Made by a program: the position numbers and the translations under genes
Sequence record: MK817115.1
Origin: Escherichia phage vB_EcoM_phAPEC6
Length of the DNA stretch: 64,000 nucleotides
Reading direction: 5' to 3' (one strand)
The notes under the pieces: model-generated
Told to the model about the DNA's origin: nothing
What the model saw: the letters and a program-made list of their open reading frames with translations, nothing else
Database searches by the model: none
Shown: positions 1 through 64,000 of the stretch, piece by piece
How the letters are laid out: every line of letters begins with the position of its first letter
Numbering within the stretch: position 1 is the stretch's first letter

Positions 1-1583
<1,583 letters not shown>

Positions 1584-2183
1584 ATGAGTCTTAATTCTTT
1601 TAACCGTAACTATGGTATGTCTAGCGTTGCTCGCGAATGGTGGGGTGGTAATAACGGTTTCGTTACCATCGTAATCGATCTACCAACTGATGTTGAACTA
1701 GGTACTACCAAAGTTACTTCTGACGGTTCTGATGTTCAAGCTGAAGCGTATCAAACTGCTCTAAGTAATGCTCAATATAACCTATTCATGGTTACCCAAC
1801 TACTACAACAACGTGCAGTTCTAGTTACTACCTCTCTACTAGCTCTTGATTCAGAAGTTGTTATTCCTGCTGATTTCAAAAATGCTAATCCAAACGTAGT
1901 TGCGTTCGGCACTAGTGGTGCTGATGTAGCAGGTGGTGCTAATTCTGTTGCATTGACTTTCATCTGTGAACGTCAAGACGTATTTAACAAGCAAGAAGTT
2001 CGTCCTGGTTCAGCATGTCCTGCTCCAGTTGATCCAACTGTTGACCTAGCTAAGTCTATCGCTCAAGCTAAAGTTTTCCGTACCAAAACTTTCGTAAGTC
2101 AAGGTACTGATGGTGTTGGTGATGCAGGTGCATCTACTGCTGTAGCAATTAAAGTACGTGCTGCTCTTCCTGTTCAACTATAA
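1584..2183 (+). CDS. Hypothetical abundant protein, paralog A (probable virion protein)
   Basis: AAGGAG RBS; strongly biased codons (cgt, ggt, act, gtt) like the capsid gene; shares QQRAVLVTTS and FICERQDVFNKQEVRPGS blocks with the next ORF. Confidence 0.6.
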   Translation: MSLNSFNRNYGMSSVAREWWGGNNGFVTIVIDLPTDVELGTTKVTSDGSDVQAEAYQTALSNAQYNLFMVTQLLQQRAVLVTTSLLALDSEVVIPADFKNANPNVVAFGTSGADVAGGANSVALTFICERQDVFNKQEVRPGSACPAPVDPTVDLAKSIAQAKVFRTKTFVSQGTDGVGDAGASTAVAIKVRAALPVQL

Positions 2184-2197
2184 TAGGAGGATAGATT

Positions 2198-2887
2198 ATG
2201 TCATATACTAATACTTCTTTTGAACGTATCAATGGTTATTCCTTTGAACGTATTCTAGGTTACTTTTGTGGCACTAACGCCCTAGCATCCATTGCTATCA
2301 GTAAGCTAGGAGACGTAAACGTTCTAGTTACTGGTGCAGTTTCTTCTTATGCTGGTCTACAACGTTTTCTAAACACTGATATTCCAGAAGAAATTCTAGC
2401 ATATCTAAATGATAAAGGTATCAAACGTATTGATGGAACTGCATTTGTTCTTGGCACACTAGAAGCTGATTACAATGCATCTTATGCAGCACAAACTAAC
2501 GTTAAACGTATTGTCGATGTTGTTCAACAACGTGCGGTTATCATCGCTACCTCTAACATCGCAGGTAATGGTCTTGAAGTATTTCCAGTTACTGGTTTCA
2601 CCAACGCACCTGATGGTGTATTGAGTGCAGGTTCAGTTAGTATTGCTGATGCTTCTGTTGTTACCTTCCTAGTTGAACGTGCGGGTGTCTTTAACAAAGA
2701 TCTTAAATCACCACAAGGTGTACCAAGTACTGAATCCGAAGAAGGCCGTCTACTAATTGATGATCTAACTGGTGTTCCACTACTTGCTAAAGATGGTGTT
2801 ACCGAAGTTTACCTACGTTCCCAATCTGCTGATGCAGCAGGTGATTTCGGTGTTAAACTTTTCCAATACATCCCAGCATTGGTTTAA
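2198..2887 (+). CDS. Hypothetical abundant protein, paralog B
   Basis: GGAGGA RBS; QQRAVIIATS and FLVERAGVFNKDLKSPQG align with paralog A; same codon bias. Confidence 0.6.
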   Translation: MSYTNTSFERINGYSFERILGYFCGTNALASIAISKLGDVNVLVTGAVSSYAGLQRFLNTDIPEEILAYLNDKGIKRIDGTAFVLGTLEADYNASYAAQTNVKRIVDVVQQRAVIIATSNIAGNGLEVFPVTGFTNAPDGVLSAGSVSIADASVVTFLVERAGVFNKDLKSPQGVPSTESEEGRLLIDDLTGVPLLAKDGVTEVYLRSQSADAAGDFGVKLFQYIPALV

Positions 2888-2900
2888 TATTTTTCAAAAG

Positions 2901-2929
2901 AAAAGGAGAGCATTTGCTCTCCTTTTTTT
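2901..2929. terminator. Bidirectional intrinsic terminator (ggagagca-tt-tgctctcc flanked by A-run and T-run)
   Basis: Perfect 8-bp stem, 2-nt loop, T-run 2923-2929 and A-run upstream; sits between convergent genes. Confidence 0.7.
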
Positions 2930-2934
2930 ATATG

Positions 2935-3672
2935 TTATCTATATGAACGAAATCCTTCAGGCAAACCAGGTAGCTTGTCTAATCCTTCGTTCGCACTCAC
3001 CAGCTTTGTGTCGTAATCATCACTGAAATCATCCGTAGCAAGTTTACGCCCCAAGTCTCTCACAAAGTTATCGATAATTTCTTCTTCATCATTTCCTGGA
3101 TGACCTTCAGCTTTCAACTTTTTCCAGAAATATTCATTATAGTCAAATACAAACTCAACTTCATTAGTTTCAGGATCAAGAACAACATCCAAATCAATCC
3201 AAGGTTCTTTACGAAGTGTGTATATTTCCTTAGAATATTCACTTTGTGTGATTTCATCGTAACGATATGCAAATTCAATAGCCTTAAGCCTTTTTTCATC
3301 ACCTTCTGGCATTAACTCAATGATTTCCATATCATATTCTTTTTCTGTAATAACTCCAATACTTAGTTTTGCATCAAGAACTTTAACATCATACTGTTCA
3401 CGAGTAATTTTAGAATATTTTAGTTCAACATCAAGTGCAGCAATTAGATATTCCAAATCTCCAATTACGCTATATTTCTTTTTAATATCCAATTGGGCCA
3501 CTTCAACTTCATATGGAGTTAGATATGTCAATTCAGCAACTTTCATATCAGCTTCATAATCATCATTGTAGTAGTATGCTTTAGCTATCTCTTTTGCCTT
3601 TCCAGAAAGTCCCCAGTGAGCAGGGACCATCCAAAATGGAATAAATTTCTTTTTAGCCATTTTTCTTACCAA
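2935..3672 (-). CDS. Hypothetical protein
   Basis: Complete ORF downstream of GroES-like gene in same operon; start uncertain (ATG 3672 or 3660). Confidence 0.45.
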   Translation of the reverse strand: MVRKMAKKKFIPFWMVPAHWGLSGKAKEIAKAYYYNDDYEADMKVAELTYLTPYEVEVAQLDIKKKYSVIGDLEYLIAALDVELKYSKITREQYDVKVLDAKLSIGVITEKEYDMEIIELMPEGDEKRLKAIEFAYRYDEITQSEYSKEIYTLRKEPWIDLDVVLDPETNEVEFVFDYNEYFWKKLKAEGHPGNDEEEIIDNFVRDLGRKLATDDFSDDYDTKLVSANEGLDKLPGLPEGFRSYR

Positions 3673-3952
3673 AAATCTCTTCGATTTTCATTACATAATA
3701 TGTATCTTCACCGCCACCAAGATCTTCAGTCAGTGGTGTGTTCAAAGATGAACGACCAAACACAACCATATCACCTTCTTTAATATTATGTTCTGCAAGT
3801 TGTCCGTTCGGAAGAATTTTACCTGGACCAACGGAAATTACCATCCCAATACATGGTGGTTCAACATTACCTAGAATAATACCACCAGTACTTTTATTCT
3901 GTGCTTCAATTTGTCGAACAAGAACGTAATCATTAATCATTTTAATTTTCAT
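3653..3952 (-). CDS. GroES/Cpn10-like co-chaperonin
   Basis: NDYVLVRQIEAQNKSTGGIIL and GMVISVGPGKILPNGQ...KEGDMVVF align with E. coli GroES as recalled; ~99 aa; start MKIKMINDY at 3950-3952, coupled to upstream stop (TGA-T-ATG). Confidence 0.7.
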   Translation of the reverse strand: MKIKMINDYVLVRQIEAQNKSTGGIILGNVEPPCIGMVISVGPGKILPNGQLAEHNIKEGDMVVFGRSSLNTPLTEDLGGGEDTYYVMKIEEIFGKKNG

Positions 3953-3953
3953 A

Positions 3954-4160
3954 TCAGTAACCTCCAGTATTTGCAAACCATTTTCCACGGAAATAAAGAT
4001 TAGCACCCTTATCACCTGGAGTGAACACTTCCAACTTCATAGTTTTTTCACCATTACATTTAGGACAATCATGAGGTTCATCACGATTTGCAATTTTAAC
4101 AATTTTTTCCATGCTATGTTTGCATTCTTCTTTTTCACAACGATATGTATATAATGGCAT
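3954..4160 (-). CDS. Small zinc-ribbon protein (FmdB-like CxxxxC...CxxC)
   Basis: MPLYTYRCEKEECKH...HDCPKCNGEK; two Cys pairs. Confidence 0.5.
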   Translation of the reverse strand: MPLYTYRCEKEECKHSMEKIVKIANRDEPHDCPKCNGEKTMKLEVFTPGDKGANLYFRGKWFANTGGY

Positions 4161-4216
4161 TTTGTATTCCTTTACTTTTTAAATCAAACTAATTTGGGGA
4201 ACATAGTGTTCCCCGT

Positions 4217-4224
4217 TATTTATA
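4217..4224 (-). promoter_or_regulatory. T4-type late promoter box TATAAATA (minus strand)
   Basis: Exact tatttata on plus strand, ~57 nt upstream of the zinc-ribbon ATG; would drive zinc-ribbon, GroES-like and 245-aa genes. Confidence 0.4.
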
Positions 4225-4956
4225 TTAGCAGCCTGTTACGTAAAATTTGTATACTGCAATTCCAGTATCTAGTGTTACATTTAGCATACCAGTTTTAGTA
4301 ATACCAAGTGATACTGATTCGGCATTAGATACGCGAGATAATGCTTGAAGTACGCGATCAATATTATAACCAAAACCAAGACCTAATTCACCTTCAGTTT
4401 TAGAAAAAGCTAGAGAACCAACGTGGTTACTTTTGTTTTTCTCACCAACGTGAAAGTATAGGGTGTCGCCTTCAGTATACGGAGTTACAAGAGAACTAAA
4501 AGATTTAAATACACCAGAAAAACTCTTTAGTTCCTGAACTTTTGCTGCACTAGGAATAACCTGTACGTCATATGGTTGTTCATGAAAACGTGGTTGAACT
4601 GGAATAAGTTTTTCAGCTTGTACCATAAATGTAGTGCTTGCATCTTCAGATTTAAATGCCAGACTTTTAACTGAACCATCTTTAACATTTGATGTGATTG
4701 TGGTTCCTTCGGTACTGTATGTTTTTAGAGACATTAGACCCTGAAGAAGACCTAGATTACCTAAGCCAAAACGACCCTGAACTTCAGGAACATCTTCTTT
4801 AGTATATGCTCGCATTACAAGAGTTCGGTCATCTGTGTACGCTTCTAGATATACACGTTGTCCTTCACCACGGTCTTCACTGCTTACTGCAATACAAGAG
4901 AAGTCAATACCACTGGTTGTGTTTACGAGGTCACGTAGTACGTTGCGTAGATCCAT
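4225..4956 (-). CDS. Hypothetical protein (243 aa; possible replication accessory protein, unproven)
   Basis: ATG 4954-4956 with GGAGAA RBS; no diagnostic motif recognised; sliding-clamp idea rests on size and neighbourhood only. Confidence 0.4.
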   Translation of the reverse strand: MDLRNVLRDLVNTTSGIDFSCIAVSSEDRGEGQRVYLEAYTDDRTLVMRAYTKEDVPEVQGRFGLGNLGLLQGLMSLKTYSTEGTTITSNVKDGSVKSLAFKSEDASTTFMVQAEKLIPVQPRFHEQPYDVQVIPSAAKVQELKSFSGVFKSFSSLVTPYTEGDTLYFHVGEKNKSNHVGSLAFSKTEGELGLGFGYNIDRVLQALSRVSNAESVSLGITKTGMLNVTLDTGIAVYKFYVTGC

Positions 4957-5057
4957 TATATAATTCTCCGTTTTATTTGTTAATCAAAAAATGTTTTTAT
5001 GTAAGATTACTACAAGCACCATTATATCTCAAAAATGATGCTTGTCTCAATTTTTTA

Positions 5058-5357
5058 TCAGTATTTTGTATTCCAACGTTGAAGATAAGGCTTATCAATT
5101 GTAGAACTCATGCCAATTTTATCTCGTAATTTTTTCAAGTCTTTTAATGTATGTACATCATCGACAAAAACAACTTTACGCTTTTTCACAAGAGTGTAAA
5201 CATCAGCAATCTCTCCGTCAACTTCCACTGAACCAGTGCGAGTAAAACCCGCACCAATTAGAACTACTTCTTCATCATTATCATATGCTAGTACAGAATT
5301 AATGATACCATTACCTTCTAATACTTCACCAATACGCTTATATATATTACTCATCAT
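5058..5357 (-). CDS. Hypothetical protein (99 aa)
   Basis: Start ATGATG overlaps stop of the upstream small ORF. Confidence 0.45.
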   Translation of the reverse strand: MMSNIYKRIGEVLEGNGIINSVLAYDNDEEVVLIGAGFTRTGSVEVDGEIADVYTLVKKRKVVFVDDVHTLKDLKKLRDKIGMSSTIDKPYLQRWNTKY

Positions 5358-5496
5358 TTTTACCTTGTAATGAAGTCCATTCTACATATTTTTCCCATGC
5401 CTCATTTACACTTTCTTCAGTAAGATTCAACATCTCATTAGTGAAAGTATCGTTTACTTCGTCATAGTTTAGTTCAATTTCATTTACAATAACCAT
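5347..5496 (-). CDS. Small hypothetical protein (49 aa), not in ORF track
   Basis: ATG 5494-5496 with AAGGAG RBS 8 nt upstream; reads MVIVNEIELNYDEVNDTFTNEMLNLTEESVNEAWEKYVEWTSLQGKNDE; stop overlaps next gene start. Confidence 0.45.
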   Translation of the reverse strand: MVIVNEIELNYDEVNDTFTNEMLNLTEESVNEAWEKYVEWTSLQGKNDE

Positions 5497-5507
5497 ATTA
5501 TTACTCC

Positions 5508-8500
5508 TTACCAAGTGAAGAATCCATTGTTTACTGACGCAGTACTTTTTTCATGAATACCAATATCCATATCCAAAATACCAAAAATATTCTCTAATTT
5601 TTTAGTTAGAACAATCTCTTCCATTTTTTCAGTATCAAATGGTAGTTCCAAGAACCATTCTGGAAGATACTCAACACAGTCAATTGGATAACCAACAGCT
5701 TTAATTCCCATAGGATTATCTTTTAAGTTACAGACAATTACTTTTGTTCCATCCGTTACTTCTGGTACAGATTTATCATCATAAACTTCACGTAGACGGT
5801 TCCATTGGATACCAGCAAGAACGTGACCAACTTTACACTTACCAGTTAGCTGATATTCAGCCTCTAAATTAGTGTAGTTTTTTACAGTTTTTGGTGAACC
5901 TTTTTCATGTACAGGCATATCCTTAAATACGTCCTTAAACTCACGTACACGCTGTTTTAGCTGTTGTTCACTCTCACCTACCAGTAATGCGATTAGAGTC
6001 TCTTCTAGGAAGTTCTGGATGTATTTTGGCGTGTCTGAGCGTTTAATTTCAAGACCCATCGCTTTGATTTCACCTGGTTTACCATCAATATCTTTACGGA
6101 ACCCATCTTCCCAGTACTTCAGAATTGCATAACGTTTTTTCTTCAAGAATAGGCCACGCGAACCAACCATCTCAAGGTCTGCACCAACAATCTTACCTTT
6201 TTCAATACCAGTGTTGAACATCTCATGCATAAATGATGGGAAAGATTCACCAACTTCTTCACCAATTTTAATATACATATCAACAATCTCTTCTTTAGAT
6301 AGATTATATGGAATACCTTGTTCTTTCAGATAATGAGTTACACTAAAGTAAACTGAGTCAGTATCACCATAAATTACTGAACCACCTTGGTGGTTATATA
6401 CACCAGTAGTAATTTCATTGATACGACTTGCCATATGTTTGGTCATAGAACGTCCAGTTAATGTTACGGATTGACCTAAACGTTTGTCAAAAAAACGAGA
6501 ACCTTTGTTCAATAGTGCACCATATAGACTGTTTAGAAGAATCTTACGAATCTGTTGGTTCTGTTTCCAGAAAGCACTACGTTGTTTGAAGTAATCTTTT
6601 TCTTCTTTAGGACAGAAAATACGACCATCTTTTAGTACTAATCCGTTTTCTACAATCAACTTAGCAACTTCATCCCACTGTCCTTTACCAATTTCTTTAC
6701 GAAGTAAGTATACAGGATCATTATCATGAATATTAGTTCTAAACATTGTACCAGGGGTATAGTTTGATAGTAGTGGTTCAACTTTTTCATAGCCATTAAA
6801 CTCCCAACCATCAGTATACATATGTTTGTAGTCAATGACCATTTTTTGCTGTGCTTTACGTTCAGAATACCATTGAGTTAGAATGTCAGGAATTACACCA
6901 GACTTAGACTTATCAAAAAGTGTTCCGTTTGCACTAAGTACAATAGTACTATCTTCTGCAAAAATAATATCATATAGCTCTTTGCCCGTTGCTTTAAAAG
7001 AACTCCCATCTTCTAAATCAACAATCAATGTTTCTTCTGACTTTTCATGAACCATTGTAAATTCAACAGCAGCAAATAAACCATGCCATGCCGCAGTCCA
7101 ATCTGGTTCAAATGATTTAGATTTAGATTTGTTCTTCTGTTCTTGGATTTTAGCTGCAAGATACGCATCGGTGTAATCTTGACGTAATTGACCAAGAATA
7201 CATTCAGTACTCATACCCAAAGTACGTAGAACAGTAGGGTAAAGAGAGTTAAAGTCAGTACACCCAAGGTCACTTACAAGTCCTAGTACTGGATCTTGTA
7301 CCCATGCACCTGCTGCTTTTGCACTAATTTTCTCATCTTCATCTTCACCATCTTCACCATAATATTCCATTTCTGGATCAAACTCAAGATCATCTTTCGG
7401 TGCTTTGTTGAAAACAACTTCACCACGAGTATGTGCTAAGTTGATAATAGCAGTGTCGATTAGTGCTACTGAACCCATTGTTGTACTGATAAGTACACAT
7501 TCTTTGTGTGCAAGTCGATTGTGTAGGTTGATATAGTCACATTTAGCATCAATCTTTTTAAGAAGAATACTATCCTGTTTAGAATAACGCAAGAAAGTAA
7601 TGTAATCCTCTCTGTAAAGTTTATCCAATGAACCTTCATAGGATACTTTATTTTCTTTAGTTACTTTTTCAGCAATATAATCTAGTTTATAAGATTGTTC
7701 AACTTGACCAGCATGTTTCTTATACAAAGCCAAATAATCAAGATGGACGCGACCTACCAGATCATATGTTTGAACAGTTTTACCAAAGTTGTCTGCTTCA
7801 CGTGAATTTGGTTTTTTATTCCATAAACACCAACGAGCAGTTGTTGCTTCATTGAAGATTTTTTTAGTTCGATTGATCATATATGGAATATCAAAGAATT
7901 CACTATTCCATCCTGAAATAACATCAGAATCATCAATTAAACTAAAGAATTCCATAAACATTTCCTTTTCGTCTGTATATAAAATTACAGTACTGTTAGG
8001 ATCGTTTGTTTCTTCATTTAGTTGGCGAACAATATCTTGTGCTTCATAAATTTCCATATCAGCAGGTGGTAAAGTAAGTACATAATCCTTTCCAGTCCAT
8101 GATTGATATAGAGAAATAGCGGTTACTCGGTTAAACGGGTCTGATGGTGGAGCATAACCAAATTTCTTATGGAAATCAGTCTCGATATCGAAGAACACGA
8201 TGTTCAAATCGGGTGAACCTTTTCCCATATATTCTTTAGCTAATGTTTTAAATGTAATGTTACAGTCACTTTCAAAAATACGTAGACCTTCACTTTTGTG
8301 TTGCTCTACACTTTTATTCATTTGAGCTTGAGTTTGAAACTCAAAATGTTTAGCCATTGTACCATAAACAGTTTTATGTGTTCCTTGTGGGGATTCAACA
8401 TAATATTCATATACTGGATCTAATTCGCGTAGAATACGTTTACCATTCTTACGTTCAACTACATGAAGAATATCACCAGTACGTTTACGTTCCATATAAG

Positions 8501-8513
8501 CATCGATATACAT
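5508..8513 (-). CDS. Family B DNA polymerase with 3'-5' exonuclease domain
   Basis: FFDIETD (exo I), DFNSLYPT (motif A), YGDTDS (motif C); 1001 aa; AAGGGA RBS. Confidence 0.9.
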   Translation of the reverse strand: MYIDAYMERKRTGDILHVVERKNGKRILRELDPVYEYYVESPQGTHKTVYGTMAKHFEFQTQAQMNKSVEQHKSEGLRIFESDCNITFKTLAKEYMGKGSPDLNIVFFDIETDFHKKFGYAPPSDPFNRVTAISLYQSWTGKDYVLTLPPADMEIYEAQDIVRQLNEETNDPNSTVILYTDEKEMFMEFFSLIDDSDVISGWNSEFFDIPYMINRTKKIFNEATTARWCLWNKKPNSREADNFGKTVQTYDLVGRVHLDYLALYKKHAGQVEQSYKLDYIAEKVTKENKVSYEGSLDKLYREDYITFLRYSKQDSILLKKIDAKCDYINLHNRLAHKECVLISTTMGSVALIDTAIINLAHTRGEVVFNKAPKDDLEFDPEMEYYGEDGEDEDEKISAKAAGAWVQDPVLGLVSDLGCTDFNSLYPTVLRTLGMSTECILGQLRQDYTDAYLAAKIQEQKNKSKSKSFEPDWTAAWHGLFAAVEFTMVHEKSEETLIVDLEDGSSFKATGKELYDIIFAEDSTIVLSANGTLFDKSKSGVIPDILTQWYSERKAQQKMVIDYKHMYTDGWEFNGYEKVEPLLSNYTPGTMFRTNIHDNDPVYLLRKEIGKGQWDEVAKLIVENGLVLKDGRIFCPKEEKDYFKQRSAFWKQNQQIRKILLNSLYGALLNKGSRFFDKRLGQSVTLTGRSMTKHMASRINEITTGVYNHQGGSVIYGDTDSVYFSVTHYLKEQGIPYNLSKEEIVDMYIKIGEEVGESFPSFMHEMFNTGIEKGKIVGADLEMVGSRGLFLKKKRYAILKYWEDGFRKDIDGKPGEIKAMGLEIKRSDTPKYIQNFLEETLIALLVGESEQQLKQRVREFKDVFKDMPVHEKGSPKTVKNYTNLEAEYQLTGKCKVGHVLAGIQWNRLREVYDDKSVPEVTDGTKVIVCNLKDNPMGIKAVGYPIDCVEYLPEWFLELPFDTEKMEEIVLTKKLENIFGILDMDIGIHEKSTASVNNGFFTW

Positions 8514-8542
8514 CGTTTGTATTCCCTTACGTTTATTAAGTT

Positions 8543-8570
8543 AAAAAGAAAGCCTCCGTCATTGGAGGCT
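8543..8570 (-). terminator. Intrinsic terminator (agcctcc-gtcatt-ggaggct then T-run on minus strand)
   Basis: 7-bp stem; minus-strand T-run is the complement of aaaaagaa; lies downstream of the 109-aa ORF. Confidence 0.5.
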
Positions 8571-8592
8571 ATTTAATATATTTTAGTACTAA

Positions 8593-8895
8593 TTAGTAAT
8601 CATCTGCTTGTGGAAGATTATTAGTAACACTAAGAATAGTTTCGATATTATCGAGTTTATTTTGTTTGTCAAAGTAATCACCTTTGTACATACGTTGTGC
8701 AGCTTGTTTGATATCAGATGCATCGATACCAAGTTCATCAGAAACACTAGAAACAAAATCAGATAAGGATGCTTTGGTATCATCAATGAAAGTTAGTTGT
8801 ACAACAATGTTGTTAAGTGCGTCACCGAGACGTTTACGTTGTTCATCGTTTAGATCACGAATTTCAACTTTAACTTCTTTTTTAGATTTAGCCAT
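8593..8895 (-). CDS. Hypothetical protein
   Basis: ORF track 8593..8922; preferred start ATG 8893-8895 (MAKSKKEV) with GGAGAA RBS. Confidence 0.4.
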   Translation of the reverse strand: MAKSKKEVKVEIRDLNDEQRKRLGDALNNIVVQLTFIDDTKASLSDFVSSVSDELGIDASDIKQAAQRMYKGDYFDKQNKLDNIETILSVTNNLPQADDY

Positions 8896-8984
8896 TTTGT
8901 ATTTCTCCATGTGTGTTTTCAAAAAATGTCACCTCACCACAATCGGTGAGATGACTTAATTGTATCACGTCTTTACGTGTTGTC

Positions 8985-9500
8985 TCATTTTTTTTCCGGT
9001 TTAACTGGAAATGAAAATGTTTTCTTGATCATGTCTGCTGGTTTGATTGAATTCAATTGCGTTACATAATCTTTCAATTTTACAAACAATACAGCTTCTT
9101 CATCAGTTGCTAACTCAAGATCCATAGCAGTTTTTAAGTGTCCAAGTTCTTGAATTGCAATGTATTTCAAATTAGATAATTCATTTTTTAGGCGTTCAAT
9201 TTTTTCTTCTTTAGTTTCAATATAGTCATGAATAGTATTTCCATCGTAAACCATACCATAAAGTTTGTTAATATCACCATCATATTCAATTTCAGAAACA
9301 CTAAAACCTAAAGGTACTAGATCATAAATGTTATATGATGCTGAAACAATTAAACCGTTAATATCATACATAAATTTTGCTTTATTAATGTCAAACAATT
9401 CACGAGATTCATACCAATCCATACCTTCATCGGACATCATATACAAAGAATTAGGATTACCACCTTCTTTTTCATACATCTTAAAATTTGTTAGTTGCAT
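8985..9500 (-). CDS. Possible tail-fibre assembly/chaperone protein
   Basis: Directly downstream of a tail-fibre gene; start ATG 9498-9500 with AGGAA RBS that overlaps the fibre stop. Call is positional only. Confidence 0.3.
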   Translation of the reverse strand: MQLTNFKMYEKEGGNPNSLYMMSDEGMDWYESRELFDINKAKFMYDINGLIVSASYNIYDLVPLGFSVSEIEYDGDINKLYGMVYDGNTIHDYIETKEEKIERLKNELSNLKYIAIQELGHLKTAMDLELATDEEAVLFVKLKDYVTQLNSIKPADMIKKTFSFPVKPEKK

Positions 9501-9510
9501 TACACATTCC

Positions 9511-11121
9511 TTATTGTTGACGTACTGTTTCCCAGTTACCATTTATTTGCATTTGAACATAGCGATAACTAATTCGTTCTAAGTGAGTGCCTGAACTACC
9601 ATTAACAGAAATCCATACGCCATCCATAAATGCACCTTCTGGTGTATATGTCCATGAAGAATCAGGTATTTTACTTGTTTCAATACGTGCACTCAAACGA
9701 ATACTTTGTACGTTATTAGTACTAATTTGCAAAGTAACGTTGCCACTAGCATCAGCAGCAGTACCGTTAATTGAACGAACAATATTTTTACCACCAACAG
9801 TAGCTGAGTTGTTAGAAACAGTTAATGATGGAGCAGCTAAAGTACCAGAAGAGTTTACAGTAACTTCTGCTCCACCGGAACGTAATCTCAATGTATTATT
9901 TGAAGAGTTATGATACACTGCCGCACGCTCACCACCGCTTGCGTTACGGAAATATAGAACTAATGATGTATCATTTGACTTAATTGACGCACTGTTTGCA
10001 ATAGTCAATGAACCAGTCATTGTATCACCAGTTTTTAGTACATAACGAGTGTTTGCAACTTTTTCACTCAATGCGACGTTAGATTCAGCAATGTTATATA
10101 GATATGCAACGTTAAAGTGTTCCACATCAATGTTACTAATACCATGATAGTGTGGTTGGTTTCCACCAAGTGTGTTAGTGTTTCCACTAAATGAGTGAAT
10201 GTGGTCTGGTGCTTCGTTAATGTTATTGATTACAGTTGGTATACCGTTATCATTACTTGAAGTTAACGCATTTAGACCACTACGGTCCATACCTTTTAGT
10301 GCTTGACTATGACCATGACGACCAGCAGCCCCTGTGGTCCCACTAAAACTAAATGAGTGTGATGGTAATTGGGCAACACTTAATACTGTGCCGCTAATAT
10401 TACCGCTACTACCAATAACACTATCAGTTTTAGTTACACCTGATGTGGATATCCCTTTTAAGTACGCGTTTTGGTTAAGGTTTGGTACTTGTTTGGTAAT
10501 TGTACCATTTTCCCCCTCCCATTGCCACCACATACCATCAGCAAAACACCAACCGTCAGACGTTTTCCACGGAGCACCTTGTGAACCGTTTCTCCCACTT
10601 TGTCCATTCGATTGTCCTGACATTTGTTCACGTATACTAGCAACAGATTGACCAGAAGTCAATGAATATTGTGTAATAGCACCTGGTTTAAGTGAAGTGT
10701 AAAGACCAGTTGGACCAGAACCACCACTAGAAGCAGTAGGGAATACAATGTTTAAGTTTGTTCCACTAATACTTGCACTAGGAACAGTACTACTACTGTA
10801 TGTTACACTTTCTACTTTTAAATTTAATTTTCTGTTTACTTCATCTAATGAAATTCTAATTGGTTCCAAAATAGTATCAGTATCGTATACTGCAATCCAA
10901 CTTGTACCGTTATGATACTTCAAAACTAATTCGTTTCGATCAAAAACCATTGCACCTTGTTCACCAGTAGGTAACGTTTGTACTGGTATAATAACTGATG
11001 ACGAATTAAAACGAATAGGTCTTGGGTTAGTTGGTGTACCACCAAGCACTATTAGTTCTAAAGATCCATTAGCACCAGTACTGGTCATTGTATCCAATGG
11101 GTTATTAAAACTTATGCTCAT
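9511..11121 (-). CDS. Tail fibre protein
   Basis: Ser/Thr/Asn/Gly-rich; KTGDTMTGSLTI motif, recalled as typical of phage fibres; AAAGGGA RBS. Confidence 0.55.
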   Translation of the reverse strand: MSISFNNPLDTMTSTGANGSLELIVLGGTPTNPRPIRFNSSSVIIPVQTLPTGEQGAMVFDRNELVLKYHNGTSWIAVYDTDTILEPIRISLDEVNRKLNLKVESVTYSSSTVPSASISGTNLNIVFPTASSGGSGPTGLYTSLKPGAITQYSLTSGQSVASIREQMSGQSNGQSGRNGSQGAPWKTSDGWCFADGMWWQWEGENGTITKQVPNLNQNAYLKGISTSGVTKTDSVIGSSGNISGTVLSVAQLPSHSFSFSGTTGAAGRHGHSQALKGMDRSGLNALTSSNDNGIPTVINNINEAPDHIHSFSGNTNTLGGNQPHYHGISNIDVEHFNVAYLYNIAESNVALSEKVANTRYVLKTGDTMTGSLTIANSASIKSNDTSLVLYFRNASGGERAAVYHNSSNNTLRLRSGGAEVTVNSSGTLAAPSLTVSNNSATVGGKNIVRSINGTAADASGNVTLQISTNNVQSIRLSARIETSKIPDSSWTYTPEGAFMDGVWISVNGSSGTHLERISYRYVQMQINGNWETVRQQ

Positions 11122-11161
11122 GTATAAATCCCTTTATGATTAATATATACTATATTTATTC

Positions 11162-11488
11162 CTATAGCAAGTCGTTATCCATATCATCCCACACAGAATC
11201 AATGATGTTTGCTGCTATCTTTTTAGACATTTTAAACCACTCCGTGTTTGGTTGTCTAGTTGCATTCATTTGTTTAAGCCTTTTATGTATCTCTTTTTCA
11301 GCTAAACGTGCGTCTTCAAAGTGAACTTCATGATAAACTTCAAAATCACGAAACGGGGTAGCTGTCTGATACGTTCTCAAACGCTCTGTCATTTCAGATT
11401 TAGAAGTGAAACCAATCTTAACATAGTCAGGCCATGCAGAGTTTATTATAACATAACATATCTGTGACATAGATTCAATCTCCATCAT
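11162..11488 (-). CDS. T5orf172-domain (GIY-YIG superfamily) protein, free-standing
   Basis: CYVIINSAWPDYVKIGFTSK ... ERLRTYQ ... EVYHE matches the T5orf172 pattern as recalled; start uncertain (11488 or 11470). Confidence 0.5.
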   Translation of the reverse strand: MMEIESMSQICYVIINSAWPDYVKIGFTSKSEMTERLRTYQTATPFRDFEVYHEVHFEDARLAEKEIHKRLKQMNATRQPNTEWFKMSKKIAANIIDSVWDDMDNDLL

Positions 11489-11509
11489 TAATATGGAGAT
11501 ATTTATCTA

Positions 11510-11860
11510 TCAACTAATAGTGAATTTTAAACCAATATCAATTAAACGTTGAAAAGGATTATGTGGCTGAAATTCCGATGGTTCTTGTGCAATGTTTAGC
11601 ACAGGAGCATCAGAATGCAGCACCGACATACGTTCTCTATAATGATCGATGTATTCTTCATACAACATATCTTCAGTATGTGTATTAAGTATATCTTCTA
11701 TGAAAGAATCTAAACTATAATCCAATCTATCATCATTATAATACAATGTTTCAGTGGCTTCATCATATCCAACTAACGTACCATAAGGAACATTTATTTC
11801 TATATTTGAGTACTGACTCTTTAAGTACTCTTCTCTATTAAATTTGTATACAGTTAACAT
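11510..11860 (-). CDS. Hypothetical protein
   Basis: ORF-track start at 11869 is TTG; ATG 11858-11860 has AAGGAG RBS 10 nt upstream. Confidence 0.4.
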   Translation of the reverse strand: MLTVYKFNREEYLKSQYSNIEINVPYGTLVGYDEATETLYYNDDRLDYSLDSFIEDILNTHTEDMLYEEYIDHYRERMSVLHSDAPVLNIAQEPSEFQPHNPFQRLIDIGLKFTIS

Positions 11861-11883
11861 CCGTGTCAACTCCTTTAGATTGT

Positions 11884-12981
11884 TTACTTAAAGTTATTTA
11901 CAATTTTCAGTACAGATTTTAGATACTTTTCATCAAACGTTTCAGTAAATCCTGACGGCAACTCTTCAGTACTTACTACTCCACTTTCAATGTATTTCTT
12001 TATGAACTTTTCCAACAATAATGGTTGATTGCCATCCTCAAAGTAACGTTCTACCAGTACTTCATGCTCGAACTCAGAATTGCGGCTTTGTTCATTGACA
12101 CGGCGTTTCATATCACCTGTAATTCCATATTTGTACACCGTCTTATCATTATTAGTTAATTTTTGAACATAGAAATATCCAGGTTTTGATGGTTGATATC
12201 CATATTCCCCACATGATGGACATCCTTTACCAGCCATATGTGCTTTTGGTTGTTGGGAGAAGACACCATGAGTCGGACATACAATATCAATATAATTCTC
12301 GCTTAAAGTATATTCAACCAAGCTATAATCATACTTATGGTTATGGATAGGCGACACAAGTTCAATGAAACGTTCAGTGCTTCTTCCACCTTTACCAGAA
12401 CATGTACCGCAGCCAGTTTTACCCTTCAATAAAGTTTGGGCTGAAACAGTCCATTCGTGTTTACCGCGTGTACAGTATACGGTAACTTCCGTCTTATTGT
12501 TAACATATTTGGTATTTGGAAATTCAAACGCATTGCCATAGTTTTCTTTTACTTTTGCGATGAATGATTCAGTACTGTATGCTTCATTTTTATTACATAC
12601 AGGACAGCCCTTACCAGAAAGAAATTTGTTTGGTGTAATTTCAAAGTAATCGTTATGTTCTTCATCAGTGCAGAATAGTGTTACTTTTGATATAGCGTTA
12701 GTGTAATTTAGTTTATCAAATTTGAATTTATCTTTACCAAATTTAGTTTCTACAGTACTGATGAATGTGTCGTTGTTTGAACGCTGTGACATGTTTGAAT
12801 AACATGATGCACATGTACATGCAATGTGACGAAGTGCAGGTTTGGTGTTTTCTTTCCCACACTTGTTACATTTTACTGTTGTTTTACTTGCCTTGAATAC
12901 TAAAGTACTGAAGTCAAATTCTCCATACTTAGCAGTCATTTGGTTGATAAACTCGTCTTTGTTGATACTTACGTTTGGCAT
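11884..12981 (-). CDS. Four tandem Cys/His zinc-binding repeats plus C-terminal GIY-YIG-like module (putative homing-endonuclease-like)
   Basis: Four ~50-aa repeats each opening F-I and ending G-C-x-x-C (GCPVCN, GCGTCSG, GCPSCG) with a C...H...CxxC pattern; C-terminus GYFYVQ...YKYGITGD...RR resembles GIY-(x10)-YIG-R. Confidence 0.45.
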   Translation of the reverse strand: MPNVSINKDEFINQMTAKYGEFDFSTLVFKASKTTVKCNKCGKENTKPALRHIACTCASCYSNMSQRSNNDTFISTVETKFGKDKFKFDKLNYTNAISKVTLFCTDEEHNDYFEITPNKFLSGKGCPVCNKNEAYSTESFIAKVKENYGNAFEFPNTKYVNNKTEVTVYCTRGKHEWTVSAQTLLKGKTGCGTCSGKGGRSTERFIELVSPIHNHKYDYSLVEYTLSENYIDIVCPTHGVFSQQPKAHMAGKGCPSCGEYGYQPSKPGYFYVQKLTNNDKTVYKYGITGDMKRRVNEQSRNSEFEHEVLVERYFEDGNQPLLLEKFIKKYIESGVVSTEELPSGFTETFDEKYLKSVLKIVNNFK

Positions 12982-13051
12982 AATTCTGTCTCTATGTTTG
13001 TGTGTATGTGCGTATTATACATAACCAAAAACATCATGTCAATGTTTTTAA

Positions 13052-13086
13052 TAAAAAAAGGGACTCCGAAGAGTCCCTATTGTTTT
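13052..13086. terminator. Intrinsic terminator (gggactc-cgaa-gagtccc with T-runs on both strands)
   Basis: 7-bp stem, 4-nt loop; immediately downstream of the capsid gene on the minus strand. Confidence 0.65.
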
Positions 13087-13121
13087 TAATTTCTTGATTA
13101 AATCTTTTAAATCGATTACAA

Positions 13122-14297
13122 TTACATGAAAGTAACGTTTTTGATAGCGATTTTGCTGTAGTAGTCAGCAGCGTTACCAAGAGATGAAGTACTGTCGGTC
13201 AACTGTACATAGCCATATCTGGTTAGAAAAGTTGTAACGAGTTCCCCAGTGTTAGGGTCCATTACAGTACCAGAAGCCATTAGTGGGATGTATGGGCAAT
13301 AGAATACACCAGCATCAGTTTCCGCATTACCTTTATAACCAATTAGAATATCTTCTGCATCACTAGCATAGGTATCAACGAAAATACGCATAGTGCTGTT
13401 TAGAGTACCTACAAACTTAACGTTAGTTGGTGCTTCGAAAGTACCTTCAGTGGTACGTGCAAAGCTAGAAGTAGTAGCAGATTGTAGAATGGTTAGTGCA
13501 GTTGGGGAAACAACAGCCCAGTTTGCAGCACCACGCTTAGTACGACGAGCAACTTCGTTTGCTTGACGGTTAATTAGAGTTGCTAGAGCAGCGTGCTCAT
13601 CACCAACGAAGGTTGCAACACCAGTAACTTTAGATTGGTCATAAGTTACAGCAGCAGCACCAGGTAGTGCACGTAGACGGCTTAGTAGCTCTTGGTCGAT
13701 TTCTACAGTAACTTCTTGAGCGATTGCAGCCATTAGTTCTGCTTCAACGTCAACACCATGTTGGGATTGAGCATCTTGTGCAGATTCAACAGTCCAACGT
13801 GCAGATAGACGACGAGATTTCGCTTCAACAGTTTCACGTAGAATACGGATGTTAACGCGACGACCCATAGTACCTTCTAGTTGGCTAGTAGGAGCAGCTT
13901 GTGGGTTGCTATTATCCGCATTTAGATCACCAGAGTAAGATTTAGCGATTTTGTATGGAGAAAGCATTTCTTCACCAGCGATTACACCAGGTGCGTTATC
14001 AGCATATTGTACACGTAGGGTGTGGATCTGACCAACTGGACCAGTCATAGGTTGAACACCGATGATTTCGTTAGCAATAACGGTTGGCATTACACGACGC
14101 ATAATTGGTAGAATCACTTTGTTTAGAGTAGCGATGTTACCAGCGGTAGTTGCACCAGAAGTTGCGGATTCAGTTAGCATAACTTTACGATGGTTATCAA
14201 GAACAGTTTCCATTACAGACTTACGAGTACCCTGTAGACCTTCAACTAGTTTCTCTTTTACTGCTACCCATTTGGATTCATTTAGTAGTTGTGACAT
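13122..14297 (-). CDS. Major capsid protein
   Basis: T4 head-gene order (portal, gp67-like, gp68-like, protease, scaffold, this gene); exact TATAAATA box and AAGGAG RBS; strongest codon bias in window; own terminator. Confidence 0.7.
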   Translation of the reverse strand: MSQLLNESKWVAVKEKLVEGLQGTRKSVMETVLDNHRKVMLTESATSGATTAGNIATLNKVILPIMRRVMPTVIANEIIGVQPMTGPVGQIHTLRVQYADNAPGVIAGEEMLSPYKIAKSYSGDLNADNSNPQAAPTSQLEGTMGRRVNIRILRETVEAKSRRLSARWTVESAQDAQSQHGVDVEAELMAAIAQEVTVEIDQELLSRLRALPGAAAVTYDQSKVTGVATFVGDEHAALATLINRQANEVARRTKRGAANWAVVSPTALTILQSATTSSFARTTEGTFEAPTNVKFVGTLNSTMRIFVDTYASDAEDILIGYKGNAETDAGVFYCPYIPLMASGTVMDPNTGELVTTFLTRYGYVQLTDSTSSLGNAADYYSKIAIKNVTFM

Positions 14298-14342
14298 TAT
14301 ATATCTCCTTAAAGATGTTATATTCGTTTTTCAGTATGATAT

Positions 14343-14350
14343 TATTTATA
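14343..14350 (-). promoter_or_regulatory. T4-type late promoter TATAAATA for capsid gene
   Basis: Exact box ~45 nt upstream of ATG; the 16-mer AGTATGATATTATTTA around it recurs at 17110-17125. Confidence 0.6.
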
Positions 14351-14388
14351 GAACTGAAAAATTTGATTATTAAAATGCTTTAAAATGT

Positions 14389-15504
14389 TTATTTTTTATT
14401 GATACCTGAAAGAACATCGAGTTCTTTTAGGAATGCCATATCGTCAGCGGTCATTTCTTCGCTTTCAACAATAGCCTGACGGTTGCCAGTGATTACTTTA
14501 CCTTCTGCAAGAGTTTTCTTAGCGGAAGACTGAACTGCTTGACGAGTGGTAGCAGATTCATTTACTTTAGTACCGTTAAGTACTGACTTATGGTACTTGC
14601 TGAAATCTTCTTTAAGCTTTTCAGTAGGTGAAGTAGCTAGAAGGGATTCCATAATTTGTTTTTGCTGTGCCGTTAGTGGTTTTACTAGTTCAGACATAAT
14701 CGCATTACGTGCTTGTGCATCTTCCATAATACGTAGTTTGGTTTTAGCAGCTTTAACGGCATTAGCAGTTTCATGTAGTTCTTGCTTAACTTGAGCAATT
14801 TCATCTTCTTTAGATTTAATTGATTCAGTTAGGGAACGTAGCAATGAGTTTTCATTAAATTGTTTGACATTAAACTCTTGAGCAAATGCTTCAAAGATTT
14901 TACGACCAAACATATTTTGTTTTGCTTCCACTAGATCTTGTTTCAACGCATATAGATTCTTCTGAGTGGTTTCTGCAATATATTTAGCAGCACTTTCAGA
15001 TGTACGTTTGATGAAGTTATTACGAGCTTCAGCAATTTGACGTGAACCTTCAGCAAGTAGTTTAACGCGAGTTTCTACTAGTTGGCGTTTTTCAGTGTGG
15101 AATTCTTTTAGCTCTTCTGCTAGGATACCGTTAGAAAAATTAACGAATTTACCCATGCATTCATGAAGATGCTTACGTTCTTTACGCATTTGTTTAACTT
15201 CTTCAGCCAAAACAGAGTTTGAAAACGCAGAGAAATTGCTTAGTGTTTTACGTAGAGTTACACGATCTTCAACGAGACGTTTTTTCTCTTCATATACAGC
15301 ACCCATTTCTTCAGCAATGACTTGAGTAACCATAGTGTTCAAACCTTCGGTTAGTTCAGCCAAATCTTGCTGATAACGGCCTTTCATTTCTTCACGCATC
15401 TCTGCGGCTAGTGTATTCTTTTCTTCATTCCATGCTTCCTGAATTAGCTGTTTTGCCTCATCAGAAAGAGATGATTCTTTTAGAAGCTTTTCTAATTTAG
15501 ACAT
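14389..15504 (-). CDS. Prohead scaffolding protein
   Basis: Ala/Glu/Lys/Gln-rich, coiled-coil-like; between protease and capsid genes; AAAGGAGAG RBS. Confidence 0.6.
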   Translation of the reverse strand: MSKLEKLLKESSLSDEAKQLIQEAWNEEKNTLAAEMREEMKGRYQQDLAELTEGLNTMVTQVIAEEMGAVYEEKKRLVEDRVTLRKTLSNFSAFSNSVLAEEVKQMRKERKHLHECMGKFVNFSNGILAEELKEFHTEKRQLVETRVKLLAEGSRQIAEARNNFIKRTSESAAKYIAETTQKNLYALKQDLVEAKQNMFGRKIFEAFAQEFNVKQFNENSLLRSLTESIKSKEDEIAQVKQELHETANAVKAAKTKLRIMEDAQARNAIMSELVKPLTAQQKQIMESLLATSPTEKLKEDFSKYHKSVLNGTKVNESATTRQAVQSSAKKTLAEGKVITGNRQAIVESEEMTADDMAFLKELDVLSGINKK

Positions 15505-15551
15505 TCGTTCTCTCCTTTAAGTACTGAAATATCTGTACTTCAACATACAGA

Positions 15552-15559
15552 TATTTATA
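15552..15559 (-). promoter_or_regulatory. T4-type late promoter TATAAATA for scaffold gene, overlapping a 9-bp inverted repeat
   Basis: Exact box; inverted repeat atatctgta / tacagatat at 15529-15554. Confidence 0.5.
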
Positions 15560-15570
15560 TTTTTAAAATG

Positions 15571-16194
15571 TTAACCTTTTAATTTCTTGAAAAAATCGTA
15601 TATTTCAGAATCTAAATTATTTACTTTTTTAGATTCAGTGATTTTTTTAGAACTATTACAAGGTGATCCGTACTTACTCATCAGAGATTCAAATACCGCT
15701 GTTGGGTATGCTTCTGGAGCACTAGGTTGAGCAACAATATCAATAGTGATAATTTCAAAATCAGAAACTATTCCATTATAATCAACGTTACCGGAACCGC
15801 GAGAACTTACACCAAGTTTTACACCAGCCTCTAGCATTTTACGGATATTCTGACCATGTGCAGTATCAAGTAGTTTGATTTCTGCCATACCATTAGCACC
15901 TTCCATCCAAACCTTAGTAATCATTGCTGCTACACGGTCTAGGTTAATAGTTAGTGTTTCTGGATGGTCACATTCAACAAGAATGCTTTCACCTTTAGCT
16001 AAACGCTGGTTCATGTTATTTACTGCCCTTGTAATTTCAGATAAAGGGTAAATTCTCTCGTTCAAATTTCGTTGGTCGGCTTGAATAGCAATACCACGAA
16101 GATAGCAGTCACGCCCACCAAATCCATTATCACGATGTTCCAAAACAACTTTAGAATCATTGAATGAAGACCATTCACGAATCATACTACTCAT
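15571..16194 (-). CDS. Prohead protease (gp21-like by position)
   Basis: Sits between acidic core protein and scaffold as in T4; AAGGAG RBS; no catalytic motif confirmed. Confidence 0.5.
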   Translation of the reverse strand: MSSMIREWSSFNDSKVVLEHRDNGFGGRDCYLRGIAIQADQRNLNERIYPLSEITRAVNNMNQRLAKGESILVECDHPETLTINLDRVAAMITKVWMEGANGMAEIKLLDTAHGQNIRKMLEAGVKLGVSSRGSGNVDYNGIVSDFEIITIDIVAQPSAPEAYPTAVFESLMSKYGSPCNSSKKITESKKVNNLDSEIYDFFKKLKG

Positions 16195-16214
16195 AATGAT
16201 CTCCTTTCAGATAT

Positions 16215-17063
16215 TTATTTTAGTTTAGGTTGTGCTTTGCTTAGTGGTGATTTAGAATTAGATGCAGTAGTTTTTGGTGCTTTAACATCTTTCATTTCAC
16301 CGCGAGCATTTTTACCAAGATCTAGGCTATCTTTTGGTAGAACAGATTTATCATCTAGGTCTAGTAGTGGTGCTTGGTCAGTTTTCTTAGCGAATTTAAC
16401 TGGCTCTGCTCCTGCTACTGGAGATTTAGCTTCTGGTGCTACTGGAGATTTGGAATGAGTGCCAGCTTTTTCTTTCTTATCAACTGGAGCAACTTTTTCT
16501 AGTTTGAAGGATTCACCGAATTTTTCATCGCCGAATTCAACATCAGCAAATTCGTCGTCACCGTCAACACCAACTTCTTCTTCGCTATCTTCTACTTCTT
16601 CTTCAGAATCTAGATCAACTTCACCGTCACCGATTTCATCAAACATTTGTTGTAGGCCACGGAAAGCATCTTGGATTGATTCCCATTGGTCTTCGGAAGG
16701 AACATCAGCATCAGCTTTCACTTCAACGTCAACATCGTCTTCACCGTCACCATCTGCATCAGCAGAGAATTCAACTTCTTCTTCTGCACTTTCATCTTCT
16801 TCACCAAGGGTGTATTCGATTTCAGCATTTAGACCTTCGTCTGGTTGTACATCAAAATCTTCGTCAAGCTTTTCTTCATCTTTGACTTTAACTTCGACTT
16901 CACAATCTTCATCGTCGTCTTCATCTTCCATGCTTTCTTCTAGTTGTTTGTTAATTTCTTGAGCTTGCTCAACGAAATACTTACGCATTTTTTTATCAGC
17001 AATATCTTGTTCGCCATTTGCAAACGCCGCAATTGCTTCTTGTAGTAGTTTTAAATTCGCCAT
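16215..17063 (-). CDS. Acidic prohead core protein (gp68-like)
   Basis: Very Asp/Glu-rich; start ATG 17061-17063 with GGAGGA RBS (ORF track 17075); upstream 16-mer shared with capsid promoter. Confidence 0.45.
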   Translation of the reverse strand: MANLKLLQEAIAAFANGEQDIADKKMRKYFVEQAQEINKQLEESMEDEDDDEDCEVEVKVKDEEKLDEDFDVQPDEGLNAEIEYTLGEEDESAEEEVEFSADADGDGEDDVDVEVKADADVPSEDQWESIQDAFRGLQQMFDEIGDGEVDLDSEEEVEDSEEEVGVDGDDEFADVEFGDEKFGESFKLEKVAPVDKKEKAGTHSKSPVAPEAKSPVAGAEPVKFAKKTDQAPLLDLDDKSVLPKDSLDLGKNARGEMKDVKAPKTTASNSKSPLSKAQPKLK

Positions 17064-17164
17064 TATATCCTCCATAGATATATTACATTCGTATAAAGTA
17101 TGATATTATTTAGTACTGAATAAAATCGCCTTTTTTAAAAGCTTTAAAAAGTGCGATTTTCGAT

Positions 17165-17392
17165 TTACATTAACCCAGAACCGTCACCAGTTGGTGCAGC
17201 GGCATAAACAACTGCAACCACATTTTTGCGGCGTTGTTCTTCATGTGCTTTAAATTCACGGTACTTTCTTAAGTTGTTTAATACTTGTAATGTTAGTTTC
17301 GGTTTTCTGGAATCAGTAATTTTATATACGTTCTGATCATCTTCAGGGTCGTACATTGAATCACTGCTAGATTCAAAGATGTCCTTTAACAT
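17165..17392 (-). CDS. Small prohead core protein (gp67-like by position)
   Basis: 75 aa immediately downstream of portal; AAGGAG RBS. Confidence 0.35.
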   Translation of the reverse strand: MLKDIFESSSDSMYDPEDDQNVYKITDSRKPKLTLQVLNNLRKYREFKAHEEQRRKNVVAVVYAAAPTGDGSGLM

Positions 17393-17465
17393 TTGATCTC
17401 CTTGAAATATGCATTATAAATGAGGGTAAAAATAAACCCTCATTCTTATACACTGTTATTTATGT

Positions 17466-19205
17466 TTAAAAAGAATTGCCTAAATTATTAGGGTCGAAAC
17501 CACCACTTCCACTCTGTTGCTCTTGGTATTCGGCATCAGCACTTTCCAAATTACCTTCTCCATCAATACCAAGATCCATTCCAGGATCATTTGGAGCATC
17601 AATACCAACAGACTGCAATCCTGCGGAATCTTCTTCACCACCAGAAGGTTGGGAACCATCTTGTGGATTCTCTTGTAACCACATTTGTTCATTCTTAACA
17701 ATATCAGCTTTAGAAAAGCCCATTTTTTCAAGAATTGTTTGTTTCGCCATATAAGGCAAGTCATTAAGAGGAAGATATGTATTAATTAGTTTAGCATCTA
17801 GTTCAGCTTTACGATAAGAAGCTAAGTTAATAGGTGGATTCATAATAACTTCAAAAGATGAAGTACTAATGTTATATCCATTTTTAACCATAAATCTTTT
17901 GAATTCAGCATCAAAATGTTTTGCAACTAAACGTTGATAACGCATACATTGATTATTGAATCGCAATTCACTTGCCATAGCTTGTGTAGCACCATCACCA
18001 AATAATGAAACACCACCATCATCTGGACCTTGTGGTAGATATGAAGCTGGTATTTGAAGACCACGAATCAATTTATTATTGAAATAACGTAAGTCATCAA
18101 TTTGTCCTAAGTTATCACCGCCTGGTAATGTTTGAACATCTGAACCACGACCTTCAGAAGTTTGTGGGAAAAAGTAGTCTTCTAAAATGCTTAATGGATT
18201 ATACGCTGCATCCATTAGTGAAGTACTTCCACCTTTGTTTGAAGGTATTCTACGCTGGTGGATTTCATTTTTAAATCTTTCAACATAAGCCATCGCTTGG
18301 TGTGCTTGCATATCACCAACATCAATTTTAAATACACGACGCTCAGGTGCACGTTGTACACGATAAATTATGATACTATCTTCCAGAAGTTCTTTTTGCT
18401 TATAGACTTTAAATACGTCCTCAAGTATACTAGTACCAAAAGGCCATACCCCATCTTGTCCTGTATTTAGCGTTAGATGAATTACGTGTTCTGCACCAAC
18501 AGGAATAACGTCTAATTGACCGTTAGTACTGAATGGATCAGCAGTATTTCCTTGACTTGTAAAACCAGATGCACCACCCGCAGCTACTGAACCACCACCA
18601 CCCATTGTTGTCGGAATAGCTCCTGGATAAGCGGTTTTATCAAATCCTACTTGAAGGTTACTAAAAACTTTATCTTTCAAATTTAATGATACGTCACGTA
18701 TATAATAAATTACTGGTGTTTTACCAGTGGCTTCGTTAACAAATACTTGCTCAACATTTTTGGGACTTACCCAATACCAATCGAATGTTTCTGGATCTCG
18801 AATGAAAAATTGATCACCATATTTCAGAAGACCACGCACAATTTCATACATTCGTGTTTTAAAATCATTTTGTTCAGTCCATGCATCTAAACGATCTTCA
18901 ATAGTAGTTACTTCAGTATCACCAATATCATCTTTATATTTGATTTTATATGGTAAACCAAAATCTTCAGTACTTTGGGTACAAAAGTCAGCAATTATAT
19001 TCAATGCAGTTCTAATTTCAGGATCTTGGTCCATTTGCTCATACTGACTATAACGCTCAGTACGGTTTGCCAATCCATTATATACAACAGGAAGATAGGA
19101 AGCGAAATTTGTTTTCGTTCCTGTTGATTTATTGCTATTACTGGACTGATTCGGGATGGTCGATAGTTTAGACCTTCCCACTGTCATATGTCGTTTCCAA
19201 CTCAT
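17466..19205 (-). CDS. Portal protein (gp20-like by position)
   Basis: 579 aa at head of the T4-ordered head module; AAGGACG RBS; assignment is by synteny and size. Confidence 0.55.
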   Translation of the reverse strand: MSWKRHMTVGRSKLSTIPNQSSNSNKSTGTKTNFASYLPVVYNGLANRTERYSQYEQMDQDPEIRTALNIIADFCTQSTEDFGLPYKIKYKDDIGDTEVTTIEDRLDAWTEQNDFKTRMYEIVRGLLKYGDQFFIRDPETFDWYWVSPKNVEQVFVNEATGKTPVIYYIRDVSLNLKDKVFSNLQVGFDKTAYPGAIPTTMGGGGSVAAGGASGFTSQGNTADPFSTNGQLDVIPVGAEHVIHLTLNTGQDGVWPFGTSILEDVFKVYKQKELLEDSIIIYRVQRAPERRVFKIDVGDMQAHQAMAYVERFKNEIHQRRIPSNKGGSTSLMDAAYNPLSILEDYFFPQTSEGRGSDVQTLPGGDNLGQIDDLRYFNNKLIRGLQIPASYLPQGPDDGGVSLFGDGATQAMASELRFNNQCMRYQRLVAKHFDAEFKRFMVKNGYNISTSSFEVIMNPPINLASYRKAELDAKLINTYLPLNDLPYMAKQTILEKMGFSKADIVKNEQMWLQENPQDGSQPSGGEEDSAGLQSVGIDAPNDPGMDLGIDGEGNLESADAEYQEQQSGSGGFDPNNLGNSF

Positions 19206-19216
19206 TATTTTCGTCC

Positions 19217-21421
19217 TTAACTGTTTCTCTCACCTTGAGTGTTTTCAGAGATAGTTCTTAGATAGTTATTTGTCTGTTGCACGGCAGATAGAGATTGCTC
19301 ATTAACATCAGCAAGTTTTTTAAGTAACTCTTTCATGTCTTCTGATATTGTGGCATTATTATTAGCATTTGCCATACTACTACCACTATTTATCATCGCT
19401 TTCATGGCCTCATAATCGTCCGGTTCAGCTTGAATTGGTGGTTCATTTGGACCCCATGCTGATTTATCAAAAGTTTTTGGAGTTATGGTAACATATGGTG
19501 CAACATGTTCAGATTTTTCGATTCTCGCAGTTGCTCTTGGCTTATTTTCAAGACCACTACTAATAAGTTTTTCAGCAACTGATTCATCAAGGGGTTTTGG
19601 TTGTTTAAAGTTTCTACTTGAATTCCATTTTAAAAAACCATCAAATGAACTAGAAATATAATCACCAAATGAATTCATTTTTTCTTCAAAATAATTATTA
19701 ACTTTTTCTGCACCATCGGTAACAGAATTGTTTTCTACTTTTACTTTGTCGTCTGATCCACCAAACCAACCTTTAACAGAATCCCAAAGTTTACCAGGAA
19801 GATCCATTAGGTTATTCATAAAGCTATCAAATGCTTCTGAAACTTTATTATATCCACTACCAAAAATTTCAGTACCTAACCCTTCTAACCACTGCTCAAA
19901 CTCACCACCAATCCTATCCAAATACGCAACTGCATCTTTCGCAATAGGAACCAAACCAAAACCATCAAGTGCTAACTCTCCGATAAATTCCCATGCACCA
20001 TCAGTACGGTCTGCAATATCAGTAAGGTAATCCGCAATAGAATTTTGTGTATCTGCATACATTTTATTAAATGGTTCAGTAAATTCTTTACTAATCCATC
20101 TATTGAATCTATCAGTGAATTGTGTTAGTTTATCTGCTGGTTGACTCTTAGGATCATTAATCGCAGCTTCCATATCAAGTAGTTGTTGGTTGAAGGTTGC
20201 TGCCGTAGTGTTTCCTAATTGTATCTGATTTAATAAATCTTGCTTTATTAGTTCTTTGTTCTTTTTAACAAATTCCAATTGTTGACGGCGAATTTCTTGT
20301 GAATCAGTAACACCACTACGTACCAAGTTCTCACCTAAATCAGCAAATTGGTTCAGTACTGGAGTCAATAAATCATCTGGTACTCCACCAATAGTTAAAC
20401 GATGTGAAATTAAACGTAGAAAATCTGCACCAGCATCACCCATACTGGCAGCAGCTTCGTTAAATGCTTTTGATGTTGCAACTGCTGCTTTACTAGATAA
20501 TCCAGAATAGTTTTGTAATGCGATTTGCATTGAACGTGTGTCTAATGATTTATCTAAGTTTTGTGTTTTATTTAATAGTGCATCAACTGACTCACCCATA
20601 CTTTTACTGAACTTAGTCATACTCATGATAAACTGTTCAGTACTTTTTGCTTGATCCATACTACGTAACATTTCTCTTCCACCAAATTGCTTTTGGAATT
20701 TAATATTACGTGCAGTTAAATCAGTTAATGTTTTTTGAGAAACACCATATAAACCTAATTGATTTTGTGCTTGTTGCACAGTACCCAATAATTTACCAAA
20801 TGTAGAAACACCATCACCATATGCACCATCTAATTGTGCAACAACGGCACTATGAGTTTGTAATGCTTCACCAAATGCATCAATACTCATCATTGATGCA
20901 CCAGCACCTTTTAATATGGAGCCGTAACCTTCAGATAGAGCGACACCAGCACTGTTTATTCTATTATAAACTTCAAGCTGTGCATTTAACACATTATAAA
21001 CTGCTAAACCAGCGTCAGCGACCAATTTGAATGCAGATGCTGCTGCACCAACTGGACCTGGGATCATTGCTAATGAACCAGCAAATGAAGATGCACTCAT
21101 TCCTAGTGAGTTTACAACATTGCTAACGTTTGCAGACGTACTCATCATAGTTTTGCCGACATTCGATACTTCAGATGATAATGATTTGAATATTTTTCCA
21201 AATTCTTTACCATCATCAGCTTTGTTATTTGTTCGAGAGCCACGGTTTCCAGTACTTGATGAATTACTTCCATTACGTTTTCCACTTTTAGAACCGGATT
21301 TCTTTCTATCATTTTTTATATTTTCAGCCAATAACTCACGAATAGCACTCAAACTATCGTTGTTATCTTTAGTTTGATTAACCAACTGCTGGAGTAGGTA
21401 ATCACTTGTATTTCCAGCCAT
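19217..21421 (-). CDS. Large hypothetical virion protein (734 aa; tape-measure-like or internal/ejection protein)
   Basis: Gly/Ala/Ser-rich hydrophobic stretches and long helical regions; co-transcribed upstream of portal; AAGGGA RBS. Confidence 0.35.
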   Translation of the reverse strand: MAGNTSDYLLQQLVNQTKDNNDSLSAIRELLAENIKNDRKKSGSKSGKRNGSNSSSTGNRGSRTNNKADDGKEFGKIFKSLSSEVSNVGKTMMSTSANVSNVVNSLGMSASSFAGSLAMIPGPVGAAASAFKLVADAGLAVYNVLNAQLEVYNRINSAGVALSEGYGSILKGAGASMMSIDAFGEALQTHSAVVAQLDGAYGDGVSTFGKLLGTVQQAQNQLGLYGVSQKTLTDLTARNIKFQKQFGGREMLRSMDQAKSTEQFIMSMTKFSKSMGESVDALLNKTQNLDKSLDTRSMQIALQNYSGLSSKAAVATSKAFNEAAASMGDAGADFLRLISHRLTIGGVPDDLLTPVLNQFADLGENLVRSGVTDSQEIRRQQLEFVKKNKELIKQDLLNQIQLGNTTAATFNQQLLDMEAAINDPKSQPADKLTQFTDRFNRWISKEFTEPFNKMYADTQNSIADYLTDIADRTDGAWEFIGELALDGFGLVPIAKDAVAYLDRIGGEFEQWLEGLGTEIFGSGYNKVSEAFDSFMNNLMDLPGKLWDSVKGWFGGSDDKVKVENNSVTDGAEKVNNYFEEKMNSFGDYISSSFDGFLKWNSSRNFKQPKPLDESVAEKLISSGLENKPRATARIEKSEHVAPYVTITPKTFDKSAWGPNEPPIQAEPDDYEAMKAMINSGSSMANANNNATISEDMKELLKKLADVNEQSLSAVQQTNNYLRTISENTQGERNS

Positions 21422-21509
21422 AACATTCCCTTTTAATAGATGTATTATAGAAATATTTATGAAACTATAGAGAATATAAAAATTAGTTTAATTTAATCTT
21501 TTTTAGTCT

Positions 21510-21517
21510 TATAAATA
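21510..21517 (+). promoter_or_regulatory. T4-type late promoter TATAAATA for the 21552 gene
   Basis: Exact box ~35 nt upstream of ATG, in a divergent intergenic region. Confidence 0.5.
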
Positions 21518-21551
21518 CTAAAACACATTTATTACATGGAGATTTAATAAA

Positions 21552-22388
21552 ATGGCTATGAATCCACTTGCTAAGTACACTAAAATTGAAGAGATCAGTA
21601 CTAAGTTAGTTACAAACGGCGTTATTCCTTATAAAGAAGGAGTTCTAGGTCCAAAAGGTGTCAAATGTGGAGTTTGTGCACGTAGTGCACGTGATGAAAT
21701 GACACTTAATACCCCCGATATGTTACTAAACGGAGATGCAGTATCCCGTGTTATTGAAAACTGTGTTCCTAATGTAATTGACGCTGATGAGTTGTATGTA
21801 AATGACGTTGAAATGCTTCTTATTGCTATTAAAGTTGCTTCTAAAGAAGAAACATATGATATTAACGTTGTATGTCCTGAATGTGAAAAAGAAGGTCGAT
21901 TTGAACGTAATCTATCATATCTTCTTGAAACTGCACAAGCATTTGAAGAAATCCCATCAATTGATTTAGATAATGGACTACGTTTAGAATTTAGACCACT
22001 GACATGGAAAGAATATTCATCGTTTGCTGAACGCATGTTCAGTGAGCAGCAGAAGACTAAGTTTCTTGAAACTGCTGATATTGATAAAGATGAAAAAGTA
22101 AAAATATTTTCTGAAGTATTTGAAAACATGGCTCAACTTAACTTCGATATGATTGGTGGAGTTATTGCAAAAATTATAACACCAGATGGTGATGAAGTAG
22201 TTGAAAAAGAATTTATTAATGAATGGCTTGGACAACAATCGAAGGGAGTACTTAAACTAATTCGTGAAAAAATGGATGAAGTACTTGAAATTGGTGTATC
22301 TCATAGTATGGAAGTAGAATGTGATGGATGTAATCATCAATGGGAAATTGATGGACTAAAATATGATCCTAGTCATTTTTTCGAGTAA
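21552..22388 (+). CDS. Hypothetical late protein with three Cys pairs (putative zinc-binding)
   Basis: CGVC, CPEC and CDGC pairs; GGAG RBS; late promoter. Confidence 0.45.
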   Translation: MAMNPLAKYTKIEEISTKLVTNGVIPYKEGVLGPKGVKCGVCARSARDEMTLNTPDMLLNGDAVSRVIENCVPNVIDADELYVNDVEMLLIAIKVASKEETYDINVVCPECEKEGRFERNLSYLLETAQAFEEIPSIDLDNGLRLEFRPLTWKEYSSFAERMFSEQQKTKFLETADIDKDEKVKIFSEVFENMAQLNFDMIGGVIAKIITPDGDEVVEKEFINEWLGQQSKGVLKLIREKMDEVLEIGVSHSMEVECDGCNHQWEIDGLKYDPSHFFE

Positions 22389-22597
22389 TGCTTCTCCAGT
22401 CATCTCCTGAAGAAATACAAGAAGTACTGAAGGAGATAGAACTGAATAAGTCAGAAATCAAAAATGCACTAATGGAATGTTCTGTATATATGGATAACAT
22501 TGACTATGGAACACTCCTTAATATGCCATTAATAGATAGAGACTTATTAGTTAAGTCTTTTAATAAAAAAATTAAAAAACAAAACGAGAAGCACTAA
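22388..22597 (+). CDS. Small hypothetical protein (69 aa)
   Basis: TAATG overlap with upstream gene; followed by a terminator. Confidence 0.4.
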   Translation: MLLQSSPEEIQEVLKEIELNKSEIKNALMECSVYMDNIDYGTLLNMPLIDRDLLVKSFNKKIKKQNEKH

Positions 22598-22606
22598 TTT
22601 TCATAT

Positions 22607-22634
22607 AGCCAGCACATTGTTGCTGGTTTTTTTT
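22607..22634 (+). terminator. Intrinsic terminator (ccagca-cattgt-tgctgg plus T8)
   Basis: 6-bp stem followed by eight T. Confidence 0.7.
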
Positions 22635-23178
22635 GGTTTTAAACTACAGAATTATTTGAATTGAATTATGAAAGGATTAATTTTAATATTATTGGATTCA
22701 TCTAACTCATTTCATTCGTTAGCTGAAGAATATTCGTTACTACGTAACTCATATTCATTTAATTAAATTAATTATAAAGAACTTTAAAAGATTTAATACT
22801 TGACGGGATTTGTTGAGGACATTTTCATCCCCCCGCAGGGGAATGAAGACAATAAAAAAGAGACAATGAAGTCTCTATTTCTTGACGCTGATGGTTTCAG
22901 CATTTATTGTATTGCGAATTTCTTAAAAATATATTAAGAACGAAAGCGGGTTGCTCTGTTTCTCTCTATCGCAGTCATGTGCAACGGTCGTCAGTCTTAA
23001 TCATCCTGACACTCACCTGAAAGTCTATACAATCAAACTTCAGGCTGTTTATTAAAATCACTTAATAAACTCCCTTAGCAAATCTGGTAAGGTGCGATCC
23101 TTATATGTCTATCTAGGAACTCTCTGTATGCTTATCGGAGTTCTTTATTGAGCCGCATTGCCGTGAGGGGTTCAAACT

Positions 23179-23265
23179 ATGCCCACATCTAACGGGTTTC
23201 TTTTGCTCATCGCACTGTTGAACTGCTCATCTGCCATCTACATTTTCGATAGGATCAGGTTCTAA
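23179..23265 (+). CDS. Candidate micro-ORF, 28-aa hydrophobic peptide (speculative)
   Basis: GAGGGG 8 nt before ATG; reads MPTSNGFLLLIALLNCSSAIYIFDRIRF; uses rare codons (agg, ccc, ggg), so may not be coding. Confidence 0.15.
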   Translation: MPTSNGFLLLIALLNCSSAIYIFDRIRF

Positions 23266-23395
23266 TTTATATGCATTTCTGCATTCAACAGGATTGTCAT
23301 TACTACAACAAACATTATAGCACAAACTTTAAAGTTGTCTCACTATTTTTATAAAAATATTCATTAAGTACTTAAAATATTGCAAATAACTAATC

Positions 23396-23403
23396 TATAA
23401 ATA
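23396..23403 (+). promoter_or_regulatory. T4-type late promoter TATAAATA for endonuclease VII gene
   Basis: Exact box ~30 nt upstream of ATG 23434. Confidence 0.5.
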
Positions 23404-23433
23404 TTTTGATAACAAATAGTTTGGTGAGGAATT

Positions 23434-23925
23434 ATGAAAAAAAGATTAAAAGATAGTAAGGATGCTGCAAACTATCGAAACGAATTGCTAAAGAAACAAA
23501 ATGGAATAGATCCTATAATTAAAGAACCAATAACTAAACCAGTACTGGATCACTACCACTATGGTAACCAACATTGTAGACAAGTTCTTCAAAATGAAGT
23601 CAATGCTTGGGAAGGAAAGGTACAAAACAGCTTCAATCGATATATGAAGCACTTAACTGATAAACCATTATATGAGGTACTCAGAAATCTTGCTGATTAC
23701 TTAGAGCGTAATAACAGCATTCCTGACGATGAACAAGTTATACATCACACTGCACTAACTGTGGATGTTAATAAGTTTAAAAGGCTTCCAGCAACACAGC
23801 AAAACGCGATTCTGGAAGGGTTAGGAGTTGTCCCTGGTAGTAACACTACTGCTCGTGTAAAGCAAGCTAGAAAGCTGATTAAGGACGGTAAATTAAATAT
23901 GGTTGATATAAAAAAAGGGAGCTAA
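23434..23925 (+). CDS. Endonuclease VII-like Holliday junction resolvase (gp49-like)
   Basis: LDHYHYGNQHCRQVLQNEVNAWEG resembles the T4 endo VII core as recalled; GGTGAGGA RBS. Confidence 0.6.
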   Translation: MKKRLKDSKDAANYRNELLKKQNGIDPIIKEPITKPVLDHYHYGNQHCRQVLQNEVNAWEGKVQNSFNRYMKHLTDKPLYEVLRNLADYLERNNSIPDDEQVIHHTALTVDVNKFKRLPATQQNAILEGLGVVPGSNTTARVKQARKLIKDGKLNMVDIKKGS

Positions 23926-23940
23926 GGCTCCCTTTATCTT
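23911..23940. terminator. Bidirectional terminator (gggagc-taag-gctccc) between convergent genes
   Basis: A-run upstream, T-rich downstream; stop codon of the 23434 gene lies in the loop. Confidence 0.6.
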
Positions 23941-23943
23941 TAA

Positions 23944-26091
23944 TTAGAAAACATCGTCAAGGGTTGCATATTCAACAGTACTGAAACCGTCCTCTTTAAC
24001 AACTTTGAGGATTTTTTCAGTCTTAGATAGTAACTCTTCTCTGTGGGAAATAGCATAAACGTTCTTACCACGTACAGCAGCCATATCTTGGAAGATAGAC
24101 CACACACGTAGAACACCACTTGAGTCAAGACCTTGGTCAATCATCTCATCAATGATAAGAATATTAATACTTTGGTATAATGACTCATATGTATCACGGA
24201 AAGCACAAGATAATGCGATGTTTACCCTTGTACGCTCACCTCTACTAAGCTGTTTATAGTCAAAGTACTGTCCACTCTTCTCAATTTCAACACTCAAATC
24301 ATTCAAAAACACAACATTATGCTCAGAACCGCACATATCGATATAGTACTGAAGTCGTGTATTCAAATATGAGATATTTTGCTCAATAATACGTTTACGG
24401 ACATAAGAATCCTTGTTTAAAAGTAATTTAACCAAGAAATCTTGGTGATTTGACATTTTATCAAGATTATTATAGTCGCTATAATCGATTGGTACTAAAG
24501 AATCAGTCTTCAGGGTATTAATTTGGCTAATAAATGTGTTAGTAGTCTTCAATTCACGATCTAATTGCTGTGATAATGAATTTACAGTCATTTCTAACTC
24601 TTTAACTTCATATTTGTTTAATGTATCTGGAACTTCCATTAGTTCATATGAGTTAAGTTCATCATATGATGACATAAGTTCATTTGCATAGATGTTTATT
24701 TGTTCTTCTTCACTCTTTCTGACCAATTCTTGAAGCTTATGTTCATGCATTTGTGCTTCTGAAAGTGTATTATAATATGTCACGGGCTTAGGTGGCATAT
24801 CAAAAATCTCAATACTATCAATTTCTTGAAGTAATGTTTCAATTTCAGAAGAAGAACTATCAATTTTAGCTTGAAGATCATTAATAGTACTTTGGATTTT
24901 GTCTTTAATTGAAGAAGTATGTTCGTTATGTTCTAATTCAGACATACAAAGTGGACATTTGCTGTTTTCAACTGTTGATAATTTGTCAATTTCAGCATTA
25001 ATTGAACATTCATATCCTTTTAAAGCTATTTTTAGTGAGTTTAGTTTTTGTTCTTTGAAACGTTTTTGGTTATTATTCTCTTTTAGAATACCCTCTAACT
25101 GTTTCCATATCTCCAACTCATTATGATTTTCCAATTCTGCACTAATATCAATAGTTTTTAGCTTATCAATGCTTAGATTTAATGCTCTTTTAGATCTTTC
25201 AAGTTCACGGTCATATGCATCAAATTTTAAAGCCAACTCTTGTACACGGCGTTCGATTTCCCCACGCTTTGCGTTATGAATAAGAGCTTTCTCTTTTATA
25301 TCAGCAGCTTCATAGAGGTCATTAAAGTCTAAAGTTTTATATATATTCAACTCTTCATTTAACTTAGATACTCTATTATTTTTATCAATTTCAAACTGGT
25401 TTGCCTGTTCTTGTAGTGTCTCAATACTTTTTTGAATACGTTCATTACTTGCAGCTACAGTTTCATTTTTGAACTTTTCTTGTTCGGCTAAACGTTTAGT
25501 ATCCTTATACATCTCCTTTAGCATTTCAGCTTTTTCCGTCAACTGTGTTATTCCAAGAAGTTCTTCTATCATATCACGTTGTTTTTGTGTGGATAAAGCT
25601 AAGAAAGGTTCAACGTTAGCATTCAGTACTACAATATGTTCAAATAATAATTGAGATATACCAAGAATTTCATTCAAATCTTCTTGTGTGTCTTTCTTTT
25701 CTCCCCTTGATTCATCTTCAATTTTATTATCTTTCCCTAAAGTAACAAAATTGAAATACGTGGGACTTCTCCCACGTTCAACCAGATATTGTACACCATC
25801 TTTTTCAAACTCTACAACTACTTCACAATTTTTGCCATTAGTTTTATTGACTAGGTTCGGAATTTTAATATCATTACCAATACTTTTACCAAATAATCCA
25901 AAAACTAATCCTTGAATAATAGCACTTTTCCCTACACCATTTCGACGTCCGGTACTGTCACCACCTTCAATAACTGCATCATTATTTTGACCCAGTACTA
26001 ATGAAATGTCAGAACCATTCAATTCAATTGATTGTGGTGCATTACCAAATGAAAAGAAGTTCCTCATAGATATACGTGTAATGTTTAGCAT
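23944..26091 (-). CDS. SbcC/Rad50-like recombination ATPase (gp46-like)
   Basis: Walker A GRRNGVGKS near N-terminus, long coiled-coil middle, Walker B ILIIDE near C-terminus; N-terminus resembles T4 gp46. Confidence 0.8.
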   Translation of the reverse strand: MLNITRISMRNFFSFGNAPQSIELNGSDISLVLGQNNDAVIEGGDSTGRRNGVGKSAIIQGLVFGLFGKSIGNDIKIPNLVNKTNGKNCEVVVEFEKDGVQYLVERGRSPTYFNFVTLGKDNKIEDESRGEKKDTQEDLNEILGISQLLFEHIVVLNANVEPFLALSTQKQRDMIEELLGITQLTEKAEMLKEMYKDTKRLAEQEKFKNETVAASNERIQKSIETLQEQANQFEIDKNNRVSKLNEELNIYKTLDFNDLYEAADIKEKALIHNAKRGEIERRVQELALKFDAYDRELERSKRALNLSIDKLKTIDISAELENHNELEIWKQLEGILKENNNQKRFKEQKLNSLKIALKGYECSINAEIDKLSTVENSKCPLCMSELEHNEHTSSIKDKIQSTINDLQAKIDSSSSEIETLLQEIDSIEIFDMPPKPVTYYNTLSEAQMHEHKLQELVRKSEEEQINIYANELMSSYDELNSYELMEVPDTLNKYEVKELEMTVNSLSQQLDRELKTTNTFISQINTLKTDSLVPIDYSDYNNLDKMSNHQDFLVKLLLNKDSYVRKRIIEQNISYLNTRLQYYIDMCGSEHNVVFLNDLSVEIEKSGQYFDYKQLSRGERTRVNIALSCAFRDTYESLYQSINILIIDEMIDQGLDSSGVLRVWSIFQDMAAVRGKNVYAISHREELLSKTEKILKVVKEDGFSTVEYATLDDVF

Positions 26092-26099
26092 ATAGTCCC

Positions 26100-27131
26100 T
26101 TATAACGATCTGTAAATTTGGATTAGAAGATTTTTATCAAACATGGGTGAGTCAATTTCCATAATTTGCTGCAACACAATCTCATCAACTGATTCAGTAC
26201 TTTCAAAACTAACACCATCTTCAATTAATTCTGCGATACTTTGCTTGCTCGTTACAACATTAAACTCTCTAATGTTGTAAAGTTTAGTAAATGTATCACG
26301 AATAAAACTAATCTCATCTGTTGTTATTGATATATCAACTTGAACTTTTGATATTGTATTATCTTGAAGATAATAACCAGGATCAGTTAACAATTCTGAA
26401 AGTGTAAATGTTCTATATTTTGGTGCATGTTCCCATGATTTGAAAATAGGTTCTTTACCATGTTCAAGGATCATTACACCTCTTGCATCATCCCATGTAT
26501 CGGAAAAATTATGTGGAAAACAATTACCAGTATAAACTACACGAGTTCCTTTTGAAGTTGTTTTTGACTGCCTTTTATGAAAATGTCCACTAAAAACATA
26601 CTCACAACCACCAAAAGAACCTTCTGTTTCTTTTCCATGATCAGGCATTTCTACCATCTTGTTAAGCAAGTAACCTGGTAACTCTAAGTGACCAAAAACA
26701 TACTTACTTTTTAGTTGAGGTAACAACTTATATTCATCTTCAATCATAAATGGAATGAAAGTACAATCATCAAATGTTGTAATTTCATTAATGAATTCTA
26801 TATTTTCATAAACTTGAGCCATATTGATACTTGTTATATCACGTTTGTTTTTATGATACATATCATGGTTGCCTACTAAAAAATATACTTTTTCAAAATT
26901 ATCATTTAATAATTGAAGAATTTGTAAACCATAGTTTAGTGTTTGGATATTGATATTACTTCTATTATGAAAATAATCTCCCATAAAAACACAAACTTTG
27001 ATATTATTTTTTTTAGCTACCTCAATCATGAATTTAATGAAGTTTAAACAATCTTCATTGTGTTGCTTGCTGTTATTCTTTAAACCTAAATGAATATCAG
27101 TGAATGTAATTGCTTTATCAAACAGAGCCAT
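26100..27131 (-). CDS. SbcD/Mre11-like nuclease (gp47-like)
   Basis: Phosphoesterase motifs DIHLG, GDYFH, GNHD, GHLE, SGHFH; ORF-track start 27149 is TTG; ATG 27129-27131 has AAAGGA RBS. Confidence 0.8.
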   Translation of the reverse strand: MALFDKAITFTDIHLGLKNNSKQHNEDCLNFIKFMIEVAKKNNIKVCVFMGDYFHNRSNINIQTLNYGLQILQLLNDNFEKVYFLVGNHDMYHKNKRDITSINMAQVYENIEFINEITTFDDCTFIPFMIEDEYKLLPQLKSKYVFGHLELPGYLLNKMVEMPDHGKETEGSFGGCEYVFSGHFHKRQSKTTSKGTRVVYTGNCFPHNFSDTWDDARGVMILEHGKEPIFKSWEHAPKYRTFTLSELLTDPGYYLQDNTISKVQVDISITTDEISFIRDTFTKLYNIREFNVVTSKQSIAELIEDGVSFESTESVDEIVLQQIMEIDSPMFDKNLLIQIYRSL

Positions 27132-27957
27132 CTTCATTTTTCCTTTCAATCATGTTCAATTCAATTTCAATTTGACGTGTATGTGATGGCGTAAAGCCAT
27201 GCATTTCAAGTAAATCATCACGTATATTTCGAACATTTTTCTCACTATTCAATATAGAACGAAAACTATTGTTTACGAATGATGTATAGTAAGAGAAAGG
27301 ATTTAGCTGAACTGCTGGTTTATCTTTTTTATAAAGAATGCTCTCTTTAAAGAGAAGTGCGTTTTTAACTAATTGTATTCTTGCATCACCCATCATTTCA
27401 TCTAAGTATGTATAGTTTCTGTAATTAGATTTGTGTGAGATTTCCTCTGCAAGTTTAATGAACATCTTCCCAAGTTCATTTGTAATTTTACCATGAACAG
27501 TACTGAATTCACCAGTTTCAAGGTCGCCTTTCCAGTGAGAACGACAAACTTCATAGAGAATACCTTCATTATCTACAATATAATGCTTGAATGGTTCAAA
27601 GTTAACTCTAGTATCTGGTGGAATATGTTCATCTGTAATAACACGAATAACAACTTCATCAATTGGAACGTCAGTGATAACTAAATTGTGTTCATCTGCA
27701 TATTCTTTAGCTTTTTTAGCACTCATATTTTCCTTTTCACGAATACTATCAAGCATTTCATTGTTCAGTCGTTTAATTCGTGCTGCCTTAGCTTTTTCTA
27801 GTAACTCAGCAGTAATTTCTGACTCATGAAAAACAATATAATCATACATACTATATGATTTGTCTAATAACCAGCAATATGAAATTTTACTTTTTTGTAT
27901 TTCACGAAGTAAATCAGCATTATTGAGATACTTTTTACGCTTTGGTCTATTTGTCAT
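27118..27957 (-). CDS. Possible late sigma factor (gp55-like)
   Basis: N-terminus KKYLNNADLLREIQ resembles T4 gp55 KYNYVNNKELLQAI as recalled; gene order 55-47-46 as in T4; exact TATAAATA late promoters are present elsewhere. Confidence 0.45.
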   Translation of the reverse strand: MTNRPKRKKYLNNADLLREIQKSKISYCWLLDKSYSMYDYIVFHESEITAELLEKAKAARIKRLNNEMLDSIREKENMSAKKAKEYADEHNLVITDVPIDEVVIRVITDEHIPPDTRVNFEPFKHYIVDNEGILYEVCRSHWKGDLETGEFSTVHGKITNELGKMFIKLAEEISHKSNYRNYTYLDEMMGDARIQLVKNALLFKESILYKKDKPAVQLNPFSYYTSFVNNSFRSILNSEKNVRNIRDDLLEMHGFTPSHTRQIEIELNMIERKNEDGSV

Positions 27958-28045
27958 TGTATTTTACTCTCCATGTTTAAATCCAATAGGTACAATCCTT
28001 GTACCATCAATGTTATTATAGCACCAAAAAGCAGTTTGTCCCACG

Positions 28046-28053
28046 TATAAATA
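28046..28053 (+). promoter_or_regulatory. T4-type late promoter TATAAATA for baseplate operon
   Basis: Exact box 35 nt upstream of ATG 28089, with GGAG RBS between. Confidence 0.5.
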
Positions 28054-28088
28054 CATCAAATGTTCCCTTATTATGGAGAATCAAAAAG

Positions 28089-28820
28089 ATGATTGATCGT
28101 AGAATTCGATTACGACCTAAAGCCGCAGGTGCTAACTATGTATATGGTGATTTTGGAGATAGCTCCGAACCAACTCTACTTTCGTTTCTGCGTCCAACTA
28201 ATGGGTTGGTTTGGACTGTAACACCAACAATTACTGAACAAAGGTCAATTCAGTATGAAACACAGTCCCCTATACATACTAACAGTAACTATAACAACTA
28301 TAAGAACACTACTAATACAGTTTTCACGATTCAGGGTGAATTTTATGCGAATACAGCAGCAGAAGCTATGTATGCGTTGGCATGTGTTCATTTTATACGT
28401 TCTGTTTCGTTGATGGATTTTGGTAGACAAGCTGCTTCGGCTAATAACCCCGAACTCGCAATTGCAGGTGCACCACCACCAATCTTACTTCTAAGTGGAT
28501 ATGGTCGTTATACATATAATGATATTCCTGTTATTTTAAAATCTTATAATTTTACTTACCCAAATGATGTTTCTTATATTCAAGTTCCGTTGAATAGTAG
28601 CGATAGTACTTTTAATTTATCCGACATGGATAGTAGAAAATTCTTCGAACAACTTAGAAGTACTGGATATATGAACCCACAAGATGAAGTTTGGGTTCCA
28701 CAAAAAATCTCAGTTATGTTACAACTTGAAGAACAACCAACATCGGATTATATGACTAAAACGTTCAACCTCAATGCATTCAAACGTGGTGAACTATTAC
28801 GTAAAGGAGGATTCATTTAA
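28089..28820 (+). CDS. Hypothetical baseplate/tail protein
   Basis: ORF track 27999..28820; start re-picked at ATG 28089 downstream of promoter and RBS; first gene of baseplate operon. Confidence 0.45.
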   Translation: MIDRRIRLRPKAAGANYVYGDFGDSSEPTLLSFLRPTNGLVWTVTPTITEQRSIQYETQSPIHTNSNYNNYKNTTNTVFTIQGEFYANTAAEAMYALACVHFIRSVSLMDFGRQAASANNPELAIAGAPPPILLLSGYGRYTYNDIPVILKSYNFTYPNDVSYIQVPLNSSDSTFNLSDMDSRKFFEQLRSTGYMNPQDEVWVPQKISVMLQLEEQPTSDYMTKTFNLNAFKRGELLRKGGFI

Positions 28821-29134
28821 TGTCCAACTATAGTCAATACTCACCTTACGCTAAGGTGAAACAAACATGGTATCTTGGGTATACTTTACCACGTGATATT
28901 GTTCCGGCTGATACTGATGATTTTTATGAGATCCCATTGAAATATGAATATCAACCTTGGCGTTTAGCATACGAAATGTATGGTAATGAACGCTTATATT
29001 ATATTTTCGCATTGTTAAATCCAGACATACTAGGAGAAGATCCTATATATAATTTTAAAAGTGGAGTAACAATTAGAATACCAGCAAATCAAAGAGTACA
29101 GAATTATCTTAATGGTACTCGAAACATAGGCTAA
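28820..29134 (+). CDS. Small baseplate-associated protein, possibly LysM-like fold
   Basis: TAATG coupling; C-terminal YNFKSGVTIRIP resembles LysM/gpX-type peptides; weak. Confidence 0.3.
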   Translation: MSNYSQYSPYAKVKQTWYLGYTLPRDIVPADTDDFYEIPLKYEYQPWRLAYEMYGNERLYYIFALLNPDILGEDPIYNFKSGVTIRIPANQRVQNYLNGTRNIG

Positions 29135-29145
29135 TGGAGTAACGT

Positions 29146-31395
29146 ATGGCAGATTTACGAAGTACAGTTGATAATTTTCAAAATGATATTACAAGTATTA
29201 CTGGTAAGGCTAAAACCACCACATCTAATGCACTTGATAGTTTGAAAGCTACAGCAAATACATTACAAAATGATGTAAAAACTATTACAAAAAATAATTA
29301 CAAAGCAAATGTAAGTAATGTAGTATCATTACCAAAACAAAGTGCTAGTGTTGATCAAGTTTATGAAGATCTCGATTTAAGTCAGTTTGTAATACCGTAT
29401 GACAATAAATTATTGAAATATGATAACCCAACTTGGCACTTTTGTTTATTTGCCTTAGATAAAGATGATTTTAAAAACTTTTGGCTTTACCCAGATGCAG
29501 AAGTGCAACGACATGTGATATCAGAAAGTGGTGTTACTGGCAAATATAATATCACTAGTGTACAAATGACACAAGCTGGACCTTCAACACCAGGAATGAC
29601 AACAAACTATTGTTTTAATACAGCAGTACTTAATATGTCTGAAAATAATAGTATGAGTCTATATGATGAATTAATTTCGTTAAGTAACAAACTTAGATAT
29701 CATAAATTTATGGACTTGCCATTGATCTTGGAATTAAAGTTTATTGGCTTTAATAAAAATGGAATACCTGAAATTATCCCAGAAACAACAAGACGCTGGT
29801 CAGTTAAAATTAATAGTGTTACTGCAAGTGCTTCACAAAGTGGTAGTACTATGATGTATACTATGAACTTAGTTCATAATAGAGCAGCTTTAGTTGATAA
29901 CATTGAATGGACCTTAAAAGAACCATTCAATTGTACTGCTGAAAACTTTGGTGACTTCTGTTTTGATTTAGAAGATAAATTAAATCAGATGGCTGACCAA
30001 CAATATGGTTATCTTAGATATAAATTTGGTGAATTATCCGAAGGTAAATTTTTCGAATTTAAAGTAGCACCAGATTTGCAAGATTTGTTTATAAACTATG
30101 ATTCTAAACAAATGGCAGAGGCCGGAACAACTAAAAGTGGTGCACAAGGTTCTAAAAACTTTTCATGGAACCCAAGTACTCCTATATCTCGAATTATTGA
30201 TGACGTTATTGATACATGTACTGTACAAGCCGATGATAGTACTAGTGTGCGTCAATTTGTAAACATTATACCAGTTAAACAATACGTTGGTTTTGATAAT
30301 TATCGTAATACTTCTGTTTATAAAGTAATTTTTTATATTGTTAGATTTAAAATAGGTGATATTGTTCATGAATCGGATTTACAACCTGAAAATTTCACAT
30401 TTGAGTACTTTTTTGAGAACGCAGAAAAATACGTAGATCCTAATGATCAAAAACCAAAAATAAACATGAAAACTTATAATTATCAATTTAGTGGACTTAA
30501 TAGTGAGATACTTGATTTGGATTTGAAATTTGATCAGCAATTTTTCGTAGCCACTACACGTAACCCTGGTCCGATACAAGATGTAGCGAACCATGCAGGT
30601 ACACATACATCCCAAGAACTCAATATTCAAGGTGTACAATACAATAGTATACCAGACGCATGGGCAAAAACAAGTGATTTACGTGTAACTCGTGATTTAG
30701 GAGGGATGTTAACACAAGCCCAACAACAATTGTTAACTGAAGTTGAAACTTTAGCAAAAAATCAAATGCAGGTTGGTAACGCAGAAGAACAAGACCGTTA
30801 TAATAACTATCAAGTCAATGTTTTACCTCAATATATTGAAGATTATGTAACCACTTATGAAGAAAACGATGGTGGCACTGATGGTGTTGGTCACCGTTAT
30901 GGTGAAGTGTTCACAATGCCAACCGAAGCAACTAACAATGAAACAACTTTATCCGCTTCGTTAAACGATAACAGCAGCACATATGAAATGGATAGACGTA
31001 AAATACGTGACAACTATTACAATAGACCTTTTTTGTGTAAACTCGATATGCGTGTAGTAGGCGACCCGTACTGGTTAGGGTGGAGTGATTACTCTTACTT
31101 ACAATATCTAGAACAAGTAATTAATGGTGAAGATATGGAAATTAACCCAGATGATTATCATGTAGCAAATTATATAACATCTGAAGCGTATCTATTACTA
31201 AAATTACAACCAGTAATATCAATAAATGATAACACTGGTGTTTTGGATATTAATACACCAACCACATTTAACCAAACAATTTATCGTGTTAATAAAATTG
31301 TTCATGATTTTGGTGCAGGTGGTTCTTTTACACAACAAATTCAAGCTGCAATTGTAATTCGTGCACTCAAACGTCACGATAGTATAGTTGATTAA
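29146..31395 (+). CDS. Hypothetical baseplate hub-associated protein (749 aa)
   Basis: Directly upstream of the spike gene in same operon; GGAG RBS; no motif recognised. Confidence 0.4.
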   Translation: MADLRSTVDNFQNDITSITGKAKTTTSNALDSLKATANTLQNDVKTITKNNYKANVSNVVSLPKQSASVDQVYEDLDLSQFVIPYDNKLLKYDNPTWHFCLFALDKDDFKNFWLYPDAEVQRHVISESGVTGKYNITSVQMTQAGPSTPGMTTNYCFNTAVLNMSENNSMSLYDELISLSNKLRYHKFMDLPLILELKFIGFNKNGIPEIIPETTRRWSVKINSVTASASQSGSTMMYTMNLVHNRAALVDNIEWTLKEPFNCTAENFGDFCFDLEDKLNQMADQQYGYLRYKFGELSEGKFFEFKVAPDLQDLFINYDSKQMAEAGTTKSGAQGSKNFSWNPSTPISRIIDDVIDTCTVQADDSTSVRQFVNIIPVKQYVGFDNYRNTSVYKVIFYIVRFKIGDIVHESDLQPENFTFEYFFENAEKYVDPNDQKPKINMKTYNYQFSGLNSEILDLDLKFDQQFFVATTRNPGPIQDVANHAGTHTSQELNIQGVQYNSIPDAWAKTSDLRVTRDLGGMLTQAQQQLLTEVETLAKNQMQVGNAEEQDRYNNYQVNVLPQYIEDYVTTYEENDGGTDGVGHRYGEVFTMPTEATNNETTLSASLNDNSSTYEMDRRKIRDNYYNRPFLCKLDMRVVGDPYWLGWSDYSYLQYLEQVINGEDMEINPDDYHVANYITSEAYLLLKLQPVISINDNTGVLDINTPTTFNQTIYRVNKIVHDFGAGGSFTQQIQAAIVIRALKRHDSIVD

Positions 31396-31408
31396 GGAAT
31401 AAAATATT

Positions 31409-34072
31409 ATGGCAGATACAAGTAAAAAGTATGCACAACAGCAGTTGGGTCGTTTTGACCCATCTTATCCGCAGTTAGCAACTGTTATGGATAACAGAGA
31501 TCCAACTAAATCAGGAAAACTGAAAGTTTGGATACAAGGTTCTCAAAGTGATAAAAACTCAAAAGAATCATGGATAGAAGCATCTTACATGTCTCCTTTT
31601 GCTGGTAAAACACCAGGTATTCCAAGTGCTGATGCATATGGTCAATATCCAAAAGGATACGGTTTTTGGGCAGTACCACCAGACGTAGGGTGTACAGTTG
31701 TTGTAATTTTTGCACAAGCCCGTACATTCCAAGCATATTGGATTGGTTGTGTATATGACCAGCGTATGAATACTATGGTTCCAGGTATGGCAACTGAAGT
31801 AAGTAATTATGGTGGAACTGATATGCCACTTCCTGTTACTGACTATGATCGTAACACTATCACTACCGATATGCAAGACAAATATGCTAACGTTCCAATT
31901 ATCGCAGGTCTTAAAAAGCAAAACCTTTTATATGACGAAGAAGCTGGGTTGGCGAATCGTAGTAGTACTCGACAAACCACCAGTACTGTATATGGTATGT
32001 CTTCGCCACGTGGTAATAGTTTTATTATTGATGATGGATATACTGAAGAGGAATTAACAGCACCAACGTGGGATCAAGACCCAGATGGATATCAAGATAC
32101 ACAATTTAATAACCCAGTAAACGATACACGTGTTGGTTCTCGTAAAAATGAAGGTGTCGTAATAAAAACACGTAGTGGTGCACAACTTCTTTTATCAGAA
32201 GCTACTGGTGATGTTCTTTTAATTAACCGTGATGGCACTGCACGTATAAAATTCACTGGTGAAGGTGATATTGACATGCACTGTGATAAGAATATTAATA
32301 TTCGTGCTGGTCAAGATATTAATATTACTGCTGGACGTTCATATAATATTGAAACCGGACAAGATTTCAATGCACGAGTTGGTGCAAATACTAAATTAGA
32401 TCTAATTGGTGCTCTTGATGCAAAAGTTGGTGGACAAGTTGTTGTTAATTCTGGGGCAGACCTTCGTTTAGTTACGGCTGCATCATTACGTATGCAAAGT
32501 GGTAGCAGTACTGATATTACGGCTGGTTCAAATGCTTCTATTTCTGCCGCAACATCTGCAAACCTAATTGGATCATCATCAGCAATTATTAGTGGTGGTG
32601 GTCAAACATTAACAGTTAATAGTGGTGGTAATAGCGGTACTGCTGAATTTACTGCACCAAACTTTAGAACACCATCTGCTGGTCTTAATGAACACATTCA
32701 TGATATCGCTGCATGGGTTAACGCTGAAAATCATGGTAGTTATGTTGAACCACCAAGACAAGGTGGTGGAAGTGGTTCTAGTGAATCACCAGTACAACCA
32801 CAACCAGCAAATGATGTATCACCAGAATTACCCGTAGCACAAGACACTGAAGCTGTTCAGTTTGTTAACTATACATCAGAAACTGAACAAGTTCAATCAC
32901 AAGATTTGATGACATCTGATCCTGGGATGACTGGATATAGTATTACATATGAAGGTTTACATATGTTAATGCCATGTAGCGGTACTATTCGACAATATGG
33001 TTACTGGGGGAAAGGTGTTCCAACACAAAGTGGAGGAAAGGCAGACCGTTCAGGTTGGGAAATACAATGTAAAGGTGATGTAGTTGCACCAGATGGTGGT
33101 GTGGTAGTAATTACTAATGGTGCTCTTTTAATACAACATAAGTCTGGATATAAATCTATTTTTTATAATATTCAATCTGATTTATTAAACAAAGATGTTG
33201 TTCAAAAAGGTCAAGTTGTTGGAAAAGCAAATGGTGTCATACAGTTTGAAATTCGTGTTACATCAGCAAATGTTCTTGGATTCAGTGGTTCTGTTGACCC
33301 AGGATTATTTTATGCTTCACAAACAGGAACAGGGTCTGATGCGGCGAATAAAACATTAATTGGTGGTCAAGCAACTAATCAATCTGCTCCAAAAGCAGTT
33401 GTACAACCTTCAGTTGATAGTGATGAATTGGTAGTTACAACAAAAATCAAAACGATAGGTACTGGATATTCTCAACGTGGTTCTCGTCATGTGCCTCGTA
33501 GGAGAAGAACACAGAGAAGTGGAGCTTCAACAACTCCGGTGGAGCAACCTACCTATAATATTGGAAATGTTGATAAAACTGCAATCGATTGGAAAGTTGT
33601 TCCAGGTGATGCACAATTTATTTCTGAATTAAAAGAATATGAAGGTACATTACAATACCAACAAGCAAAAGGATATTATCGTAATGGTAAATTCTGGCGT
33701 TATTTGGATAGTCGTGGGTATCCAACTATTGGTTATGGTCACTTAATTATTAGTGGTGAAAACTTTTCAGATGGAATAACTGAACAGCAAGCCAACGATA
33801 TGTTAGTTCGTGATAGTAGTAAAGCTATATATGATGCTAAATCAATTTATGCTTCATACAACATGAAAACACCTTATTTGGCTCAACAAGTACTATGCCA
33901 AATGGTATTCCAGATGGGTAAAGGTGGGGTACTTAAATTTAAAACTATGTTGTCTGAATTAGCTAAAGGTAATTATAAACAAGCTGCTGCTCAAATACGT
34001 AATTCAGCTTGGTATCGCCAAACTACTCGCCGTGCTGAGTTAATGGCTCGTCGTTTAGAGGCATGTCAATAA
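31409..34072 (+). CDS. Baseplate central spike (gp5/gpV-like) with beta-helix and C-terminal GH24 lysozyme domain
   Basis: N-terminal gpV-like segment VMDNRDPTKSGKLKVWIQG; repeated x-G-x-x-x-N beta-helix region; C-terminus aligns with T4 lysozyme (EYEG...D...TIGYGH, MVFQMGKGGV, WYRQTTRRAE). Confidence 0.7.
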   Translation: MADTSKKYAQQQLGRFDPSYPQLATVMDNRDPTKSGKLKVWIQGSQSDKNSKESWIEASYMSPFAGKTPGIPSADAYGQYPKGYGFWAVPPDVGCTVVVIFAQARTFQAYWIGCVYDQRMNTMVPGMATEVSNYGGTDMPLPVTDYDRNTITTDMQDKYANVPIIAGLKKQNLLYDEEAGLANRSSTRQTTSTVYGMSSPRGNSFIIDDGYTEEELTAPTWDQDPDGYQDTQFNNPVNDTRVGSRKNEGVVIKTRSGAQLLLSEATGDVLLINRDGTARIKFTGEGDIDMHCDKNINIRAGQDINITAGRSYNIETGQDFNARVGANTKLDLIGALDAKVGGQVVVNSGADLRLVTAASLRMQSGSSTDITAGSNASISAATSANLIGSSSAIISGGGQTLTVNSGGNSGTAEFTAPNFRTPSAGLNEHIHDIAAWVNAENHGSYVEPPRQGGGSGSSESPVQPQPANDVSPELPVAQDTEAVQFVNYTSETEQVQSQDLMTSDPGMTGYSITYEGLHMLMPCSGTIRQYGYWGKGVPTQSGGKADRSGWEIQCKGDVVAPDGGVVVITNGALLIQHKSGYKSIFYNIQSDLLNKDVVQKGQVVGKANGVIQFEIRVTSANVLGFSGSVDPGLFYASQTGTGSDAANKTLIGGQATNQSAPKAVVQPSVDSDELVVTTKIKTIGTGYSQRGSRHVPRRRRTQRSGASTTPVEQPTYNIGNVDKTAIDWKVVPGDAQFISELKEYEGTLQYQQAKGYYRNGKFWRYLDSRGYPTIGYGHLIISGENFSDGITEQQANDMLVRDSSKAIYDAKSIYASYNMKTPYLAQQVLCQMVFQMGKGGVLKFKTMLSELAKGNYKQAAAQIRNSAWYRQTTRRAELMARRLEACQ

Positions 34073-34084
34073 ATATTTTAGTAC

Positions 34085-34092
34085 TATAAATA
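34085..34092 (+). promoter_or_regulatory. T4-type late promoter TATAAATA for free lysozyme gene
   Basis: Exact box 17 nt upstream of ATG 34109. Confidence 0.45.
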
Positions 34093-34108
34093 AAACGAGG
34101 ATATCTTT

Positions 34109-34597
34109 ATGAGTAAATGGGAAATTAAAAATACAGATGAGCAATTTTTTAAGGAAATTAAAGAATTTGAAGGAACTATTGCTTATCAGAAAAAACTTGG
34201 TTATTTTAAAAATGATAAGTTTTGGGTATATAAAGACAGCTTAGGTCTTGATACTATTGGCTATGGTCACCTAGTTTTACCTGGTGAAAATTTCAAGAAT
34301 GGTTTAACAGAAGCACAAGCTGACCAACTTCTTCTTAAAGATGCTCAAACTGCGTACAATGATGCAAAATCAATTTATGAACAATTTGGTATGACCGCAC
34401 CTGTACAGGTTCAACGTGTATTATGGTTAATGGTATTCCAAATGGGAAAAACCAAAGTTTTGAAATTTAAAAAAGCAATGACCGCATTAGGTAAAGCTGA
34501 TTACAAAACTGCTGGTAAAGAATTGCGTGATAGTACATGGTATAAACAAACCACTTCACGAGCGGAAAAGATGGCACGTATCGTTGAATCCGTATAA
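34109..34597 (+). CDS. T4-type lysozyme (GH24), probable endolysin
   Basis: EFEG / D / TIGYGH triad positions, LWLMVFQMGKTKV, WYKQTTSRAEKMA align with T4 lysozyme as recalled; 162 aa. Confidence 0.85.
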   Translation: MSKWEIKNTDEQFFKEIKEFEGTIAYQKKLGYFKNDKFWVYKDSLGLDTIGYGHLVLPGENFKNGLTEAQADQLLLKDAQTAYNDAKSIYEQFGMTAPVQVQRVLWLMVFQMGKTKVLKFKKAMTALGKADYKTAGKELRDSTWYKQTTSRAEKMARIVESV

Positions 34598-34612
34598 TAA
34601 AGGAAATAGACA

Positions 34613-35008
34613 ATGGCAGTTGTTTTTAAAGGGTTTTCTACCCCTGTAGTTGGTAGAACTGAAACATTGTATGATAGTGAATTGGTTCGCCAAGATTTAA
34701 TGAATCATTTCAATACAAAAAAAGGTGAACGAGCATTTGATGCTGACTATGGGTTTATTGCATGGGATTTGCTATTTGAATTGGAAGGTTATAATACTAT
34801 CAACCTTTTAGAAGCAGATGCCCGTAGAATAATTAGCTTAGACCCACGTTTAAATCTTAAAAAATTACAAATTTCAAGAATAGAATATGGATACCAAATG
34901 AATATTGTATTACAGTACGTAGTATTGGACGCATTAGAAGAACTTACTATAGTATTTGATGCAAGAAGTAATAATCGAATGGCAACATATTCAGTTTCGT
35001 CTTTATAA
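34613..35008 (+). CDS. Baseplate wedge protein (gp25/gpW-like)
   Basis: GERAFDADYGFIAWDLLFE aligns with T4 gp25 GSRPFDPEFGCDLSDQLFE as recalled; 131 aa. Confidence 0.65.
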   Translation: MAVVFKGFSTPVVGRTETLYDSELVRQDLMNHFNTKKGERAFDADYGFIAWDLLFELEGYNTINLLEADARRIISLDPRLNLKKLQISRIEYGYQMNIVLQYVVLDALEELTIVFDARSNNRMATYSVSSL

Positions 35009-35013
35009 TTATA

Positions 35014-35044
35014 AAAGCACTCTTCGGAGTGCTTTTCTTTTTGA
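35014..35044 (+). terminator. Intrinsic terminator with UUCG tetraloop (agcactc-ttcg-gagtgct plus T-run)
   Basis: 7-bp stem, ttcg loop, T-rich tail. Confidence 0.6.
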
Positions 35045-35109
35045 ATAAATATTTCTATATATAATTCCCAGTACTGATCTAGTACTTTACTGATTTAAAG
35101 GAATAAATT

Positions 35110-38100
35110 ATGTCACAACAAAAAAGACAGTCTAATTTATATAGTGGTGAGGATTGGACTCAAGTATATGAAAGTTTTTATAAAATCAATCTAACAGCTT
35201 ATGATTTCGATACTATCCGTCAGAGTATGATTGATTATCTACGTGCAACTTACCCAGACTCATTCAACGACTGGATCGAAAACGACCAGTTTATTTTTAT
35301 TTTAGATACGATTTCTATGCTAGGTCAGAACTTGGCATTTCGTATGGATTTGAACACACGTGAAAACTTTTTAGATACTGCAACTCGTCGTGCATCAGTA
35401 CTAAAACTAGCTAAAATGATTTCTTACTCACCACGCCGCTCATATCCAGGTCGTGCAGTTGCTAAATTAACCGAAATTAAAACAAACCAAGATGTTCGTA
35501 ATAGTTTTAATGAATCATTAAAAGATAAAATCATTCGTTGGAATGACCCGATGGATGCTAACTGGTATGAAAACTTTATTCTAGTAATGAACAGTTCATT
35601 TGTCAGTACTAACCAATTTGGTAATCCAGTCAAGCGTATTGATGTTAATGGTGTCTCCCGCCAACTATATCGAATGAACACCATCCCAATGACAGCACCC
35701 AGTATTCCATTTGTTGCAACTGTCAATGGTGAATCTATGACATTTGAAGTAGTGAATCCTGATATTACGTCTGTTGGTGTTGAAGAACGACATCCAGAAC
35801 CACAAGAGCAAAAATATATTGTTTATCAAAATGATGGTAATGGATTTAGCTCACCAAATACTGGGTTTTTTGTATATTTCGTACAAGGTACATTGACATA
35901 TCAAGATTATCAATATGCTATCCGTGAAGAGAACCGTATACAAGATATTAACGTTGATAATATCAACGAAACTGATGTATGGGTTCAAGAAATAAATGAA
36001 GATGGTATTGTTCGTACCAAATGGACAAAAGTTCCATCAATGGAAAGTATTGCATATAACACTGTTAATCGTCAATTAAAAACAATTTTTGCTGTTACTA
36101 CTCGTGATAAAGATCAAATAACAATTAAGTATCCAGACTCAAGAAGTGGTGTTGTTCCCCGTGGGACGTTCCGTGTATGGTATCGTGTTAGTAATGGTAA
36201 AACATATAACATTAAAACTTCTGAAATTCAAAATAAAAGCGTAAAATATACATATCGTACAAAAACACAGTCAAGTTATGAATCTAGTACATTGGATATA
36301 CGTTTTTCATTACAATATGAGTCCGACCGTGCACAAAGTGCAGAGACTATTGAGCAGATTAAAGCACGTGCACCACAAATGTACTATACACAAAACCGTT
36401 TTGTCAATGGTGAAGATTATAATATTGCACCACTTAGTTTAGGCAATACTGTACTTAAATCTAAAGCTATTAATAGAATTTATAGTGGACAATCAAGATT
36501 TATTGATATTAATGATCCTACTGGTAAGTATCAAAATACCGATGTTTTTAGTGATGATGGTGCATTATATCAAGAAAACACACAATTTAATAGGTCATTA
36601 TTACTACCAACTACAAAAACAAATGCTAGTATTGTTATTGACAATATTCAACCATTGATTGGTGAAAATGCGGTAATACAACGTTACCAAGCGTTTCCAT
36701 CAAATACAATTGGTATTGAAATACAACAAGCATGGACTCCGGTATACAATTCAAATTATACAACTAACACATATGGTAGAATTTTGGGTTCATCTGGTAC
36801 AGTTTATGGTTCATATCAGGTTGGTACTCTAATTAAATTTTCTAATTCTGGAACTACTATATGGGCTAGTGTAGTTAGTGTATTGGATAATGGATTTTAT
36901 GTACTGAGTACATCGGTTCCAAGTGGAATGCAAGCCATAGAGTACATTTTACCATATAGAACTAGATTTAACTCGGTTGAAGTTCAAGCAATTTCTGCTA
37001 TGCTAGATAAAAAAACTGATTTTGTTATTGTACATGACAAAGAAACGACATCATGGGTTCCTATTGAAGTAAGTACCAATGATGATACTATTGTATATAA
37101 TGGCAATGAAGTTTTAATTATAATTAATGTAAAATATACAGCAGAAACTTGGGAATTTGATGCTAACGGTATTGAATATATTTTTGTGGGTGGAGAAAAA
37201 GTAAGATTTTACTTTGTATCATCTAAAAAAATTACTGATATTAGTACTGGTACAGTTCAAAGTGATAAGATTGAAATTTTATCATCTAACACTACTAGTA
37301 GTAGTAATTCAGGATTGACAAGTAATATAGATTTTCAAATTTATGACACAATTCAACAAGAGAATGGCTATCTAGATGGTTCTCGTGTTATTGTTACATC
37401 TAGGAAAGTAGATAGTAATGGTATACCATTGGAACCAAACCAATTTAAAGAAATTGTTCCTACTTGGACTGGAACCGATGCATTAAAATATGGTGGTATT
37501 TTGGTATTTCAGGAAAATAGTGATTTCACTATATCAGTACTGTCGTTACCAAATGATACCTTCACACTTCTTGATTCATCGTGGTCTTATACAATGGAAC
37601 AAGCCTTGGCAGAGCCGAATGCATATAAAAGAACTGAATTTGTTAGAAATAACGCAATTCGTTCAACCACATTGAGTGGATTATATAGTAAAGGTTCTGG
37701 ATTTTTAGTTGGTTTTAACTATGATGGTAAATATTATTTTATTGAACAAACAGTTGGTAATAACAATGATCGTTTAGGACAGCTAATTAGTAATTTAACT
37801 TATTCCGATGATACTGGCACTGTTAGTCCTGAATTGGCTTTTTATCGTGCAATTAATAACATGGGAACTAATGCTGACGAGAATCAGAAGCTAGATTATT
37901 ATGGATACAAAGATGTTACTTCACAGTACACTGTTAAAACTAATGCACGTACTAGTATAGACTTCCATTGGAAACACTATGCACCTGACGACAATCGCAT
38001 TGATCCTAGTAGAACAAACTTAATTGATATGTATGTATTAACCAATTCATATAAAACTGAAGTTGACGTTTGGTTGAAAAATAATGCTGTTGGTAGTATT

Positions 38101-38571
38101 CCTAAACCACCTACATCGGTTGAATTGAAAGATATGTTCAAAGATGTTGAACAAAAAATAGTCATTAGTGATAGTATTATTTGGCATAGTGCTGAGTACT
38201 TACCTTTATTTGGCAACAGTGCTGCTGAAGATTACAAAGCTGATTTTAAAGTAGTGAAATTACCAAACAGCACAATGAGTGACGATGAAATTCGTCAAAA
38301 TGTTATAGCATTAACTAATGAATACTTCAATGTTGACAACTGGGATTTCGGTGAAAGTTTCTATTATACTGATTTGTGTACTTACATACACTCACAGTTA
38401 GGTAGACATATTAGTACCATTGTTATAGTTGCACAAAATCCAAATTCAAAATTTGGCTCTCTATTTGAAATCCCTTCACGTTCAGACCAAATATTTTTGA
38501 GTACTGCATCTGTTGAAAATGTTCAAATTGTTAACTCACTAGCTAAAAGTAATATTAATATCGGTTCTTAA
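35110..38571 (+). CDS. Large baseplate wedge protein (gp6/baseplate-J-like by position)
   Basis: 1153 aa directly after gp25-like gene (conserved W-J order); AAAGGAA RBS; no motif confirmed. Confidence 0.45.
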   Translation: MSQQKRQSNLYSGEDWTQVYESFYKINLTAYDFDTIRQSMIDYLRATYPDSFNDWIENDQFIFILDTISMLGQNLAFRMDLNTRENFLDTATRRASVLKLAKMISYSPRRSYPGRAVAKLTEIKTNQDVRNSFNESLKDKIIRWNDPMDANWYENFILVMNSSFVSTNQFGNPVKRIDVNGVSRQLYRMNTIPMTAPSIPFVATVNGESMTFEVVNPDITSVGVEERHPEPQEQKYIVYQNDGNGFSSPNTGFFVYFVQGTLTYQDYQYAIREENRIQDINVDNINETDVWVQEINEDGIVRTKWTKVPSMESIAYNTVNRQLKTIFAVTTRDKDQITIKYPDSRSGVVPRGTFRVWYRVSNGKTYNIKTSEIQNKSVKYTYRTKTQSSYESSTLDIRFSLQYESDRAQSAETIEQIKARAPQMYYTQNRFVNGEDYNIAPLSLGNTVLKSKAINRIYSGQSRFIDINDPTGKYQNTDVFSDDGALYQENTQFNRSLLLPTTKTNASIVIDNIQPLIGENAVIQRYQAFPSNTIGIEIQQAWTPVYNSNYTTNTYGRILGSSGTVYGSYQVGTLIKFSNSGTTIWASVVSVLDNGFYVLSTSVPSGMQAIEYILPYRTRFNSVEVQAISAMLDKKTDFVIVHDKETTSWVPIEVSTNDDTIVYNGNEVLIIINVKYTAETWEFDANGIEYIFVGGEKVRFYFVSSKKITDISTGTVQSDKIEILSSNTTSSSNSGLTSNIDFQIYDTIQQENGYLDGSRVIVTSRKVDSNGIPLEPNQFKEIVPTWTGTDALKYGGILVFQENSDFTISVLSLPNDTFTLLDSSWSYTMEQALAEPNAYKRTEFVRNNAIRSTTLSGLYSKGSGFLVGFNYDGKYYFIEQTVGNNNDRLGQLISNLTYSDDTGTVSPELAFYRAINNMGTNADENQKLDYYGYKDVTSQYTVKTNARTSIDFHWKHYAPDDNRIDPSRTNLIDMYVLTNSYKTEVDVWLKNNAVGSIPKPPTSVELKDMFKDVEQKIVISDSIIWHSAEYLPLFGNSAAEDYKADFKVVKLPNSTMSDDEIRQNVIALTNEYFNVDNWDFGESFYYTDLCTYIHSQLGRHISTIVIVAQNPNSKFGSLFEIPSRSDQIFLSTASVENVQIVNSLAKSNINIGS

Positions 38572-38575
38572 TATA

Positions 38576-38602
38576 ACGGGCGTTCTTCGGAACGCCTTTT
38601 TT
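38576..38602 (+). terminator. Intrinsic terminator with UUCG tetraloop (gggcgttc-ttcg-gaacgcc plus T6)
   Basis: Stem-loop and T-run read directly. Confidence 0.6.
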
Positions 38603-38650
38603 ATATCATAAATAAATCAAATGAATGAACGAATTATATGGAGTCCAAAA

Positions 38651-41600
38651 ATGACTAATAATTTTAAGTTTCAACCTACACAGATGGCTGAAGCAGTACA
38701 GAAGAAGCTTTTTATTAAAAGATTGCCTGAGTGGATGCAAGGCTTAGAAGATATTCAAAAAGTCAGTGATGATGTTATTCAACAATGGTTTAATCCGGCT
38801 GAAAACGAATTAGTTGACGGCTATATTGGTGATATGGGTTCTCCTGCCGCTGCTGGTAATATCTTCTTACATGAAAGTACTGTAGCACGTCAACTTTATC
38901 AGTTGTCCACTGCTTACGTCTCAAAAAATGATGATTCGACAATTCGTTCAATTCAATTTTATGATGATCTAGTTGGATACATGAATCATTATGGAGCACT
39001 AACCGATAATGAAAGCCGTTTGTTCAACGGTAAGTTTTATGCATGGACTCCAGCTATTAACCCAAATAAAATGAACAATTTTAGCTCATATCTTTGGGAT
39101 ACTAAAAACTCTTATAATATTACTTCACCTGATTACATTGTAATGGAACGTGGAGCACTTAATGGTAATACATGGTCACTACAAAACTTTTGGTATACTT
39201 TAGGTGAAACATTAGAAGATGGCTCAATATTAACTGAAGAATTAATGCAAGATTCACGTTTTATTCGTGCACGTGCACCAATTATTGAATATAATAAAAA
39301 TATTGAGCTAATTAACTACGGTACAAAATTCCGTGGAACTGTTGATCTGTTCTCTGATATTATTAAACCTGAAGATATCGTTCAAAAAGATATTAATAGT
39401 GGTATACGTATTGATGGTATTATTCCGCAAGATGGAATGCGTATTCTATTCACCAGTATTGGTAACAATGGTGAAAACAATAGAATTTATAATGTATATG
39501 TGAAAAAAATGCAAGATGGTACTCGTGTTTATGGTTTAGCACTAGATCCAGAAGAAGAAACCGAATCACGCCCAAGTGGTGAACCTCAAGATGGTGATGT
39601 TGTTCTAATCACTAAAGGTAATGAGTATGGTAATAGTTCTATGTACTGGAATGGATCTTTGTGGGTTCGTGCACAATCAAAAACTAGTGTTAACGTATTC
39701 CCTAAATTCCAACTTTATGATCGTAATGGTATCAAACTTGACAACAGTACTACATATCCATCAAGTAACTTTAAAGGTTCAGAGTTGTTTGGTTTTAAAA
39801 TAAATTACAACTATGCAACTGATAGTGTATATGGATATAACATTGAACTTGGTGATTATAATTATTACATTTATGAAAACTTTTTACAATCCCAACGTTA
39901 TACCTATGACCATCTTGGAAAAGAAGTTGAAATTGATGGTTTATACTATTATAACATTATTGATGAAAATAATGAAATGAATCTTCAAACCGATTGGGTT
40001 CGTTCAGAAGAGTACTCTAAACAATTTGTAAAACAAACTCCACAAGTCCAACGTACTGATATGTATCGTGTATTCAGTACTGTTTATGATATGGAAGTTT
40101 TTAAAGAACCAGTTGATGGTATGTATGCATATGTTATTGAAGTTGATAGAACATATCAGTACTATAAAGCTGACCGTGAAACTTATCTAGATTGGCATCC
40201 AATTACTGGTGATGGTGTTCAGATTGTAAAATATGACCATACATTCGAATTGGCACAAAAAGTTTTAGATAATGATTCTGATATTATTGAAGTTGTGGTT
40301 GATGGTGTTGATGTGTCCAAATATACCAAAAATGTTTCAAAAGGTCAAGTACAAAGCATCACTCTAGATAGTACTGTAGAATTGGATGAAGATTCTGTTA
40401 TTCAAATTAGAACTTATAGCAGTACTGTAACTCCTAATAAAGAATTAGGTGCATATGAAGTTCCAATCAACCTACAAAATAACCCATATAATTCTAATAT
40501 TATATACATTAACCAAGGTGACTACACTTTACATTTTCAGGATATTATTCAAAAGAACATTACACGTGGTTCTTCTGATGATTTCAATGACTATGAAGAA
40601 CGTTTGGCTAAAGGATTGGTTAATAATGGCGTAGGTACTAAAATTATCCAAAATGAAGCATCTATGCTTCCATTGATGGCACATACTGCAAATGAAGATA
40701 TTGATTTGTTTGAAGCAACTATGTTTATGCAATCTGAATATTTTAGATTCATTAATAAATTTAATACACAAATGCTTCGTATGTATGATGAAAATCCATC
40801 AGACTTTTTACAAAATAGTGCTGCAAACATTGTTGATGCAATTTTAACTACTATTAATATGGGACGTGATAGTTCATTCCCATTCTATTATGATAATGTT
40901 GGAAGTACTTCTGGATTCATTCGTGCATTTATACCACCAACACCACAGTTCTTAGGTATTCTTCAAGCATATGTACCAGAAAAAGCGACATTCCTCACTG
41001 CTGGTAGTAAACCAAGCTGTTATAACATCAGTCATACTGGTATTATTTCCAAAGCATACCGTGTTATCAATGGTGTTGATAAAATGGATGATGTTGTATA
41101 TGAATTAGAAAATAGAATTTTTAATAGTATTGATAATAAATTCAAAGATGTTGATTACGTACCAGTATTGAATAGTGATGACCTTTTCCCTACACCATAT
41201 TTCACTAAAACTGAATATAGTGCTGAAGAGAAACAAACATTATTACTACGTGGATACATTAACTTCACCGCAACTAATGGTATCAGTAATAGTACACATG
41301 ATTATGATCCTAACAATTGGAGAACTTGGAACTATACTGGCACTTATTATGTAGTTAATGGTCAAAGTACTGAAATTCCTGCACGTGGTTCATGGCGTGC
41401 CATTTACACTGACCAATATGGTACATATCGCCCAGCTACCCATCCGTGGGAAATGTTTGGCTTTACACAACGTCCAACTTGGTGGAACCAAGAATACGAA
41501 CCAACGGCTGTTCAAGTTGGTGAACGTGATAGTGATGTTGTATATGTATATGAAGCACTTGTTATGAATGAGCAAGGTGATTTAGTTCCTAGTGGTCTTT

Positions 41601-44600
41601 GGGATATTGACGGAACTATTGGAGATAGCAGTACTGGAACTATTTTATTTGGTGATCGTCGTGGTCAATATGACAAATATAAAAGATTTGGTGTACAGCC
41701 ATTCAAAATTACAAAAACTGGAAATAAAACATCTTCTGGTATTGATATTTGTGTGGTTGAATATATTGCACCTGAAATTTTAGGTTTAGTGTCTGGATCT
41801 TTAAATCATAGAGCAGAACCTTGGACATATGGTGATATGGGTGACATGGAATTTACATACATGAACACTACATTGTTTGCATATGACCAAATGATGCTTT
41901 TGTATAAAGCTAAACCAGCACAATTTGCTAACTATTTCTGGGATACCCGCAACGATAACTTAAAAGAAGTATTCACTGATGGTTCACAATTCCTTTATGG
42001 TGATACACGTAAGCGTATTAATTTTGATAAAAATACAGTAGTTCATGGTGAAAATAGCACAAGAACAATTGGTTATCAAATGTTTGTAAGTGACCATTTG
42101 ATGTATCAAAATAAAAATATTACCACCAAGTATGGGGATGTAGTTCGTTCTTCTTATATAAATGTTGGTCATAAAATTGGAGGATTTACTAAAGCAGATC
42201 AGCTAACATTCAATGCTAAATCTTTCGGTCTTATTTCACAAGAAAACCAAACCATTGGTCTTGTTCGTTCTAATAATATCCGTGATGAGCAAATGAGTGC
42301 GATCAAAATTACTTGGAATGGTAGTGCATATCAGATTGATGGATATGATCTAGTTGGTGCTAAATTTAAATATAAACTTCCAGTAAAAAATGGTAGAAAA
42401 GTAACTCTTAAATTGGAAAACCGTAATGTTGTTCATTATAATGAATGGAAGTCTGAAGCTTCAATTGAATATGGTAAAGTTTTCAATAGTTACCAAGAAG
42501 TTTATACTTTTATTTGTGGATATGGTGAATATCTTAAAGAACATGGTTGGATTTTTGAAGATGTAAATGATAGTGGTGCTCAACAAGATTGGAACACTAT
42601 TGCTAAAGATTTCGTGATCTGGAGTCAGAATTCTCTAGTAACTGGTGAATTTATTTCTTGTACCCCAAGTGCTGCAAACGCTAAATTTGGGGCAGACTTT
42701 GGTTCAGTACAATCTATTACGCAAAATAATGGTGGTGTATGGTCATTACTTGATGATAATAACCAAGGTATTCGCCAATATGAAATTGAAACTTCTCGTA
42801 TTGGAAATATCTTCACTGTTAGAACTTTAGAATCTAATAAACGCATTGCATTGATTCGTTTAAGTTTGTGTTCATATGAACATGCTGTTATTTTTGATGA
42901 TAAAACTATTTTTGGTGATTACATTTATCAGCCAACATATGGTTCTATTCAAGAACTAATTAAAATGTATGGATATATTACTGGTTCATGGACTGGTCGC
43001 CTACAAGCTCCTGGATTTATTATCTTGGAAGCTGGAACACTACCATCATTTGAAAAATTAGTGTCGGATTTCCAACATTATTATGATAGTGAAACTCCAG
43101 TAAGTGATGTACAATTACAAGAGTTGTCAAACCATTTGATTGGTTATCAATCTCGTGATTATCTACAGCGTATGATTAGTAGTGATGTTAGTCGTGTTGA
43201 TTTCTATAAAGGATTCATTCACGATAAAGGTACTAACCAAGTTTTAGAACGTGTACTTCGTGTTTCTAAATCATATGACACTGATGAATATAAAGCATTA
43301 CAAGAATGGGCATTTAAAATTGGTACATATGGTAATATTGATGGTAAGAAAAACCTTCAATTTAAACTAATCAATGACCAATTTAAACAACAACCTCAAA
43401 TGGTTTCTTTTGATGTAAATGCAACTTCAAATGGTAATGGTAATCATATTGTATACTTCGGTGAGCAAGGTAAAGATCCTCGTTGGATTACACGTCCAAA
43501 TGGTAAGTTCTCATTCCCAATGCGTAGTGGAAGAAGTGAAAACATCCAACTTCCAGATATTGGTCCAGTAACATTGGATGAAGTATCGTACACAACAAAA
43601 GATTTCAGTACTGCATATAATGACCGCATAACTTATACTAATGGTAAAGGTGAAAATCCTGAATCTGTGTGGATGTTTAAAGACGGTAATGGTTTGTGGA
43701 ACATTTTTGAATTGGTTGATACTAATGTACAAATGGTTTCTATAACACCTATTGAAAATACCGATGTGTATGCTGAACAATTTTGTAAAGTAACTTTAAC
43801 TGATAATGTACCACTTGAAGATGGTGATTATTATTATTTTGTTGATGAAACTAACTTTATGCCAGATACTTTAACAGTAGAAAGTCAATATTATACTGCT
43901 GGTTCTGATCCTAAAGTTATGGTAGTTCCATTTGACACTTCTATTGATATTGAATTTACTGATCCAGATACACGTCCACGTTTGTATCGTTATGTATCAC
44001 GTTTTGCCAGTACTGATGAACGTCAAGCTTACATTGACAAGAAATATAGTTTTAAAGCACCACAAAGTACTTTATTTGATCGTCCAACGACATATGATGA
44101 ACGTACTAACATTACTGAGCTATATCTAAACGTTTATGACCCAATTAATGGTGTTATTCCAGGTGCGGCTATGCAAAACGTAACATATACTTCACCAGTT
44201 GATCCTGCACAGTATAATAGTAATGGAGAGTTAATCCAGGCTTGGGGTGCTGATAAAGTTGGTCAAGTATGGTGGAACACTAGCACTGCATTTTATTTGG
44301 ATTATACTCGTGCAATTTATGACGCAGACGGTAATGTTGATATTGATGCAACCAATGAATACAAACGTTACAACTGGGGCCGTTTGTTACCACATAGTAC
44401 CATTGATGTGTTAGAGTGGGTTTGTTCACCAGTTGAGCCATATAACTGGGACAAATACTGTAAAGATGTTGCTAAGAAAAACAAAAATAATACTATGTAT
44501 CTACCAAGTGGAACTGCACTTGAAGATAATTATAGTACATTTTTGGAATATGATAGTTCAACTGATAGTTATGTAACAAAATACTATTTCTGGGTACGTG

Positions 44601-47600
44601 ATACAATTTATGTACCACCACTACATACCAGAACGAAATCATGTACTGACATTGCTCGTATTATTAAAGATCCAACACAGCTAAACATTCCTTGGTTCGC
44701 TCCAATAAATGAAAACTCGTTTATTCTTAGTAATATGCAATTTAAAGTGAATGATGATACCAGTATTTTAACTGTTTCTTATTACATGGATAGTACTGAA
44801 GTTGTTAAACATGACCAGTATCAACTATGTAAAGAAGGTGACAGCTATAACTTTAACCCACTAATTTGGGATTCAATGTGGAACTCACTAATTGGTCAAG
44901 AAACAACTGAATCAGGTTCTGTGATTAATTTATTATATCCAGATGTTGATAACGGTTTAGGATCAAACAAAACTTGGTTCCAAAATGTTATAGAAGCTCG
45001 TAGAAACTTTGTAGAAAGTGCTAATAATTATTATAGGTCACAAAACATAACCACTAATAGTGTTGTTATGGAAGATGTGTTTAATGTTAAAACCACTGAA
45101 GTTAACCCTAATGAAGTTTCTTTCCGTGTATTGTCTTACAATAATGAATTAGTTATTGCAGTTGAAAGTGATAAATTTAAAGAAAATGACGCTGTTATTT
45201 TAAGTACTAGTGGATATCTACCAAATCCATTAACTTCTAGTGCTGTTTATTTTATTCACTTCGACGAAAATGGATATATTCAGTTAATGAATAGTCCAGC
45301 AAACGCGGGTAGTGTTGTTACTATAACGTTAGAGAACAAAGGTGAGGGACAACATAAAATGATTAAACAATCTGATTATGTTGAATCACTAGGAACTTCA
45401 TTAGACATGACTCAGTACTGGTCATATGCTGATTGGTATGATGTTGGATATGATAGTAACACGACTTATACTCAAGAGTCAAGCTTAGAAGATGCTAATA
45501 CTAAAAACTACCAAGTTGGCGATATTATCAGAGTTACCGATAGTGAAAACATTTGGACATTGTATATTAAATCACAATCACGCGATTCAATTTATTGGAA
45601 AGCGATTGGTCGTGAAAACAGTACAGTTGAACTCAATGATATGCTTTACGCAGATTATAGTGTTCATAATGATAATGGTTCACTAAGCAATCGTGAAATC
45701 AACGTTCGTAAAGCACTAGCTTTACTCAAAAATTCTTTCGATTTACATCAAAGCGAAATTGTTTTTGATATGGTCAAATATGTACATGTTGAACAAAGTG
45801 TTGTGGATTGGGTATTTAAAACATCATATATCTATATTGTTGGTTTGGAACAATCATTAGTTCAAAACTATTCAAACGATAATTTGATTAATCAAATTGT
45901 TGAATATTTTGAAGAAGTTAAACCTTATAGAACTAAAATTCGTTCACAAATAGAGCAAAAGACATCTGATGATGATTTAATAAAAGGTCTATGTAATGAT
46001 TTAGATCCTAATGGATATATTTTCGTTGATGGTTCTTGGATCAAAACTGAAAAAGATATTTGGGATTATGAGTACGCTCAATTTAATGAAATTACCCAAA
46101 AATGGGAACAGGTAGGTTCACTACCAAGTGATTTCGTTACACCAAATAGAAGATTCCAAGAAATTGATATTATTATGCATTATGATAATATTCAGTGTAA
46201 ACCAAATGAAGATTTGGCAAGCATAAATGAATTAGTAAGTGTTAATAACAAATATCAATCCAATGAAAAGGATGCTGTTAGTAACTATGAATTACAACGT
46301 TATATATATTCTTTCCCAGAATATAGTGAAGAAACTTTCGATCTTCTTATTGCTTATCAAATGCAAATCTACTATCCAGAATTGGATGTAACACTAGGAA
46401 CAGCATATGGCGTTAACCAGTGGTATAAAGACCATGCGGAAGATTTAGAAGCAACTGATGAATTCACTGCTACATTGGAACGTGTTTATAAAGAATCAAC
46501 GCATAACGATATGTTTACTGACCTTAGACAATATGTTCAGTATAACACATTGGCAAACCGTTTGAAACTTTATAAAGATATAAGTGATGAGAAAATTCAC
46601 GATGAAGTTGGATGTGGATTTAGTGGACTTACTTATAATGACAATCCTAGTACTAGACTTCCATTAGGCTTTTCTTCTAGTAATGATTATAACTATGGAT
46701 ATTTTGAAATAAGCAGTGAATTGTATCAAAAATACATTTCATTAATTAAAGATAAAAATCCTGACGCATCAGACTATGAAGTAAAAGTTAAACTTGAAGT
46801 TGAGTATGGTGTATATGTTTATCGTTATGATGAAGTAGGTGGTGATACCCGTTTCTATACTGATGCTATTCACGTATTAGCAGGTATGAGAGGGTTATTC
46901 GACAAAGACGCTACTGATAAGTACGAAAAAGCTGAAGAGATTCTTAGTAAGACCCCAATTGATATCTATGCAATTACAATGATTCCACGAAAATATGTTT
47001 ACTTAAATGTTAACGGTGTATATCAAAGTATACCTGATGAACAAAGTATTGATGATTTCATGGAAGATTATTTTATCACAAATGGTGAAATGGTTGAACT
47101 AGCTGAAATAAATCTTGATGATTTACCACTAGATCAAAATAATCCAATGTATTCTGATTATCAATATATACTTGATAGTATTACTGAAGCTAAGTACTTC
47201 AATGATATGAATGCATTTGATAACCTAGCATTGGAATCTCAAACTTCTTCAATAAAATGGGAAGTTAAAGATGATGAAGTTGATCCTTATATTGTGGATA
47301 TATCTGACATAAACCCTTCTGGGCGTGATGTAGGTCAAATTAGATTTACAGTTGATGGATATGGGTTTGACAATGTATCTCTTGTACAATTACGTGATAA
47401 CAGCAGATATCAAACTGAAGGTATGGCAATTATCAATCCATATAAACATACAGAAGCAATTGTAAGTATTCCTTCATATGCTAAGATTGAAAATGATATT
47501 AATAAAACAACATCGAAGTTTGATGAAAAATATTTCTATCGTGTGAGATCTATTAATAGCTTAACTGAAGCAGAAATAGTTGACAATGACCTATCTGATG

Positions 47601-48622
47601 GTGATAAGGTGATGATTTTCACTCCTGATGGTGAAGATTTTGTGAGATATCAAAATCACACATGGGAAACAATCTTGCGTGTATCTAACATCAAAAACAA
47701 TACAACTCCGATCCTATTCACTGTAAGAAATACAGGTAAGGAAACGATTGAATTGATTGATGAGAGTACTGGTGCAGTTCTCCGTTATGATAACATCACT
47801 CTTGCACAACAAAATGAGCCAGTACAGCCTCTAGCATTGAACATTGTTCGTGTTAGAACATTTGCTGACCCTGAATTTGTCAAGAATGGTATTAAATTGT
47901 ATGAACAAAATAGAAATTACACCATTGATGTAATTAATTATGATGTTTTCTACGATACTACTTTAAATGGTGGTAAGTACAATGACGGAATAACACCAGA
48001 TGACGTTGACGTTTGGATAATCTCCAATGAAATATTTGATGTTGATGGAATTACTATCGATAACGGTTATAACTTACCAATTACGGGTGCGGGAGTTCTT
48101 AGTGAATTGGCAAGAACTAAAATGACTGATAGTTTAGAAATCAACGTTATCGAATATGATTCAAGTGTTATTCAACCGTTTAGAAATAATGAAGGGATAT
48201 GGGTTTATGGATTCCCAATGGTTGACGGTATGTATATCGGTGTTGTTGGTGGTACTGTTACTAACATCACAACCATTAGTGAAGAAAATACAACCTATGT
48301 TTCTCAACCTAAATCAATAAGTCCTTATAGTATTAGAAATAATGTTTTATCCGGTTCAGCCGCGAACATGAATGATATTATATCGATTGGATATGAAAAA
48401 GTTGAAGTTAGAAATGCAAATAATTTACTCCGTGGTGTAATGTATAGTGCAGAACATGATTTTAAACTTAATACCACATATTCTTTCAATGGAATTAATT
48501 TAGGTAATTATGATATGTTAAAACGTTACACACAAAATAGTTACACTATAGATCTTTCAGTATACACTGATAGTCTACAAGTTAGTGGTAATGATATTAA
48601 AAATATATTATTAGTTAAGTAA
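38651..48622 (+). CDS. Giant structural protein (~3323-3333 aa), probable baseplate/tail component
   Basis: Uninterrupted ~10 kb frame; GGAG RBS before ATG 38651 (ORF track starts at 38621); follows gp25/gp6-like genes; Asn/Tyr/Thr/Gly-rich with no obvious long internal repeats. Confidence 0.55.
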   Translation: MTNNFKFQPTQMAEAVQKKLFIKRLPEWMQGLEDIQKVSDDVIQQWFNPAENELVDGYIGDMGSPAAAGNIFLHESTVARQLYQLSTAYVSKNDDSTIRSIQFYDDLVGYMNHYGALTDNESRLFNGKFYAWTPAINPNKMNNFSSYLWDTKNSYNITSPDYIVMERGALNGNTWSLQNFWYTLGETLEDGSILTEELMQDSRFIRARAPIIEYNKNIELINYGTKFRGTVDLFSDIIKPEDIVQKDINSGIRIDGIIPQDGMRILFTSIGNNGENNRIYNVYVKKMQDGTRVYGLALDPEEETESRPSGEPQDGDVVLITKGNEYGNSSMYWNGSLWVRAQSKTSVNVFPKFQLYDRNGIKLDNSTTYPSSNFKGSELFGFKINYNYATDSVYGYNIELGDYNYYIYENFLQSQRYTYDHLGKEVEIDGLYYYNIIDENNEMNLQTDWVRSEEYSKQFVKQTPQVQRTDMYRVFSTVYDMEVFKEPVDGMYAYVIEVDRTYQYYKADRETYLDWHPITGDGVQIVKYDHTFELAQKVLDNDSDIIEVVVDGVDVSKYTKNVSKGQVQSITLDSTVELDEDSVIQIRTYSSTVTPNKELGAYEVPINLQNNPYNSNIIYINQGDYTLHFQDIIQKNITRGSSDDFNDYEERLAKGLVNNGVGTKIIQNEASMLPLMAHTANEDIDLFEATMFMQSEYFRFINKFNTQMLRMYDENPSDFLQNSAANIVDAILTTINMGRDSSFPFYYDNVGSTSGFIRAFIPPTPQFLGILQAYVPEKATFLTAGSKPSCYNISHTGIISKAYRVINGVDKMDDVVYELENRIFNSIDNKFKDVDYVPVLNSDDLFPTPYFTKTEYSAEEKQTLLLRGYINFTATNGISNSTHDYDPNNWRTWNYTGTYYVVNGQSTEIPARGSWRAIYTDQYGTYRPATHPWEMFGFTQRPTWWNQEYEPTAVQVGERDSDVVYVYEALVMNEQGDLVPSGLWDIDGTIGDSSTGTILFGDRRGQYDKYKRFGVQPFKITKTGNKTSSGIDICVVEYIAPEILGLVSGSLNHRAEPWTYGDMGDMEFTYMNTTLFAYDQMMLLYKAKPAQFANYFWDTRNDNLKEVFTDGSQFLYGDTRKRINFDKNTVVHGENSTRTIGYQMFVSDHLMYQNKNITTKYGDVVRSSYINVGHKIGGFTKADQLTFNAKSFGLISQENQTIGLVRSNNIRDEQMSAIKITWNGSAYQIDGYDLVGAKFKYKLPVKNGRKVTLKLENRNVVHYNEWKSEASIEYGKVFNSYQEVYTFICGYGEYLKEHGWIFEDVNDSGAQQDWNTIAKDFVIWSQNSLVTGEFISCTPSAANAKFGADFGSVQSITQNNGGVWSLLDDNNQGIRQYEIETSRIGNIFTVRTLESNKRIALIRLSLCSYEHAVIFDDKTIFGDYIYQPTYGSIQELIKMYGYITGSWTGRLQAPGFIILEAGTLPSFEKLVSDFQHYYDSETPVSDVQLQELSNHLIGYQSRDYLQRMISSDVSRVDFYKGFIHDKGTNQVLERVLRVSKSYDTDEYKALQEWAFKIGTYGNIDGKKNLQFKLINDQFKQQPQMVSFDVNATSNGNGNHIVYFGEQGKDPRWITRPNGKFSFPMRSGRSENIQLPDIGPVTLDEVSYTTKDFSTAYNDRITYTNGKGENPESVWMFKDGNGLWNIFELVDTNVQMVSITPIENTDVYAEQFCKVTLTDNVPLEDGDYYYFVDETNFMPDTLTVESQYYTAGSDPKVMVVPFDTSIDIEFTDPDTRPRLYRYVSRFASTDERQAYIDKKYSFKAPQSTLFDRPTTYDERTNITELYLNVYDPINGVIPGAAMQNVTYTSPVDPAQYNSNGELIQAWGADKVGQVWWNTSTAFYLDYTRAIYDADGNVDIDATNEYKRYNWGRLLPHSTIDVLEWVCSPVEPYNWDKYCKDVAKKNKNNTMYLPSGTALEDNYSTFLEYDSSTDSYVTKYYFWVRDTIYVPPLHTRTKSCTDIARIIKDPTQLNIPWFAPINENSFILSNMQFKVNDDTSILTVSYYMDSTEVVKHDQYQLCKEGDSYNFNPLIWDSMWNSLIGQETTESGSVINLLYPDVDNGLGSNKTWFQNVIEARRNFVESANNYYRSQNITTNSVVMEDVFNVKTTEVNPNEVSFRVLSYNNELVIAVESDKFKENDAVILSTSGYLPNPLTSSAVYFIHFDENGYIQLMNSPANAGSVVTITLENKGEGQHKMIKQSDYVESLGTSLDMTQYWSYADWYDVGYDSNTTYTQESSLEDANTKNYQVGDIIRVTDSENIWTLYIKSQSRDSIYWKAIGRENSTVELNDMLYADYSVHNDNGSLSNREINVRKALALLKNSFDLHQSEIVFDMVKYVHVEQSVVDWVFKTSYIYIVGLEQSLVQNYSNDNLINQIVEYFEEVKPYRTKIRSQIEQKTSDDDLIKGLCNDLDPNGYIFVDGSWIKTEKDIWDYEYAQFNEITQKWEQVGSLPSDFVTPNRRFQEIDIIMHYDNIQCKPNEDLASINELVSVNNKYQSNEKDAVSNYELQRYIYSFPEYSEETFDLLIAYQMQIYYPELDVTLGTAYGVNQWYKDHAEDLEATDEFTATLERVYKESTHNDMFTDLRQYVQYNTLANRLKLYKDISDEKIHDEVGCGFSGLTYNDNPSTRLPLGFSSSNDYNYGYFEISSELYQKYISLIKDKNPDASDYEVKVKLEVEYGVYVYRYDEVGGDTRFYTDAIHVLAGMRGLFDKDATDKYEKAEEILSKTPIDIYAITMIPRKYVYLNVNGVYQSIPDEQSIDDFMEDYFITNGEMVELAEINLDDLPLDQNNPMYSDYQYILDSITEAKYFNDMNAFDNLALESQTSSIKWEVKDDEVDPYIVDISDINPSGRDVGQIRFTVDGYGFDNVSLVQLRDNSRYQTEGMAIINPYKHTEAIVSIPSYAKIENDINKTTSKFDEKYFYRVRSINSLTEAEIVDNDLSDGDKVMIFTPDGEDFVRYQNHTWETILRVSNIKNNTTPILFTVRNTGKETIELIDESTGAVLRYDNITLAQQNEPVQPLALNIVRVRTFADPEFVKNGIKLYEQNRNYTIDVINYDVFYDTTLNGGKYNDGITPDDVDVWIISNEIFDVDGITIDNGYNLPITGAGVLSELARTKMTDSLEINVIEYDSSVIQPFRNNEGIWVYGFPMVDGMYIGVVGGTVTNITTISEENTTYVSQPKSISPYSIRNNVLSGSAANMNDIISIGYEKVEVRNANNLLRGVMYSAEHDFKLNTTYSFNGINLGNYDMLKRYTQNSYTIDLSVYTDSLQVSGNDIKNILLVK

Positions 48623-48624
48623 TA

Positions 48625-48660
48625 AAAAAGGAGAGCATAATGCTCTCCTTTTCTTTTTTT
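48625..48660. terminator. Bidirectional terminator (ggagagca-taa-tgctctcc), same stem as at 2905
   Basis: A-run upstream, long T-run downstream; between convergent giant gene and ClpA-like gene. Confidence 0.7.
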
Positions 48661-50947
48661 ATACTAGTGCTTTATCTACAGCTTTGGTACGTTTCGGCTT
48701 AATACCGATTTTACCATCAATAACATCAAATGTAATGTTACCACCATTCACAAGTGAACCACACAACATTTCTTTAGCTAGTGGTACACGAATGTTTTGT
48801 TCAATGGTACGTTTCATTGGACGTGCACCCATACCAACTTTTACCCCATTTTTCGCAAGCCATTCACGTGCAGCTTTTGTCAATGTAACTTTAACATTAC
48901 GGTCTTTGACTTGTTCATTCAAACCACCCATGAACTTATCAATGATGCTGTCAATAGCTTCACTGCTTAGGTCTTTAAACGTAACGATACTATCAATACG
49001 GTTAATAAACTCTGGTGGCAAGAATGCTTTAATTGCCTTGTCCTGTGCAGTGTCACTACCGCTCATACCAATGCTACGCTTTGTTGAATCAGCCGCACCA
49101 AGGTTTGTAGTCATAATAACAGTTACGTTATTAAAATATACAGTTTTACCTTGAGAACCAGTCAGACGACCTTCATCCAAAACCTGTAGGAAGGTTAGTA
49201 GTACTTTACGATCTGCTTTTTCAATTTCATCAAGTAACAGTACTGCATTAGGGAACTGCTCAATTTTATCCAACAGTAAACCGTTACCAGAATCATGACC
49301 AACATAACCTGGAGGTGAACCAATTAGTTTAGAAACAGTATGTTCTTGAGAAAATTCTGACATATCAAAGCGAATGAGTTCCGCACCAGTTGCGTCTGCT
49401 AATGCTTTGGTAATTTCTGTTTTACCAGTACCAGATGGTCCAACAAACATAAATGCACCCTGAACACTAGATTTGTCACGCAGTCCTGCACGAGCTACCA
49501 TCACGTTATCAACTAATTTTTGAATAGCTTCCTCTTGACCGTATACACGTGAGCGTAGTGCATCTGGTAGATTACGCATACGATCACTTTCAGTACATGC
49601 AACCACGTTGATATCCAAATTGGCAATACCAGCAACAACTTCTTGAATCAAATTGGCAGTAATAAGCTTACTATTGTTGTCACGTGAACGAACTTTAGCC
49701 GCAGCAGCATCCATTAGATCAATTGCTTTATCTGGGAAGTGCTTATTCTTCAGGAATTTATCACTGAGAGAAATTACAGCATCCATTGCATCAGATGTGA
49801 ACTCAACATTATGGAATTTTTCATACGTTGGTTTCAAACCATTAACAATTGCACGAGTTTCATCAATTGTCGGCTCAACTACGTCAATTTTCATAAAACG
49901 ACGAGTTAATGCACTATCTTTCTCGATATTTTTACGATATTCATCATATGTTGTTGCACCAATTACACGAATCTCACCACGTGAAAGTGCTGGCTTAAGC
50001 ATATTGCTCATGTCCATAGAACCATTACTTGCGGAACCAGCCCCAACCATAATATGAATTTCATCAATGAAAACAATAGTATTTTCACGTTTCTTTAGTT
50101 CTTTTAGCAAATTGTCGATGCGTTCTTCAAATTCACCACGATACTTAGTACCAGCAGTCAATGCACCAACATTTAGTGAAAGAATTTCAACGTCTTTTAG
50201 GTGTTCAGGTACGTTACCATCAGCAATAGCTTGTGCAAGCCCGTCGATGATTTGTGTTTTACCTACACCAGCTTCACCAGTGAGAATAGCATTCTTTTTG
50301 GTTTTGCGAGCAAGAGTCTCAATCAATGCAGACAATTCTTTCTGGCGACCAATCATAGGATCTAGTTTGCCTTCTTTTGCAAGAGCAGTTAGATTCGTTG
50401 TATAGTCTTCCAAACCTTTTTGTTTAGATGATTGCTGCTGTTGGGCCACTTTTTTATCTCCAATCGGTTCGTCATTAATACTTTGTAAGTTGATACCCTT
50501 ATCAAGTGACTCAACGTGTTTCTGTAATGCACGTGCAGCTTCAGTACAGCTAACACCTTCTTCTTTTAACGCAGCTTCTAGTGCTGTGTTAGGGAAAGAC
50601 AGACATTCGAATAGAACAAAATATGCATCAATCGAAAAATCATCACTTTTTAGTTGTTCAATAACTGATTTTTTAGAAAGCTCATGTACAACGCGATTCA
50701 CTAGAAGTGAAGTTCGATTCGCGTCTTCATCTTTAACACTTTTTGGTGCATGTGGAACTGTTGTATTTTTAAGATAGTTCATCAGGCGGTTGTGCAGTTT
50801 GTCTGCATCAATGTTCATATCTTCAAATACGTTCTTGATGCTATCAATAGTCAGTACTGTGGCACTTACGTGGTCAATAGTCAAGAATGTATGACCTAGA
50901 GATGTTGCCAGTTCGTCGCTTTTTTTGAACAATTGAGTAAGATTCAT
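48659..50947 (-). CDS. ClpA-like Hsp100 AAA+ unfoldase with two nucleotide-binding domains
   Basis: D1 Walker [10 protein letters not shown] and Walker B VFIDEIH; D2 Walker [10 protein letters not shown] and Walker [10 protein letters not shown]; KRSIGMSG parallels the ClpA IGL ClpP-docking loop as recalled; ORF-track start is GTG, ATG 50945-50947 has AGGAGA RBS. Confidence 0.8.
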
Positions 50948-51057
50948 GTATTCTCCTATGTGATTCACGTCACTCTAATTAATAAACATTATATCACATT
51001 CTTACGGTTTGTCTACAAGGTAAATAAAGATATACCCGATTTATTTTGGAGACAATC

Positions 51058-52551
51058 ATGACATATAGAATGTGGAAAAAAGGTAGAACCAATGATTACA
51101 AGTTCATTGATTCTGCCATTGCTGAACAATACAACATTGGTGGAGTTGACATGTGGCTTTATGCATATGTCGGTCCAAAACAAGTTGCTGACAACACTGA
51201 CTTATCCTATGGAGGTGATTATACATCTTCAGGATCAGTTGTGTCAAGTATTGGCGATTTAATTTTTGGTGACACACCAAACAGAAACTACAACCTTGAA
51301 GCTATCACACTTAGTTGTGTCTATCAAGTTCAAGAAGCAACTCCAGACTTGAAAATCCCAGGATTGTTCTTTAATTTCAACACTATGGACATCACAATCC
51401 ATTATAATACAATGATGCAGCGTTTAGGTAGAAAAATCATGCCAGGGGATGTGATAGAACTACCAAATTTACGTGATTTTGATGTATTGGGTAAAGATAC
51501 AGGTCTAAACCGCTTCTATGTCGTCCAAGATGCATTTCGTACATCTGAGGGATACTCGGTTACGTGGCAACATCACATTTATAAACTTAGAGTTAAACCG
51601 CTAACCGACTCACCTGAGTACTCCGATTTACTCGGTAACAATAATTATCCTGATAATCCAGATGACCCTAATAATGGTAATGGAAATACCGATGATGGTT
51701 CGTCGGAAAACAGTAACTATGGCAATGAAATGGATATCATGAACCGTATCATCATGCAAGCTGATGATGAAGTACCCTATATTCATTATACAAATGAACA
51801 TTTGTATGATGATCGACCTGATACAGTAGATTTATCAAAATATATGCTTAACGGTTATGATTTTCCAGAAGAACCTGCCGATGGAATGTATTTTTTGAAA
51901 AAAACATACCCAGTACTCAAAGAGTTTGTTAATGATACATGGATTTCTGTGGAAGTCAAGCGTGGAACCATCTTTCCCAGAAAACCAATGGATGGTGACT
52001 TCTTCTTTAAAGAAAATGACGCAGATGTGACAGGTTATACGTTGTATCAATATGATAAAAGTGCTAAAAAATGGTTAAATTGTGATGTAGAATATACTAC
52101 CAGTGATGTTCCACCAGAAGATGTGGAAGATTTTTGTATTTTTTATAAAGAACCACACATTTATCAGTATAATGATGACAAGTGGGGGGAACCAAAGGTA
52201 ACTTATGTCAATGAACCATTCACGTCCAATTGTGTATATGGTAATATTGATTCGCAACAAGATTATCGTCCTAAAATTCCACCAGCACGAGGTACAGTCC
52301 CTGAAGGAAATATGTTCCCAACTGATGCAGTAGATGGTGACTATTTCTATCGCACCGATTATACTCCAGTTACGTTATGGGAATTCAATGCAACTAAGAA
52401 TTCATGGGTTATTTTTGATTATGGTGGAAGAAAACCGTGGGAAGGTGCAGACTTAGCACTTACACAGTTTGTAAATAGTGATAACAAAGTTCCATTACAT
52501 GACGCAGTTAAACCTAATACTGTTTATCGCATACATAAGGACACAGAATGA
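51058..52551 (+). CDS. Hypothetical virion protein
   Basis: ORF-track start 51046 is TTG; ATG 51058 has GGAG RBS. Confidence 0.45.
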   Translation: MTYRMWKKGRTNDYKFIDSAIAEQYNIGGVDMWLYAYVGPKQVADNTDLSYGGDYTSSGSVVSSIGDLIFGDTPNRNYNLEAITLSCVYQVQEATPDLKIPGLFFNFNTMDITIHYNTMMQRLGRKIMPGDVIELPNLRDFDVLGKDTGLNRFYVVQDAFRTSEGYSVTWQHHIYKLRVKPLTDSPEYSDLLGNNNYPDNPDDPNNGNGNTDDGSSENSNYGNEMDIMNRIIMQADDEVPYIHYTNEHLYDDRPDTVDLSKYMLNGYDFPEEPADGMYFLKKTYPVLKEFVNDTWISVEVKRGTIFPRKPMDGDFFFKENDADVTGYTLYQYDKSAKKWLNCDVEYTTSDVPPEDVEDFCIFYKEPHIYQYNDDKWGEPKVTYVNEPFTSNCVYGNIDSQQDYRPKIPPARGTVPEGNMFPTDAVDGDYFYRTDYTPVTLWEFNATKNSWVIFDYGGRKPWEGADLALTQFVNSDNKVPLHDAVKPNTVYRIHKDTE

Positions 52552-53891
52552 AAATAGATTATTATTATGACGGTCAATTTCGCAGAGTACTGAAACATCT
52601 TATCAGAGTTTTTGGTGAATTTCAAGTACAAAATGGTATTGATGCTAATGGAAACCCAAAATACAAAAAGGTTCCATGTCGCTATGCCGATATTTCAAGA
52701 ATGGCAGCAGCAATTATAAATGGGAATAGTGAAAATGTTCTCCCATCAGCACCTATAATGACCATAAGTGTTAATCAACTAAAGTTGGATCGTAAAAATA
52801 TTCGTTCTAATGCCAACGAAACTATAGTAATGGGGTCTAACAAGTCCCCTGCTATTAATGAGTACACAAAAGATCTTGACACACAATACAAAATTGTAAG
52901 ACATAACCCAGTACCTTGGACTTTTACGTTTGATTTGAATATTTGGGTAACTCAAACTCAAACTAAAATGGAATTATTCGAACAAATCTCAACTTTGTTT
53001 GCACCTAGTATACAACTTCAATTATCTGATAACCCGTTAGATTGGACATCGCTTAGTGATGTTGAACTAATAGATTGTCAGTTTTCTACTCGTGGTTTTC
53101 CACAAGGAACTGACCCAGATTTGGATATAATGGTTTTAACATTTGAAACGACAATATGGTTTTCTTTACCAGCTATTGTTGAAAAACCAAAATTAATCCA
53201 ACAGATTACTACAAATATTAAAGGTGCTCGTGACGAATTTGATTTTGAAATGGGAAATTATTCAGATATAATAACAGATGTTTTTACACCCAAGAATTTA
53301 TGCATTAAAGTTGAAGAAATTACTAATTCCAAGTATAATTTACCTGATACATACCAACTTACCTTGGTTAGCCAATCGCTATCTGCGGTTTCTCCCAACG
53401 GTGGAATATATTCATGGGAAAAATATCTTAAATATCTAGAACCAAATTTTGATGACAAAAAAGTAGGGATTAAATTTCAACAATCTATTGAAGAAGACAA
53501 CCCACTAAAAGGTCATATAGCGTCGTATGGTGAAAATGAAGATGCCAACAAAATTATAGTACAGCTTGATAATACCAATTATACTGTTGATTACACTATA
53601 CATGGGTTTGTGCAGAAAGATTCAGTACTTTCAAGTGCATTACCTGAACAATATTATGTAAATAACAGTATACATAACATCATTTATAAAGAAACCGAAA
53701 TCCCATCAAATTATTTGTTTAAAATTACAAATGATGGTGCACAATTAATTGATCCATCTACTGTACGAAATTACATTTATAATAAAGAAGACAATGGTTA
53801 TTATAGATATAATGACAAATTTAAATGGCATAAAAGTATCATGCCTGTGTATCGTCAGGGATATTGGAAAATAACTTTCACTGACAAATAA
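52548..53891 (+). CDS. Hypothetical virion protein
   Basis: ATGA overlap with upstream gene; AAGGA RBS. Confidence 0.45.
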   Translation: MKIDYYYDGQFRRVLKHLIRVFGEFQVQNGIDANGNPKYKKVPCRYADISRMAAAIINGNSENVLPSAPIMTISVNQLKLDRKNIRSNANETIVMGSNKSPAINEYTKDLDTQYKIVRHNPVPWTFTFDLNIWVTQTQTKMELFEQISTLFAPSIQLQLSDNPLDWTSLSDVELIDCQFSTRGFPQGTDPDLDIMVLTFETTIWFSLPAIVEKPKLIQQITTNIKGARDEFDFEMGNYSDIITDVFTPKNLCIKVEEITNSKYNLPDTYQLTLVSQSLSAVSPNGGIYSWEKYLKYLEPNFDDKKVGIKFQQSIEEDNPLKGHIASYGENEDANKIIVQLDNTNYTVDYTIHGFVQKDSVLSSALPEQYYVNNSIHNIIYKETEIPSNYLFKITNDGAQLIDPSTVRNYIYNKEDNGYYRYNDKFKWHKSIMPVYRQGYWKITFTDK

Positions 53892-53904
53892 AGGAGGTGT
53901 TGTT

Positions 53905-54369
53905 ATGAATGAAGCGGTTGGTGCTATATTTTTATCAAAAAGTACTGGACATATGATGTTAAACTTGCGTTCTGAAAGAAGTACCTATTCTAACAACTGG
54001 GCATTTGTTGGTGGAAAGCTTGAACATAACGAAACACCACTACAAGGTCTGATGAGAGAAATTAAAGAAGAGTTGGGCAACTCAATACCTAACATTATTG
54101 ATATTATACCGTTTGATGTATTTTGTACAAAAAATGGTAAATTTAAATATTATTCATTTGTTATTGTAGTTGAGAATGAATTTGTACCAACTTTAAATCA
54201 TGAAAGCTCTGGTTATGCTTGGGTTAGAATTGGTTCTTGGCCTAAACCATTACACCCTGGTGCTAAAAATACTTTACTTAACACAAACTTAATGAAAGAT
54301 TTTTACTCACTATGGGAAAGTATACGTGAAGGTACACAGTTTGTCAACAGTTTACCATATAGATATTAA
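53905..54369 (+). CDS. Nudix hydrolase
   Basis: Nudix box GGKLEHNETPLQGLMREIKEELG; AAAGGAGG RBS. Confidence 0.75.
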   Translation: MNEAVGAIFLSKSTGHMMLNLRSERSTYSNNWAFVGGKLEHNETPLQGLMREIKEELGNSIPNIIDIIPFDVFCTKNGKFKYYSFVIVVENEFVPTLNHESSGYAWVRIGSWPKPLHPGAKNTLLNTNLMKDFYSLWESIREGTQFVNSLPYRY

Positions 54370-54372
54370 AAC

Positions 54373-54402
54373 AAAAAGGAGCCGTGTGGCTCCTTTTTTT
54401 AT
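54373..54402. terminator. Bidirectional terminator (ggagcc-gtgt-ggctcc)
   Basis: A-run upstream, T7 downstream; between convergent genes. Confidence 0.65.
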
Positions 54403-55499
54403 ACTCCAATAATCGGAATACCTGTAATATTTAACAACACGGATGCTTGTAGTTTAACGGATTCACCAGCAGTTAGATTACTAATGCTACCATCAACTCG
54501 AAAACCTAAATTTTTATTTGAGTTTAGAGAATTGATAACCCAATTTTCATAATCAGCTTTAGATGTTCCATTAGGATTTGGGATAGATGGATCTACACCA
54601 TTAATAACAATATTTACGTCCCAGTTTGGGCGACTACTGGTAATAACATCTTTTATGGATTCTAATTGTGTAATCCTACGTGGGTCTGGCATTTGACTTG
54701 CCCCCACCGAACCAGGAACAAAAGTTCCTTGATTATCTACATAAAATTGCCCTTTTATAAAAAAGGTTTTTGAATTGTATGGAAGAGAAACTATCTCACC
54801 AGAAGAATCATTTACTTCTCTAATCATAATTTTTAATTCATAGAAATAGTTGCTACCAAATTCAAAGACACCAGTACCATTAGTTAATGTTGTCCAGTTA
54901 TTTGTATCTACTTGTGAAGTACCACCTAAGTTAAAATACGCAATTGGTTTAGTACTATTACTTTGTGTGAACTCTATATATTTTTTACCATTATCATAGT
55001 TAATATCTAATAATGATGAATACTCTTTGTTTTCTGGTCTAGATGTTTGAATTTCACGCCATTCTTTGTTTTTCATTAACACACGAAGAGAATCACCGTT
55101 ACTAGTTAATACCATACGACCCATAACACTATTTTCACCATCAGGCACTGTGTTAAAAACAGTAATCATAGGGATAGACGCCCACTCAGCTTCACTTACC
55201 ATATCAGCAGGTTGTCTAGCATTATCAACTAATGATATCAATAACTCACCAGTACTACCAGTGTTTCTATACCAAAGTTGACCATTGACGTTGCCACGTG
55301 GTGCAGATGCTGAACTGAAATTTTCAACTAAATGTAAAAAGTTTTCATTCCATGCTTGACCGTAACTTACTTTATTTCTACCAACTAAATTTAACGGAAC
55401 TGGGTTACTTCCGGGCTGGTTTGGTCCTAAAATAACATTATTTGGAATGGTAGCATAAACACTACCATTACTTCTATAAATTGTATAATTAACACTCAT
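54399..55499 (-). CDS. Hypothetical tail/baseplate-associated protein (366 aa)
   Basis: Last gene of a three-gene minus-strand operon inside the fibre region; GGGGA RBS. Confidence 0.4.
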   Translation of the reverse strand: MSVNYTIYRSNGSVYATIPNNVILGPNQPGSNPVPLNLVGRNKVSYGQAWNENFLHLVENFSSASAPRGNVNGQLWYRNTGSTGELLISLVDNARQPADMVSEAEWASIPMITVFNTVPDGENSVMGRMVLTSNGDSLRVLMKNKEWREIQTSRPENKEYSSLLDINYDNGKKYIEFTQSNSTKPIAYFNLGGTSQVDTNNWTTLTNGTGVFEFGSNYFYELKIMIREVNDSSGEIVSLPYNSKTFFIKGQFYVDNQGTFVPGSVGASQMPDPRRITQLESIKDVITSSRPNWDVNIVINGVDPSIPNPNGTSKADYENWVINSLNSNKNLGFRVDGSISNLTAGESVKLQASVLLNITGIPIIGV

Positions 55500-55511
55500 T
55501 ATATGTCCCCA

Positions 55512-56120
55512 TTATTGTAATTGTACACGAACTGTGTATTTAATTTGTAAGACACGGTTTGCACTTTTCTCAACTGGGTGAAAAATGATATGGGTTAAAG
55601 GAATACCACTATCGCCATCCGTGTATAATCCCAATTCATCAAACACATAAGTTCCATCCATGCTTGTCCCTGAGCTTACACCTTGGTCGGATGGTTCACC
55701 TAACCCTAGAGTACAAATACATACAATATCAGTATAGGACTGTCCTGGTATATGTACAGTTGTAATATTATTGTATTGTGAATCAATACCTGCCGTAATT
55801 CGTGGGTTGATTTTTTTCAAATATGTTTGTGAATACAAACCACCAAATGATGTAACACGTGGTTTTTTATAAGTAACACGACCAGTACTTAAAACTACTG
55901 TACCACCATTACCAAAACGCATCTCGCTAATAGAACCAATAGGAATACCAGTACTGTCTTGATTATATGCTAACGCATTAGCAATGGCAGTACTCATATT
56001 TTCAGGGTGAATAGCGTTAGATTTATCTAAAACGATTTTTTGATTTGATGGATCAGTAACGTCAGTAATTAGGACATGACCTTTAACAAATAGTTTTGGT
56101 TGTTCTGTTTCTAATTTCAT
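55512..56120 (-). CDS. Hypothetical protein (202 aa)
   Basis: AAGGA RBS; middle gene of the operon. Confidence 0.4.
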   Translation of the reverse strand: MKLETEQPKLFVKGHVLITDVTDPSNQKIVLDKSNAIHPENMSTAIANALAYNQDSTGIPIGSISEMRFGNGGTVVLSTGRVTYKKPRVTSFGGLYSQTYLKKINPRITAGIDSQYNNITTVHIPGQSYTDIVCICTLGLGEPSDQGVSSGTSMDGTYVFDELGLYTDGDSGIPLTHIIFHPVEKSANRVLQIKYTVRVQLQ

Positions 56121-56129
56121 TTCTAATCC

Positions 56130-56627
56130 TTAGTAGTTAATTAAAATTTGTTCTAACTTCCCAGCTAAACTTTTTTGGACATCTGATGGATACTTACTAA
56201 TATAATCACGGTCTATACCAACTTTAAGGTAAGTAAAATTACCAGTTACTGTTTCAGCAAATGTTCCGGTAGTTCCTTGTTGTCTAATTAAATCCCCACC
56301 ATTTGGATTTAAAATAACCATATCAGTAAATTCAAGATAATAATTACAACTTTCAGTGAATTTAATTGGAAACCAATCATCATCAGTAGGATTACTAGCT
56401 AATGTAGCTAATACATAAATTCTACCAATAAAATTACGTAGTGTAAATGAAATAGTATGTAAACCTGTAGTACATCCATAGTAGCCACCACTTGCGAGTG
56501 GTAACGTTTGTTCATTCCAGTGATAATCCAAGTTAGCTGGATACCAGCTATCAGATTCAGGAAAATCTTGCCATGAACCATCTTTTGTTTTTCTTCTGAA
56601 GAGAAAGTCTTTTGATCTTAATGCCAT
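56130..56627 (-). CDS. Hypothetical protein (165 aa)
   Basis: AAAGGG RBS; first gene of the operon, divergent from the plus-strand fibre genes. Confidence 0.4.
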   Translation of the reverse strand: MALRSKDFLFRRKTKDGSWQDFPESDSWYPANLDYHWNEQTLPLASGGYYGCTTGLHTISFTLRNFIGRIYVLATLASNPTDDDWFPIKFTESCNYYLEFTDMVILNPNGGDLIRQQGTTGTFAETVTGNFTYLKVGIDRDYISKYPSDVQKSLAGKLEQILINY

Positions 56628-56737
56628 TGTTTAAGCCCTTTTAGTAGTGAACTTTCATTTATTTATTAATGATAACGAAATGTATTTTGTACTGATAAAT
56701 ATTGGTATATGACATTAACTCATACAAGGGAAATATT

Positions 56738-57865
56738 ATGACAATTTCATTTAACAATGGGTCCAGTGGTTCATGTAATAACTCCGGCATCAAAAGTCTA
56801 GTTATTAATGGTGCTGGGCATTTAATTGTAACCTATGCAGATAACACAATTCAAGATTTAGGTCTTGTTGTAGGACAGAATGGCGAGAATGGTAAAAACT
56901 TTTATCCTAATGAGATTGGTTTTGAAATTCCTTCCGAACAATTTAAAGTTGGTGAACCACTTGGGTGGTGCTACTTAAGCTTGGCTAACAATACCAGTAC
57001 TCTATACTTTAAATCAAATGATGCACAAGATCCGACAAGTACATGGATTAGTGTTGAGTTTGGTAAAGGTGATACGGGTGAAGCGGGTAAGCCGTTCCAC
57101 ATTGATAGTGCTGGAACTACTTTCCCAACAACTGGTCTTTTTGATAACTATACATTTTATAATACTCAAGATGGTAAACTTTATTTCTATCAAAGTGTAA
57201 CTGCTACTTGGAGTGATGGTATACCTTTCCGTGGTGAACAAGGTCCGCGTGGTCGTTTCCATATTGATAGCAGTGGTGATCAATTTCCAAGTATTGAAAA
57301 TCTTCCAGTTGATTATTGTTTTTATAACAACACTGATGGAAAACTATATTATGTTGATGAAGTAACTACAACTACCCCTCCTTCAAAAGAGTGGAGTGAG
57401 GGTATTCTATTCCGTGGTAAAGAAGGTCAGCAAGGTATTCAAGGTATACAAGGCGAACCAGGTGCACCAGGTAAAGATACAATTTCTATTAGAAATACAA
57501 TAGATAGCTCATGGACTAACGCACTATTAGTTATTGGTACGTGTCCTGCTGGATATGTAGTTTCTAATATTGATGTAAACGTTATACAACCTTATTCTCT
57601 TCCTGTAACTGATATGTTTGTACGTTTTGGTGGTGAAGCACAAGAAGATATTGGTGGGACTGTAATTGCACCAACTTCCTACTTTGATATCAATCGTCAG
57701 ATGCGTTTTATTGTTAATGAAACTAATCATGCAGCATCCGATGTTGATGAAATTATTTCATGTGTATTCAACGATTCTGTTAACAACAGTCCTTATGGAA
57801 AAATGGAAATTATTTGTACTCTTTCATGGCAAGCTCCTATCCAACCGATTCAAGATAATATTTAA
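56738..57865 (+). CDS. Tail fibre-like protein with collagen-like Gly-X-Y run and internal duplication
   Basis: GKEGQQGIQGIQGEPGAPGKD; duplicated FHIDSxG...DGKLY...W(S)xGIxFRG blocks; ORF-track start 56702 is TTG, ATG 56738 has AAGGGA RBS. Confidence 0.5.
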   Translation: MTISFNNGSSGSCNNSGIKSLVINGAGHLIVTYADNTIQDLGLVVGQNGENGKNFYPNEIGFEIPSEQFKVGEPLGWCYLSLANNTSTLYFKSNDAQDPTSTWISVEFGKGDTGEAGKPFHIDSAGTTFPTTGLFDNYTFYNTQDGKLYFYQSVTATWSDGIPFRGEQGPRGRFHIDSSGDQFPSIENLPVDYCFYNNTDGKLYYVDEVTTTTPPSKEWSEGILFRGKEGQQGIQGIQGEPGAPGKDTISIRNTIDSSWTNALLVIGTCPAGYVVSNIDVNVIQPYSLPVTDMFVRFGGEAQEDIGGTVIAPTSYFDINRQMRFIVNETNHAASDVDEIISCVFNDSVNNSPYGKMEIICTLSWQAPIQPIQDNI

Positions 57866-57879
57866 GGGAGGATGTCATA

Positions 57880-60021
57880 ATGGCAGTATTTTCTAATTTT
57901 GAAGGAACTATGCAGCCCAAATTCATATTGGGGAAAAAAGGTGCTTCAATAAATTTTATCAATGATTCAGTTTCTATAAAAGATTATCTAGGAGAACAGT
58001 TCCTACCACTGAAGGTAGGAACTTCATCTGACCCTAATTCAGCAGTTAACGTAAAATATCTTGAAGATAACCCTAATGCATTATTTGGTGTTGTACCCCC
58101 TACCGATGATGTAGGAAAGAACAATAATACGTATTTTCAAATTGATGAAGATGGTATTGTTGATATTTTTGCAAAAAGTAATGGTACATGGGTAAAATCA
58201 TTATACATTAATAAAAAAGTTCTATCCAGTAAAAATGGTGGCGATTTCATCGGACTTATTACTGGAGGTACAGTTCAACAGGCCCAGTTTTATATAACAC
58301 CAGAAGAATTTGGTGCTAAAGGTGATGGCGAAACTGATGACACTGCTGCTGTAAATTTATGTGCTGCTTATGCTAAAGAAAATAAAATCCAAATTCAGGC
58401 TGGTGGTAATTACCGTATCAAAACTGCAATATACCTGGAAGATGTAACTTGGTTTGGGGGAACTATTACTGGTAATGGTGGTACTATGGTATCCGTTATT
58501 AATTCCCAAATACAATTTGCAACACTTACTGGATGTTATTTAAAATTCTTCGGTGGCGATGGTAAGTTTTATTTTAATAAATTTATAAACATCACAAGTA
58601 CTGCTGCATTTTTAATGCAAGGTATGACACAACCAGGAACAATAGATTTTTGCTTTAATGAAATGACCCAATGTAAGTATGGTGTTCTTCAACAAGGTAC
58701 TGGTGAGAAAATGAAGGTTGGTAGATATTCATATAACCACATACATGATATATATGGTGATGCAATTGAACTAAACGTAATTAACTCACATTATCCTGAT
58801 GGTTTTGTGATTGAAGGAAACGTAATTGAAAACGTTGATGGTTCTAACGCTCCAATCCCACTTTCAAACTGGGGCATTGGTATTGGCGTTGCTGGTTCTG
58901 GTCCTTATGGTTTAGATGCACCAGATACACAATATGTCAGAAACTTTGTTATTAAAAATAACAGACTATATAATGTTAGACAATGTATCCACGTTGAATT
59001 AGGAATGGACTTTAAAATACTTAATAATGAAGTTTATCCATCATCTTTAGTTTCTGTTGGTACTGGATTAACCACTGCTGGTGTTATAACTTATGGTTCG
59101 AAAGAATTCATTATTGATGGGTTGACTGGTCATTTGCTTAATGATCCTTCTATCACAAATAGAATGGTTTCAATAAACTGGGGTGTAACTTCTGGTCGTT
59201 TTGCTGGACCACCTAGAAACTTTAAAATTTCTAATCTCTATATTCCAGAGTCTTCTATACTTGTTTATACTTCCGGTTCTGATAATTGGTTAAATAATAC
59301 AGAATTGAGCAATATCACCTGTTCTAAAATCCTTTGGCGTGGTTTGCCATCATCATCTAAATTTAGTGATATTAGAACTAAAGAATTAGATGTAATTGGT
59401 CAACACCTCTCTACCGAAGGCGAAGGTGGTGGTATCTATACTCGCTCTAAATATACTTATACTAATTGGACTAACTGTGTTGTTCAAGATGATTGTAATG
59501 TTTCAAAATATAGTTTTTCTAAAATGTATGTAGACAGAATAGACCAATCATCTAATAACTTTAAAGTTACAACTGCAATCGATGGTACAGGACACCGTGG
59601 CCCAGTACTGATACCTGTAGTTGAGCAATATTATATTCCATACGATACTTTTCCTGGGGGACGCTATTTCTCTGAAGGCACGATTATTCATAAACAATCG
59701 GGTGGAAAATATATTGTAACTGTTGGTGGTTCTTTTTTCGGAAAATATGACACAATTAGACAAACGGTAGCAGGACAAACATACATAGAAGCATTGGGTG
59801 TGTCATGGGGTGAAAACCAATATGCAAAAGCTGCTGGTACTGAGATCATTATATCCGGTGCTGGTGAAAATGGTGGTGATTTGAGAACGTATATAACTCG
59901 TGCAGTGTATGTTGTAAACAACGTATATAGAATTGATATTGCAGATCCTATCATAACAGCAACTGCCGCTGGTGCAGCATTAAAAGCTGCCCAACCCGTA
60001 ACTTACATAACCCTACCATAA
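57880..60021 (+). CDS. Tail fibre/tailspike with probable right-handed beta-helix (depolymerase-like) domain
   Basis: N-terminus shared with next gene; Gly/Asn/Thr-rich repeating strands typical of pectin-lyase-like folds; AAGGGAGGA RBS. Confidence 0.5.
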   Translation: MAVFSNFEGTMQPKFILGKKGASINFINDSVSIKDYLGEQFLPLKVGTSSDPNSAVNVKYLEDNPNALFGVVPPTDDVGKNNNTYFQIDEDGIVDIFAKSNGTWVKSLYINKKVLSSKNGGDFIGLITGGTVQQAQFYITPEEFGAKGDGETDDTAAVNLCAAYAKENKIQIQAGGNYRIKTAIYLEDVTWFGGTITGNGGTMVSVINSQIQFATLTGCYLKFFGGDGKFYFNKFINITSTAAFLMQGMTQPGTIDFCFNEMTQCKYGVLQQGTGEKMKVGRYSYNHIHDIYGDAIELNVINSHYPDGFVIEGNVIENVDGSNAPIPLSNWGIGIGVAGSGPYGLDAPDTQYVRNFVIKNNRLYNVRQCIHVELGMDFKILNNEVYPSSLVSVGTGLTTAGVITYGSKEFIIDGLTGHLLNDPSITNRMVSINWGVTSGRFAGPPRNFKISNLYIPESSILVYTSGSDNWLNNTELSNITCSKILWRGLPSSSKFSDIRTKELDVIGQHLSTEGEGGGIYTRSKYTYTNWTNCVVQDDCNVSKYSFSKMYVDRIDQSSNNFKVTTAIDGTGHRGPVLIPVVEQYYIPYDTFPGGRYFSEGTIIHKQSGGKYIVTVGGSFFGKYDTIRQTVAGQTYIEALGVSWGENQYAKAAGTEIIISGAGENGGDLRTYITRAVYVVNNVYRIDIADPIITATAAGAALKAAQPVTYITLP

Positions 60022-60037
60022 AGGAGATTATATTAAA

Positions 60038-60934
60038 ATGGCAGTTTTTTCTAATTTAGAAGGAACCATGAAGAAGTCCTTCATTCTTGGGAAGAATGGT
60101 GCACAGATTACCACAAATGGTAGTGTTGTGCAAATTCAAAACTACTCAGGAACACAACTTCTTCCAATTTCAGCAGGTGAACCAACTGCAAACACACACT
60201 TGGTTACATTAGGATATTTAAACGCACACAGTGGTGGTGGTAGTTCTGGTATCTTACGTGGAACAACAGCACCATCCGATTCGATCGGTCTAGATGGTGA
60301 CGTTTACTTTTTGGTTGATAGTACTAATGTTCTTCAAATTTATATTAAAGATCTTGGTATTTGGAAACCATTTAAAGGTAGCTCACCTGGGACTGATAGC
60401 TCATATGTAACTACTGAAATAGTTCCTGTTTCTGCATTTACATTAGTGCCAGATACTACTGATCATTATACTTACACACTACCAGAATCAGTTCATGGTA
60501 GAGGTTCTGATATTATGATCCAACTACAAGGTGACCCAGGTAATGTTGCATTGGAATCAGTATTCCAAACCACAGTAACAGTTAGTGGTATTGGGGATAT
60601 AACAATTGATGTGATTGGTCAAATCACAGATTATGCAAGTGTTAAAGTAAACATTATAGGAGCAACAACAATGACAGTACCTTATAGTAAATTGGTAAAC
60701 CAAGCAGATTGGGTTTCTAGTGATGGTGATTTTACAATCACTATTCCTGCATCTGAACACAATCAAACACCAGATAATTTGTATATTTCAATTTATGCAA
60801 ATAAAACACCTGGGAGTGTTTCGTCATCTCCATTTGAATTGGTAGTGACTGATACACAAATTAGTAGTACTGGTGATGTAATCTTCACTTCTGATATTTC
60901 TTTCAGTGGTAAGATTGTCATCTCTGGTAAGTAA
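60038..60934 (+). CDS. Tail fibre protein sharing the N-terminal anchor module with the 57880 gene
   Basis: MAVFSNLEGTMKKSFILGKNGAQI vs MAVFSNFEGTMQPKFILGKKGASI; divergent C-terminus; AAGGAG RBS. Confidence 0.5.
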   Translation: MAVFSNLEGTMKKSFILGKNGAQITTNGSVVQIQNYSGTQLLPISAGEPTANTHLVTLGYLNAHSGGGSSGILRGTTAPSDSIGLDGDVYFLVDSTNVLQIYIKDLGIWKPFKGSSPGTDSSYVTTEIVPVSAFTLVPDTTDHYTYTLPESVHGRGSDIMIQLQGDPGNVALESVFQTTVTVSGIGDITIDVIGQITDYASVKVNIIGATTMTVPYSKLVNQADWVSSDGDFTITIPASEHNQTPDNLYISIYANKTPGSVSSSPFELVVTDTQISSTGDVIFTSDISFSGKIVISGK

Positions 60935-60943
60935 AAAAATTAA

Positions 60944-60973
60944 CCAGACTTGTTCTAAATAAGTCTGGTTTTT
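60944..60973 (+). terminator. Intrinsic terminator (ccagactt, 9-nt loop, aagtctgg, T5)
   Basis: 8-bp stem and T-run read directly. Confidence 0.55.
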
Positions 60974-61071
60974 ATTATATTTGCTTTTGTCAAATAACAT
61001 ATTAATTGTTGGATAACAGCATAATAAAACTAAATATATACATATTAACAAGGTTATAATGGAGGGTATAA

Positions 61072-64000
61072 ATGTACTCAATAAAAACTGACTTAGATAT
61101 TACTGGTGCTGGTACGGTTGGTAAGGATCTTTTAGTCAAAGGAAATGCTGTTTTCAACAATAACCTAACTGTAAATGGTACTGTAACTTTTGCAAATGCA
61201 ACTTTTACTGCCATTGAATCATCAACTGCCAACATTACATCTACTTTAGATGTAGGTGGCAAAGCAACACTTTCTGGTGGTCTTGGTGTTGAGGGTAATA
61301 CTACAATCGGTAGTGCAGTTGTTGGGTCTGATACAGCAACAATTAATTCAAACGCTACCTTTAACGGTACTGTATCAGTTGGTTCTGATTTTACACAAAC
61401 TGCTGGTACAACCACTCTACAAGCAACTAAAGTTAAAAACTTAGAAGTTGCTGAAACAACAGCATTTAAAGGTAATATTACTGCTGATGTTGGGACTACT
61501 GCTGCATTTGATAAAATTACTGCTAATACCGCAGAAATTACTAATGTAAGTACAACAGATATTAGTAGTACTGGTACTGCTACATTTAACGATGTGACAA
61601 TTAGTGGTACACTTGGTGGTGAGTTTAATCTATCTGACTTAAATGCAGTAACATTGAACGTTACTGGTGCATCTAACCAACAAGGTGCAGTAACTTTCGG
61701 TGCTAACGTAACTGGTATTAACAGTACTGCTACTTTTAAAGACATTCGTATTGGTTCTAACTCTGAATCACAAACCTTCAGATTAAGCTTCCCTTACACT
61801 GCTCCTGGTAAACGCCCAACTGTTATTCTACAAAACGAAATTCAGTCCGAGCTAATGTCACCTGCAAACTTGACAGTATTGACCTCTGCTTCTTTTGGTA
61901 ATGCGTCATTATCTTCTTATGGTATTACTGGTAATGGTCTAAACAAATTAGATTATCTAACAGTTTCTGGTAACAATACACAATCACCAGACACACCACT
62001 ATTAGAAGTTCAAAAAGGAAAAACTAAAGTTGCTGACTTTGAAGTAACCGGAACTGCAACTATTCCAAATATCGAAAGTACTGGTACTGCTAATTTTAAT
62101 AACATTAATGTTTCTGGTCTTCTTGGTGGAACGTTCCAACTAGACGATATTAATGCAGTATCTTTGAACGTTACTGGTGTAACTTCATTAGTTGGTGGTG
62201 TTACTCTTGGTTCTAATATTACTGGTTATAACAGTACTGCATCCTTTAAAGCTATCAGCTTAGGTCAAAATAGTCAAGATGCGGCAGTGAAACTAGGTTT
62301 TGGATATACTGCACCAGGTCAACGCCCAACAGTTATTCTACCTAACGAAGTTCAATCAGAAGTCGTTTCTCCTTCTACATTGAACGTTCTTAAAACAGCA
62401 ACTTTCGGTAACGCTTCTCTTTCCACTTATGGTATTACTGGTAACGGTCTAAACAAACTAGATTACCTAACTATTACTGGTAACGAAACACAAGCTCCAG
62501 GTACACCATTCCTACAAGTTGGTGGTAAAGCAATTCTTAATGATGTTGAATTTACTGGAACAGTAACTGGACTAACTGTTGATGTTAGTGGGCAGGATCT
62601 AACACCTAATTCTGTTGTCGCGGCAGCAAATATTAAAGGTGCAACACTTGAAAGTACTGGTAACACTACCGTGGGTGCTAAACTAACTGTTACTGGTGAT
62701 ATTGCTGGTACAACTGCAACTCTTTCTGGTGCATTATCCGCTGGTTCAGTAAGTTCTGGTTCTATTACTGGTACAACTTCTGTATCTGCACCAACAATTA
62801 GTGCATCTACTGAAGTAACGGCCCCTACTATCACTGCGAGTGGAACTGTAAGTGGGCAAACAATTAACGGTACTAATATTAGTGCAACAACTCTGACTGC
62901 ACCAACTATTAGTGGTAATACTAACTTTACAGAAAATGTTGATATTACTGGTAGCTTAACTGTTGGTTCTCTAGACTTGAGCACTACCGATATTAATGCT
63001 AAATCAATCACTACTACTGCTGGTGCAACTATTGGTGGTGATTTAGTAGTTCAAGGCTCTTTTGATTTATCAGCAGCCGACCTTAATGTTAAATCATTAA
63101 CTACTTCTGGTATTGTTAAAAGTAATGATCTTGTTAATGCTAACGTACTTCCAGTACTTAATAGTACTACCATAACGGCAACTACTGTTAATGCTGATGA
63201 TATAACTGTTACCGGATCTGCTAATTTGGGTACAATTTACTCAAGCTCATCTGTTCTAGTTGGGTCAACTTTAACTGTAACTGGTGAAACTACAACTGCA
63301 TCGTTGGTTACCCCAACCATTTCAAATGCAAGTGGTGTCACTATTTCCAATAATACAAATGTAACTGGTGACCTAACTGTTACTGGTGCAGTTATTCCAG
63401 GCTCTATCGATCTAGCAACAACTGATGTTAATGCTAAATCCATTACTACTACTGCTGGTGCAACTATTGGTGGTAACCTAACTGTTAATGGTACAGTAGA
63501 TCTTACTACGGCTGATGTTACTGTCAAATCTTTAACTAGTACTGGTGCAATTGTTAGTAATGAATCCACAATTAGTAGTGTTCTACCTAAACTTCAAAGT
63601 ACTGATGCAACTATTGCAACCCTTGGTTCAACAACTGCAAATATTACTAATTTGAATGTTACTGGTGCATCTACCGTAGCTGACGTAACTTCTTCAGGTA
63701 AAGTTAAAGCAGTTTCTGTAGAAACCCCAACAATTAGTAACGTTGATGGTGTATCTATTTCCAATAATACATCTATTACTGGTGACCTAACAGTTTCTGG
63801 TACAGTAACACCAGGTGCAATTGATTTGAGCACAACTGATGTAAGTGCAAAATCCATTACTACTACCGCTGGAGCAAATATTGGTGGAGATCTTGTTGTT
63901 TCTGGTACAGTTGATTTAAGTGGTGCTGATGTATCTGTTAAATCTCTAACAAGTACTGGTATTATTACAGTTAGTAGTGCAGAAGGTATCAACGTTCTAC
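61072..64000 (+). CDS. Repeat-rich tail fibre protein, 3'-truncated by window end
   Basis: ATG 61072 after GGAGGG RBS; frame read by hand with no stop to position 64000; T/G/V/N/S-rich; absent from ORF track because incomplete. Confidence 0.6.
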   Translation, partial: MYSIKTDLDITGAGTVGKDLLVKGNAVFNNNLTVNGTVTFANATFTAIESSTANITSTLDVGGKATLSGGLGVEGNTTIGSAVVGSDTATINSNATFNGTVSVGSDFTQTAGTTTLQATKVKNLEVAETTAFKGNITADVGTTAAFDKITANTAEITNVSTTDISSTGTATFNDVTISGTLGGEFNLSDLNAVTLNVTGASNQQGAVTFGANVTGINSTATFKDIRIGSNSESQTFRLSFPYTAPGKRPTVILQNEIQSELMSPANLTVLTSASFGNASLSSYGITGNGLNKLDYLTVSGNNTQSPDTPLLEVQKGKTKVADFEVTGTATIPNIESTGTANFNNINVSGLLGGTFQLDDINAVSLNVTGVTSLVGGVTLGSNITGYNSTASFKAISLGQNSQDAAVKLGFGYTAPGQRPTVILPNEVQSEVVSPSTLNVLKTATFGNASLSTYGITGNGLNKLDYLTITGNETQAPGTPFLQVGGKAILNDVEFTGTVTGLTVDVSGQDLTPNSVVAAANIKGATLESTGNTTVGAKLTVTGDIAGTTATLSGALSAGSVSSGSITGTTSVSAPTISASTEVTAPTITASGTVSGQTINGTNISATTLTAPTISGNTNFTENVDITGSLTVGSLDLSTTDINAKSITTTAGATIGGDLVVQGSFDLSAADLNVKSLTTSGIVKSNDLVNANVLPVLNSTTITATTVNADDITVTGSANLGTIYSSSSVLVGSTLTVTGETTTASLVTPTISNASGVTISNNTNVTGDLTVTGAVIPGSIDLATTDVNAKSITTTAGATIGGNLTVNGTVDLTTADVTVKSLTSTGAIVSNESTISSVLPKLQSTDATIATLGSTTANITNLNVTGASTVADVTSSGKVKAVSVETPTISNVDGVSISNNTSITGDLTVSGTVTPGAIDLSTTDVSAKSITTTAGANIGGDLVVSGTVDLSGADVSVKSLTSTGIITVSSAEGINVL
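61567..62590 (+). repeat. Tandem duplication of a ~512-bp coding unit inside the fibre gene
   Basis: agtactggtactgct... and ggtattactggtaa(t/c)ggtctaaacaaa(t/c)tagatta(t/c)ctaac recur ~510 nt apart; protein blocks YTAPG(K/Q)RPTVIL and YGITGNGLNKLDYLT repeat. Confidence 0.6.
62981..63980 (+). repeat. Three tandem ~415-440-bp coding repeats (~140 aa each) in the fibre gene
   Basis: a(c/a)tga(t/c)(a/g)t(t/a)a(a/g)tgc(t/a)aaatc(a/c)at(c/t)actactac(t/c)gctgg(t/a)gcaa(c/a)tattggtgg(t/a) recurs at ~62981, ~63421, ~63835. Confidence 0.6.

Follow-up and report, generated by a model that had tools for sequence, protein, structure and literature searches.

The window analyzed here is a stretch of 64,000 nucleotides of Escherichia phage vB_EcoM_phAPEC6 (MK817115.1), which is an Asteriusvirus (PBECO4/121Q/G17-like) jumbo myophage. 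Within it, a single unbroken frame of 3,333 codons runs from ATG to stop on the plus strand (38621..48622), as the initial annotation had stated for this ~10 kb frame, and the gp25-like and gp6-like genes that it had placed ahead of the frame are borne out by profile matches (Table 1). Across these 10 kb the remaining five frames contain 163-606 stop codons, which places the giant open frame far beyond chance; the ORF is a real gene.

Table 1. Features of the giant gene and its surroundings in the window (residues count from the first codon of the ORF unless marked as Met11-based)
Feature	Coordinates	Strand	Evidence
gp5-like hub/spike with C-terminal lysozyme domain	31409..34072	+	Phage_base_V, DUF2345, Phage_lysozyme
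gp25-like sheath-initiator/wedge protein	34613..35008	+	PF04965 (GPW_gp25), E 1.7e-8
gp6-like baseplate wedge protein, 1,153 aa, presumed partner	35110..38571	+	phrog_10646; phrog_219 'baseplate wedge subunit', E 1.2e-20
Terminator-like GC hairpin (8 pairs, 5 GC) and T-run, between gp6-like and giant genes	38578..38606	+	terminator annotated at equivalent place in UE-S1
In-frame 10-codon upstream extension MNERIIWSPK, makes the ORF 3,333 aa	38621..38650	+	no Shine-Dalgarno; conserved in closest relatives only
Giant-protein CDS, 3,323 aa, 381.87 kDa, pI ~4.6, stop included	38651..48622	+	GGAG, homologue starts, mass match
Family-wide conserved core, aa 11-2470	38651..46030	+	BLASTP segments mapped for 120 homologues
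Two predicted N-terminal helices, Met11-based aa 14-23 and 33-46, highly conserved	38690..38788	+	AF2 tile A, pLDDT 30-49
Central conserved helical segment, aa 1438-1555, with RHLIGYQ...FYxGxIxxKGT	42932..43285	+	AF2 tile B, pLDDT 40-56
Family signature region (profile A5), aa 1490-1628	43088..43504	+	alignment A5
Clade-specific, faster-evolving C-terminal part, aa 2471-3333	46031..48619	+	clade identity 24-54% from ~aa 2540
Strong terminator-like hairpin (12-bp stem) and T-run, 3 nt past the giant-gene stop	48626..48652	+	annotated terminator in UE-S1

The start of the gene has been corrected relative to the initial annotation and is most likely the ATG at 38651 (Met11). The rationale for this assignment is that a GGAG lies at 38640-38643, 7 nt 5' of this ATG, that most homologues and the PHROG profile phrog_10938 start at Met11, that the annotated CDS in UE-S1 and BF17 begins at the same position, and that the mass computed for the 3,323-aa product agrees with the published 381.88 kDa. 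No Shine-Dalgarno sequence precedes ATG 38621, and the MNERIIWSPK extension is probably untranslated. Terminator-like hairpins flank the gene, the downstream one lying between it and a convergent ClpB-like gene. The T4-type late promoter motif TATAAATA is not enriched within the window and does not occur upstream of the giant gene.

The gene is not new: it is catalogued in GenBank, where dozens of records label it 'virion structural protein', it is mentioned in several papers and termed the 'largest ORF' in the literature on Rak2-like phages, and its product has been confirmed by mass spectrometry; the function and most folds of the protein remain uncharacterized. Virion mass spectrometry, proposed as a check by the initial annotation, had in fact been published, with 17 unique peptides for phAPEC6 gp245 (381.88 kDa) alongside the 131-kDa gp6-like gp244 (PMC7247149), and 21 peptides for the CBB counterpart, CBB_236 (PMC5259590).

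Could the frame nevertheless be an artifactual fusion or a decaying gene that yields shorter products only? Sequence coverage of gp245 by mass spectrometry is low (7.6%), and three Salmonella-phage records (SD-1_S14, SD-2_S15 and SD-6_S16) split the gene into 3-4 annotated CDSs. However, the breaks in the two of these records that were examined are deletions of 1-26 nt in sequence that is otherwise 99.3-99.7% identical, one of them recurring at an identical site but differing in length, and the split-record genomes fall 20-40 kb short of their relatives; the deletions are most likely assembly artifacts. Comparison of related genomes, a further check named at the outset, gave 92 phage records with the gene by tblastn, and the frame is intact in 72 records whose coverage of the conserved core reaches 80% or more. 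It is likewise unbroken in relatives down to ~25% identity, including hundreds of metagenomic homologues, and within the clade the length of the protein is nearly constant (3,310-3,361 aa). Moreover, purifying selection is strong over the entire gene: dN/dS against two relatives is 0.058 and 0.085, each 150-codon window stays at or below 0.15, and the lowest values fall at aa 1-150 (0.009 and 0.041). A product other than one giant protein is extremely improbable, and that reading is effectively already refuted. Virion proteomics and the intact frame in relatives both speak for the initial annotation on the tests that it had set itself.

Membership of the protein in a giant family is apparent from homology over the full length, including a RHLIGYQ...FYxGxIxxKGT...EEWAF signature whose G/K/G positions are invariant in alignment A5. 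The match to phrog_10938 is full-length (E = 0, positions 1-3324 of 3324), and this profile, phAPEC6 gp245, CBB_236, RaK2 ORF070w and PA5oct gp128 belong to the same family as the window's protein, with no differences found; none of these sources gives the protein a function or structure. Identity to named phage proteins ranges from 99.9% down to ~28%. A search of a 5.8-billion-protein database returned 198 homologues, and profile A5 matched 1,124 clusters at 50% identity with E<=1e-3, or 855 with E<=1e-10, among 1.84 billion representatives. The family spans a supergroup of jumbo myophages comprising Rak2-like genera, PA5oct, Atu_ph07, SCTP-2, XacN1-like phages and many uncultured huge phages. 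The size of the protein, which had been singled out as exceptional among phage proteins, is not so inside its own family: listed members mostly measure 2,500-6,362 aa, and the window's protein is shorter than the family median, new representatives having a median of 3,798 aa and a maximum of 6,362 aa. Xoo-sp13, checked for a smaller or split version, also encodes a giant protein (3,245 aa).

Conservation along the chain is polarized, the N-terminal 2,470 aa being conserved family-wide and the C-terminus specific to the clade. Clade identity in the core is mostly 55-80%, falling to 43-49% over aa 501-600 and 1651-1800, and distant homologues carry insertions at recurrent hot spots (~aa 160, 470-590, 760, 1600-1825 and 2140-2260); CBM_5_12, FG-GAP and Laminin_G modules are inserted in such homologues. 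The C-terminal part can be aligned across the Rak2-like clade and, in part, with P0060-69 but no further, has no Pfam or PDB sequence match, and remains under purifying selection (dN/dS 0.04-0.15). Structure predictions, each made from an alignment of 23 sequences, are beta-rich and multi-domain in tiles A and B; ~2,400 residues are confidently modeled, the models stopping before aa 2411 so that aa 2411-3333 (28% of the chain) lie outside them. Tile A forms a compact multi-domain body (pLDDT 82.4 overall, pTM 0.73) in which the N-terminal helices are predicted as isolated and score poorly; L25 and P26 are invariant or near-invariant across the family. The absence of long internal repeats, noted earlier by eye, was upheld by a BLASTP self-comparison that gave the diagonal only and by 861 hhalign tile pairs with a best probability of 9.6%. 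The compact tile A, the near-constant clade length and the lack of repeats together point to a scaffold rather than a fiber, and the protein shows none of the marks of a tail fiber or tailspike (an elongated trimer with repeats, beta-helix or fiber domains). A tape measure protein was considered and rejected, as the models are beta-rich rather than predominantly alpha-helical and the gene sits after the gp6-like gene and before fiber/tail genes.

Gene order is conserved as well. In all contexts examined, namely the window, PBECO4, RaK2, three metagenomic loci and Xoo-sp13, the giant gene follows gp25-like and gp6-like genes. The order in PBECO4 and the three metagenomic homologues (24-28% identity) is a ~100-aa gene, a ~700-890-aa protein, the hub, gp25, a ~1,130-aa gp6-like protein and the giant; RaK2 has the hub, a gene at the gp25 position, the gp6-like gene and the giant, and Xoo-sp13 has two wedge genes and then its giant gene. 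At two of the metagenomic loci, L004 and L005, fiber genes come after the giant gene. The ~100-aa gene is annotated as 'baseplate wedge subunit' in PBECO4, and its CBB counterpart is gp53-like (PMC5259590). Syntenic homologues of the gp6-like protein carry PF27647 (DUF8360); phmmer searches of the PDB with the gp6-like protein and the 749-aa neighbor gave no match. In the T4 record gp6 is followed by gp7, and in the P2 record J is followed by I. The published BLASTP table of T4 homologues in CBB has gp6, gp25 and gp53 among its baseplate genes, and gp7 to gp11 are absent from it (PMC5259590). An uncharacterized structural protein of 749 or 273 aa encoded upstream could in principle be the gp7 equivalent instead.

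Gene order also bears on whether the protein belongs to the baseplate at all. A chain in the size range of the N4 virion RNA polymerase or of pilot/ejection proteins might be an internal, ejected component of the virion that neighbors baseplate genes by chance; mass spectrometry places it in virions without fixing its location, phrog_10938 is filed under 'head and packaging', and invariant His, Glu and Asp positions (e.g., H795 and E820 of tile A) might in principle be catalytic. However, synteny with gp25 and gp6 is kept to ~25% identity, with the fiber genes next in two of three metagenomic contexts, and the PHROG category hangs on the generic label 'virion structural protein' and is not evidence. 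Family and fold searches returned no enzymatic Pfam domain and no enzyme fold, and the family searches gave no transmembrane or polymerase signatures. An internal protein is for these reasons a distinctly improbable reading.

If the protein is a baseplate component, is it related to gp7? Searches of Pfam and NCBIfam with tiles and 31 family members found nothing even at E<=5-10, PF09684 (Tail_P2_I) included, and 500-aa tiles gave noise only. Searches of all PDB sequences by phmmer and hmmsearch were negative for chains of the gp7/gpI/TssG type and for any other chain, those of phiKZ included. Probabilities from hhalign against T4 gp7, P2 gpI and a gpI profile were 0.1-2.6%, the gpI profile being narrow (17 sequences, with identity to P2 gpI of 70% or more throughout the matches listed) and thus of limited sensitivity, and no homology to gp7 could be demonstrated from the fold-search matches of the models. 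A likeness of the FYxGxIxxKGT/RHLIGYQ signature to P2 gpI (HKGT, SRHLIGL) or T4 gp7 was discarded, given the same low hhalign probabilities and the opposite order of the gpI motifs. Two further matches were taken as chance: a 60-aa GCN5-like stretch (E 0.16), the best PDB match of the full-length clade profile, and the Mycoplasma p37 transporter (E 0.004), matched by profile A5. The claim that the giant protein replaces gp7 therefore stands only in part: its position is that of the wedge gene in T4, P2, Mu and the T6SS, whereas homology could be demonstrated neither by sequence nor by fold search, so that it takes the place of gp7 in a positional sense only.

An alternative is that the protein is a baseplate-attached adhesin or fiber hub, possibly oligomeric, which bears the branched network of tailspikes or itself attaches to the cell surface while another small protein plays the gp7 role. 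The surface-binding modules CBM_5_12, FG-GAP and Laminin_G of distant homologues fit such an appendage, as does the fact that the RaK2 fiber anchor (gp528 aa 1-105) is still without a known baseplate partner (PMC10253068). The matches that would support it are all under usual significance, however; that to the N-terminal gp10-like docking domains of CBA120 TSP4-type tailspikes is not significant and covers <10% of a tile, and the catalytic beta-helix and trimeric spike body of those tailspikes are lacking here. Fiber-type repeats and a beta-helix are absent, the model is compact and length is strictly conserved, conservation peaks over the N-terminal 2.5 kaa and not over a short anchor, and the conserved module holds no other identified gp7 candidate. 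We consider an adhesin or fiber hub unlikely, while giving it more credence than an internal protein.

We hypothesize instead that the giant protein is a ~382-kDa baseplate protein that acts as a single-chain peripheral wedge subunit or scaffold at the gp7 position, a reading to which we assign slightly better than an even chance. It rests on gene position and the polarized conservation pattern, not on homology. The wedge connector has been defined as a 1:2 heterotrimer with gp6-like protein, formed via a helical core bundle and a trifurcation unit (PMC9942802, PMC13250141); in phiKZ the wedge bundle consists of N-terminal helices of three chains (PMC13250141), and the wedge of Pam3 has a six-helix bundle. 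Helical, conserved segments of low pLDDT are what is expected of elements of a hetero-oligomeric bundle, and the two N-terminal helices are candidates for part of such a core. In the model that follows, a late-module virion protein, always encoded after the gp25-like and gp6-like genes, would dock through its helices at aa 14-46, and possibly aa 1438-1555, on a dimer of the 1,153-aa gp6-like protein, thereby completing the wedge bundle. Such docking would give six copies per baseplate, or ~2.3 MDa. The compact, repeat-free body of ~2,460 aa would form the outer baseplate scaffold in one chain, and the C-terminal ~860 aa and insertion hot spots would point outward, where they could dock a fiber/tailspike network, touch the cell surface directly, or both. 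If the positional argument is right, the giant protein is the likeliest candidate for the platform on which the multi-valent tailspike networks of these phages dock; the window also encodes a 713-aa tailspike at 57880-60021.

Tentatively, and with somewhat less than an even chance, this wedge or scaffold reading may extend to a supergroup of jumbo and huge phages in which a single chain of 2.5-6.4 kaa makes up the outer baseplate and stands in for the several peripheral proteins of T4 or phiKZ. Such a chain would consist mostly of folds that have no solved counterpart and would evolve through the insertion of surface-binding modules at fixed hot spots. Were this so, a single modular gene would determine baseplate architecture and possibly host range. 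The giant protein is also the largest uncharacterized component of phages that are therapy candidates against E. coli, Klebsiella, Salmonella and Pseudomonas, and its ~2,400 confidently modeled residues, which have no close PDB neighbor, recommend it for structural studies.

The known systems closest in gene position are T4 gp7 and P2 gpI, and Mu gp48 and T6SS TssG are encoded at the same wedge position. Like the giant gene, these genes directly follow gp25-like and gp6-like genes and encode virion structural proteins; conserved N-terminal helices of the core-bundle kind are likewise predicted in the giant protein, and by analogy fiber docking sites would be expected on its periphery too. The differences are that sequence similarity is not detectable, that similarity of fold could not be demonstrated, and that the giant protein, set against T4 gp7 (1,032 aa), is 3.2 times as large, in line with the initial estimate of about three times, and set against P2 gpI ~19 times as large. 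The outer baseplate scaffold of T4 is built from many separate proteins. If the positional argument is right, a complex baseplate would be attainable in a second way, with one giant chain rather than many small ones, which bears on how contractile injection machines are scaled up in jumbo phages. PhiKZ, none of whose chains is among the fold-search matches listed, is another jumbo myophage whose baseplate is enlarged and elaborate and acts as the platform of numerous fibers (PMC13250141). Its periphery is assembled from gp128 together with gp49, gp161, gp139, gp27, gp26, gp130 and gp157, each up to ~900 aa (PMC13250141), whereas here a single chain of ~3,300 aa would occupy the corresponding place.

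The giant gene is a single ATG-to-stop frame of 3,333 codons, as the initial annotation had recorded, and each of the five other frames carries 163–606 stops over the same 10 kb. At a G+C content of 33%, a stop-free 10-kb frame is not attributable to chance. Several observations make ATG 38651 (Met11 of the ORF) the most probable true start: GGAG with a 7-nt spacer lies upstream of it (no ribosome-binding site was found before ATG 38621), the 10-residue N-terminal extension from 38621 is kept in the nearest relatives only, residue 11 is the beginning of the PHROG profile and of most homologue alignments, the UE-S1 and BF17 annotators likewise start the CDS at Met11, and the computed mass of the 3,323-aa product, 381.87 kDa, matches the 381.88 kDa listed for phAPEC6 gp245.

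One alternative hypothesis is that the ORF is artefactual or decaying. The gene is annotated as 3–4 CDSs in three Salmonella-phage records, all from one study, and the cause was examined in two of them. In SD-1_S14 (OR699183.1), where the sequence is otherwise 99.6% identical, the split is due to two deletions, one of 13 nt and one of 11 nt, and SD-2_S15 (OR699181.1) has several 1–26 nt deletions in the giant gene. The sites lie at ORF nt 1742, 3990, 5554 and 5753, the last of which is hit in both records by deletions of differing length. These genomes are 20–40 kb shorter than their relatives and show no build-up of stop codons, and the breaks are likely assembly artefacts; such assembly-quality problems probably also affect other genes of the records concerned. 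Megablast with the giant ORF found 57 phage records and tblastn with the conserved core found 92, of which 72 cover at least 80% of the core in one piece. Nei-Gojobori dN/dS of the gene is 0.058 versus UE-S1 (dS 0.59) and 0.085 versus BF17 (dS 1.03), with a lowest window of the first 150 codons and codons 1801–1950, respectively, and slightly higher values over the last ~800 codons. An artefactual or decaying ORF is therefore very improbable, since dN/dS does not exceed 0.15 in any 150-codon window and those 72 records keep the gene in one piece. The initial annotation had taken a split frame as grounds for doubt; the intact relatives and the likely artefactual breaks favor a real giant protein.

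The same annotation had raised the possibility of only short products, and here too the published record comes out for a giant protein. Virion proteomics of phAPEC6 detected the 381.88-kDa gp245 (17 unique peptides, 7.6% coverage), which directly follows gp244, a 131-kDa ‘baseplate wedge’ (PMC7247149), and that of CBB detected CBB_236 (21 peptides), adjoining the CBB_237 baseplate wedge (PMC5259590). That this virion component is an internal or ejected protein seems improbable. The ORF is already known, in that it has been annotated, confirmed by mass spectrometry and remarked upon in papers. Its DNA is 99.9% identical to that of Escherichia phages G17, PBECO4, SP27 and Sharanji and 99.2% to that of 121Q, all Asteriusvirus, Rak2-like jumbo myophages of ~350 kb. 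The PBECO4 counterpart, ACQ29_gp538, is annotated ‘virion structural protein’ and lies downstream of genes for a gp5-like hub/lysozyme, a lysozyme, GPW/gp25 and a ‘baseplate wedge subunit’. The CBB paper aligned genomes of Rak2-like phages on ‘the largest ORF’ of each (PMC5259590), and in PA5oct gp128, named among the largest proteins, neighbors gp129, a baseplate wedge (PMC7318152). None of the phAPEC6, CBB, PA5oct, RaK2 adsorption-complex or phiKp24 cryo-EM papers gives a function for the protein. It is a genuine, under-studied giant structural protein, but one that is not newly discovered and not anomalous for its clade; what is new here is the start codon correction, an account of how large the family is and where it occurs, a map of conservation by domain, the finding that repeats are absent and 2,400 modelled residues without a close structural neighbor.

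The protein belongs to phrog_10938 and the broader family around it. Searching 5.8 billion proteins by word index recovered 198 homologues, 2,780–5,638 aa long, whose contigs reach 512 kb. An exhaustive HMMER search of 1.84 billion cluster representatives, run with a profile that spans 137 positions where conservation is highest, detected 1,124 clusters at E<=1e-3, of which 855 pass E<=1e-10 and 250 pass E<=1e-30. Median length among the 141 representatives newly listed is 3,798 aa (maximum 6,362 aa; at least 4,000 aa in 61, at least 5,000 aa in 17), so the protein studied here is smaller than is typical. Isolates with the family comprise all Rak2-like genera, Vibrio phage 2.275.O, the PA5oct group, Agrobacterium Atu_ph07, Sinorhizobium Phosso and Salicola SCTP-2; XacN1, Xoo-sp13 and Stenotrophomonas CM1 gave partial matches only. 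Complete genomes among the matches listed all exceed 284 kb. Two database names deserve comment: the EJP2 homologue (OQ411014.1) is called ‘D-alanyl-D-alanine carboxypeptidase’, which looks like a mis-annotation, and the PAC2 homologue (PP408249.1) a ‘chitin-binding type-3 domain-containing protein’, which describes just a small CBM_5_12 module inserted in it.

BLASTP segment maps place the family-wide conserved core at ORF aa 11 to ~2470, with insertion hot spots at ~aa 160, 470–590, 760, 1600–1825 and 2140–2260, and the C-terminal ~860 aa are alignable within the Rak2-like clade only. Within that clade identity is mostly 55–80% over aa 1–2500 and 24–54% thereafter, the alignment is almost without gaps, and lengths span only 3,310–3,361 aa. 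Distant members contain CBM_5_12, FG-GAP and Laminin_G_3 modules; in the two homologues where modules were located (P0089 and P0095), CBM_5_12 falls within inserted segments and FG-GAP in or adjoining them. The initial description of a protein free of long internal repeats was borne out by self-BLASTP, which found none, and by an 861-pair hhalign tile matrix, in which the best probability was 9.6%.

Two pieces were modelled with AlphaFold2 from 23-sequence family alignments. The first (ORF aa 11–1210; mean pLDDT 82.4, pTM 0.73) is predicted to be a compact mixed alpha/beta multi-domain body, with low confidence limited to its first ~70 residues, two helices among them. The second (ORF aa 1211–2410; mean pLDDT 77.6, pTM 0.43) has beta-rich domains and a low-confidence helical stretch (ORF aa 1438–1555) that coincides with the family’s most conserved sequence signature. 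Foldseek of the first piece against the PDB gave no match at E<=1e-3; the best, a weak one, was to the CBA120 TSP4 N-terminal docking domains (E 0.048), and no gp7, TssG or gpI-type chain is among the fold matches listed. Over its whole length the protein likewise had no match among PDB sequences, in Pfam or in NCBIfam by sequence or profile search, and by these models 72% of the protein is confidently predicted without a close structural neighbor. One confidently modelled alpha/beta domain lacking a fold match holds a block (ORF aa ~805–960, window ~41033–41500; ~795–950 in the numbering of the first piece) of residues invariant across the family. In the latter numbering these are H795, E820, N894, G913 and P932-W933 in ‘HTHPWEMLGF’, and the block might bind a metal or ligand or make up a key interface.

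Features of the giant gene and its surroundings
Coordinates	Feature	Detail
27999-28820	Conserved structural protein	273 aa
29146-31395	Conserved structural protein	749 aa; phrog_11190
31409-34072	gp5-like hub/spike	C-terminal Phage_lysozyme domain, E 1.5e-11
34109-34597	Separate Phage_lysozyme protein	162 aa, E 5e-9; immediately upstream of gp25-like gene
38578-38597	Terminator-like hairpin	5' side of giant gene
38621-48622 (+)	Giant ORF	3,333 codons
38651-48622	Giant gene from Met11	phrog_10938
48626-48652	Terminator-like hairpin	3' side of giant gene
48659-50968 (-)	ClpB/ClpA-like double-AAA+ ATPase	769 aa; AAA_2 E 2.4e-49, ClpB_D2-small, Clp_N
51046-52551	Virion structural protein	phrog_11591
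53905-54369	MutT/NUDIX hydrolase	phrog_1198, E 4.6e-45

The order gp25-like, ~1,130-aa gp6-like (DUF8360), giant gene is kept in three metagenomic loci whose giant proteins are only 24–28% identical to the one studied here, and RaK2 and Xoo-sp13 have the same order. PHROGs files phrog_10938, phrog_11190 and phrog_11591, ‘virion structural proteins’ of this baseplate/tail module, under ‘head and packaging’; this contradicts the genomic context, which is conserved, and seems to be a label given by default. Neither the 749-aa nor the 273-aa protein matches anything in Pfam, NCBIfam or the PDB sequences; each of the three distant loci has counterparts of ~700–890 and 240–285 aa at the corresponding positions, and both are candidates for a hub, for a tube initiator or perhaps for the true counterpart of gp7. 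Other features of the module are its two consecutive lysozyme-domain proteins and a MutT/NUDIX gene that lies amid tail structural genes, next after that for the gp15-like sheath stabiliser, as in RaK2. The ClpB/ClpA-like gene, within the baseplate/tail module, convergent to the giant gene and directly after it, is also beside it in PBECO4, UE-S1 and RaK2 and is not beside it in the three distant loci; that this unfoldase or disaggregase is an assembly chaperone of the 382-kDa protein is pure speculation.

The giant protein is the product of a real gene and a compact, repeat-free virion protein with constant synteny and polarised conservation. In T4 gene 7 follows 6, and in P2 I follows J. In solved baseplates, such as that of Pam3, a wedge consists of two gp6-like chains and one peripheral gp7-like chain, which bears the fibre sites, joined by a helical core bundle (PMC9942802); in phiKZ the bundle is made of the N-terminal helices of three wedge chains (PMC13250141). 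From the kept gene order, the T4 and P2 orders and these wedges, we infer that in this supergroup of phages the giant protein would take the part of the peripheral subunit of the wedge. The dimer of gp6-like chains would be bound by its conserved helices, which would depend on these partners, and the outer baseplate would be built from its conserved body, one chain in each of six copies per baseplate. Fibres would dock, or the cell surface be contacted, through its insertion sites and its variable, outward-facing C-terminus. Tail-fibre genes (Gp34_trimer, Peptidase_S74, Collar) directly follow the giant gene in two of the three metagenomic loci. A baseplate-attached adhesin or fibre hub outside the wedge is a possible, though rather unlikely, alternative to a peripheral wedge subunit.

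The initial annotation had placed the frame where T4 would carry gp7; the position in the baseplate module and the gp7-like gene order stand, and no sequence homology to gp7, gpI or TssG was detected. The likeness to these wedge subunits, functionally the closest known proteins, is one of gene position; the giant protein is likely a functional analogue of gp7 and is not filed as a member of its family. A BLASTP table of T4 homologues in CBB lists gp6, gp25 and gp53 and lacks gp7 to gp11 (PMC5259590), which fits one protein replacing several, although divergence could equally hide them. Such a single giant chain would be the opposite design to that of phiKZ, in which the baseplate periphery is spread over many proteins.

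Follow-up and report, generated by a model that had tools for sequence, protein, structure and literature searches.

A phage-encoded ClpA-type double-ring AAA+ ATPase in Escherichia phage vB_EcoM_phAPEC6 and its likely phage-encoded partners

Why should a bacteriophage carry a protein unfoldase of its own, with which peptidase, if any, would it work, and does it have anything to do with the giant virion protein encoded beside it? These questions are raised by a clpA-like gene of Escherichia phage vB_EcoM_phAPEC6 (sequence record MK817115.1) that lies within the 64,000-nucleotide stretch of DNA analyzed here (the window). The ORF list for this 64-kb window gives a mechanical reading frame at 48659..50968 (minus strand) that opens with GTG and encodes 769 aa. 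Taking the ATG at 50947 as the start, which direct reading of the sequence shows to be preceded at a distance of 5 nt by a Shine-Dalgarno AGGAG (50953..50957, minus strand), gives a coding sequence at 48659..50947 (minus strand) of 2289 nt, or 762 aa plus a stop codon at 48659-48661; this assignment, based on the ORF, the ATG with its AGGAG and homology, agrees with the CDS that GenBank gives for all annotated relatives. At the DNA level the gene is 100% identical to clpA of Escherichia phage vB_Eco_slurp01 (Asteriusvirus PBECO4), and 49 phage records were matched by megablast. The gene is therefore already known: it is annotated as clpA in GenBank and named in two papers (Attai 2018, PMC6102473; Iyer 2021, PMC7824862), which state the presence and conservation of ClpA in Rak2-like jumbo phages and nothing beyond that. 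A literature search on phage-encoded ClpA found no biochemical or genetic work for any phage ClpA.

The original prediction of a ClpA-like double-ring ATPase is borne out by the Pfam domains and by a collinear match to E. coli ClpA (43% identity, E 2e-180), in which a single alignment stretch places phage residues 17-741 on ClpA residues 20-734. PHROG 4871, a family of phage 'ATP-dependent proteases' that are ClpA-like, is matched with 1035 bits (E = 0; residues 2-756 on profile positions 11-761 of 764), and ClpA is also the best-scoring NCBIfam model for the 762-aa protein. Although these E-values exclude a chance match to ClpA, the NCBIfam equivalog cut-offs are missed (TIGR02639, 754.7 vs 993.15 bits; PRK11034, 654.6 vs 1350), so that the protein belongs to a divergent ClpA-like lineage and is not an equivalog by NCBI's threshold.

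The domain anatomy is that of ClpA throughout, and all of the following features lie on the minus strand. The helical, Clp_N-type N-domain (residues 1-145, 50513..50947) was delimited by Pfam, the ClpA alignment and an AF2 model, in which it consists of eight helices. Its first Clp_N repeat is detected by Pfam at residues 11-59 (24.5 bits vs a cut-off of 20.7); the second escapes Pfam, yet the region still aligns with the ClpA N-domain, an alignment that begins at residue 17, and is predicted to be all-helical. Sequence identity in this domain stands at 45% inside the distant phage clade and falls to ~22% against E. coli ClpA. The D1 AAA+ module (residues 181-440, 49628..50407; Pfam AAA, matching residues 221-341, and AAA_lid_9, with the motif map) contains, when mapped on E. 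coli ClpA, the Walker A motif GEAGVGKT (residues 224-231, 50255-50278), the pore loop KYRG (residues 268-271, 50135-50146) and the Walker B motif FIDE (residues 293-296, 50060-50071). The D2 module with its D2-small domain (residues 441-745, 48713..49627; Pfam and motif map) is matched by Pfam AAA_2 at residues 497-654 (E 2e-49) and by ClpB_D2-small (E 9e-22), and the same mapping locates its Walker A motif GPSGTGKT (residues 503-510, 49418-49441), pore loop GYVG (residues 547-550, 49298-49309), Walker B motif LLLDEIE (residues 570-576, 49220-49240) and sensor-2 GARP (residues 707-710, 48818-48829). Arginine fingers RR349-350 and R650 and sensor-1 N615 are likewise aligned on their E. coli ClpA counterparts. 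Both Walker A/B pairs are thus present, as had been claimed, and alignment against ClpA located the N-domain, the IG(L/M) loop and the sensors, with no essential ATPase residue lost. D1 and D2 are not separated by a coiled-coil middle domain, as is evident from the one collinear stretch with ClpA, and ClpA protomers taken from ClpAP complexes can be superposed on the AF2 model (for 6w20_A, TM 0.90, rmsd 3.1 A). From its sequence, the protein is confirmed as a phage-borne ClpA-type double-ring AAA+ ATPase with intact motifs.

The element that would couple such an ATPase to a peptidase is less conventional. The IGM tripeptide (residues 626-628, 49064..49072, minus strand) was assigned to the ClpP-docking loop by alignment on ClpA I617-G618-L619: in HMMER, BLASTP and MAFFT alignments alike, 'KRSIGMSGS' falls column for column on ClpA 'RKSIGLIHQ', and the earlier claim that KRSIGMSG sits where ClpA carries its IGL loop therefore stands. 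In the AF2 model IGM is found within an exposed loop of low pLDDT (residues 624-629), and low confidence here is to be expected of a flexible docking element. The loop is nevertheless non-canonical, with M in place of L/F and with S629 where ClpA has its fourth hydrophobic residue, I620. In E. coli ClpA, residues I620, H621 and Q622 flank the IGL and contact ClpP (bioRxiv 10.1101/820209); the corresponding phage residues are S, G and S. No functional motif is less conserved across the phage clade than the docking tripeptide, which has the variants IGA, IGG, MSM and MNM, and although the position is occupied by a hydrophobic-G-hydrophobic arrangement in most members, this variability suggests that tight coupling to ClpP may not be kept everywhere.

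Candidate partners are encoded elsewhere in the same phage genomes. Outside the window, PBECO4 gp105 is a ClpP-family peptidase (Pfam CLP_protease, E 4e-41; annotated as clpP in slurp01) that is 36% identical to E. coli ClpP and keeps the Ser-His-Asp triad (S113/H139/D188 on S97/H122/D171); it is distinct from gp520, a T4 gp21-like prohead protease. The pocket that receives the IGL loop is altered in the phage ClpPs, with L114G in all six of the Rak2-like proteins compared, Y60 replaced by T, S or V, and a variable position 82 (F82S/N/C/Y); they also share a conserved C-terminal extension of ~20 aa. With seven phage ClpA/ClpP pairs, the sample was too small to establish whether the docking tripeptide co-varies with pocket position 82. 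A second candidate, gp457, also outside the window, is a ClpS-domain protein (Pfam ClpS at residues 74-144, 24.7 bits vs a cut-off of 23) with an N-terminal extension of ~70 aa. It surfaced solely through its RefSeq product name and Pfam: tblastn with E. coli ClpS gave no Asteriusvirus match, either in the sequence collection (E < 0.01) or locally (E < 10). In one pairwise alignment with ClpS it shows N34D, D36P, M40A and H66N, of which the last three would replace residues canonical for the N-degron pocket; the region around H66 is uncertainly aligned. No Pfam match at E < 1e-3 was obtained for three further PBECO4 products, the 'HslV-family peptidase' gp096, the 'protease' gp097 and the 'Hsp70' gp015. 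The three Clp-like genes are dispersed in the genome and form no operon, but they travel together: ClpA (at least 60% identity) was found in 70 phage records, the ClpP-like protein (at least 60%) in 69 and the ClpS-like protein in 71, a ratio near 1:1:1, with the records listed from the same Rak2-like phages. Since the phage has its own ClpP-family and ClpS-domain genes, a phage ClpA/ClpP/ClpS set is more parsimonious than a hijacked host ClpP, and these genes make it most likely that ClpA acts together with the ClpP-like peptidase and ClpS-like adaptor that the phage itself encodes.

What, then, of the giant gene next door? The original title called the two genes divergent, which is wrong; its accompanying text correctly had them convergent, and clpA and the gene for the 3333-aa virion protein indeed meet 3' end to 3' end. 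Between them, stem, U-runs and folding energy define a hairpin terminator at 48626..48652 with a 12 bp stem and a folding energy of -16.9 kcal/mol (z -5.2; none of 200 shuffles was as stable), and U-runs on both strands give it the shape of a bidirectional intrinsic terminator. The tail-to-tail order and the hairpin recur in RaK2 and CBB, and so in three genera including Asteriusvirus. To this extent the proposal of a shared terminator that hints at a functional link holds, but the link itself is unsupported in view of the clpA promoters, the absence of ClpA from virions and the gene's context in Pseudomonas phage PA5oct; convergent genes simply need a terminator, and one that they share may reflect nothing more. 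The tail protein encoded beside clpA in PA5oct has no similarity to the 3333-aa giant (best E 1.1).

The promoters were located by a consensus scan, and both are sigma70-type and on the minus strand: a proximal one, TAGACA-16-TGaTATAAT (50988..51015), matches 11 of 12 consensus positions and has an extended -10, and a distal one, TTGACA-18-TATAAT (51218..51247), matches 12 of 12 and lies within the neighboring plus-strand gene. An equivalent promoter is kept 5' of clpA in RaK2 (TTGACA-17-TGaTATAAT) and in CBB (TGTGCTATAAT), and the architecture T(A/G)GACA-16-GTGATATAAT is common to clpA and the clpP-like gene. Sigma70-type sites of at least 11/12 number 117 in the phage genome vs ~24 in shuffles, a ~5-fold excess, and 105 of the 117 are on the minus strand, which is that of the non-structural genes. 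T4-type late motifs (TATAAATA), on the other hand, are found ahead of the neighboring structural genes and not of clpA; as the window holds seven copies vs 10.8 expected, they are not enriched, and only their positions relative to gene starts are informative. In the phAPEC6 virion proteome the flanking baseplate wedge and the 381.9-kDa giant are present and ClpA is missing, the table going from gp245 to gp248. The PA5oct ClpA carries no ESI-MS/MS flag, and of the Clp proteins the text of the CBB paper has the ClpP-like protein only. On the published virion proteomes, ClpA is not a virion component. The main text of the PA5oct paper, consulted for transcript timing, makes no mention of Clp genes.

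The proteins of this clade fall into 114 clusters at the 90% identity level, with scores dropping from 847 to 654 bits between them and the next homologues. The phAPEC6 protein is 100% identical to those of slurp01, 121Q and SHEFM2K, 75% to that of RaK2 and 63% to that of CBB. Among 113 clade representatives of 54-93% identity, the arginine fingers, sensors and Walker B motifs are essentially invariant (arginine fingers in 113/113, Walker B FIDE in 112/113), and KYRG is kept in 101/113. We read this motif conservation as indicating that the clade is probably under purifying selection. It bears directly on whether clpA might be a moron newly acquired from a host, or a degenerating passenger that does nothing for the phage. 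In favor of this, the clpA stretch has a slightly higher GC content (0.36-0.37) than the genes around it (0.32-0.34). Host ClpA, however, is just 43% identical, the phage proteins form the separate clade described above, position, promoter and terminator are kept in three genera, and catalytic residues are invariant across the clade. The conservation data effectively refute this reading, which we consider highly improbable.

Taken together, it is probable that the gene encodes a functional ClpA-type Hsp100/AAA+ unfoldase whose likeliest partners are the phage's own ClpP-family peptidase and a candidate ClpS-domain adaptor. By homology to E. coli ClpA, the protein would assemble into a two-tiered hexamer, its helical N-domain would bind substrates or adaptors, and its IGM loops would dock on a ClpP heptamer by inserting into its hydrophobic pockets, so delivering unfolded chains for degradation. 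The peptidase would most plausibly be gp105, and gp457 is the candidate adaptor. The set appears to have been inherited vertically in the Rak2-like jumbo phages. Transcription would be by host sigma70 RNA polymerase from the gene's own strong promoters, with a timing suggested by motifs alone, and clpA would form an opposite-strand island within a late baseplate/tail module. Its biological substrates might be host proteins or phage assembly intermediates.

Two other roles have to be weighed against this one. It is possible, if rather unlikely, that phage ClpA docks on host ClpP and redirects host proteolysis, either replacing host ClpA/ClpX or adding a substrate specificity. IGM is chemically close to the E. 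coli IGL and occupies the same loop, and the predicted sigma70 promoters would mean expression while host ClpP is abundant; the replacement of the E. coli ClpP-contacting residues by S, G and S speaks against such docking, however, as does a catalytically intact ClpP-family gene in the phage, found in nearly the same number of records as clpA. The original suggestion that the protein redirects host ClpP is accordingly weakened by the ClpP-family peptidase and ClpS-domain protein that this phage has of its own, although the use of host and phage ClpP would not be mutually exclusive. We consider it unlikely that the protein serves, independently of ClpP, as a chaperone or unfoldase dedicated to assembling the neighboring giant baseplate protein or fibers, with the tail-to-tail placement reflecting that link. 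E. coli ClpA has chaperone activity without ClpP, as in the remodeling of RepA, and some phage subclades have a relaxed docking tripeptide. The order of baseplate wedge, ~10-kb virion gene and convergent clpA is kept in Asteriusvirus, Alcyoneusvirus (RaK2) and Mimasvirus (CBB) and persists at just ~60-75% ClpA identity, and in PA5oct clpA lies just upstream of structural/tail genes, beside dnaJ. Yet gene order is conserved throughout the ~30-40 kb around clpA that were examined in slurp01, RaK2 and CBB, so that the adjacency of clpA and the giant gene is by itself of little weight, and the PA5oct neighbor is not homologous to the giant. The promoter motifs of clpA are sigma70-type rather than late-type, most of the clade keeps both a hydrophobic-G-hydrophobic loop and a ClpP-like gene that co-occurs with clpA, and nothing ties ClpA to the giant protein.

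It is tempting to speculate, unlikely as we judge it, that Rak2-like phages possess a private, host-orthogonal Clp protease with a re-tooled ClpS pocket, expressed from host-type promoters and selectively destroying host proteins (those of defense or stress, for instance) rather than serving in assembly. The notion of orthogonality has its bases in the IGM-S-G-S loop, the drifted tripeptides of sister lineages and the altered pocket and C-terminal extension of the phage ClpP.

As the correct re-identification of an annotated gene, the present analysis adds little, and the locus is mildly unusual solely in its relaxed docking tripeptide beside altered ClpP pockets. The clade does, however, offer a complete ClpA/ClpP/ClpS-like set in a culturable E. 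coli phage. Knowing which proteins are degraded, those of the host or assembly intermediates, would explain the investment of jumbo phages in regulated proteolysis of their own, and the phage set could give synthetic biology an unfoldase and a peptidase that work as an orthogonal pair.

Among known systems, ClpB/Hsp104 and ClpC have D1/D2 AAA+ cores homologous to the phage protein (E about 1e-150), but the matches to ClpB, ClpC, ClpV and ClpK/G are each split in two, for ClpB and ClpC around the middle domain that the phage protein lacks. To our knowledge ClpB has no ClpP-docking tripeptide, and a disaggregase of the ClpB/Hsp104 type is ruled out by the missing M-domain insertion, the split ClpB match and the tripeptide itself. 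E. coli ClpA (PDB 1KSF/1R6B, 6W1Z-6W24, 7UIV-7UJ0) has the same order of N-domain, D1, D2 and D2-small, with no middle domain, and the phage protein reproduces its Walker A/B motifs, pore loops (KYR and GYVG), sensors and arginine fingers either identically or with conservative replacements. The two differ in the docking loop, IGL-I-H-Q vs IGM-S-G-S, and in that phage ClpA is virus-encoded, with ClpP-like and ClpS-like partners of its own that are dispersed in the genome. Pseudomonas phage PA5oct and Agrobacterium phage Atu_ph07 also encode a ClpA-type architecture together with ClpP- and ClpS-like proteins, and the PA5oct ClpA has an IGF docking loop. It is, however, just 41% identical to that of phAPEC6, as distant as bacterial ClpA, and is encoded in a different, co-directional context that adjoins dnaJ; the ClpA of these two phages is possibly an independent acquisition. 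The closest counterparts are the other ClpAs of PHROG 4871 and the Rak2-like phages (121Q gp581, PBECO4 gp539, RaK2 ORF069 and those of CBB and GAP32), which are of the same family and lie at the same genomic position, and from which no feature sets phAPEC6 ClpA apart.

The gene at 48659-50947 (-) encodes what, judged by homology, is almost certainly an active ClpA-type unfoldase; it is a real gene, and the core annotation as a ClpA-like ATPase was right. The mechanical open reading frame (48659..50968, -) opens with a GTG and spans 769 aa, and the coding sequence starts at an ATG at 50947 with AGGAG upstream at 50957-50953 (-), giving a 762-aa product that agrees with the GenBank annotation. 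Pfam recognises AAA (D1), AAA_lid_9, AAA_2 (D2, E 2e-49) and ClpB_D2-small; the top NCBIfam model is ClpA TIGR02639 (754.7 bits, residues 3-740 on 5-732 of 734), a hit that stays under the curated equivalog threshold (993), and PHROG 4871, 'ATP-dependent protease', is matched from one end to the other (1035 bits). E. coli ClpA is the first phmmer match among PDB sequences (1KSF, E 2.4e-180; 43% identity by BLASTP) and its residues 20-734 align with 17-741 of the phage protein in a single collinear stretch, whereas the matches to ClpC, ClpB and Hsp104 are each split in two by a middle domain that phage ClpA lacks.

When the functional residues of E. coli ClpA were mapped onto the phage protein, all listed elements were intact: in D1, Walker A (residues 224-231, GEAGVGKT), the pore loop (268-271, KYRG), Walker B (293-296, FIDE) and the arginine fingers R349 and R350; in D2, Walker A (503-510, GPSGTGKT), the pore loop (547-550, GYVG), Walker B (570-576, LLLDEIE), sensor-1 (N615), the arginine finger R650 and sensor-2 (707-710, GARP). 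Both Walker pairs are kept as predicted, and the IGM tripeptide (residues 626-628; window 49064-49072, -) occupies exactly the column of I617-G618-L619, the ClpP-docking IGL of E. coli ClpA; neither a misplaced tripeptide nor lost ATPase residues, the outcomes proposed as a refutation, were seen in this mapping. The top Foldseek superpositions of an AlphaFold2 model (37-sequence alignment, mean pLDDT 79) are ClpA protomers in ClpAP cryo-EM structures (6w20_A, TM 0.90, rmsd 3.1 Å; 6uqe_A, TM 0.89). The weak-confidence parts of the model are the N-D1 linker (157-176), a D1 loop (303-310), the IGM loop (624-629) and the C-terminal tail (753-762).

A search of 5.8 billion proteins sets the phage ClpA lineage apart as 114 clusters (90% identity level) with scores of 847 bits or more and 54-93% identity to the query; contigs of 350-370 kb are the source of many. 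Below this group scores drop to 654 bits and 45% identity, and in the PDB search E. coli ClpA reached 604 bits. All 113 full-length members have the arginine fingers, sensor-1 and sensor-2 unchanged; 112 of them keep the Walker B FIDE and 103 GYVG. Distant clade members share 45% (N-domain), 67% (D1) and 72% (D2) identity with phage ClpA, compared with 22%, 51% and 46% for E. coli ClpA. The sequences thus point to an old gene, inherited vertically under purifying selection, and clade identity together with residue conservation rules out recent host capture. The gene had been sequenced and named before: a 'clpA' with 100% identical DNA is annotated in Escherichia phage vB_Eco_slurp01 (LT603033, Asteriusvirus PBECO4, 348 kb), and 19 other records, PBECO4, 121Q, Sharanji and SP27 among them, carry it with 99.7% identity or more under the names ClpA-like protein, ATP-dependent protease or hypothetical protein. 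Published work has remarked on ClpA and its conservation among Rak2-like jumbo phages (Attai et al., PMC6102473; Iyer et al., PMC7824862), and a full-text literature search found no experimental study of any phage ClpA or ClpP. Two ClpA genes are mis-annotated, as 'putative virion protein and lysozyme murein' in phage vB_EcoM_CRJP21 (GenBank OQ708376.1 166018-168306) and as 'porphyrin biosynthesis' in PA5oct (RefSeq NC_071039.1 gp186).

The original prediction also held that the phage ATPase might redirect host ClpP. The borrowing of host ClpP is weakened by clpP-like and clpS-like genes of the phage's own, which are present in the whole RefSeq record of the Asteriusvirus relative PBECO4 and lie outside the window. 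PBECO4 gp105 (231 aa; NC_027364.1 72185-72880, -) matches Pfam CLP_protease (E 4e-41), is 36% identical to E. coli ClpP and keeps the catalytic triad, its S113/H139/D188 aligning on S97/H122/D171, so that by sequence it is a true ClpP-family protein; its slurp01 counterpart (LT603033 156958-157650) is annotated clpP. RefSeq labels gp105 'head maturation protease', yet the T4 gp21-type prohead protease of PBECO4 is the separate gp520, which matches Peptidase_S77. Also in PBECO4, the products of 67372-67965 (-) and 68293-68901 (-) are called 'peptidase HslV family' and 'protease', names that rest on remote PHROG clustering only because neither has a Pfam match (E < 1e-3). The ClpS domain of gp457 (181 aa; NC_027364.1 249684-250229, -) is marginal (residues 74-144; Pfam 24.7 bits against a cut-off of 23), with extensions of ~70 aa at the N-terminus and ~35 aa at the C-terminus and an N-degron pocket that is partly replaced (D36P, M40A, possibly H66N); its counterpart is labelled 'Clp protease adaptor' in Sharanji and others. 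By tblastn, all three genes are spread through the Rak2-like phages, namely Asteriusvirus, RaK2/K64-1, CBB, GAP32, fHe-Yen9, Serratia BF, Erwinia pEa_SNUABM, Xanthomonas XbC2 and Salmonella Munch/7t3, in nearly equal numbers of records (ClpA 70 and ClpP-like 69, both at ≥60% identity; ClpS-like 71). The simplest reading of these sequences is a phage-encoded ClpA/ClpP/ClpS-like set rather than a lone ATPase dependent on host ClpP, and we lean towards the phage ClpP-like protein as the main partner of phage ClpA. The original observation and core annotation hold; of the functional ideas, some lose ground once the genome beyond the window is considered.

A functional link between clpA and the neighbouring 3333-aa giant gene (window 38621-48622, +) had been read into their shared terminator. 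The two are indeed convergent, the word 'divergent' in the heading of the prediction being a slip, and the intergenic hairpin (48626-48652, both strands; 12 bp, U-runs on each strand, dG -16.9 kcal/mol, z -5.2) has similar counterparts in RaK2 and CBB, where clpA likewise converges on the giant, in a kept order that runs from the baseplate wedge through these two to a divergent virion protein and the tail-sheath stabiliser. The conserved position is real but amounts simply to retained synteny, and any two convergent genes would need such a terminator. The giant, which follows a 1153-aa baseplate wedge subunit, matches PHROG 10938, a virion structural protein, over its full length and no other PHROG family at E < 1e-5; its phAPEC6 counterpart, gp245, is a 381.9-kDa virion protein with 17 peptides. 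ClpA is absent from the phAPEC6 virion list, which passes from gp245 to gp248; PA5oct ClpA carries no ESI-MS/MS flag whereas the PA5oct ClpP-like protein does, and the text of the CBB paper names only the ClpP-like protein, by a single peptide, and no ClpA. In the distant jumbo phage PA5oct, clpA is co-directional, next to dnaJ and then a tail protein unrelated to the giant; in Atu_ph07, another distant jumbo phage, it likewise adjoins dnaJ (gp292-293; PMC6102473). The PA5oct neighbourhood of clpA and the dnaJ-like co-chaperone gene is at 19284-22202 in L014 (PA5oct NC_071039.1), with an FtsH homologue nearby; the PBECO4 annotation shows no dnaJ.

The regulatory signals differ as well. Upstream of clpA lie a proximal sigma70-type promoter (51015-50988, -; TAGACA-16-TGaTATAAT, 11/12 with an extended -10) and, farther off, a perfect distal one (51247-51218, -; TTGACA-18-TATAAT); RaK2 (TTGACA-17-TGaTATAAT) and CBB (TGTGCTATAAT) have promoters in the same place within otherwise diverged spacers. 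The clpP-like promoter, TGGACA-16-GTGATATAAT, has the same architecture, and the ClpS-like gene directly follows an IF3-like gene with a 12/12 promoter. PBECO4 has 117 near-consensus sigma70-type sites at ≥11/12 against ~24 in shuffles, a ~5-fold excess; 105 are on the - strand, with a concentration at 125-225 kb, a region of small non-structural or hypothetical genes, and only two in the 275-325-kb structural block. By contrast, none of the seven TATAAATA motifs (T4 late-promoter type) in the window is upstream of clpA: six, at 14343-14350 (-), 15552-15559 (-), 21510-21517 (+), 23396-23403 (+), 28046-28053 (+) and 34085-34092 (+), stand 17-55 nt upstream of head, baseplate or tail-module genes in the right orientation, their placement alone being notable since their number shows no excess over chance. 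PBECO4 gp530 is a gp55-like 'sigma factor for late transcription'. Ten tandem paralogues annotated 'regulator of chromosome condensation' (RCC1-like) lie at NC_027364.1 157841-170100 (+), amid an otherwise - strand region. Host-type promoters suggest that clpA would act before, or in parallel with, late assembly, a timing more in line with a remodelled host or phage proteome than with a structural role. Phage ClpA may conceivably serve as a chaperone dedicated to the giant protein, but the proposed link is weakened by the differing signals, the absence of ClpA from virions and the PA5oct context, and no finding speaks positively for it.

By homology, six phage ClpA subunits would most likely assemble into a two-ring hexamer whose N-domains recruit substrates or the ClpS-like adaptor; the KYR and GYVG pore loops would then pull the polypeptide along the axial channel as ATP is hydrolysed in D1 and D2, and the chain would be degraded by a ClpP heptamer, probably that of the phage itself, whose pockets receive the IGM loops. 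Such novelty as is left lies in the idea that the phage Clp set might be host-orthogonal. The IGL pocket of E. coli ClpP comprises L23, L48, F49, A52, Y60, Y62, F82, I90, M92, F112, L114 and L189, with E26 and R192 also in the definition (Lopez et al., bioRxiv 10.1101/820209). In the ClpP-like proteins of six Rak2-like phages, L114 is replaced by Gly in 6/6, Y60 by T, S or V, F82 by S, Y, N or C, and A52 mostly by S (Y60T, F82S and L114G in gp105). These proteins also share a ~20-aa C-terminal extension (…NE.G.…VKRR.G…WV), which in gp105 ends ...VKRRGGVEEWV. The docking tripeptide, in turn, is the least conserved functional motif of clade ClpA (commonest forms: MGM 16, IGM 15, IGV 11, LGM 9, IGA 9, LGL 8, MSM 8, VGF 6, IGG 5, MNM 5); seven phage ClpA/ClpP pairs are too few for a co-variation test. 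The drift fits a co-adapted phage pair and, equally, relaxed coupling in some lineages. Where E. coli ClpA continues after its IGL with I620-H621-Q622, phage ClpA follows IGM with S-G-S, and the pocket changes and tripeptide variation together indicate drift away from the E. coli pair in both partners of the putative interface.

Follow-up and report, generated by a model that had tools for sequence, protein, structure and literature searches.

Branched or multivalent receptor-binding proteins of phages carry conserved N-terminal assembly domains, behind which interchangeable enzymatic bodies are gained by domain swapping (PMC10253068). The same principle of a conserved N-terminal domain followed by a swappable body is followed by CBA120 TSP1-4, G7C gp63.1/gp66, KP32 gp37/gp38 and RaK2 gp526-gp534, and also by the two proteins described here, ORF A and ORF B. 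The phi92 gp150 colanidase (PDB 6E0V/6E0W; Justusliebigvirus) resembles ORF A in its catalytic β-helix and C-terminal domains. However, gp150 starts with an unrelated N-terminus of 188 residues where ORF A has a 110-residue Rak2-like module, and phi92 is a 148-kb myovirus, while the phage of ORF A is a 350-kb jumbo phage. According to the part of PMC13450770 in which Xu et al. 2025 is cited, gp150 hydrolyses the β-1,4 Glc-Fuc bond of colanic acid. ORF B, in turn, is a full-length member of the GAP32_221/CBB_227/121Q gene 572 family, with which ORF A shares only the N-module.

The window (the whole stretch of 64,000 nucleotides that was analyzed) belongs to a jumbo coliphage, an Asteriusvirus from the 121Q/PBECO4 group. 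Over positions 56702-61100, two Asteriusvirus records show 100% identity and 121Q shows 99.3%, and the gene order is that of 121Q genes 574-573-572-571. Two adjacent fibre genes had been proposed here from the sequence, and both ORFs were found on the plus strand exactly where they had been placed (Table 1). Genes 574-573-572 form a tight block within the tail/baseplate gene cluster. It is opened by the gene 574 homologue, which contains a short collagen-like stretch and matches phrog_13565 (E 4e-225) from residue 13 onwards; the automated ORF call begins at an upstream TTG at 56702. The block is closed by a terminator-like hairpin, and a scan for sigma-70 promoters gave scores no better than those of shuffled sequences. 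The long tail fibre gene that follows (gene 571) matches phrog_4549 (E 1.6e-144), and no N-module was found in it by the module profile search.

Table 1. Positions of the genes and protein regions at the ORF A/ORF B locus, numbered from the first letter of the window
Feature	Position	Strand	Description
Gene 574 homologue ("tail protein")	56738..57865	+	375 aa from the ATG at 56738
ORF A	57880-60021	+	713 aa; gene 573 (121Q numbering)
ORF A N-module	57880..58203	+	residues 1 to ~108; diverged copy of the ORF B module; putative virion-docking anchor
ORF A neck/linker	58204..58323	+	residues ~109-148; short helices 112-116, 120-123, 132-135, 141-144; low pLDDT
ORF A β-helix, predicted colanidase catalytic body	58324..59397	+	residues ~149-506; AF2, Foldseek, Pfam
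ORF A C-terminal β-rich domain(s) and stop	59398..60021	+	residues ~507-713; homologous to the gp150 C-terminal part
ORF B	60038-60934	+	298 aa; gene 572 (121Q numbering)
ORF B N-module	60038..60373	+	residues 1-112; ancestral copy; best-conserved part of B
ORF B C-terminal half and stop	60407..60934	+	two tandem Ig-like β-sandwich domains, residues ~124-207 and 216-298 (model)
Intrinsic-terminator-like hairpin	60942..60980	+	13 pairs, then a T run; directly 3' of ORF B
T4 gp34-like long tail fibre gene, start (121Q gene 571)	61072..64000	+	1841 aa; extends past the window end

The spike body of ORF A was identified by several searches. Residues 96-712 are 57% identical to residues 189-801 of phi92 gp150 over 617 residues and match PDB 6E0V with E 1.8e-235; the protein also matches phrog_6117 "colanic acid degradation" (E 3e-264), and a protein 94% identical to it (P0151) carries the precomputed Pfam assignment PF27800 "WcaM". 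An AlphaFold2 model (pLDDT 84) contains a right-handed parallel β-helix from residue 149 to 506, where confidence is mostly above 90. With this model, the best Foldseek match was 6e0v_A, i.e. gp150 itself (E 2e-62, TM 0.89 on the target, 58% identity), followed by the CBA120 TSP2, Det7, Sf6 and HK620 tailspikes, and the β-helix gave a sub-threshold Pfam match to Pect-lyase_RHGA_epim. The original prediction of a Gly/Asn-rich, β-helix-like depolymerase is thus supported, the description of the composition being roughly right (G 11.4%, N 7.3%). On the model, the fold of ORF A is predicted to be a β-helix of the gp150 type, and its substrate is probably colanic acid, judged from the identity to an enzyme characterized elsewhere. 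Public annotations of gene 573 as "colanic acid biosynthesis protein" are misleading and are corrected by the colanidase homology; the label "colanic acid-degrading" is said to go back to Kim et al. in 2015.

What precedes the spike body is not shared with gp150, whose first 188 residues are unrelated to the first 95 of ORF A. The similarity begins at residue 96 and becomes solid from about residue 105, which makes the neck/linker the junction between anchor and spike body. Across 268 phage records, similarity to the colanidase begins at residue 96-196 of ORF A, the exception being the Asteriusvirus group, and the N-module of ORF A was not found in gp150 or in any colanidase outside that group. 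In homologous colanidase bodies the position of the N-module is occupied by Head_binding (P22), Phage_T7_tail, Tail_spike_N or Phage_tail_fib domains. The colanidases of small coliphages (J8-65, Skarpretter, usur), of rV5/PVP-SE1-like phages and of Phapecoctavirus, which belong to the enzyme family of ORF A at 30-37% identity, have P22 head-binding, T7 gp17, TSP1/Gp66 or tail-collar N-domains, unlike ORF A.

The N-terminal resemblance between ORF A and ORF B had originally been put at about 45 residues. It is borne out and is longer: BLASTP similarity (E 2e-19 in a single comparison) is convincing over residues 1 to ~110, and 41 of 117 positions (35%) are identical in a global alignment, so that the similarity is not limited to a few residues. 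It is strongest at the extreme N-terminus (17/22 in the first 22 residues), and conservation recurs around residues 70-108 in a second block that reads G-x2-P-x4-G-x5-YF-x-D...I-x2-K-x2-G-x-W. Beyond residue ~110 the two proteins are unrelated, in line with the different C-termini first noted. As DNA, the two copies share only ~53% identity, and their longest exact run is 11 nt; therefore, the module reflects an old duplication and not a recent repeat. AlphaFold2 gave both modules the same elements (strands 14-17, 22-27 and 30-35, a helix at 58-64, and a three-strand hairpin unit), with low to moderate confidence over residues 1-70. Sequence, profile and structure searches found no relative of the module with a solved structure and none in Pfam. 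Because of this, and because the first 70 residues are poorly modelled, the term "anchor" rests on position and distribution and not on fold. A profile HMM built from ORF B orthologues detected ORF A at E 6.6e-34, the best of the 3008 six-frame genome ORFs after it having E > 0.3. The genome-wide search that had been suggested thus yields exactly two copies in 352 kb, counted in the strain OR844650.1. This strain is 100% identical over 56702-61100, but the window need not come from it, as its opening 2 kb have no exact match there. One of the two proteins is a recognizable receptor-binding protein.

ORF B is the conserved partner. It is a full-length member of phrog_10468, "virion structural protein" of Rak2-like jumbo phages (E 1.5e-100), and is 53% identical to GAP32_221 with the same synteny; the family keeps a conserved position, flanked by a 574-like gene on one side and by the long fibre gene on the other. 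The orthologues in other Rak2-like genera have one copy of the module in the same syntenic place and lack ORF A, which indicates that ORF B is ancestral and ORF A an insertion. Compared with 48 orthologues, the mean identity of ORF B is 65% over residues 1-112 (90% over residues 1-22) and 48% over residues 113-298, a gradient typical of an attachment end. Its C-terminus is Ser/Thr/Val-rich, and the model of this part shows two generic Ig-like β-sandwiches, which include no enzyme fold and match no known structure specifically; a search of the family against the PDB gave no sequence match, the best profile hit being a spurious one to a serpin (E 0.49). A T4 gp9-like long-fibre connector, considered for its size and its gp34-like neighbour, was rejected when structure and sequence searches did not detect the gp9 fold, in which an N-terminal coiled coil is joined to two β-sandwich domains. 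The view of the pair as exchangeable receptor-binding proteins on a common anchor thus stands in part: it is supported that ORF A is a depolymerase and that the module behaves as an exchangeable anchor would.

Relatives of the module were sought at large. A word-index search with the isolated module (114 aa) gave only three proteins, and the rest were found by an exhaustive HMMER search. It can be seen that, first, the phrog_10468 family is reduced to the N-module alone in RaK2 and K64-1: RaK2 ORF061w is a stand-alone module of 115 aa, 60% identical over its whole length to that of ORF B. The study of the RaK2 adsorption complex treats gp098 and gp526-534 and does not include ORF061 (PMC10253068). 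The hyperbranched fibre genes of RaK2 lie at another locus and have N-domains other than the A/B module. The idea that its ORF060w is what remains of gene 571, the long fibre gene, was rejected (best E only 0.34). Secondly, in metagenomic relatives the module precedes other spike and fibre bodies: an S74-chaperone β-helix spike (P0093), a β-helix (P0134), BNR-propeller fibres of 1218-1366 aa (P0096, P0105, P0124) and, in L039, a phrog_19988 tail spike. It also starts a further colanidase, P0155 in L016, whose gene lies elsewhere in the fibre locus. When the genomic context of P0093 and P0096 was sought in IMG/VR, only the S74 chaperone end was matched, or nothing. The module thus behaves like an exchangeable anchor, as it replaces known particle-binding domains, precedes unrelated bodies and stands alone in RaK2. 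Its motif reads MA[VI][FY]SN[FL]xGT[MF]...[LI]GKxG...EPxxxxHxVT..Y, followed by a GD-Y...W hairpin.

Taken together, these results favor, with a probability of about two in three, that ORF A is a colanic-acid tailspike depolymerase built within Asteriusvirus from a duplicated ORF B module and an acquired colanidase body, the module docking it to the virion. Of this, the analysis shows the homology and the fold, and also where the module ends, how it is distributed and that the gene order is conserved. The N-module of ~110 residues would have been copied from the neighbouring ancestral virion protein (121Q gene 572; GAP32_221; CBB_227), and the body would be a gp150-type β-helix that circulates in many coliphage lineages behind lineage-specific anchors. 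The most likely role of the module is to form trimers and to attach the protein to the tail or baseplate, where ORF A would occupy, or share, the kind of site used by ORF B; with only 35% identity between them, the modules may by now bind different sites. Colanic acid is an exopolysaccharide that E. coli and related bacteria produce under stress. The virion would then bear a conserved Ig-like appendage (ORF B) and an enzyme (ORF A) that clears this polymer, so that long fibres and baseplate could reach the outer membrane.

We infer both the presence of ORF A in virions and the docking role of its module. The orthologue of ORF B in CBB, CBB_227, was detected in virions by mass spectrometry (5 peptides, 32% coverage; PMC5259590), as was phAPEC6 gp253, the orthologue of gene 574 (65.6% coverage; PMC7247149). 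The phAPEC6 virion list includes gp253 and gp256, which flank the locus, and lacks gp254 and gp255, the putative orthologues of ORF A and ORF B (PMC7247149). In the 121Q record, genes 572 and 574 are annotated as structural, whereas 573 is not.

The module might instead be an interface between partners and not a common baseplate anchor. ORF A would then dock onto ORF B or the gene 574 protein, and the three products would together make up a single branched appendage of the kind known from CBA120, G7C or KP32. This seems unlikely. No T4 gp10-like/XD branching domain was detected, and, in contrast to the branched systems, there are only two proteins, with the same type of module in both and not a donor/acceptor pair. 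Quite unlikely is a duplicated trimerisation or shaft element without a docking role, with attachment coming from elsewhere and ORF A perhaps being a soluble enzyme freed at lysis. In its favour, ORF A is absent from the virion labels of 121Q and, as a putative orthologue, from the phAPEC6 list. Moreover, unrelated proteins of the collagen-like and LPXTG types contain 2-14 stretches in tandem that resemble the module's second half (G-x3-P-x4-G-x2-GD-x-Y...W), which fits a generic β-hairpin building block. However, the part best shared by the two ORFs and carried by other spikes is residues 1-65, always at protein position 1; every other colanidase homologue with a recognizable N-domain bears a particle-binding one, and the stand-alone module of RaK2 is hard to explain as a bare shaft. 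Mixed trimers of ORF A and ORF B, giving appendages with both enzyme and Ig-like domains, would suit two adjacent, co-transcribed genes whose modules have the same predicted secondary structure, but they seem very improbable, since the modules share only 35% identity, ORF B orthologues function without ORF A in all other genera, and a tailspike body with a β-helix can form only from three copies of one chain, as 6E0V-type spikes do. Chance or low complexity as the source of the N-terminal resemblance is refuted by the BLASTP and profile values given above.

The preferred reading, a tailspike assembled from a duplicated ORF B module and a colanidase body, makes the locus a textbook example of modular fibre evolution and not a new kind of system. 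ORF A would be a clean, datable case of a jumbo phage gaining capsule-degrading activity, the docking end of ORF B having been duplicated and fused to a circulating enzyme body. More tentatively, and with the odds somewhat against it, the module of ~65-110 residues may represent a "universal plug", widespread but so far undescribed, that serves Rak2-like jumbo phages and uncultured phages related to them as a self-sufficient docking unit. Such a plug would occur blank (RaK2), with Ig-like domains (ORF B), or with various enzymes and propellers, and simple gene fusion would re-arm a single baseplate or fibre socket. If this is true, the plug would offer a means of engineering which hosts jumbo phages infect. 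The boundaries of the previously uncharacterised N-module are now defined, and it could serve to equip Asteriusvirus phages, under consideration for therapy against E. coli, with other depolymerases.

A region common to the N-termini of the adjacent proteins A and B (the counterparts of 121Q genes 573 and 572), here called the N-module, was first examined by pairwise comparison. BLASTP relates the two proteins at E 2e-19, and the similarity is convincing over about 110 residues. The common N-terminus was therefore confirmed, while its length is over twice the ~45 residues of the original prediction. In a global alignment of the N-terminal regions, 41 of 117 positions are identical, 17 of them within the first 22 residues. 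The first conserved block reads MAVFSN[FL]EGTM...FILGK.GA; the second, G..P....G.....YF..D....I..K..G.W, ends at about residue 108. The two DNA copies share only ~53% identity, and exact runs do not exceed 11 nt, which indicates that the duplication is old. When the 3008 six-frame ORFs of the 352-kb ECO103 4-12-1 genome were scanned with a profile of B orthologues, A was matched at E 6.6e-34 and no carrier besides A and B scored better than E 0.3. By tblastn, two N-module places per genome were found in the E. coli and near-identical Salmonella-labelled records of the 121Q/PBECO4 group, and a single place in every Rak2-like phage outside it. The A/B relationship is genuine, and the case is largely explained.

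Features of the A/B locus and of upstream genes in the window
Feature	Coordinates	Strand	Length	Remark
Baseplate hub/tail lysozyme	31409-34072	+	887 aa	C-terminal lysozyme domain, residues 728-885
Stand-alone lysozyme	34109-34597	+	162 aa	adjoins the hub gene
Virion protein	38621-48622	+	3333 aa	one single ORF
ORF A	57880-60021	+	713 aa	
ORF B	60038-60934	+	298 aa	
Hairpin (13 pairs) + T run	60942-60980			3' of the 574-573-572 block

PDB 6E0V, 'colanidase tailspike protein gp150 of phage phi92', is homologous to A over residues 96-712 (E 1.8e-235; 57% identity across 617 residues). The AlphaFold2 model of A (41-sequence alignment, mean pLDDT 84) contains a right-handed beta-helix at residues 149-506, with pLDDT mostly >90, followed by a beta-rich C-terminal part. 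Foldseek returned 6e0v_A as the best match (E 2e-62, TM 0.89 on target), followed by classical beta-helix tailspikes (CBA120 TSP2, Det7, Sf6, HK620) and also by alginate epimerases. For phi92 gp150, Xu et al. 2025 (as cited in PMC13450770) reportedly showed hydrolysis of colanic acid at its beta-1,4 glucose-fucose bond, and these results together bear out the suggestion that A is a depolymerase. Confidence in its enzyme family and fold is high, and homology points to colanic acid as the probable substrate. Many records already name gene 573 a colanidase. In some homologue records (for example Sharanji, slurp01, BF17 and UE-S1) it is named 'colanic acid biosynthesis protein', a label apparently transferred from the WcaM family through the shared Pfam entry PF27800, 'WcaM'; its homology to phi92 gp150 points to a degrading enzyme instead.

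The first 188 residues of phi92 gp150 (804 aa) are unrelated to the first 95 of A, and in 268 phage records with the colanidase body the match begins at A residue 96-196, the Asteriusvirus group excepted. Among colanidase homologues from a large protein collection, known domains occupy the N-terminal position: P22 Head_binding in P0172, the T7 tail fibre N-terminal domain in P0169, TSP1/Gp66 Tail_spike_N in P0159 and P0171, and the tail-collar fibre N-terminal domain in P0162. Therefore, the N-module of A takes the place of the attachment domain in this enzyme family.

When 1.84 billion representatives were searched exhaustively with HMMER, the N-module fell into two parts, residues 1 to ~65 and ~66-112; a Pfam search found no family that covers it. 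Part 1 was found only at the extreme start of proteins of 113-1366 aa that differ in their remaining sequence: the A-like colanidases P0089 and P0155, a beta-helix with a Peptidase_S74 chaperone and a body resembling KP32 gp37 (P0093), another beta-helix (P0134), and BNR/Asp-box propeller fibres (P0096, P0105, P0124). Scanning IMG/VR with residues 1-67 as an alignment also yielded a carrier of the first 65 residues, a 684-aa tail spike (phrog_19988; L039, 3300007747_000141, 1172-3226). Its gene is next to anaerobic ribonucleotide reductase (nrdD/nrdG-like) genes, with no fibre locus nearby; a B-like gene (L036) lies on a separate contig of the same metagenome. Part 2, a hairpin unit, is additionally found in tandem copies within unrelated collagen-like proteins. 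Its motif G-x3-P-x4-G-x2-GD-x-Y...W (~45 aa) forms 6-14 tandem stretches in P0083, which has an LPXTG anchor, and P0086; it looks like an unnamed beta-hairpin repeat common to phage fibres and bacterial surface proteins. Taken with the RaK2 and B-orthologue data given below, this distribution is consistent with a docking unit that would be virion-proximal, sufficient by itself and variable in its cargo; confidence in the anchor role is moderate.

All Rak2-like genera have a single copy of B, which makes it the ancestral member of the pair; A was inserted between 574 and 572 in the Asteriusvirus group only. Among B orthologues, the N-module is conserved at 65% (first 22 residues, 90%) versus 48% for the rest. 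The syntenic gene of RaK2 (8001-8348) and K64-1, ORF061w, encodes 115 aa with 60% identity to the N-module, which means that the N-module stands alone there; further Klebsiella Alcyoneusvirus records have the B orthologue reduced in the same way. According to the CBB paper (PMC5259590), RaK2 lacks a homologue of the long fibre gene CBB_226. The two absences suggest that the Ig-like half predicted for B works with that fibre. ORF060w, next to ORF061w in RaK2, is unrelated to the long tail fibre gene 571. A 792-aa fusion of N-module and colanidase (P0155, 6320-8698; 51% identity to A) occurs in L016, a metagenomic phage that is more distantly related (Logan SRR31729320 contig). There it immediately precedes thymidylate synthase, elsewhere in the fibre locus than A, which implies either movement of the cassette or two separate origins.

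Escherichia phages ECO103 4-12-1 and EC22.5-2 match region 56702-61100 at 100% identity, 121Q (genus Asteriusvirus, genome ~350 kb) at 99.3% and the group members SHEFM2K, SP27 and PBECO4 at 99-100%. The 121Q record labels gene 573 'colanic acid degradation' and gene 572 'virion structural protein', between gene 574, 'tail protein', upstream and the T4 gp34-like long tail fibre gene 571 (1841 aa) downstream. Genes 574, 573 and 572 follow one another closely, with Shine-Dalgarno sequences. Upstream in the window lie a baseplate module (wedge subunits, the lysozyme-bearing hub, a 1153-aa wedge protein), the 3333-aa virion protein, a ClpA-like protease and a gp15-like sheath completion protein, and with the flanking tail genes they place A/B within the tail morphogenesis cluster. 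The 3333-aa ORF, flanked by a baseplate wedge gene and the opposite-strand protease gene, corresponds in size to phAPEC6 gp245 (382 kDa), a protein that MS identified in virions (PMC7247149). The stand-alone lysozyme and the hub's lysozyme domain share 53% identity (E 3e-57), which gives the window a second adjacent gene pair with a common module. Long minus-strand ORFs at 61002-61745, 62463-63011, 63237-63569 and 63594-63992 were rejected as genes; they are V/P/T/L-rich shadow ORFs opposite the repetitive plus-strand long-fibre gene (61072 onward).

Swappable enzymatic bodies on conserved N-terminal assembly domains are established in CBA120, G7C, KP32 and RaK2 (PMC10253068), and A/B follows the same principle. 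The branched fibres that had been proposed find no support, since no branching domain was detected and the N-module occurs in only two proteins. Our literature search found no paper on the common 573/572 N-terminus or describing the N-module. The phAPEC6 virion proteome lists the locus-flanking gp253 and gp256, and gp254 and gp255, the putative A and B orthologues, are absent from it (PMC7247149). By analogy with 6E0V-type spikes, A may trimerise, and the N-module would dock it at a site of the type used by B. Degradation of colanic acid by A would then give the fibres and baseplate access to the outer membrane.

Follow-up and report, generated by a model that had tools for sequence, protein, structure and literature searches.

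The window analysed here, a 64,000-nt stretch of the genome of Escherichia phage vB_EcoM_phAPEC6 (sequence record MK817115.1), ends in a repeat-rich region, positions 61072 to 64000, for which a mechanical ORF list offers four minus-strand reading frames, whereas the first-pass annotation read it as a plus-strand fibre gene that the list had missed and that runs off the window. Which strand encodes a protein, what that protein is, and whether its repeats act to vary the length of a fibre are the questions raised by this locus. The overall explanation that we favour, with considerable confidence, is that the region belongs to an already known fibre gene, built of old shaft modules that occasionally change in number, and that the minus-strand ORFs are antisense artefacts.

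A virion tail-fibre gene at the window end

The plus-strand frame that begins at ATG 61072 is indeed open to position 64000; its 976 codons contain no stop, which disposes of the concern that an in-frame stop had been misread, and given a stop-triplet frequency of 0.065 in the window such a stretch would arise by chance with a probability of ~10^-28.5. The frame is absent from the ORF list because ORFs that run off the window are unlisted, so that its apparent omission, correctly recorded by the first-pass annotation, is a window-edge effect. ATG 61072 is the earliest possible start, being preceded directly by an in-frame TAA (61069–61071), and it coincides exactly with the annotated start of gp571 (YP_009102158.1) of phage 121Q. 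A Shine-Dalgarno sequence, GGAGGG, can be read directly on the plus strand at 61061–61066, 5 nt upstream of the start codon. Further upstream, just past the stop (60934) of a virion structural gene orthologous to gp572, a terminator-like plus-strand hairpin with a 13-pair stem followed by a T-run (60942–60970; 0.1 such structures expected in shuffled sequences) divides that gene from the fibre gene; in phage UE-S1, terminator features are annotated in the equivalent intergenic gaps, but on the opposite strand.

Nucleotide searches returned 11 genomes that match with 100% coverage and about 100% identity. Across positions 60000–64000, the sequence differs from both 121Q and SHEFM2K at only 2 of 4001 nt (~99.95% identity), and gp571 of 121Q and M2K_0545 of SHEFM2K are the same gene with the same start and the same neighbours, each with an 1841-aa tail fibre protein (180.38 kDa) as its annotated product. 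The window holds codons 1–976 of 1841, the 5' 53% of the gene (61072–64000, plus strand). Beyond its end, as the 121Q genome reveals, the coding sequence continues for another 2598 nt, giving a full gene of 5526 nt and a product of 1841 aa and 180.4 kDa. The computed mass of 180.38 kDa is that of phAPEC6 Gp256, which we equate with gp571 by mass and gene order, and Gp256 has been found in phAPEC6 virions by mass spectrometry (15 peptides), as has the orthologous CBB_226 in virions of phage CBB (10 peptides). The product also matches the PHROG 4549 profile 'tail fiber protein' (phrog_4549; E 1.6e-144, 484 bits). Taken together, the identity to 121Q and SHEFM2K, the profile match, the mass of Gp256 and the virion detection of CBB_226 bear out the original call of a fibre gene: positions 61072–64000 hold the first half of a gene that encodes an 1841-aa, 180-kDa virion fibre of an Asteriusvirus (121Q-like) jumbo coliphage. 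The gene is not new; annotations of it exist in over a dozen genomes.

The neighbourhood is that of a structural cassette, in the order tail protein, structural protein, fibre, DUF4376 protein, structural protein and then thyA on the minus strand, an order common to Asteriusvirus, Mimasvirus and the Salmonella jumbo phage SE_PL. The fibre gene is thus flanked by a structural protein gene upstream and, downstream, by genes for a 259-aa DUF4376 protein (gp570, for which DUF4376 is the only Pfam match) and a further structural protein (gp569, which has no family match). Orthologues at the same cassette position, namely CBB_226 and GAP32_220 of Mimasvirus and gp175 of SE_PL, are 1553–1560 aa long, are 35–40% identical to the 121Q-type fibre and, like it, have a pair of A units, several B-like units and the conserved C-terminal domain (see below), whereas the 121Q-type cassette differs from those of Mimasvirus and SE_PL in having an extra colanic-acid-depolymerase-like gene upstream.

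Minus-strand ORFs as by-products of codon composition

The four minus-strand ORFs, at 61002–61745 (247 aa), 62463–63011 (182 aa), 63237–63569 (110 aa) and 63594–63992 (132 aa), all lie in one antisense register, in which a stop can occur only if the following sense codon specifies Tyr, His or Gln. These residues make up 0.9%, 0% and 2% of the fibre protein, respectively, and all 15 stops of the register precede Gln or Tyr codons, so that long open antisense stretches follow from the rarity of Gln and Tyr codons in the sense frame. Counts of substitutions by codon position show a strong third-position excess, which is uninformative here because the antisense register shares its third positions with the sense frame; stop conservation, synonymous/non-synonymous counts and stop context were used instead. 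The sense frame is intact across the 1827–2129 codons of all orthologues, and several of the antisense ORFs acquire one or two internal stops in phages ph0011, UB, JP4 and EcMJ. By synonymous/non-synonymous ratios, most comparisons come out in favour of the sense frame, and the remainder are nearly tied.

That the minus-strand ORFs are instead the real genes and the plus-strand frame is fortuitous could be argued from their length, considerable for a genome of 36–38% GC, from their presence in the mechanical list, and from the failure of the third-position excess alone to separate the two frames. We regard this as extremely improbable, since it would leave a 976-codon sense frame to a chance of about 1e-28, would have the broken frames and not the intact one under conservation in the orthologues, is favoured by none of the substitution ratios beyond a rough tie, offers no account of the placement of every antisense stop before a rare codon, and conflicts with the detection of the sense product in virions of relatives. 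The minus-strand ORFs are therefore by-products of sense-strand codon composition, and stop context and the stops gained in orthologues bear out the first-pass annotation in treating them as artefacts.

Module anatomy and changes in unit number

The protein begins with a region of 147 residues (61512 being its last nucleotide in a stretch that starts at 61072) whose first ~50 residues are nearly invariant in 25 family members from phages of several host genera, M1, Y2, S3, I4, K5, D7, L8, G12, T15, K18 and L20 among the invariant positions; this is presumably the virion-attachment end. Two adjoining repeat units of 170 aa follow, A1 (aa 148–317, 61513–62022) and A2 (aa 318–487, 62023–62532), the phase of the units being arbitrary. 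A tandem duplication of ~512 bp had been proposed here, and the duplication is real, but its unit measures 510 nt, or 170 codons. A1 and A2 are 65% identical in nucleotides when compared ungapped and in register, 71% when gapped, and 53–60% identical in amino acids; their longest uninterrupted identity in register is 19 nt, and they are most alike at unit nt 379–478, where the best 100-nt window reaches 81%. A non-repeated linker rich in Thr, Ser and Gly (aa 488–600, 62533–62871), which contains the conserved motif FTGTVTGLTVDVSGQDLTPNSV, also found in the fibre chain of Pectobacterium phage phiTE, separates A2 from the B units. Three of these lie in tandem within the window, as first described with lengths of ~420–440 bp: B1 (aa 601–745, 435 nt, 62872–63306), B2 (aa 746–883, 414 nt, 63307–63720) and B3 (full unit aa 884–1021), which starts at 63721 and is cut by the window end at 64000 after 280 bases, 279 of them in frame. 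Their starts are thus spaced 435 and 414 nt apart, and they share 68–73% nucleotide identity ungapped, 71–79% gapped and 47–69% amino acid identity. The 75–85% identity initially given for the repeats holds only for the best cores, such as the best A1/A2 window, and is too high overall; the repeats exist, but are more ancient than was then stated.

Past the window, the three good B units of ~140 aa are followed by a degenerate fourth (aa 1044–1122), then by a family of 112-aa repeats and finally by a strongly conserved C-terminal domain of ~100–180 aa, one common to many myovirus tail fibres and present at the fibre C-termini of rV5-like, phiTE-like and related phages. The repeats lie far above chance expectation (blastn E 3e-46 and 1e-56; matches to unit HMMs E 1e-47 to 1e-103). 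Tandem Repeats Finder (TRF) reported no rows for positions 58000–64000 because the units are too diverged and their period too long. Our literature search found no paper that describes these repeats or places this fibre on the virion.

Comparison among isolates shows that orthologues range from 1827 to 2129 aa and differ in length by whole units. JP4, CRJP21 (vB_EcoM_CRJP21) and UB carry orthologues with 93–97% amino acid identity and the same module order. The JP4 and CRJP21 fibres (2129 aa; two records only 6 aa apart) have three A units owing to an in-frame insertion of 170 aa, and the middle unit is a chimera with an A2-like 5' part and an A1-like 3' part. At the informative sites of the JP4 unit the sequence is A2-like to about nt 380 and A1-like from about nt 384 to 510, the pattern expected from an unequal crossover between A2 and A1, and the switch maps to the start of the stretch in which A1 and A2 are most similar. 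UB (1959 aa) and JP4 each have one extra 336-nt unit of the 112-aa family, 89% identical in nucleotides to the adjacent unit. These module gains in JP4, CRJP21 and UB are plain from the comparison; the recombination events behind them are deduced from the sequences, and lend comparative support to the earlier proposal that recombination between repeats can alter fibre length. The suggested survey of copy number among isolates has thus yielded third A units and additional 112-aa units. A separate observation is that in a sister clade the whole fibre gene is duplicated in tandem.

The dynamics implied by the description of the gene as 'repeat-driven' were nevertheless overstated. Copy number is shared by most close isolates, the gene has one and the same length in 12 of them, and the two-unit A array is kept in Asteriusvirus, in Mimasvirus (CBB, GAP32) and in the Salmonella jumbo phages (SE_PL), as well as in about 20 metagenomic relatives at 35–40% identity; conservation of this state in three phage groups means that copy-number change is rare. 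Since no in-register exact match between the A units exceeds 19 nt, they would be a poor substrate for frequent recombination. We accordingly reject a hypervariable, contingency-type tandem-repeat locus, which is contradicted by the divergence of the units (65–73% identity), by the short longest shared run, by the lack of a TRF array and by the constant length in the 12 isolates. As a weak lead only, an allele with one A unit appears in a single 2.2-kb Logan contig (L008), which carries a nonsense TAA at codon 562.

The same facts (two A units throughout the three groups and the metagenomic relatives, unchanged length in the close isolates, diverged units with short exact runs to which TRF is silent) can be carried further, to the view that the modules are ancient and kept by selection at a fixed number, that the gene is no length-varying device, and that the variants are rare, non-adaptive accidents. 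This is a serious contender, although we consider it somewhat the less probable side of an even question, for whole units have been gained in at least two lineages and in two different repeat families, and the sister clade has duplicated the entire gene; unit gains and whole-gene duplication together indicate that modular expansion recurs in this fibre family. On the explanation that we prefer, shaft modules were duplicated in tandem and in frame long ago, and the resulting repeats are mostly stable; occasional unequal homologous recombination of adjacent units would add or remove whole modules with the frame intact, so that unit number changes now and then between isolates, as is ordinary for phage fibres.

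Probable form of the shaft and its place on the virion

Two thirds of the residues of the fibre are Thr, Gly, Ser, Val, Ala or Asn. Scans against Pfam and NCBIfam gave no NCBIfam family and, from Pfam, only Bactofilin (PF04519) at 23.7 and 15.2 bits, below the gathering cut-off of 27.9; we reject the assignment and take the match as only a hint of beta-helix-like periodicity. PF26208 and PF26209, precomputed on homologues, went unreported in our local Pfam scan of four homologues, three of which carry them. An AlphaFold2 monomer model of aa 140–500 built from 13 sequences was unusable (pLDDT 43.6); a model of a single A unit from a 30-row unit alignment reached a pLDDT of 76 but was an extended chain nearly devoid of secondary structure, for which Foldseek found no match in the PDB.

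The only relative with a solved structure is the 793-aa chain g of phiTE (PDB 9CUY/9MJN), a 'putative tail fiber protein' detected with E 4.4e-30 over four stretches from the single sequence and with E 7.3e-70 from the family profile. It has in common with our fibre an A-unit-like segment, the region of the FTGTVTGL...DVxG motif and the C-terminal ~180 aa, but is less than half as long, and its N-terminus lies outside the alignment. The HMMER alignments span positions from about 180 to 792 of the chain, past its N-terminal ~170 residues; the aligned parts fall outside those N-terminal residues that could be modelled for the phiTE fibres, so the homologous segments have no experimental coordinates. 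Chain g belongs to a network of trimeric fibres at the baseplate; the fibres of phiTE are trimers, and for one of them (LTF) a long beta-helix shaft is predicted. Composition, the extended monomer model and homology to this trimeric fibre suggest that the product would be a homotrimeric, beta-rich, thin shaft roughly 100–120 nm long, to which each module would add roughly 7–11 nm; oligomeric state, beta-helix fold and length are all projected from models and by analogy. Because both of its ends are conserved across host genera, the fibre is likely to serve as an anchored spacer or scaffold, which would leave host-specific recognition to neighbouring or other proteins.

Where such a shaft sits on the virion is a further matter. 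The legacy annotation 'long tail fiber proximal subunit (T4 gp34-like)' suggests a proximal half-fibre of the T4 type, with the N-terminus on the baseplate and the C-terminus joined to a distal, receptor-binding part formed by gp570 (DUF4376) and gp569. Two conserved termini around a variable middle, the retained synteny of the downstream gene pair and a different gene after gp570 in UB and CRJP21 all fit this arrangement, and T4 gp34, too, is a large fibre protein with repeats, from a phage with a contractile tail; a functional analogy as a proximal shaft is conceivable. Homology to gp34 must, however, be rejected: the best BLASTP E-value is 1.8, an hhalign comparison of the family profile with gp34 yields a probability of 0.1%, and the profile retrieved no gp34 chain from a copy of the PDB that contains the full-length protein (9x3r_M); the neighbouring genes differ as well. 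In micrographs of relatives, moreover, the only baseplate fibres to be seen are short, measuring 28.6 nm in CBB and described as 'six short tail fibers' in phAPEC6, far below a shaft of ~100 nm, and we therefore think a gp34-type half-fibre rather unlikely. The same discrepancy in length invites the thought that the 180-kDa fibre (gp571, Gp256, CBB_226) forms not baseplate fibres but the 'hair' or whisker filaments on the sheaths of phAPEC6 and CBB, to which no gene has yet been assigned. The hairs of CBB are 119 +/- 10 nm long, whereas its baseplate fibres measure 28.6 nm. A rise of 0.065 nm per residue, obtained from the predicted 512 Å per phiTE fibre on the assumption that this means the 793-aa chain 9CUY_g, would translate the 1553 residues of CBB_226 into about 100 nm and gp571 into about 119 nm; according to the CBB paper, in addition, RaK2 lacks a homologue of CBB_226, and the paper reports no whisker description for that phage. 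Yet GAP32 has the gene and has not been reported as hairy, the cassette around the gene is one of tail and baseplate-fibre genes, the solved chain g of phiTE is part of a baseplate model, and the length estimate itself depends on a predicted model, all of which makes this assignment improbable, more so than the half-fibre. Were it true, gain or loss of A, B or C modules would set the length of the hairs, and a gene would be assigned to a morphological feature unexplained since 2017–2020.

For phage annotators, it is useful that the gp34-like legacy name lacks sequence support and that the fibre can be described instead as a chain of defined modules of 170, ~140 and 112 aa. JP4 and CRJP21 provide a clean example of what an unequal crossover would produce, a jumbo-phage fibre longer by exactly one module.

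The fibre gene and its antisense open reading frames

From ATG 61072 to the end of the window at 64000, the plus strand is open for 976 codons without a single stop, which, given that 6.5% of triplets in the plus frames of the window are stops, has a chance probability of about 10^-28.5. The ATG is the first possible start of the frame, the codon immediately before it being an in-frame TAA; it is preceded by a Shine-Dalgarno motif, GGAGGG, read from the sequence at 61061-61066 (+), and downstream of the preceding gene there is a terminator-like hairpin (60942-60970). The mechanical ORF list contains only minus-strand ORFs here because it omits ORFs that run off the source; the first-pass annotation was right in describing an open frame that the list had missed and that leaves the window.

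In a megablast search with positions 60000-64000, 17 phage genomes aligned over 80% or more of the query, 11 with an identity of ≥99%; all belong to 121Q-group jumbo phages (Asteriusvirus) that infect Escherichia. Only 2 of 4001 positions differ from 121Q and SHEFM2K, and in both records a CDS of 5526 nt, encoding 1841 aa, starts at the base equivalent to 61072; thus, 53% of the known gene lies inside the window. Its product (121Q gp571, SHEFM2K M2K_0545) is annotated as 'tail fiber protein / long tail fiber proximal subunit', and the fragment encoded in the window matches PHROG 4549, 'tail fiber protein', with an E-value of 1.6e-144. The computed mass of the full-length protein, 180.38 kDa, is identical to that listed for the phAPEC6 'tail fiber protein' Gp256, which was detected by 15 unique peptides in purified virions and whose gene lies, in the same order as here, between those of a 382-kDa protein upstream and thymidylate synthase (PMC7247149). 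The Mimasvirus orthologue CBB_226 was also detected in virions (PMC5259590). The claimed fibre gene is, then, a jumbo-phage gene with an existing annotation and proteomic support that the window edge truncates, with its frame and start established and its product present in virions of close and distant relatives.

The four minus-strand ORFs (61002-61745, 62463-63011, 63237-63569 and 63594-63992), which the first-pass annotation had dismissed as antisense artefacts, share a single antisense register, in which third codon positions fall on those of the sense frame. A stop in this register is a sense TTA, CTA or TCA across a codon boundary, and the next sense codon must therefore specify Tyr, His or Gln; all 15 stops found precede Gln (8) or Tyr (7). 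These residues are scarce in the fibre protein (Tyr 0.9%, Gln 2%, no His), which is rich in Thr (18%), Ser (11%), Gly (11%), Val (10%), Ala (9%) and Asn (8%); the remaining antisense registers contain 67 and 137 stops. In the orthologues from ph0011, UB, JP4 and EcMJ, the antisense ORFs acquire 1-2 internal stops, and the sense frame of the orthologues is uninterrupted over 1827-2129 codons. Synonymous to non-synonymous ratios favour the sense frame in most comparisons and give a rough tie in the remainder. The stop context, the stops in orthologues and the virion proteomics together make the dismissal of these ORFs secure.

Repeat units and the predicted shaft

A modular anatomy is recovered consistently by a direct-repeat search, self-comparison with blastn, identity scans along the diagonals and unit HMMs; Tandem Repeats Finder reported no repeats for the region. 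Two 170-aa units, A1 (aa 148-317, 61513-62022) and A2 (aa 318-487, 62023-62532), of 510 nt each, follow one another with a period of exactly 510 nt and are 65% identical in register at the nucleotide level (71% gapped; 53-60% in amino acids; self-blastn E-value 3e-46). Downstream are B1 (aa 601-745, 62872-63306, 435 nt), B2 (aa 746-883, 63307-63720, 414 nt) and B3 (aa 884-1021, starting at 63721 and left incomplete by the end of the window), with 68-73% nucleotide identity in register, 71-79% gapped, and 47-69% in amino acids (self-blastn E-value 1e-56). Two further elements of the gene lie beyond the window: a fourth B-like unit, which is degenerate (aa 1044-1122), and, around aa 1276-1455, a family of 112-aa repeats. 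The tandem duplication described at first pass is thus present, at 510 rather than about 512 bp, as are the three or more units of about 420-440 bp; the identity then given, 75-85%, was too generous and is reached only in the best cores (81% over the best 100 nt of the A1/A2 comparison).

The fibre protein has no Pfam or NCBIfam match above threshold, Bactofilin remaining below it. Most of the distant homologues carry precomputed PF26208/PF26209 assignments; our local Pfam-A scan reported neither family for four of the homologues scanned, three of them carriers. The legacy T4 gp34 label fails (best BLASTP E-value 1.8, hhalign probability 0.1%), and a search of PDB sequences left full-length gp34 unmatched although it is present in the library. 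The sole relative there is the 793-aa 'putative tail fiber protein' of phiTE (9CUY/9MJN chain g), matched with E-values of 4e-30 for the single sequence and 7e-70 for a 25-sequence family profile. The phiTE baseplate fibres are trimeric and modelled in their N-terminal residues alone, so that the gp571-homologous segments lie outside the experimental coordinates (PMC11972413). AlphaFold2 monomer models have a pLDDT of 43.6 for aa 140-500 and of 76 for a single A unit, which is an extended chain nearly devoid of structure and has no Foldseek match; this is compatible with an intertwined trimer, although it is no proof of one.

Family-wide conservation is highest in the first ~50 and last ~110 residues, and the B-unit region varies most. 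The C-terminal ~100 aa, part of the last 150 aa encoded outside the window (18146-18595 of L001, a 121Q-type sequence), recur with 35-45% identity at the ends of proteins annotated as tail fibres from ~300 myoviruses in the 130-160 kb range, again at the C-terminus; among them are rV5-like, Phapecoctavirus-like and CR8/phiTE-like phages and records labelled 'Campylobacter phage'. The corresponding gene of BASEL Vequintavirinae carries the annotation 'lateral tail fiber protein with glycosidase domain'. We infer that the product would be a homotrimeric, beta-rich shaft, anchored by its N-terminal end, with the conserved C-terminal domain acting in docking or as the tip. At 0.054-0.065 nm per residue the shaft would be ~100-120 nm long, each module contributing some 7-11 nm. 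We took the lower value from T4 gp34, which spans ~70 nm with 1289 aa, and the upper from the 512 Å predicted for phiTE, on the assumption that this length is that of the 793-aa chain 9CUY_g. In micrographs of CBB and phAPEC6 the baseplate fibres are short (28.6 nm in CBB), and the sheath bears 'hairs' of ~119 nm (PMC5259590, PMC7247149). The estimated length would fit the hairs better than the baseplate fibres; even so, we consider it improbable that the protein forms the hairs.

The neighbourhood of the fibre gene

Asteriusvirus, Mimasvirus and the Salmonella phage SE_PL share a conserved cassette with genes, in this order, for a tail protein, a structural protein, the fibre, a DUF4376 protein and a second structural protein, followed by thyA. 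The 121Q type adds, upstream, a pectate-lyase-like 'colanic acid degradation' tailspike gene (57880-60021, +), whose 713-aa product has a weak pectate-lyase/endosialidase-N-terminal signature and tailspike PHROG matches; since it is absent from the equivalent cassettes of CBB, GAP32 and SE_PL, it looks like an inserted depolymerase tailspike. The 3333-aa 'virion structural protein' (121Q gp582; 38621-48622, +) is probably phAPEC6 gp245 (381.88 kDa, 17 virion peptides). Between this gene and the tail genes, the opposite strand carries a gene for a 769-aa ClpA-like 'ATP-dependent protease' (48659-50968, -), which is an unusual neighbour for structural genes.

In a sister Asteriusvirus clade (vB_Ec-M-J, BF17, fEgEco12, Ecwhy_1 and Turkey3; L007 1-10128, L010 1-9864, L011 458-11262, L012 458-9508 and L013 458-10663) two tandem copies of the entire fibre gene precede the 259-aa DUF4376 gene; they encode 1638-1644 and 1906 aa in fEgEco12, Ecwhy_1 and Turkey3 and 1049 + 582 + 1988 aa in vB_Ec-M-J; both copies retain two A units. 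In UB and CRJP21 the DUF4376 gene is followed by a different, 455-aa 'structural protein' gene (L003 8279-8877; L009 8820-10187), the N-terminal part of whose product is 28% identical to 121Q gp569 (L001 19527-21491). A gp569-like gene comes after it in CRJP21, and gp569 directly follows the DUF4376 gene in JP4. The slot downstream of the fibre gene is thus variable and may hold the host-specific component.

Module number among orthologues

The orthologues comprise 1841 aa in 121Q and 10 close relatives, 1834 in ph0011, 1827 in UE-S1, 1959 in UB, 1988 in vB_Ec-M-J, 1906 in BF17 and fEgEco12, and 2129 in JP4 and CRJP21. In the multiple alignment JP4 has a clean in-frame insertion of 170 aa, and UB and JP4 share one of ~112 aa at 121Q aa 1309; both carry a 336-nt tandem duplicate (89% nucleotide identity) that 121Q lacks. 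By unit HMMs, JP4 and CRJP21, which are separate genome records with fibre proteins differing at 6 residues, have three A units, and every other annotated orthologue has two. Across the 179-182 sites at which A1 and A2 can be told apart, the first JP4 unit is A1-type and the third A2-type; the middle one is A2-type as far as nt ~380 and A1-type over nt ~384-510, its junction lying where the most similar A1/A2 stretch begins. An unequal crossover joining A2 from one copy to A1 from another is expected to give just such a chimera.

A Logan contig (L008, SRR20818753, 2245 nt; gene at 387-2072) carries a single A unit, A1-like in its first 17 aa and A2-like in the remainder, with a 78% identical N-terminus and, downstream of the unit, 99% identity to 121Q. 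At codon 562, TAA replaces the TCA of 121Q, which may reflect an error in the reads, a genuine nonsense mutation or a fault of assembly, and we therefore take this allele only as a lead.

CBB, GAP32, SE_PL and ~20 metagenomic relatives, at 35-40% identity, all have two A units; the A duplication is therefore ancient and normally stable, which counts against a highly dynamic locus. The suggestion made at first pass, that recombination between repeats can change fibre length, is supported by the whole-unit differences among isolates and by the chimeric JP4 unit, and unequal homologous recombination would be the process by which module number changes. As an instance of fibre evolution, this polymorphism in module number is tidy but unsurprising.
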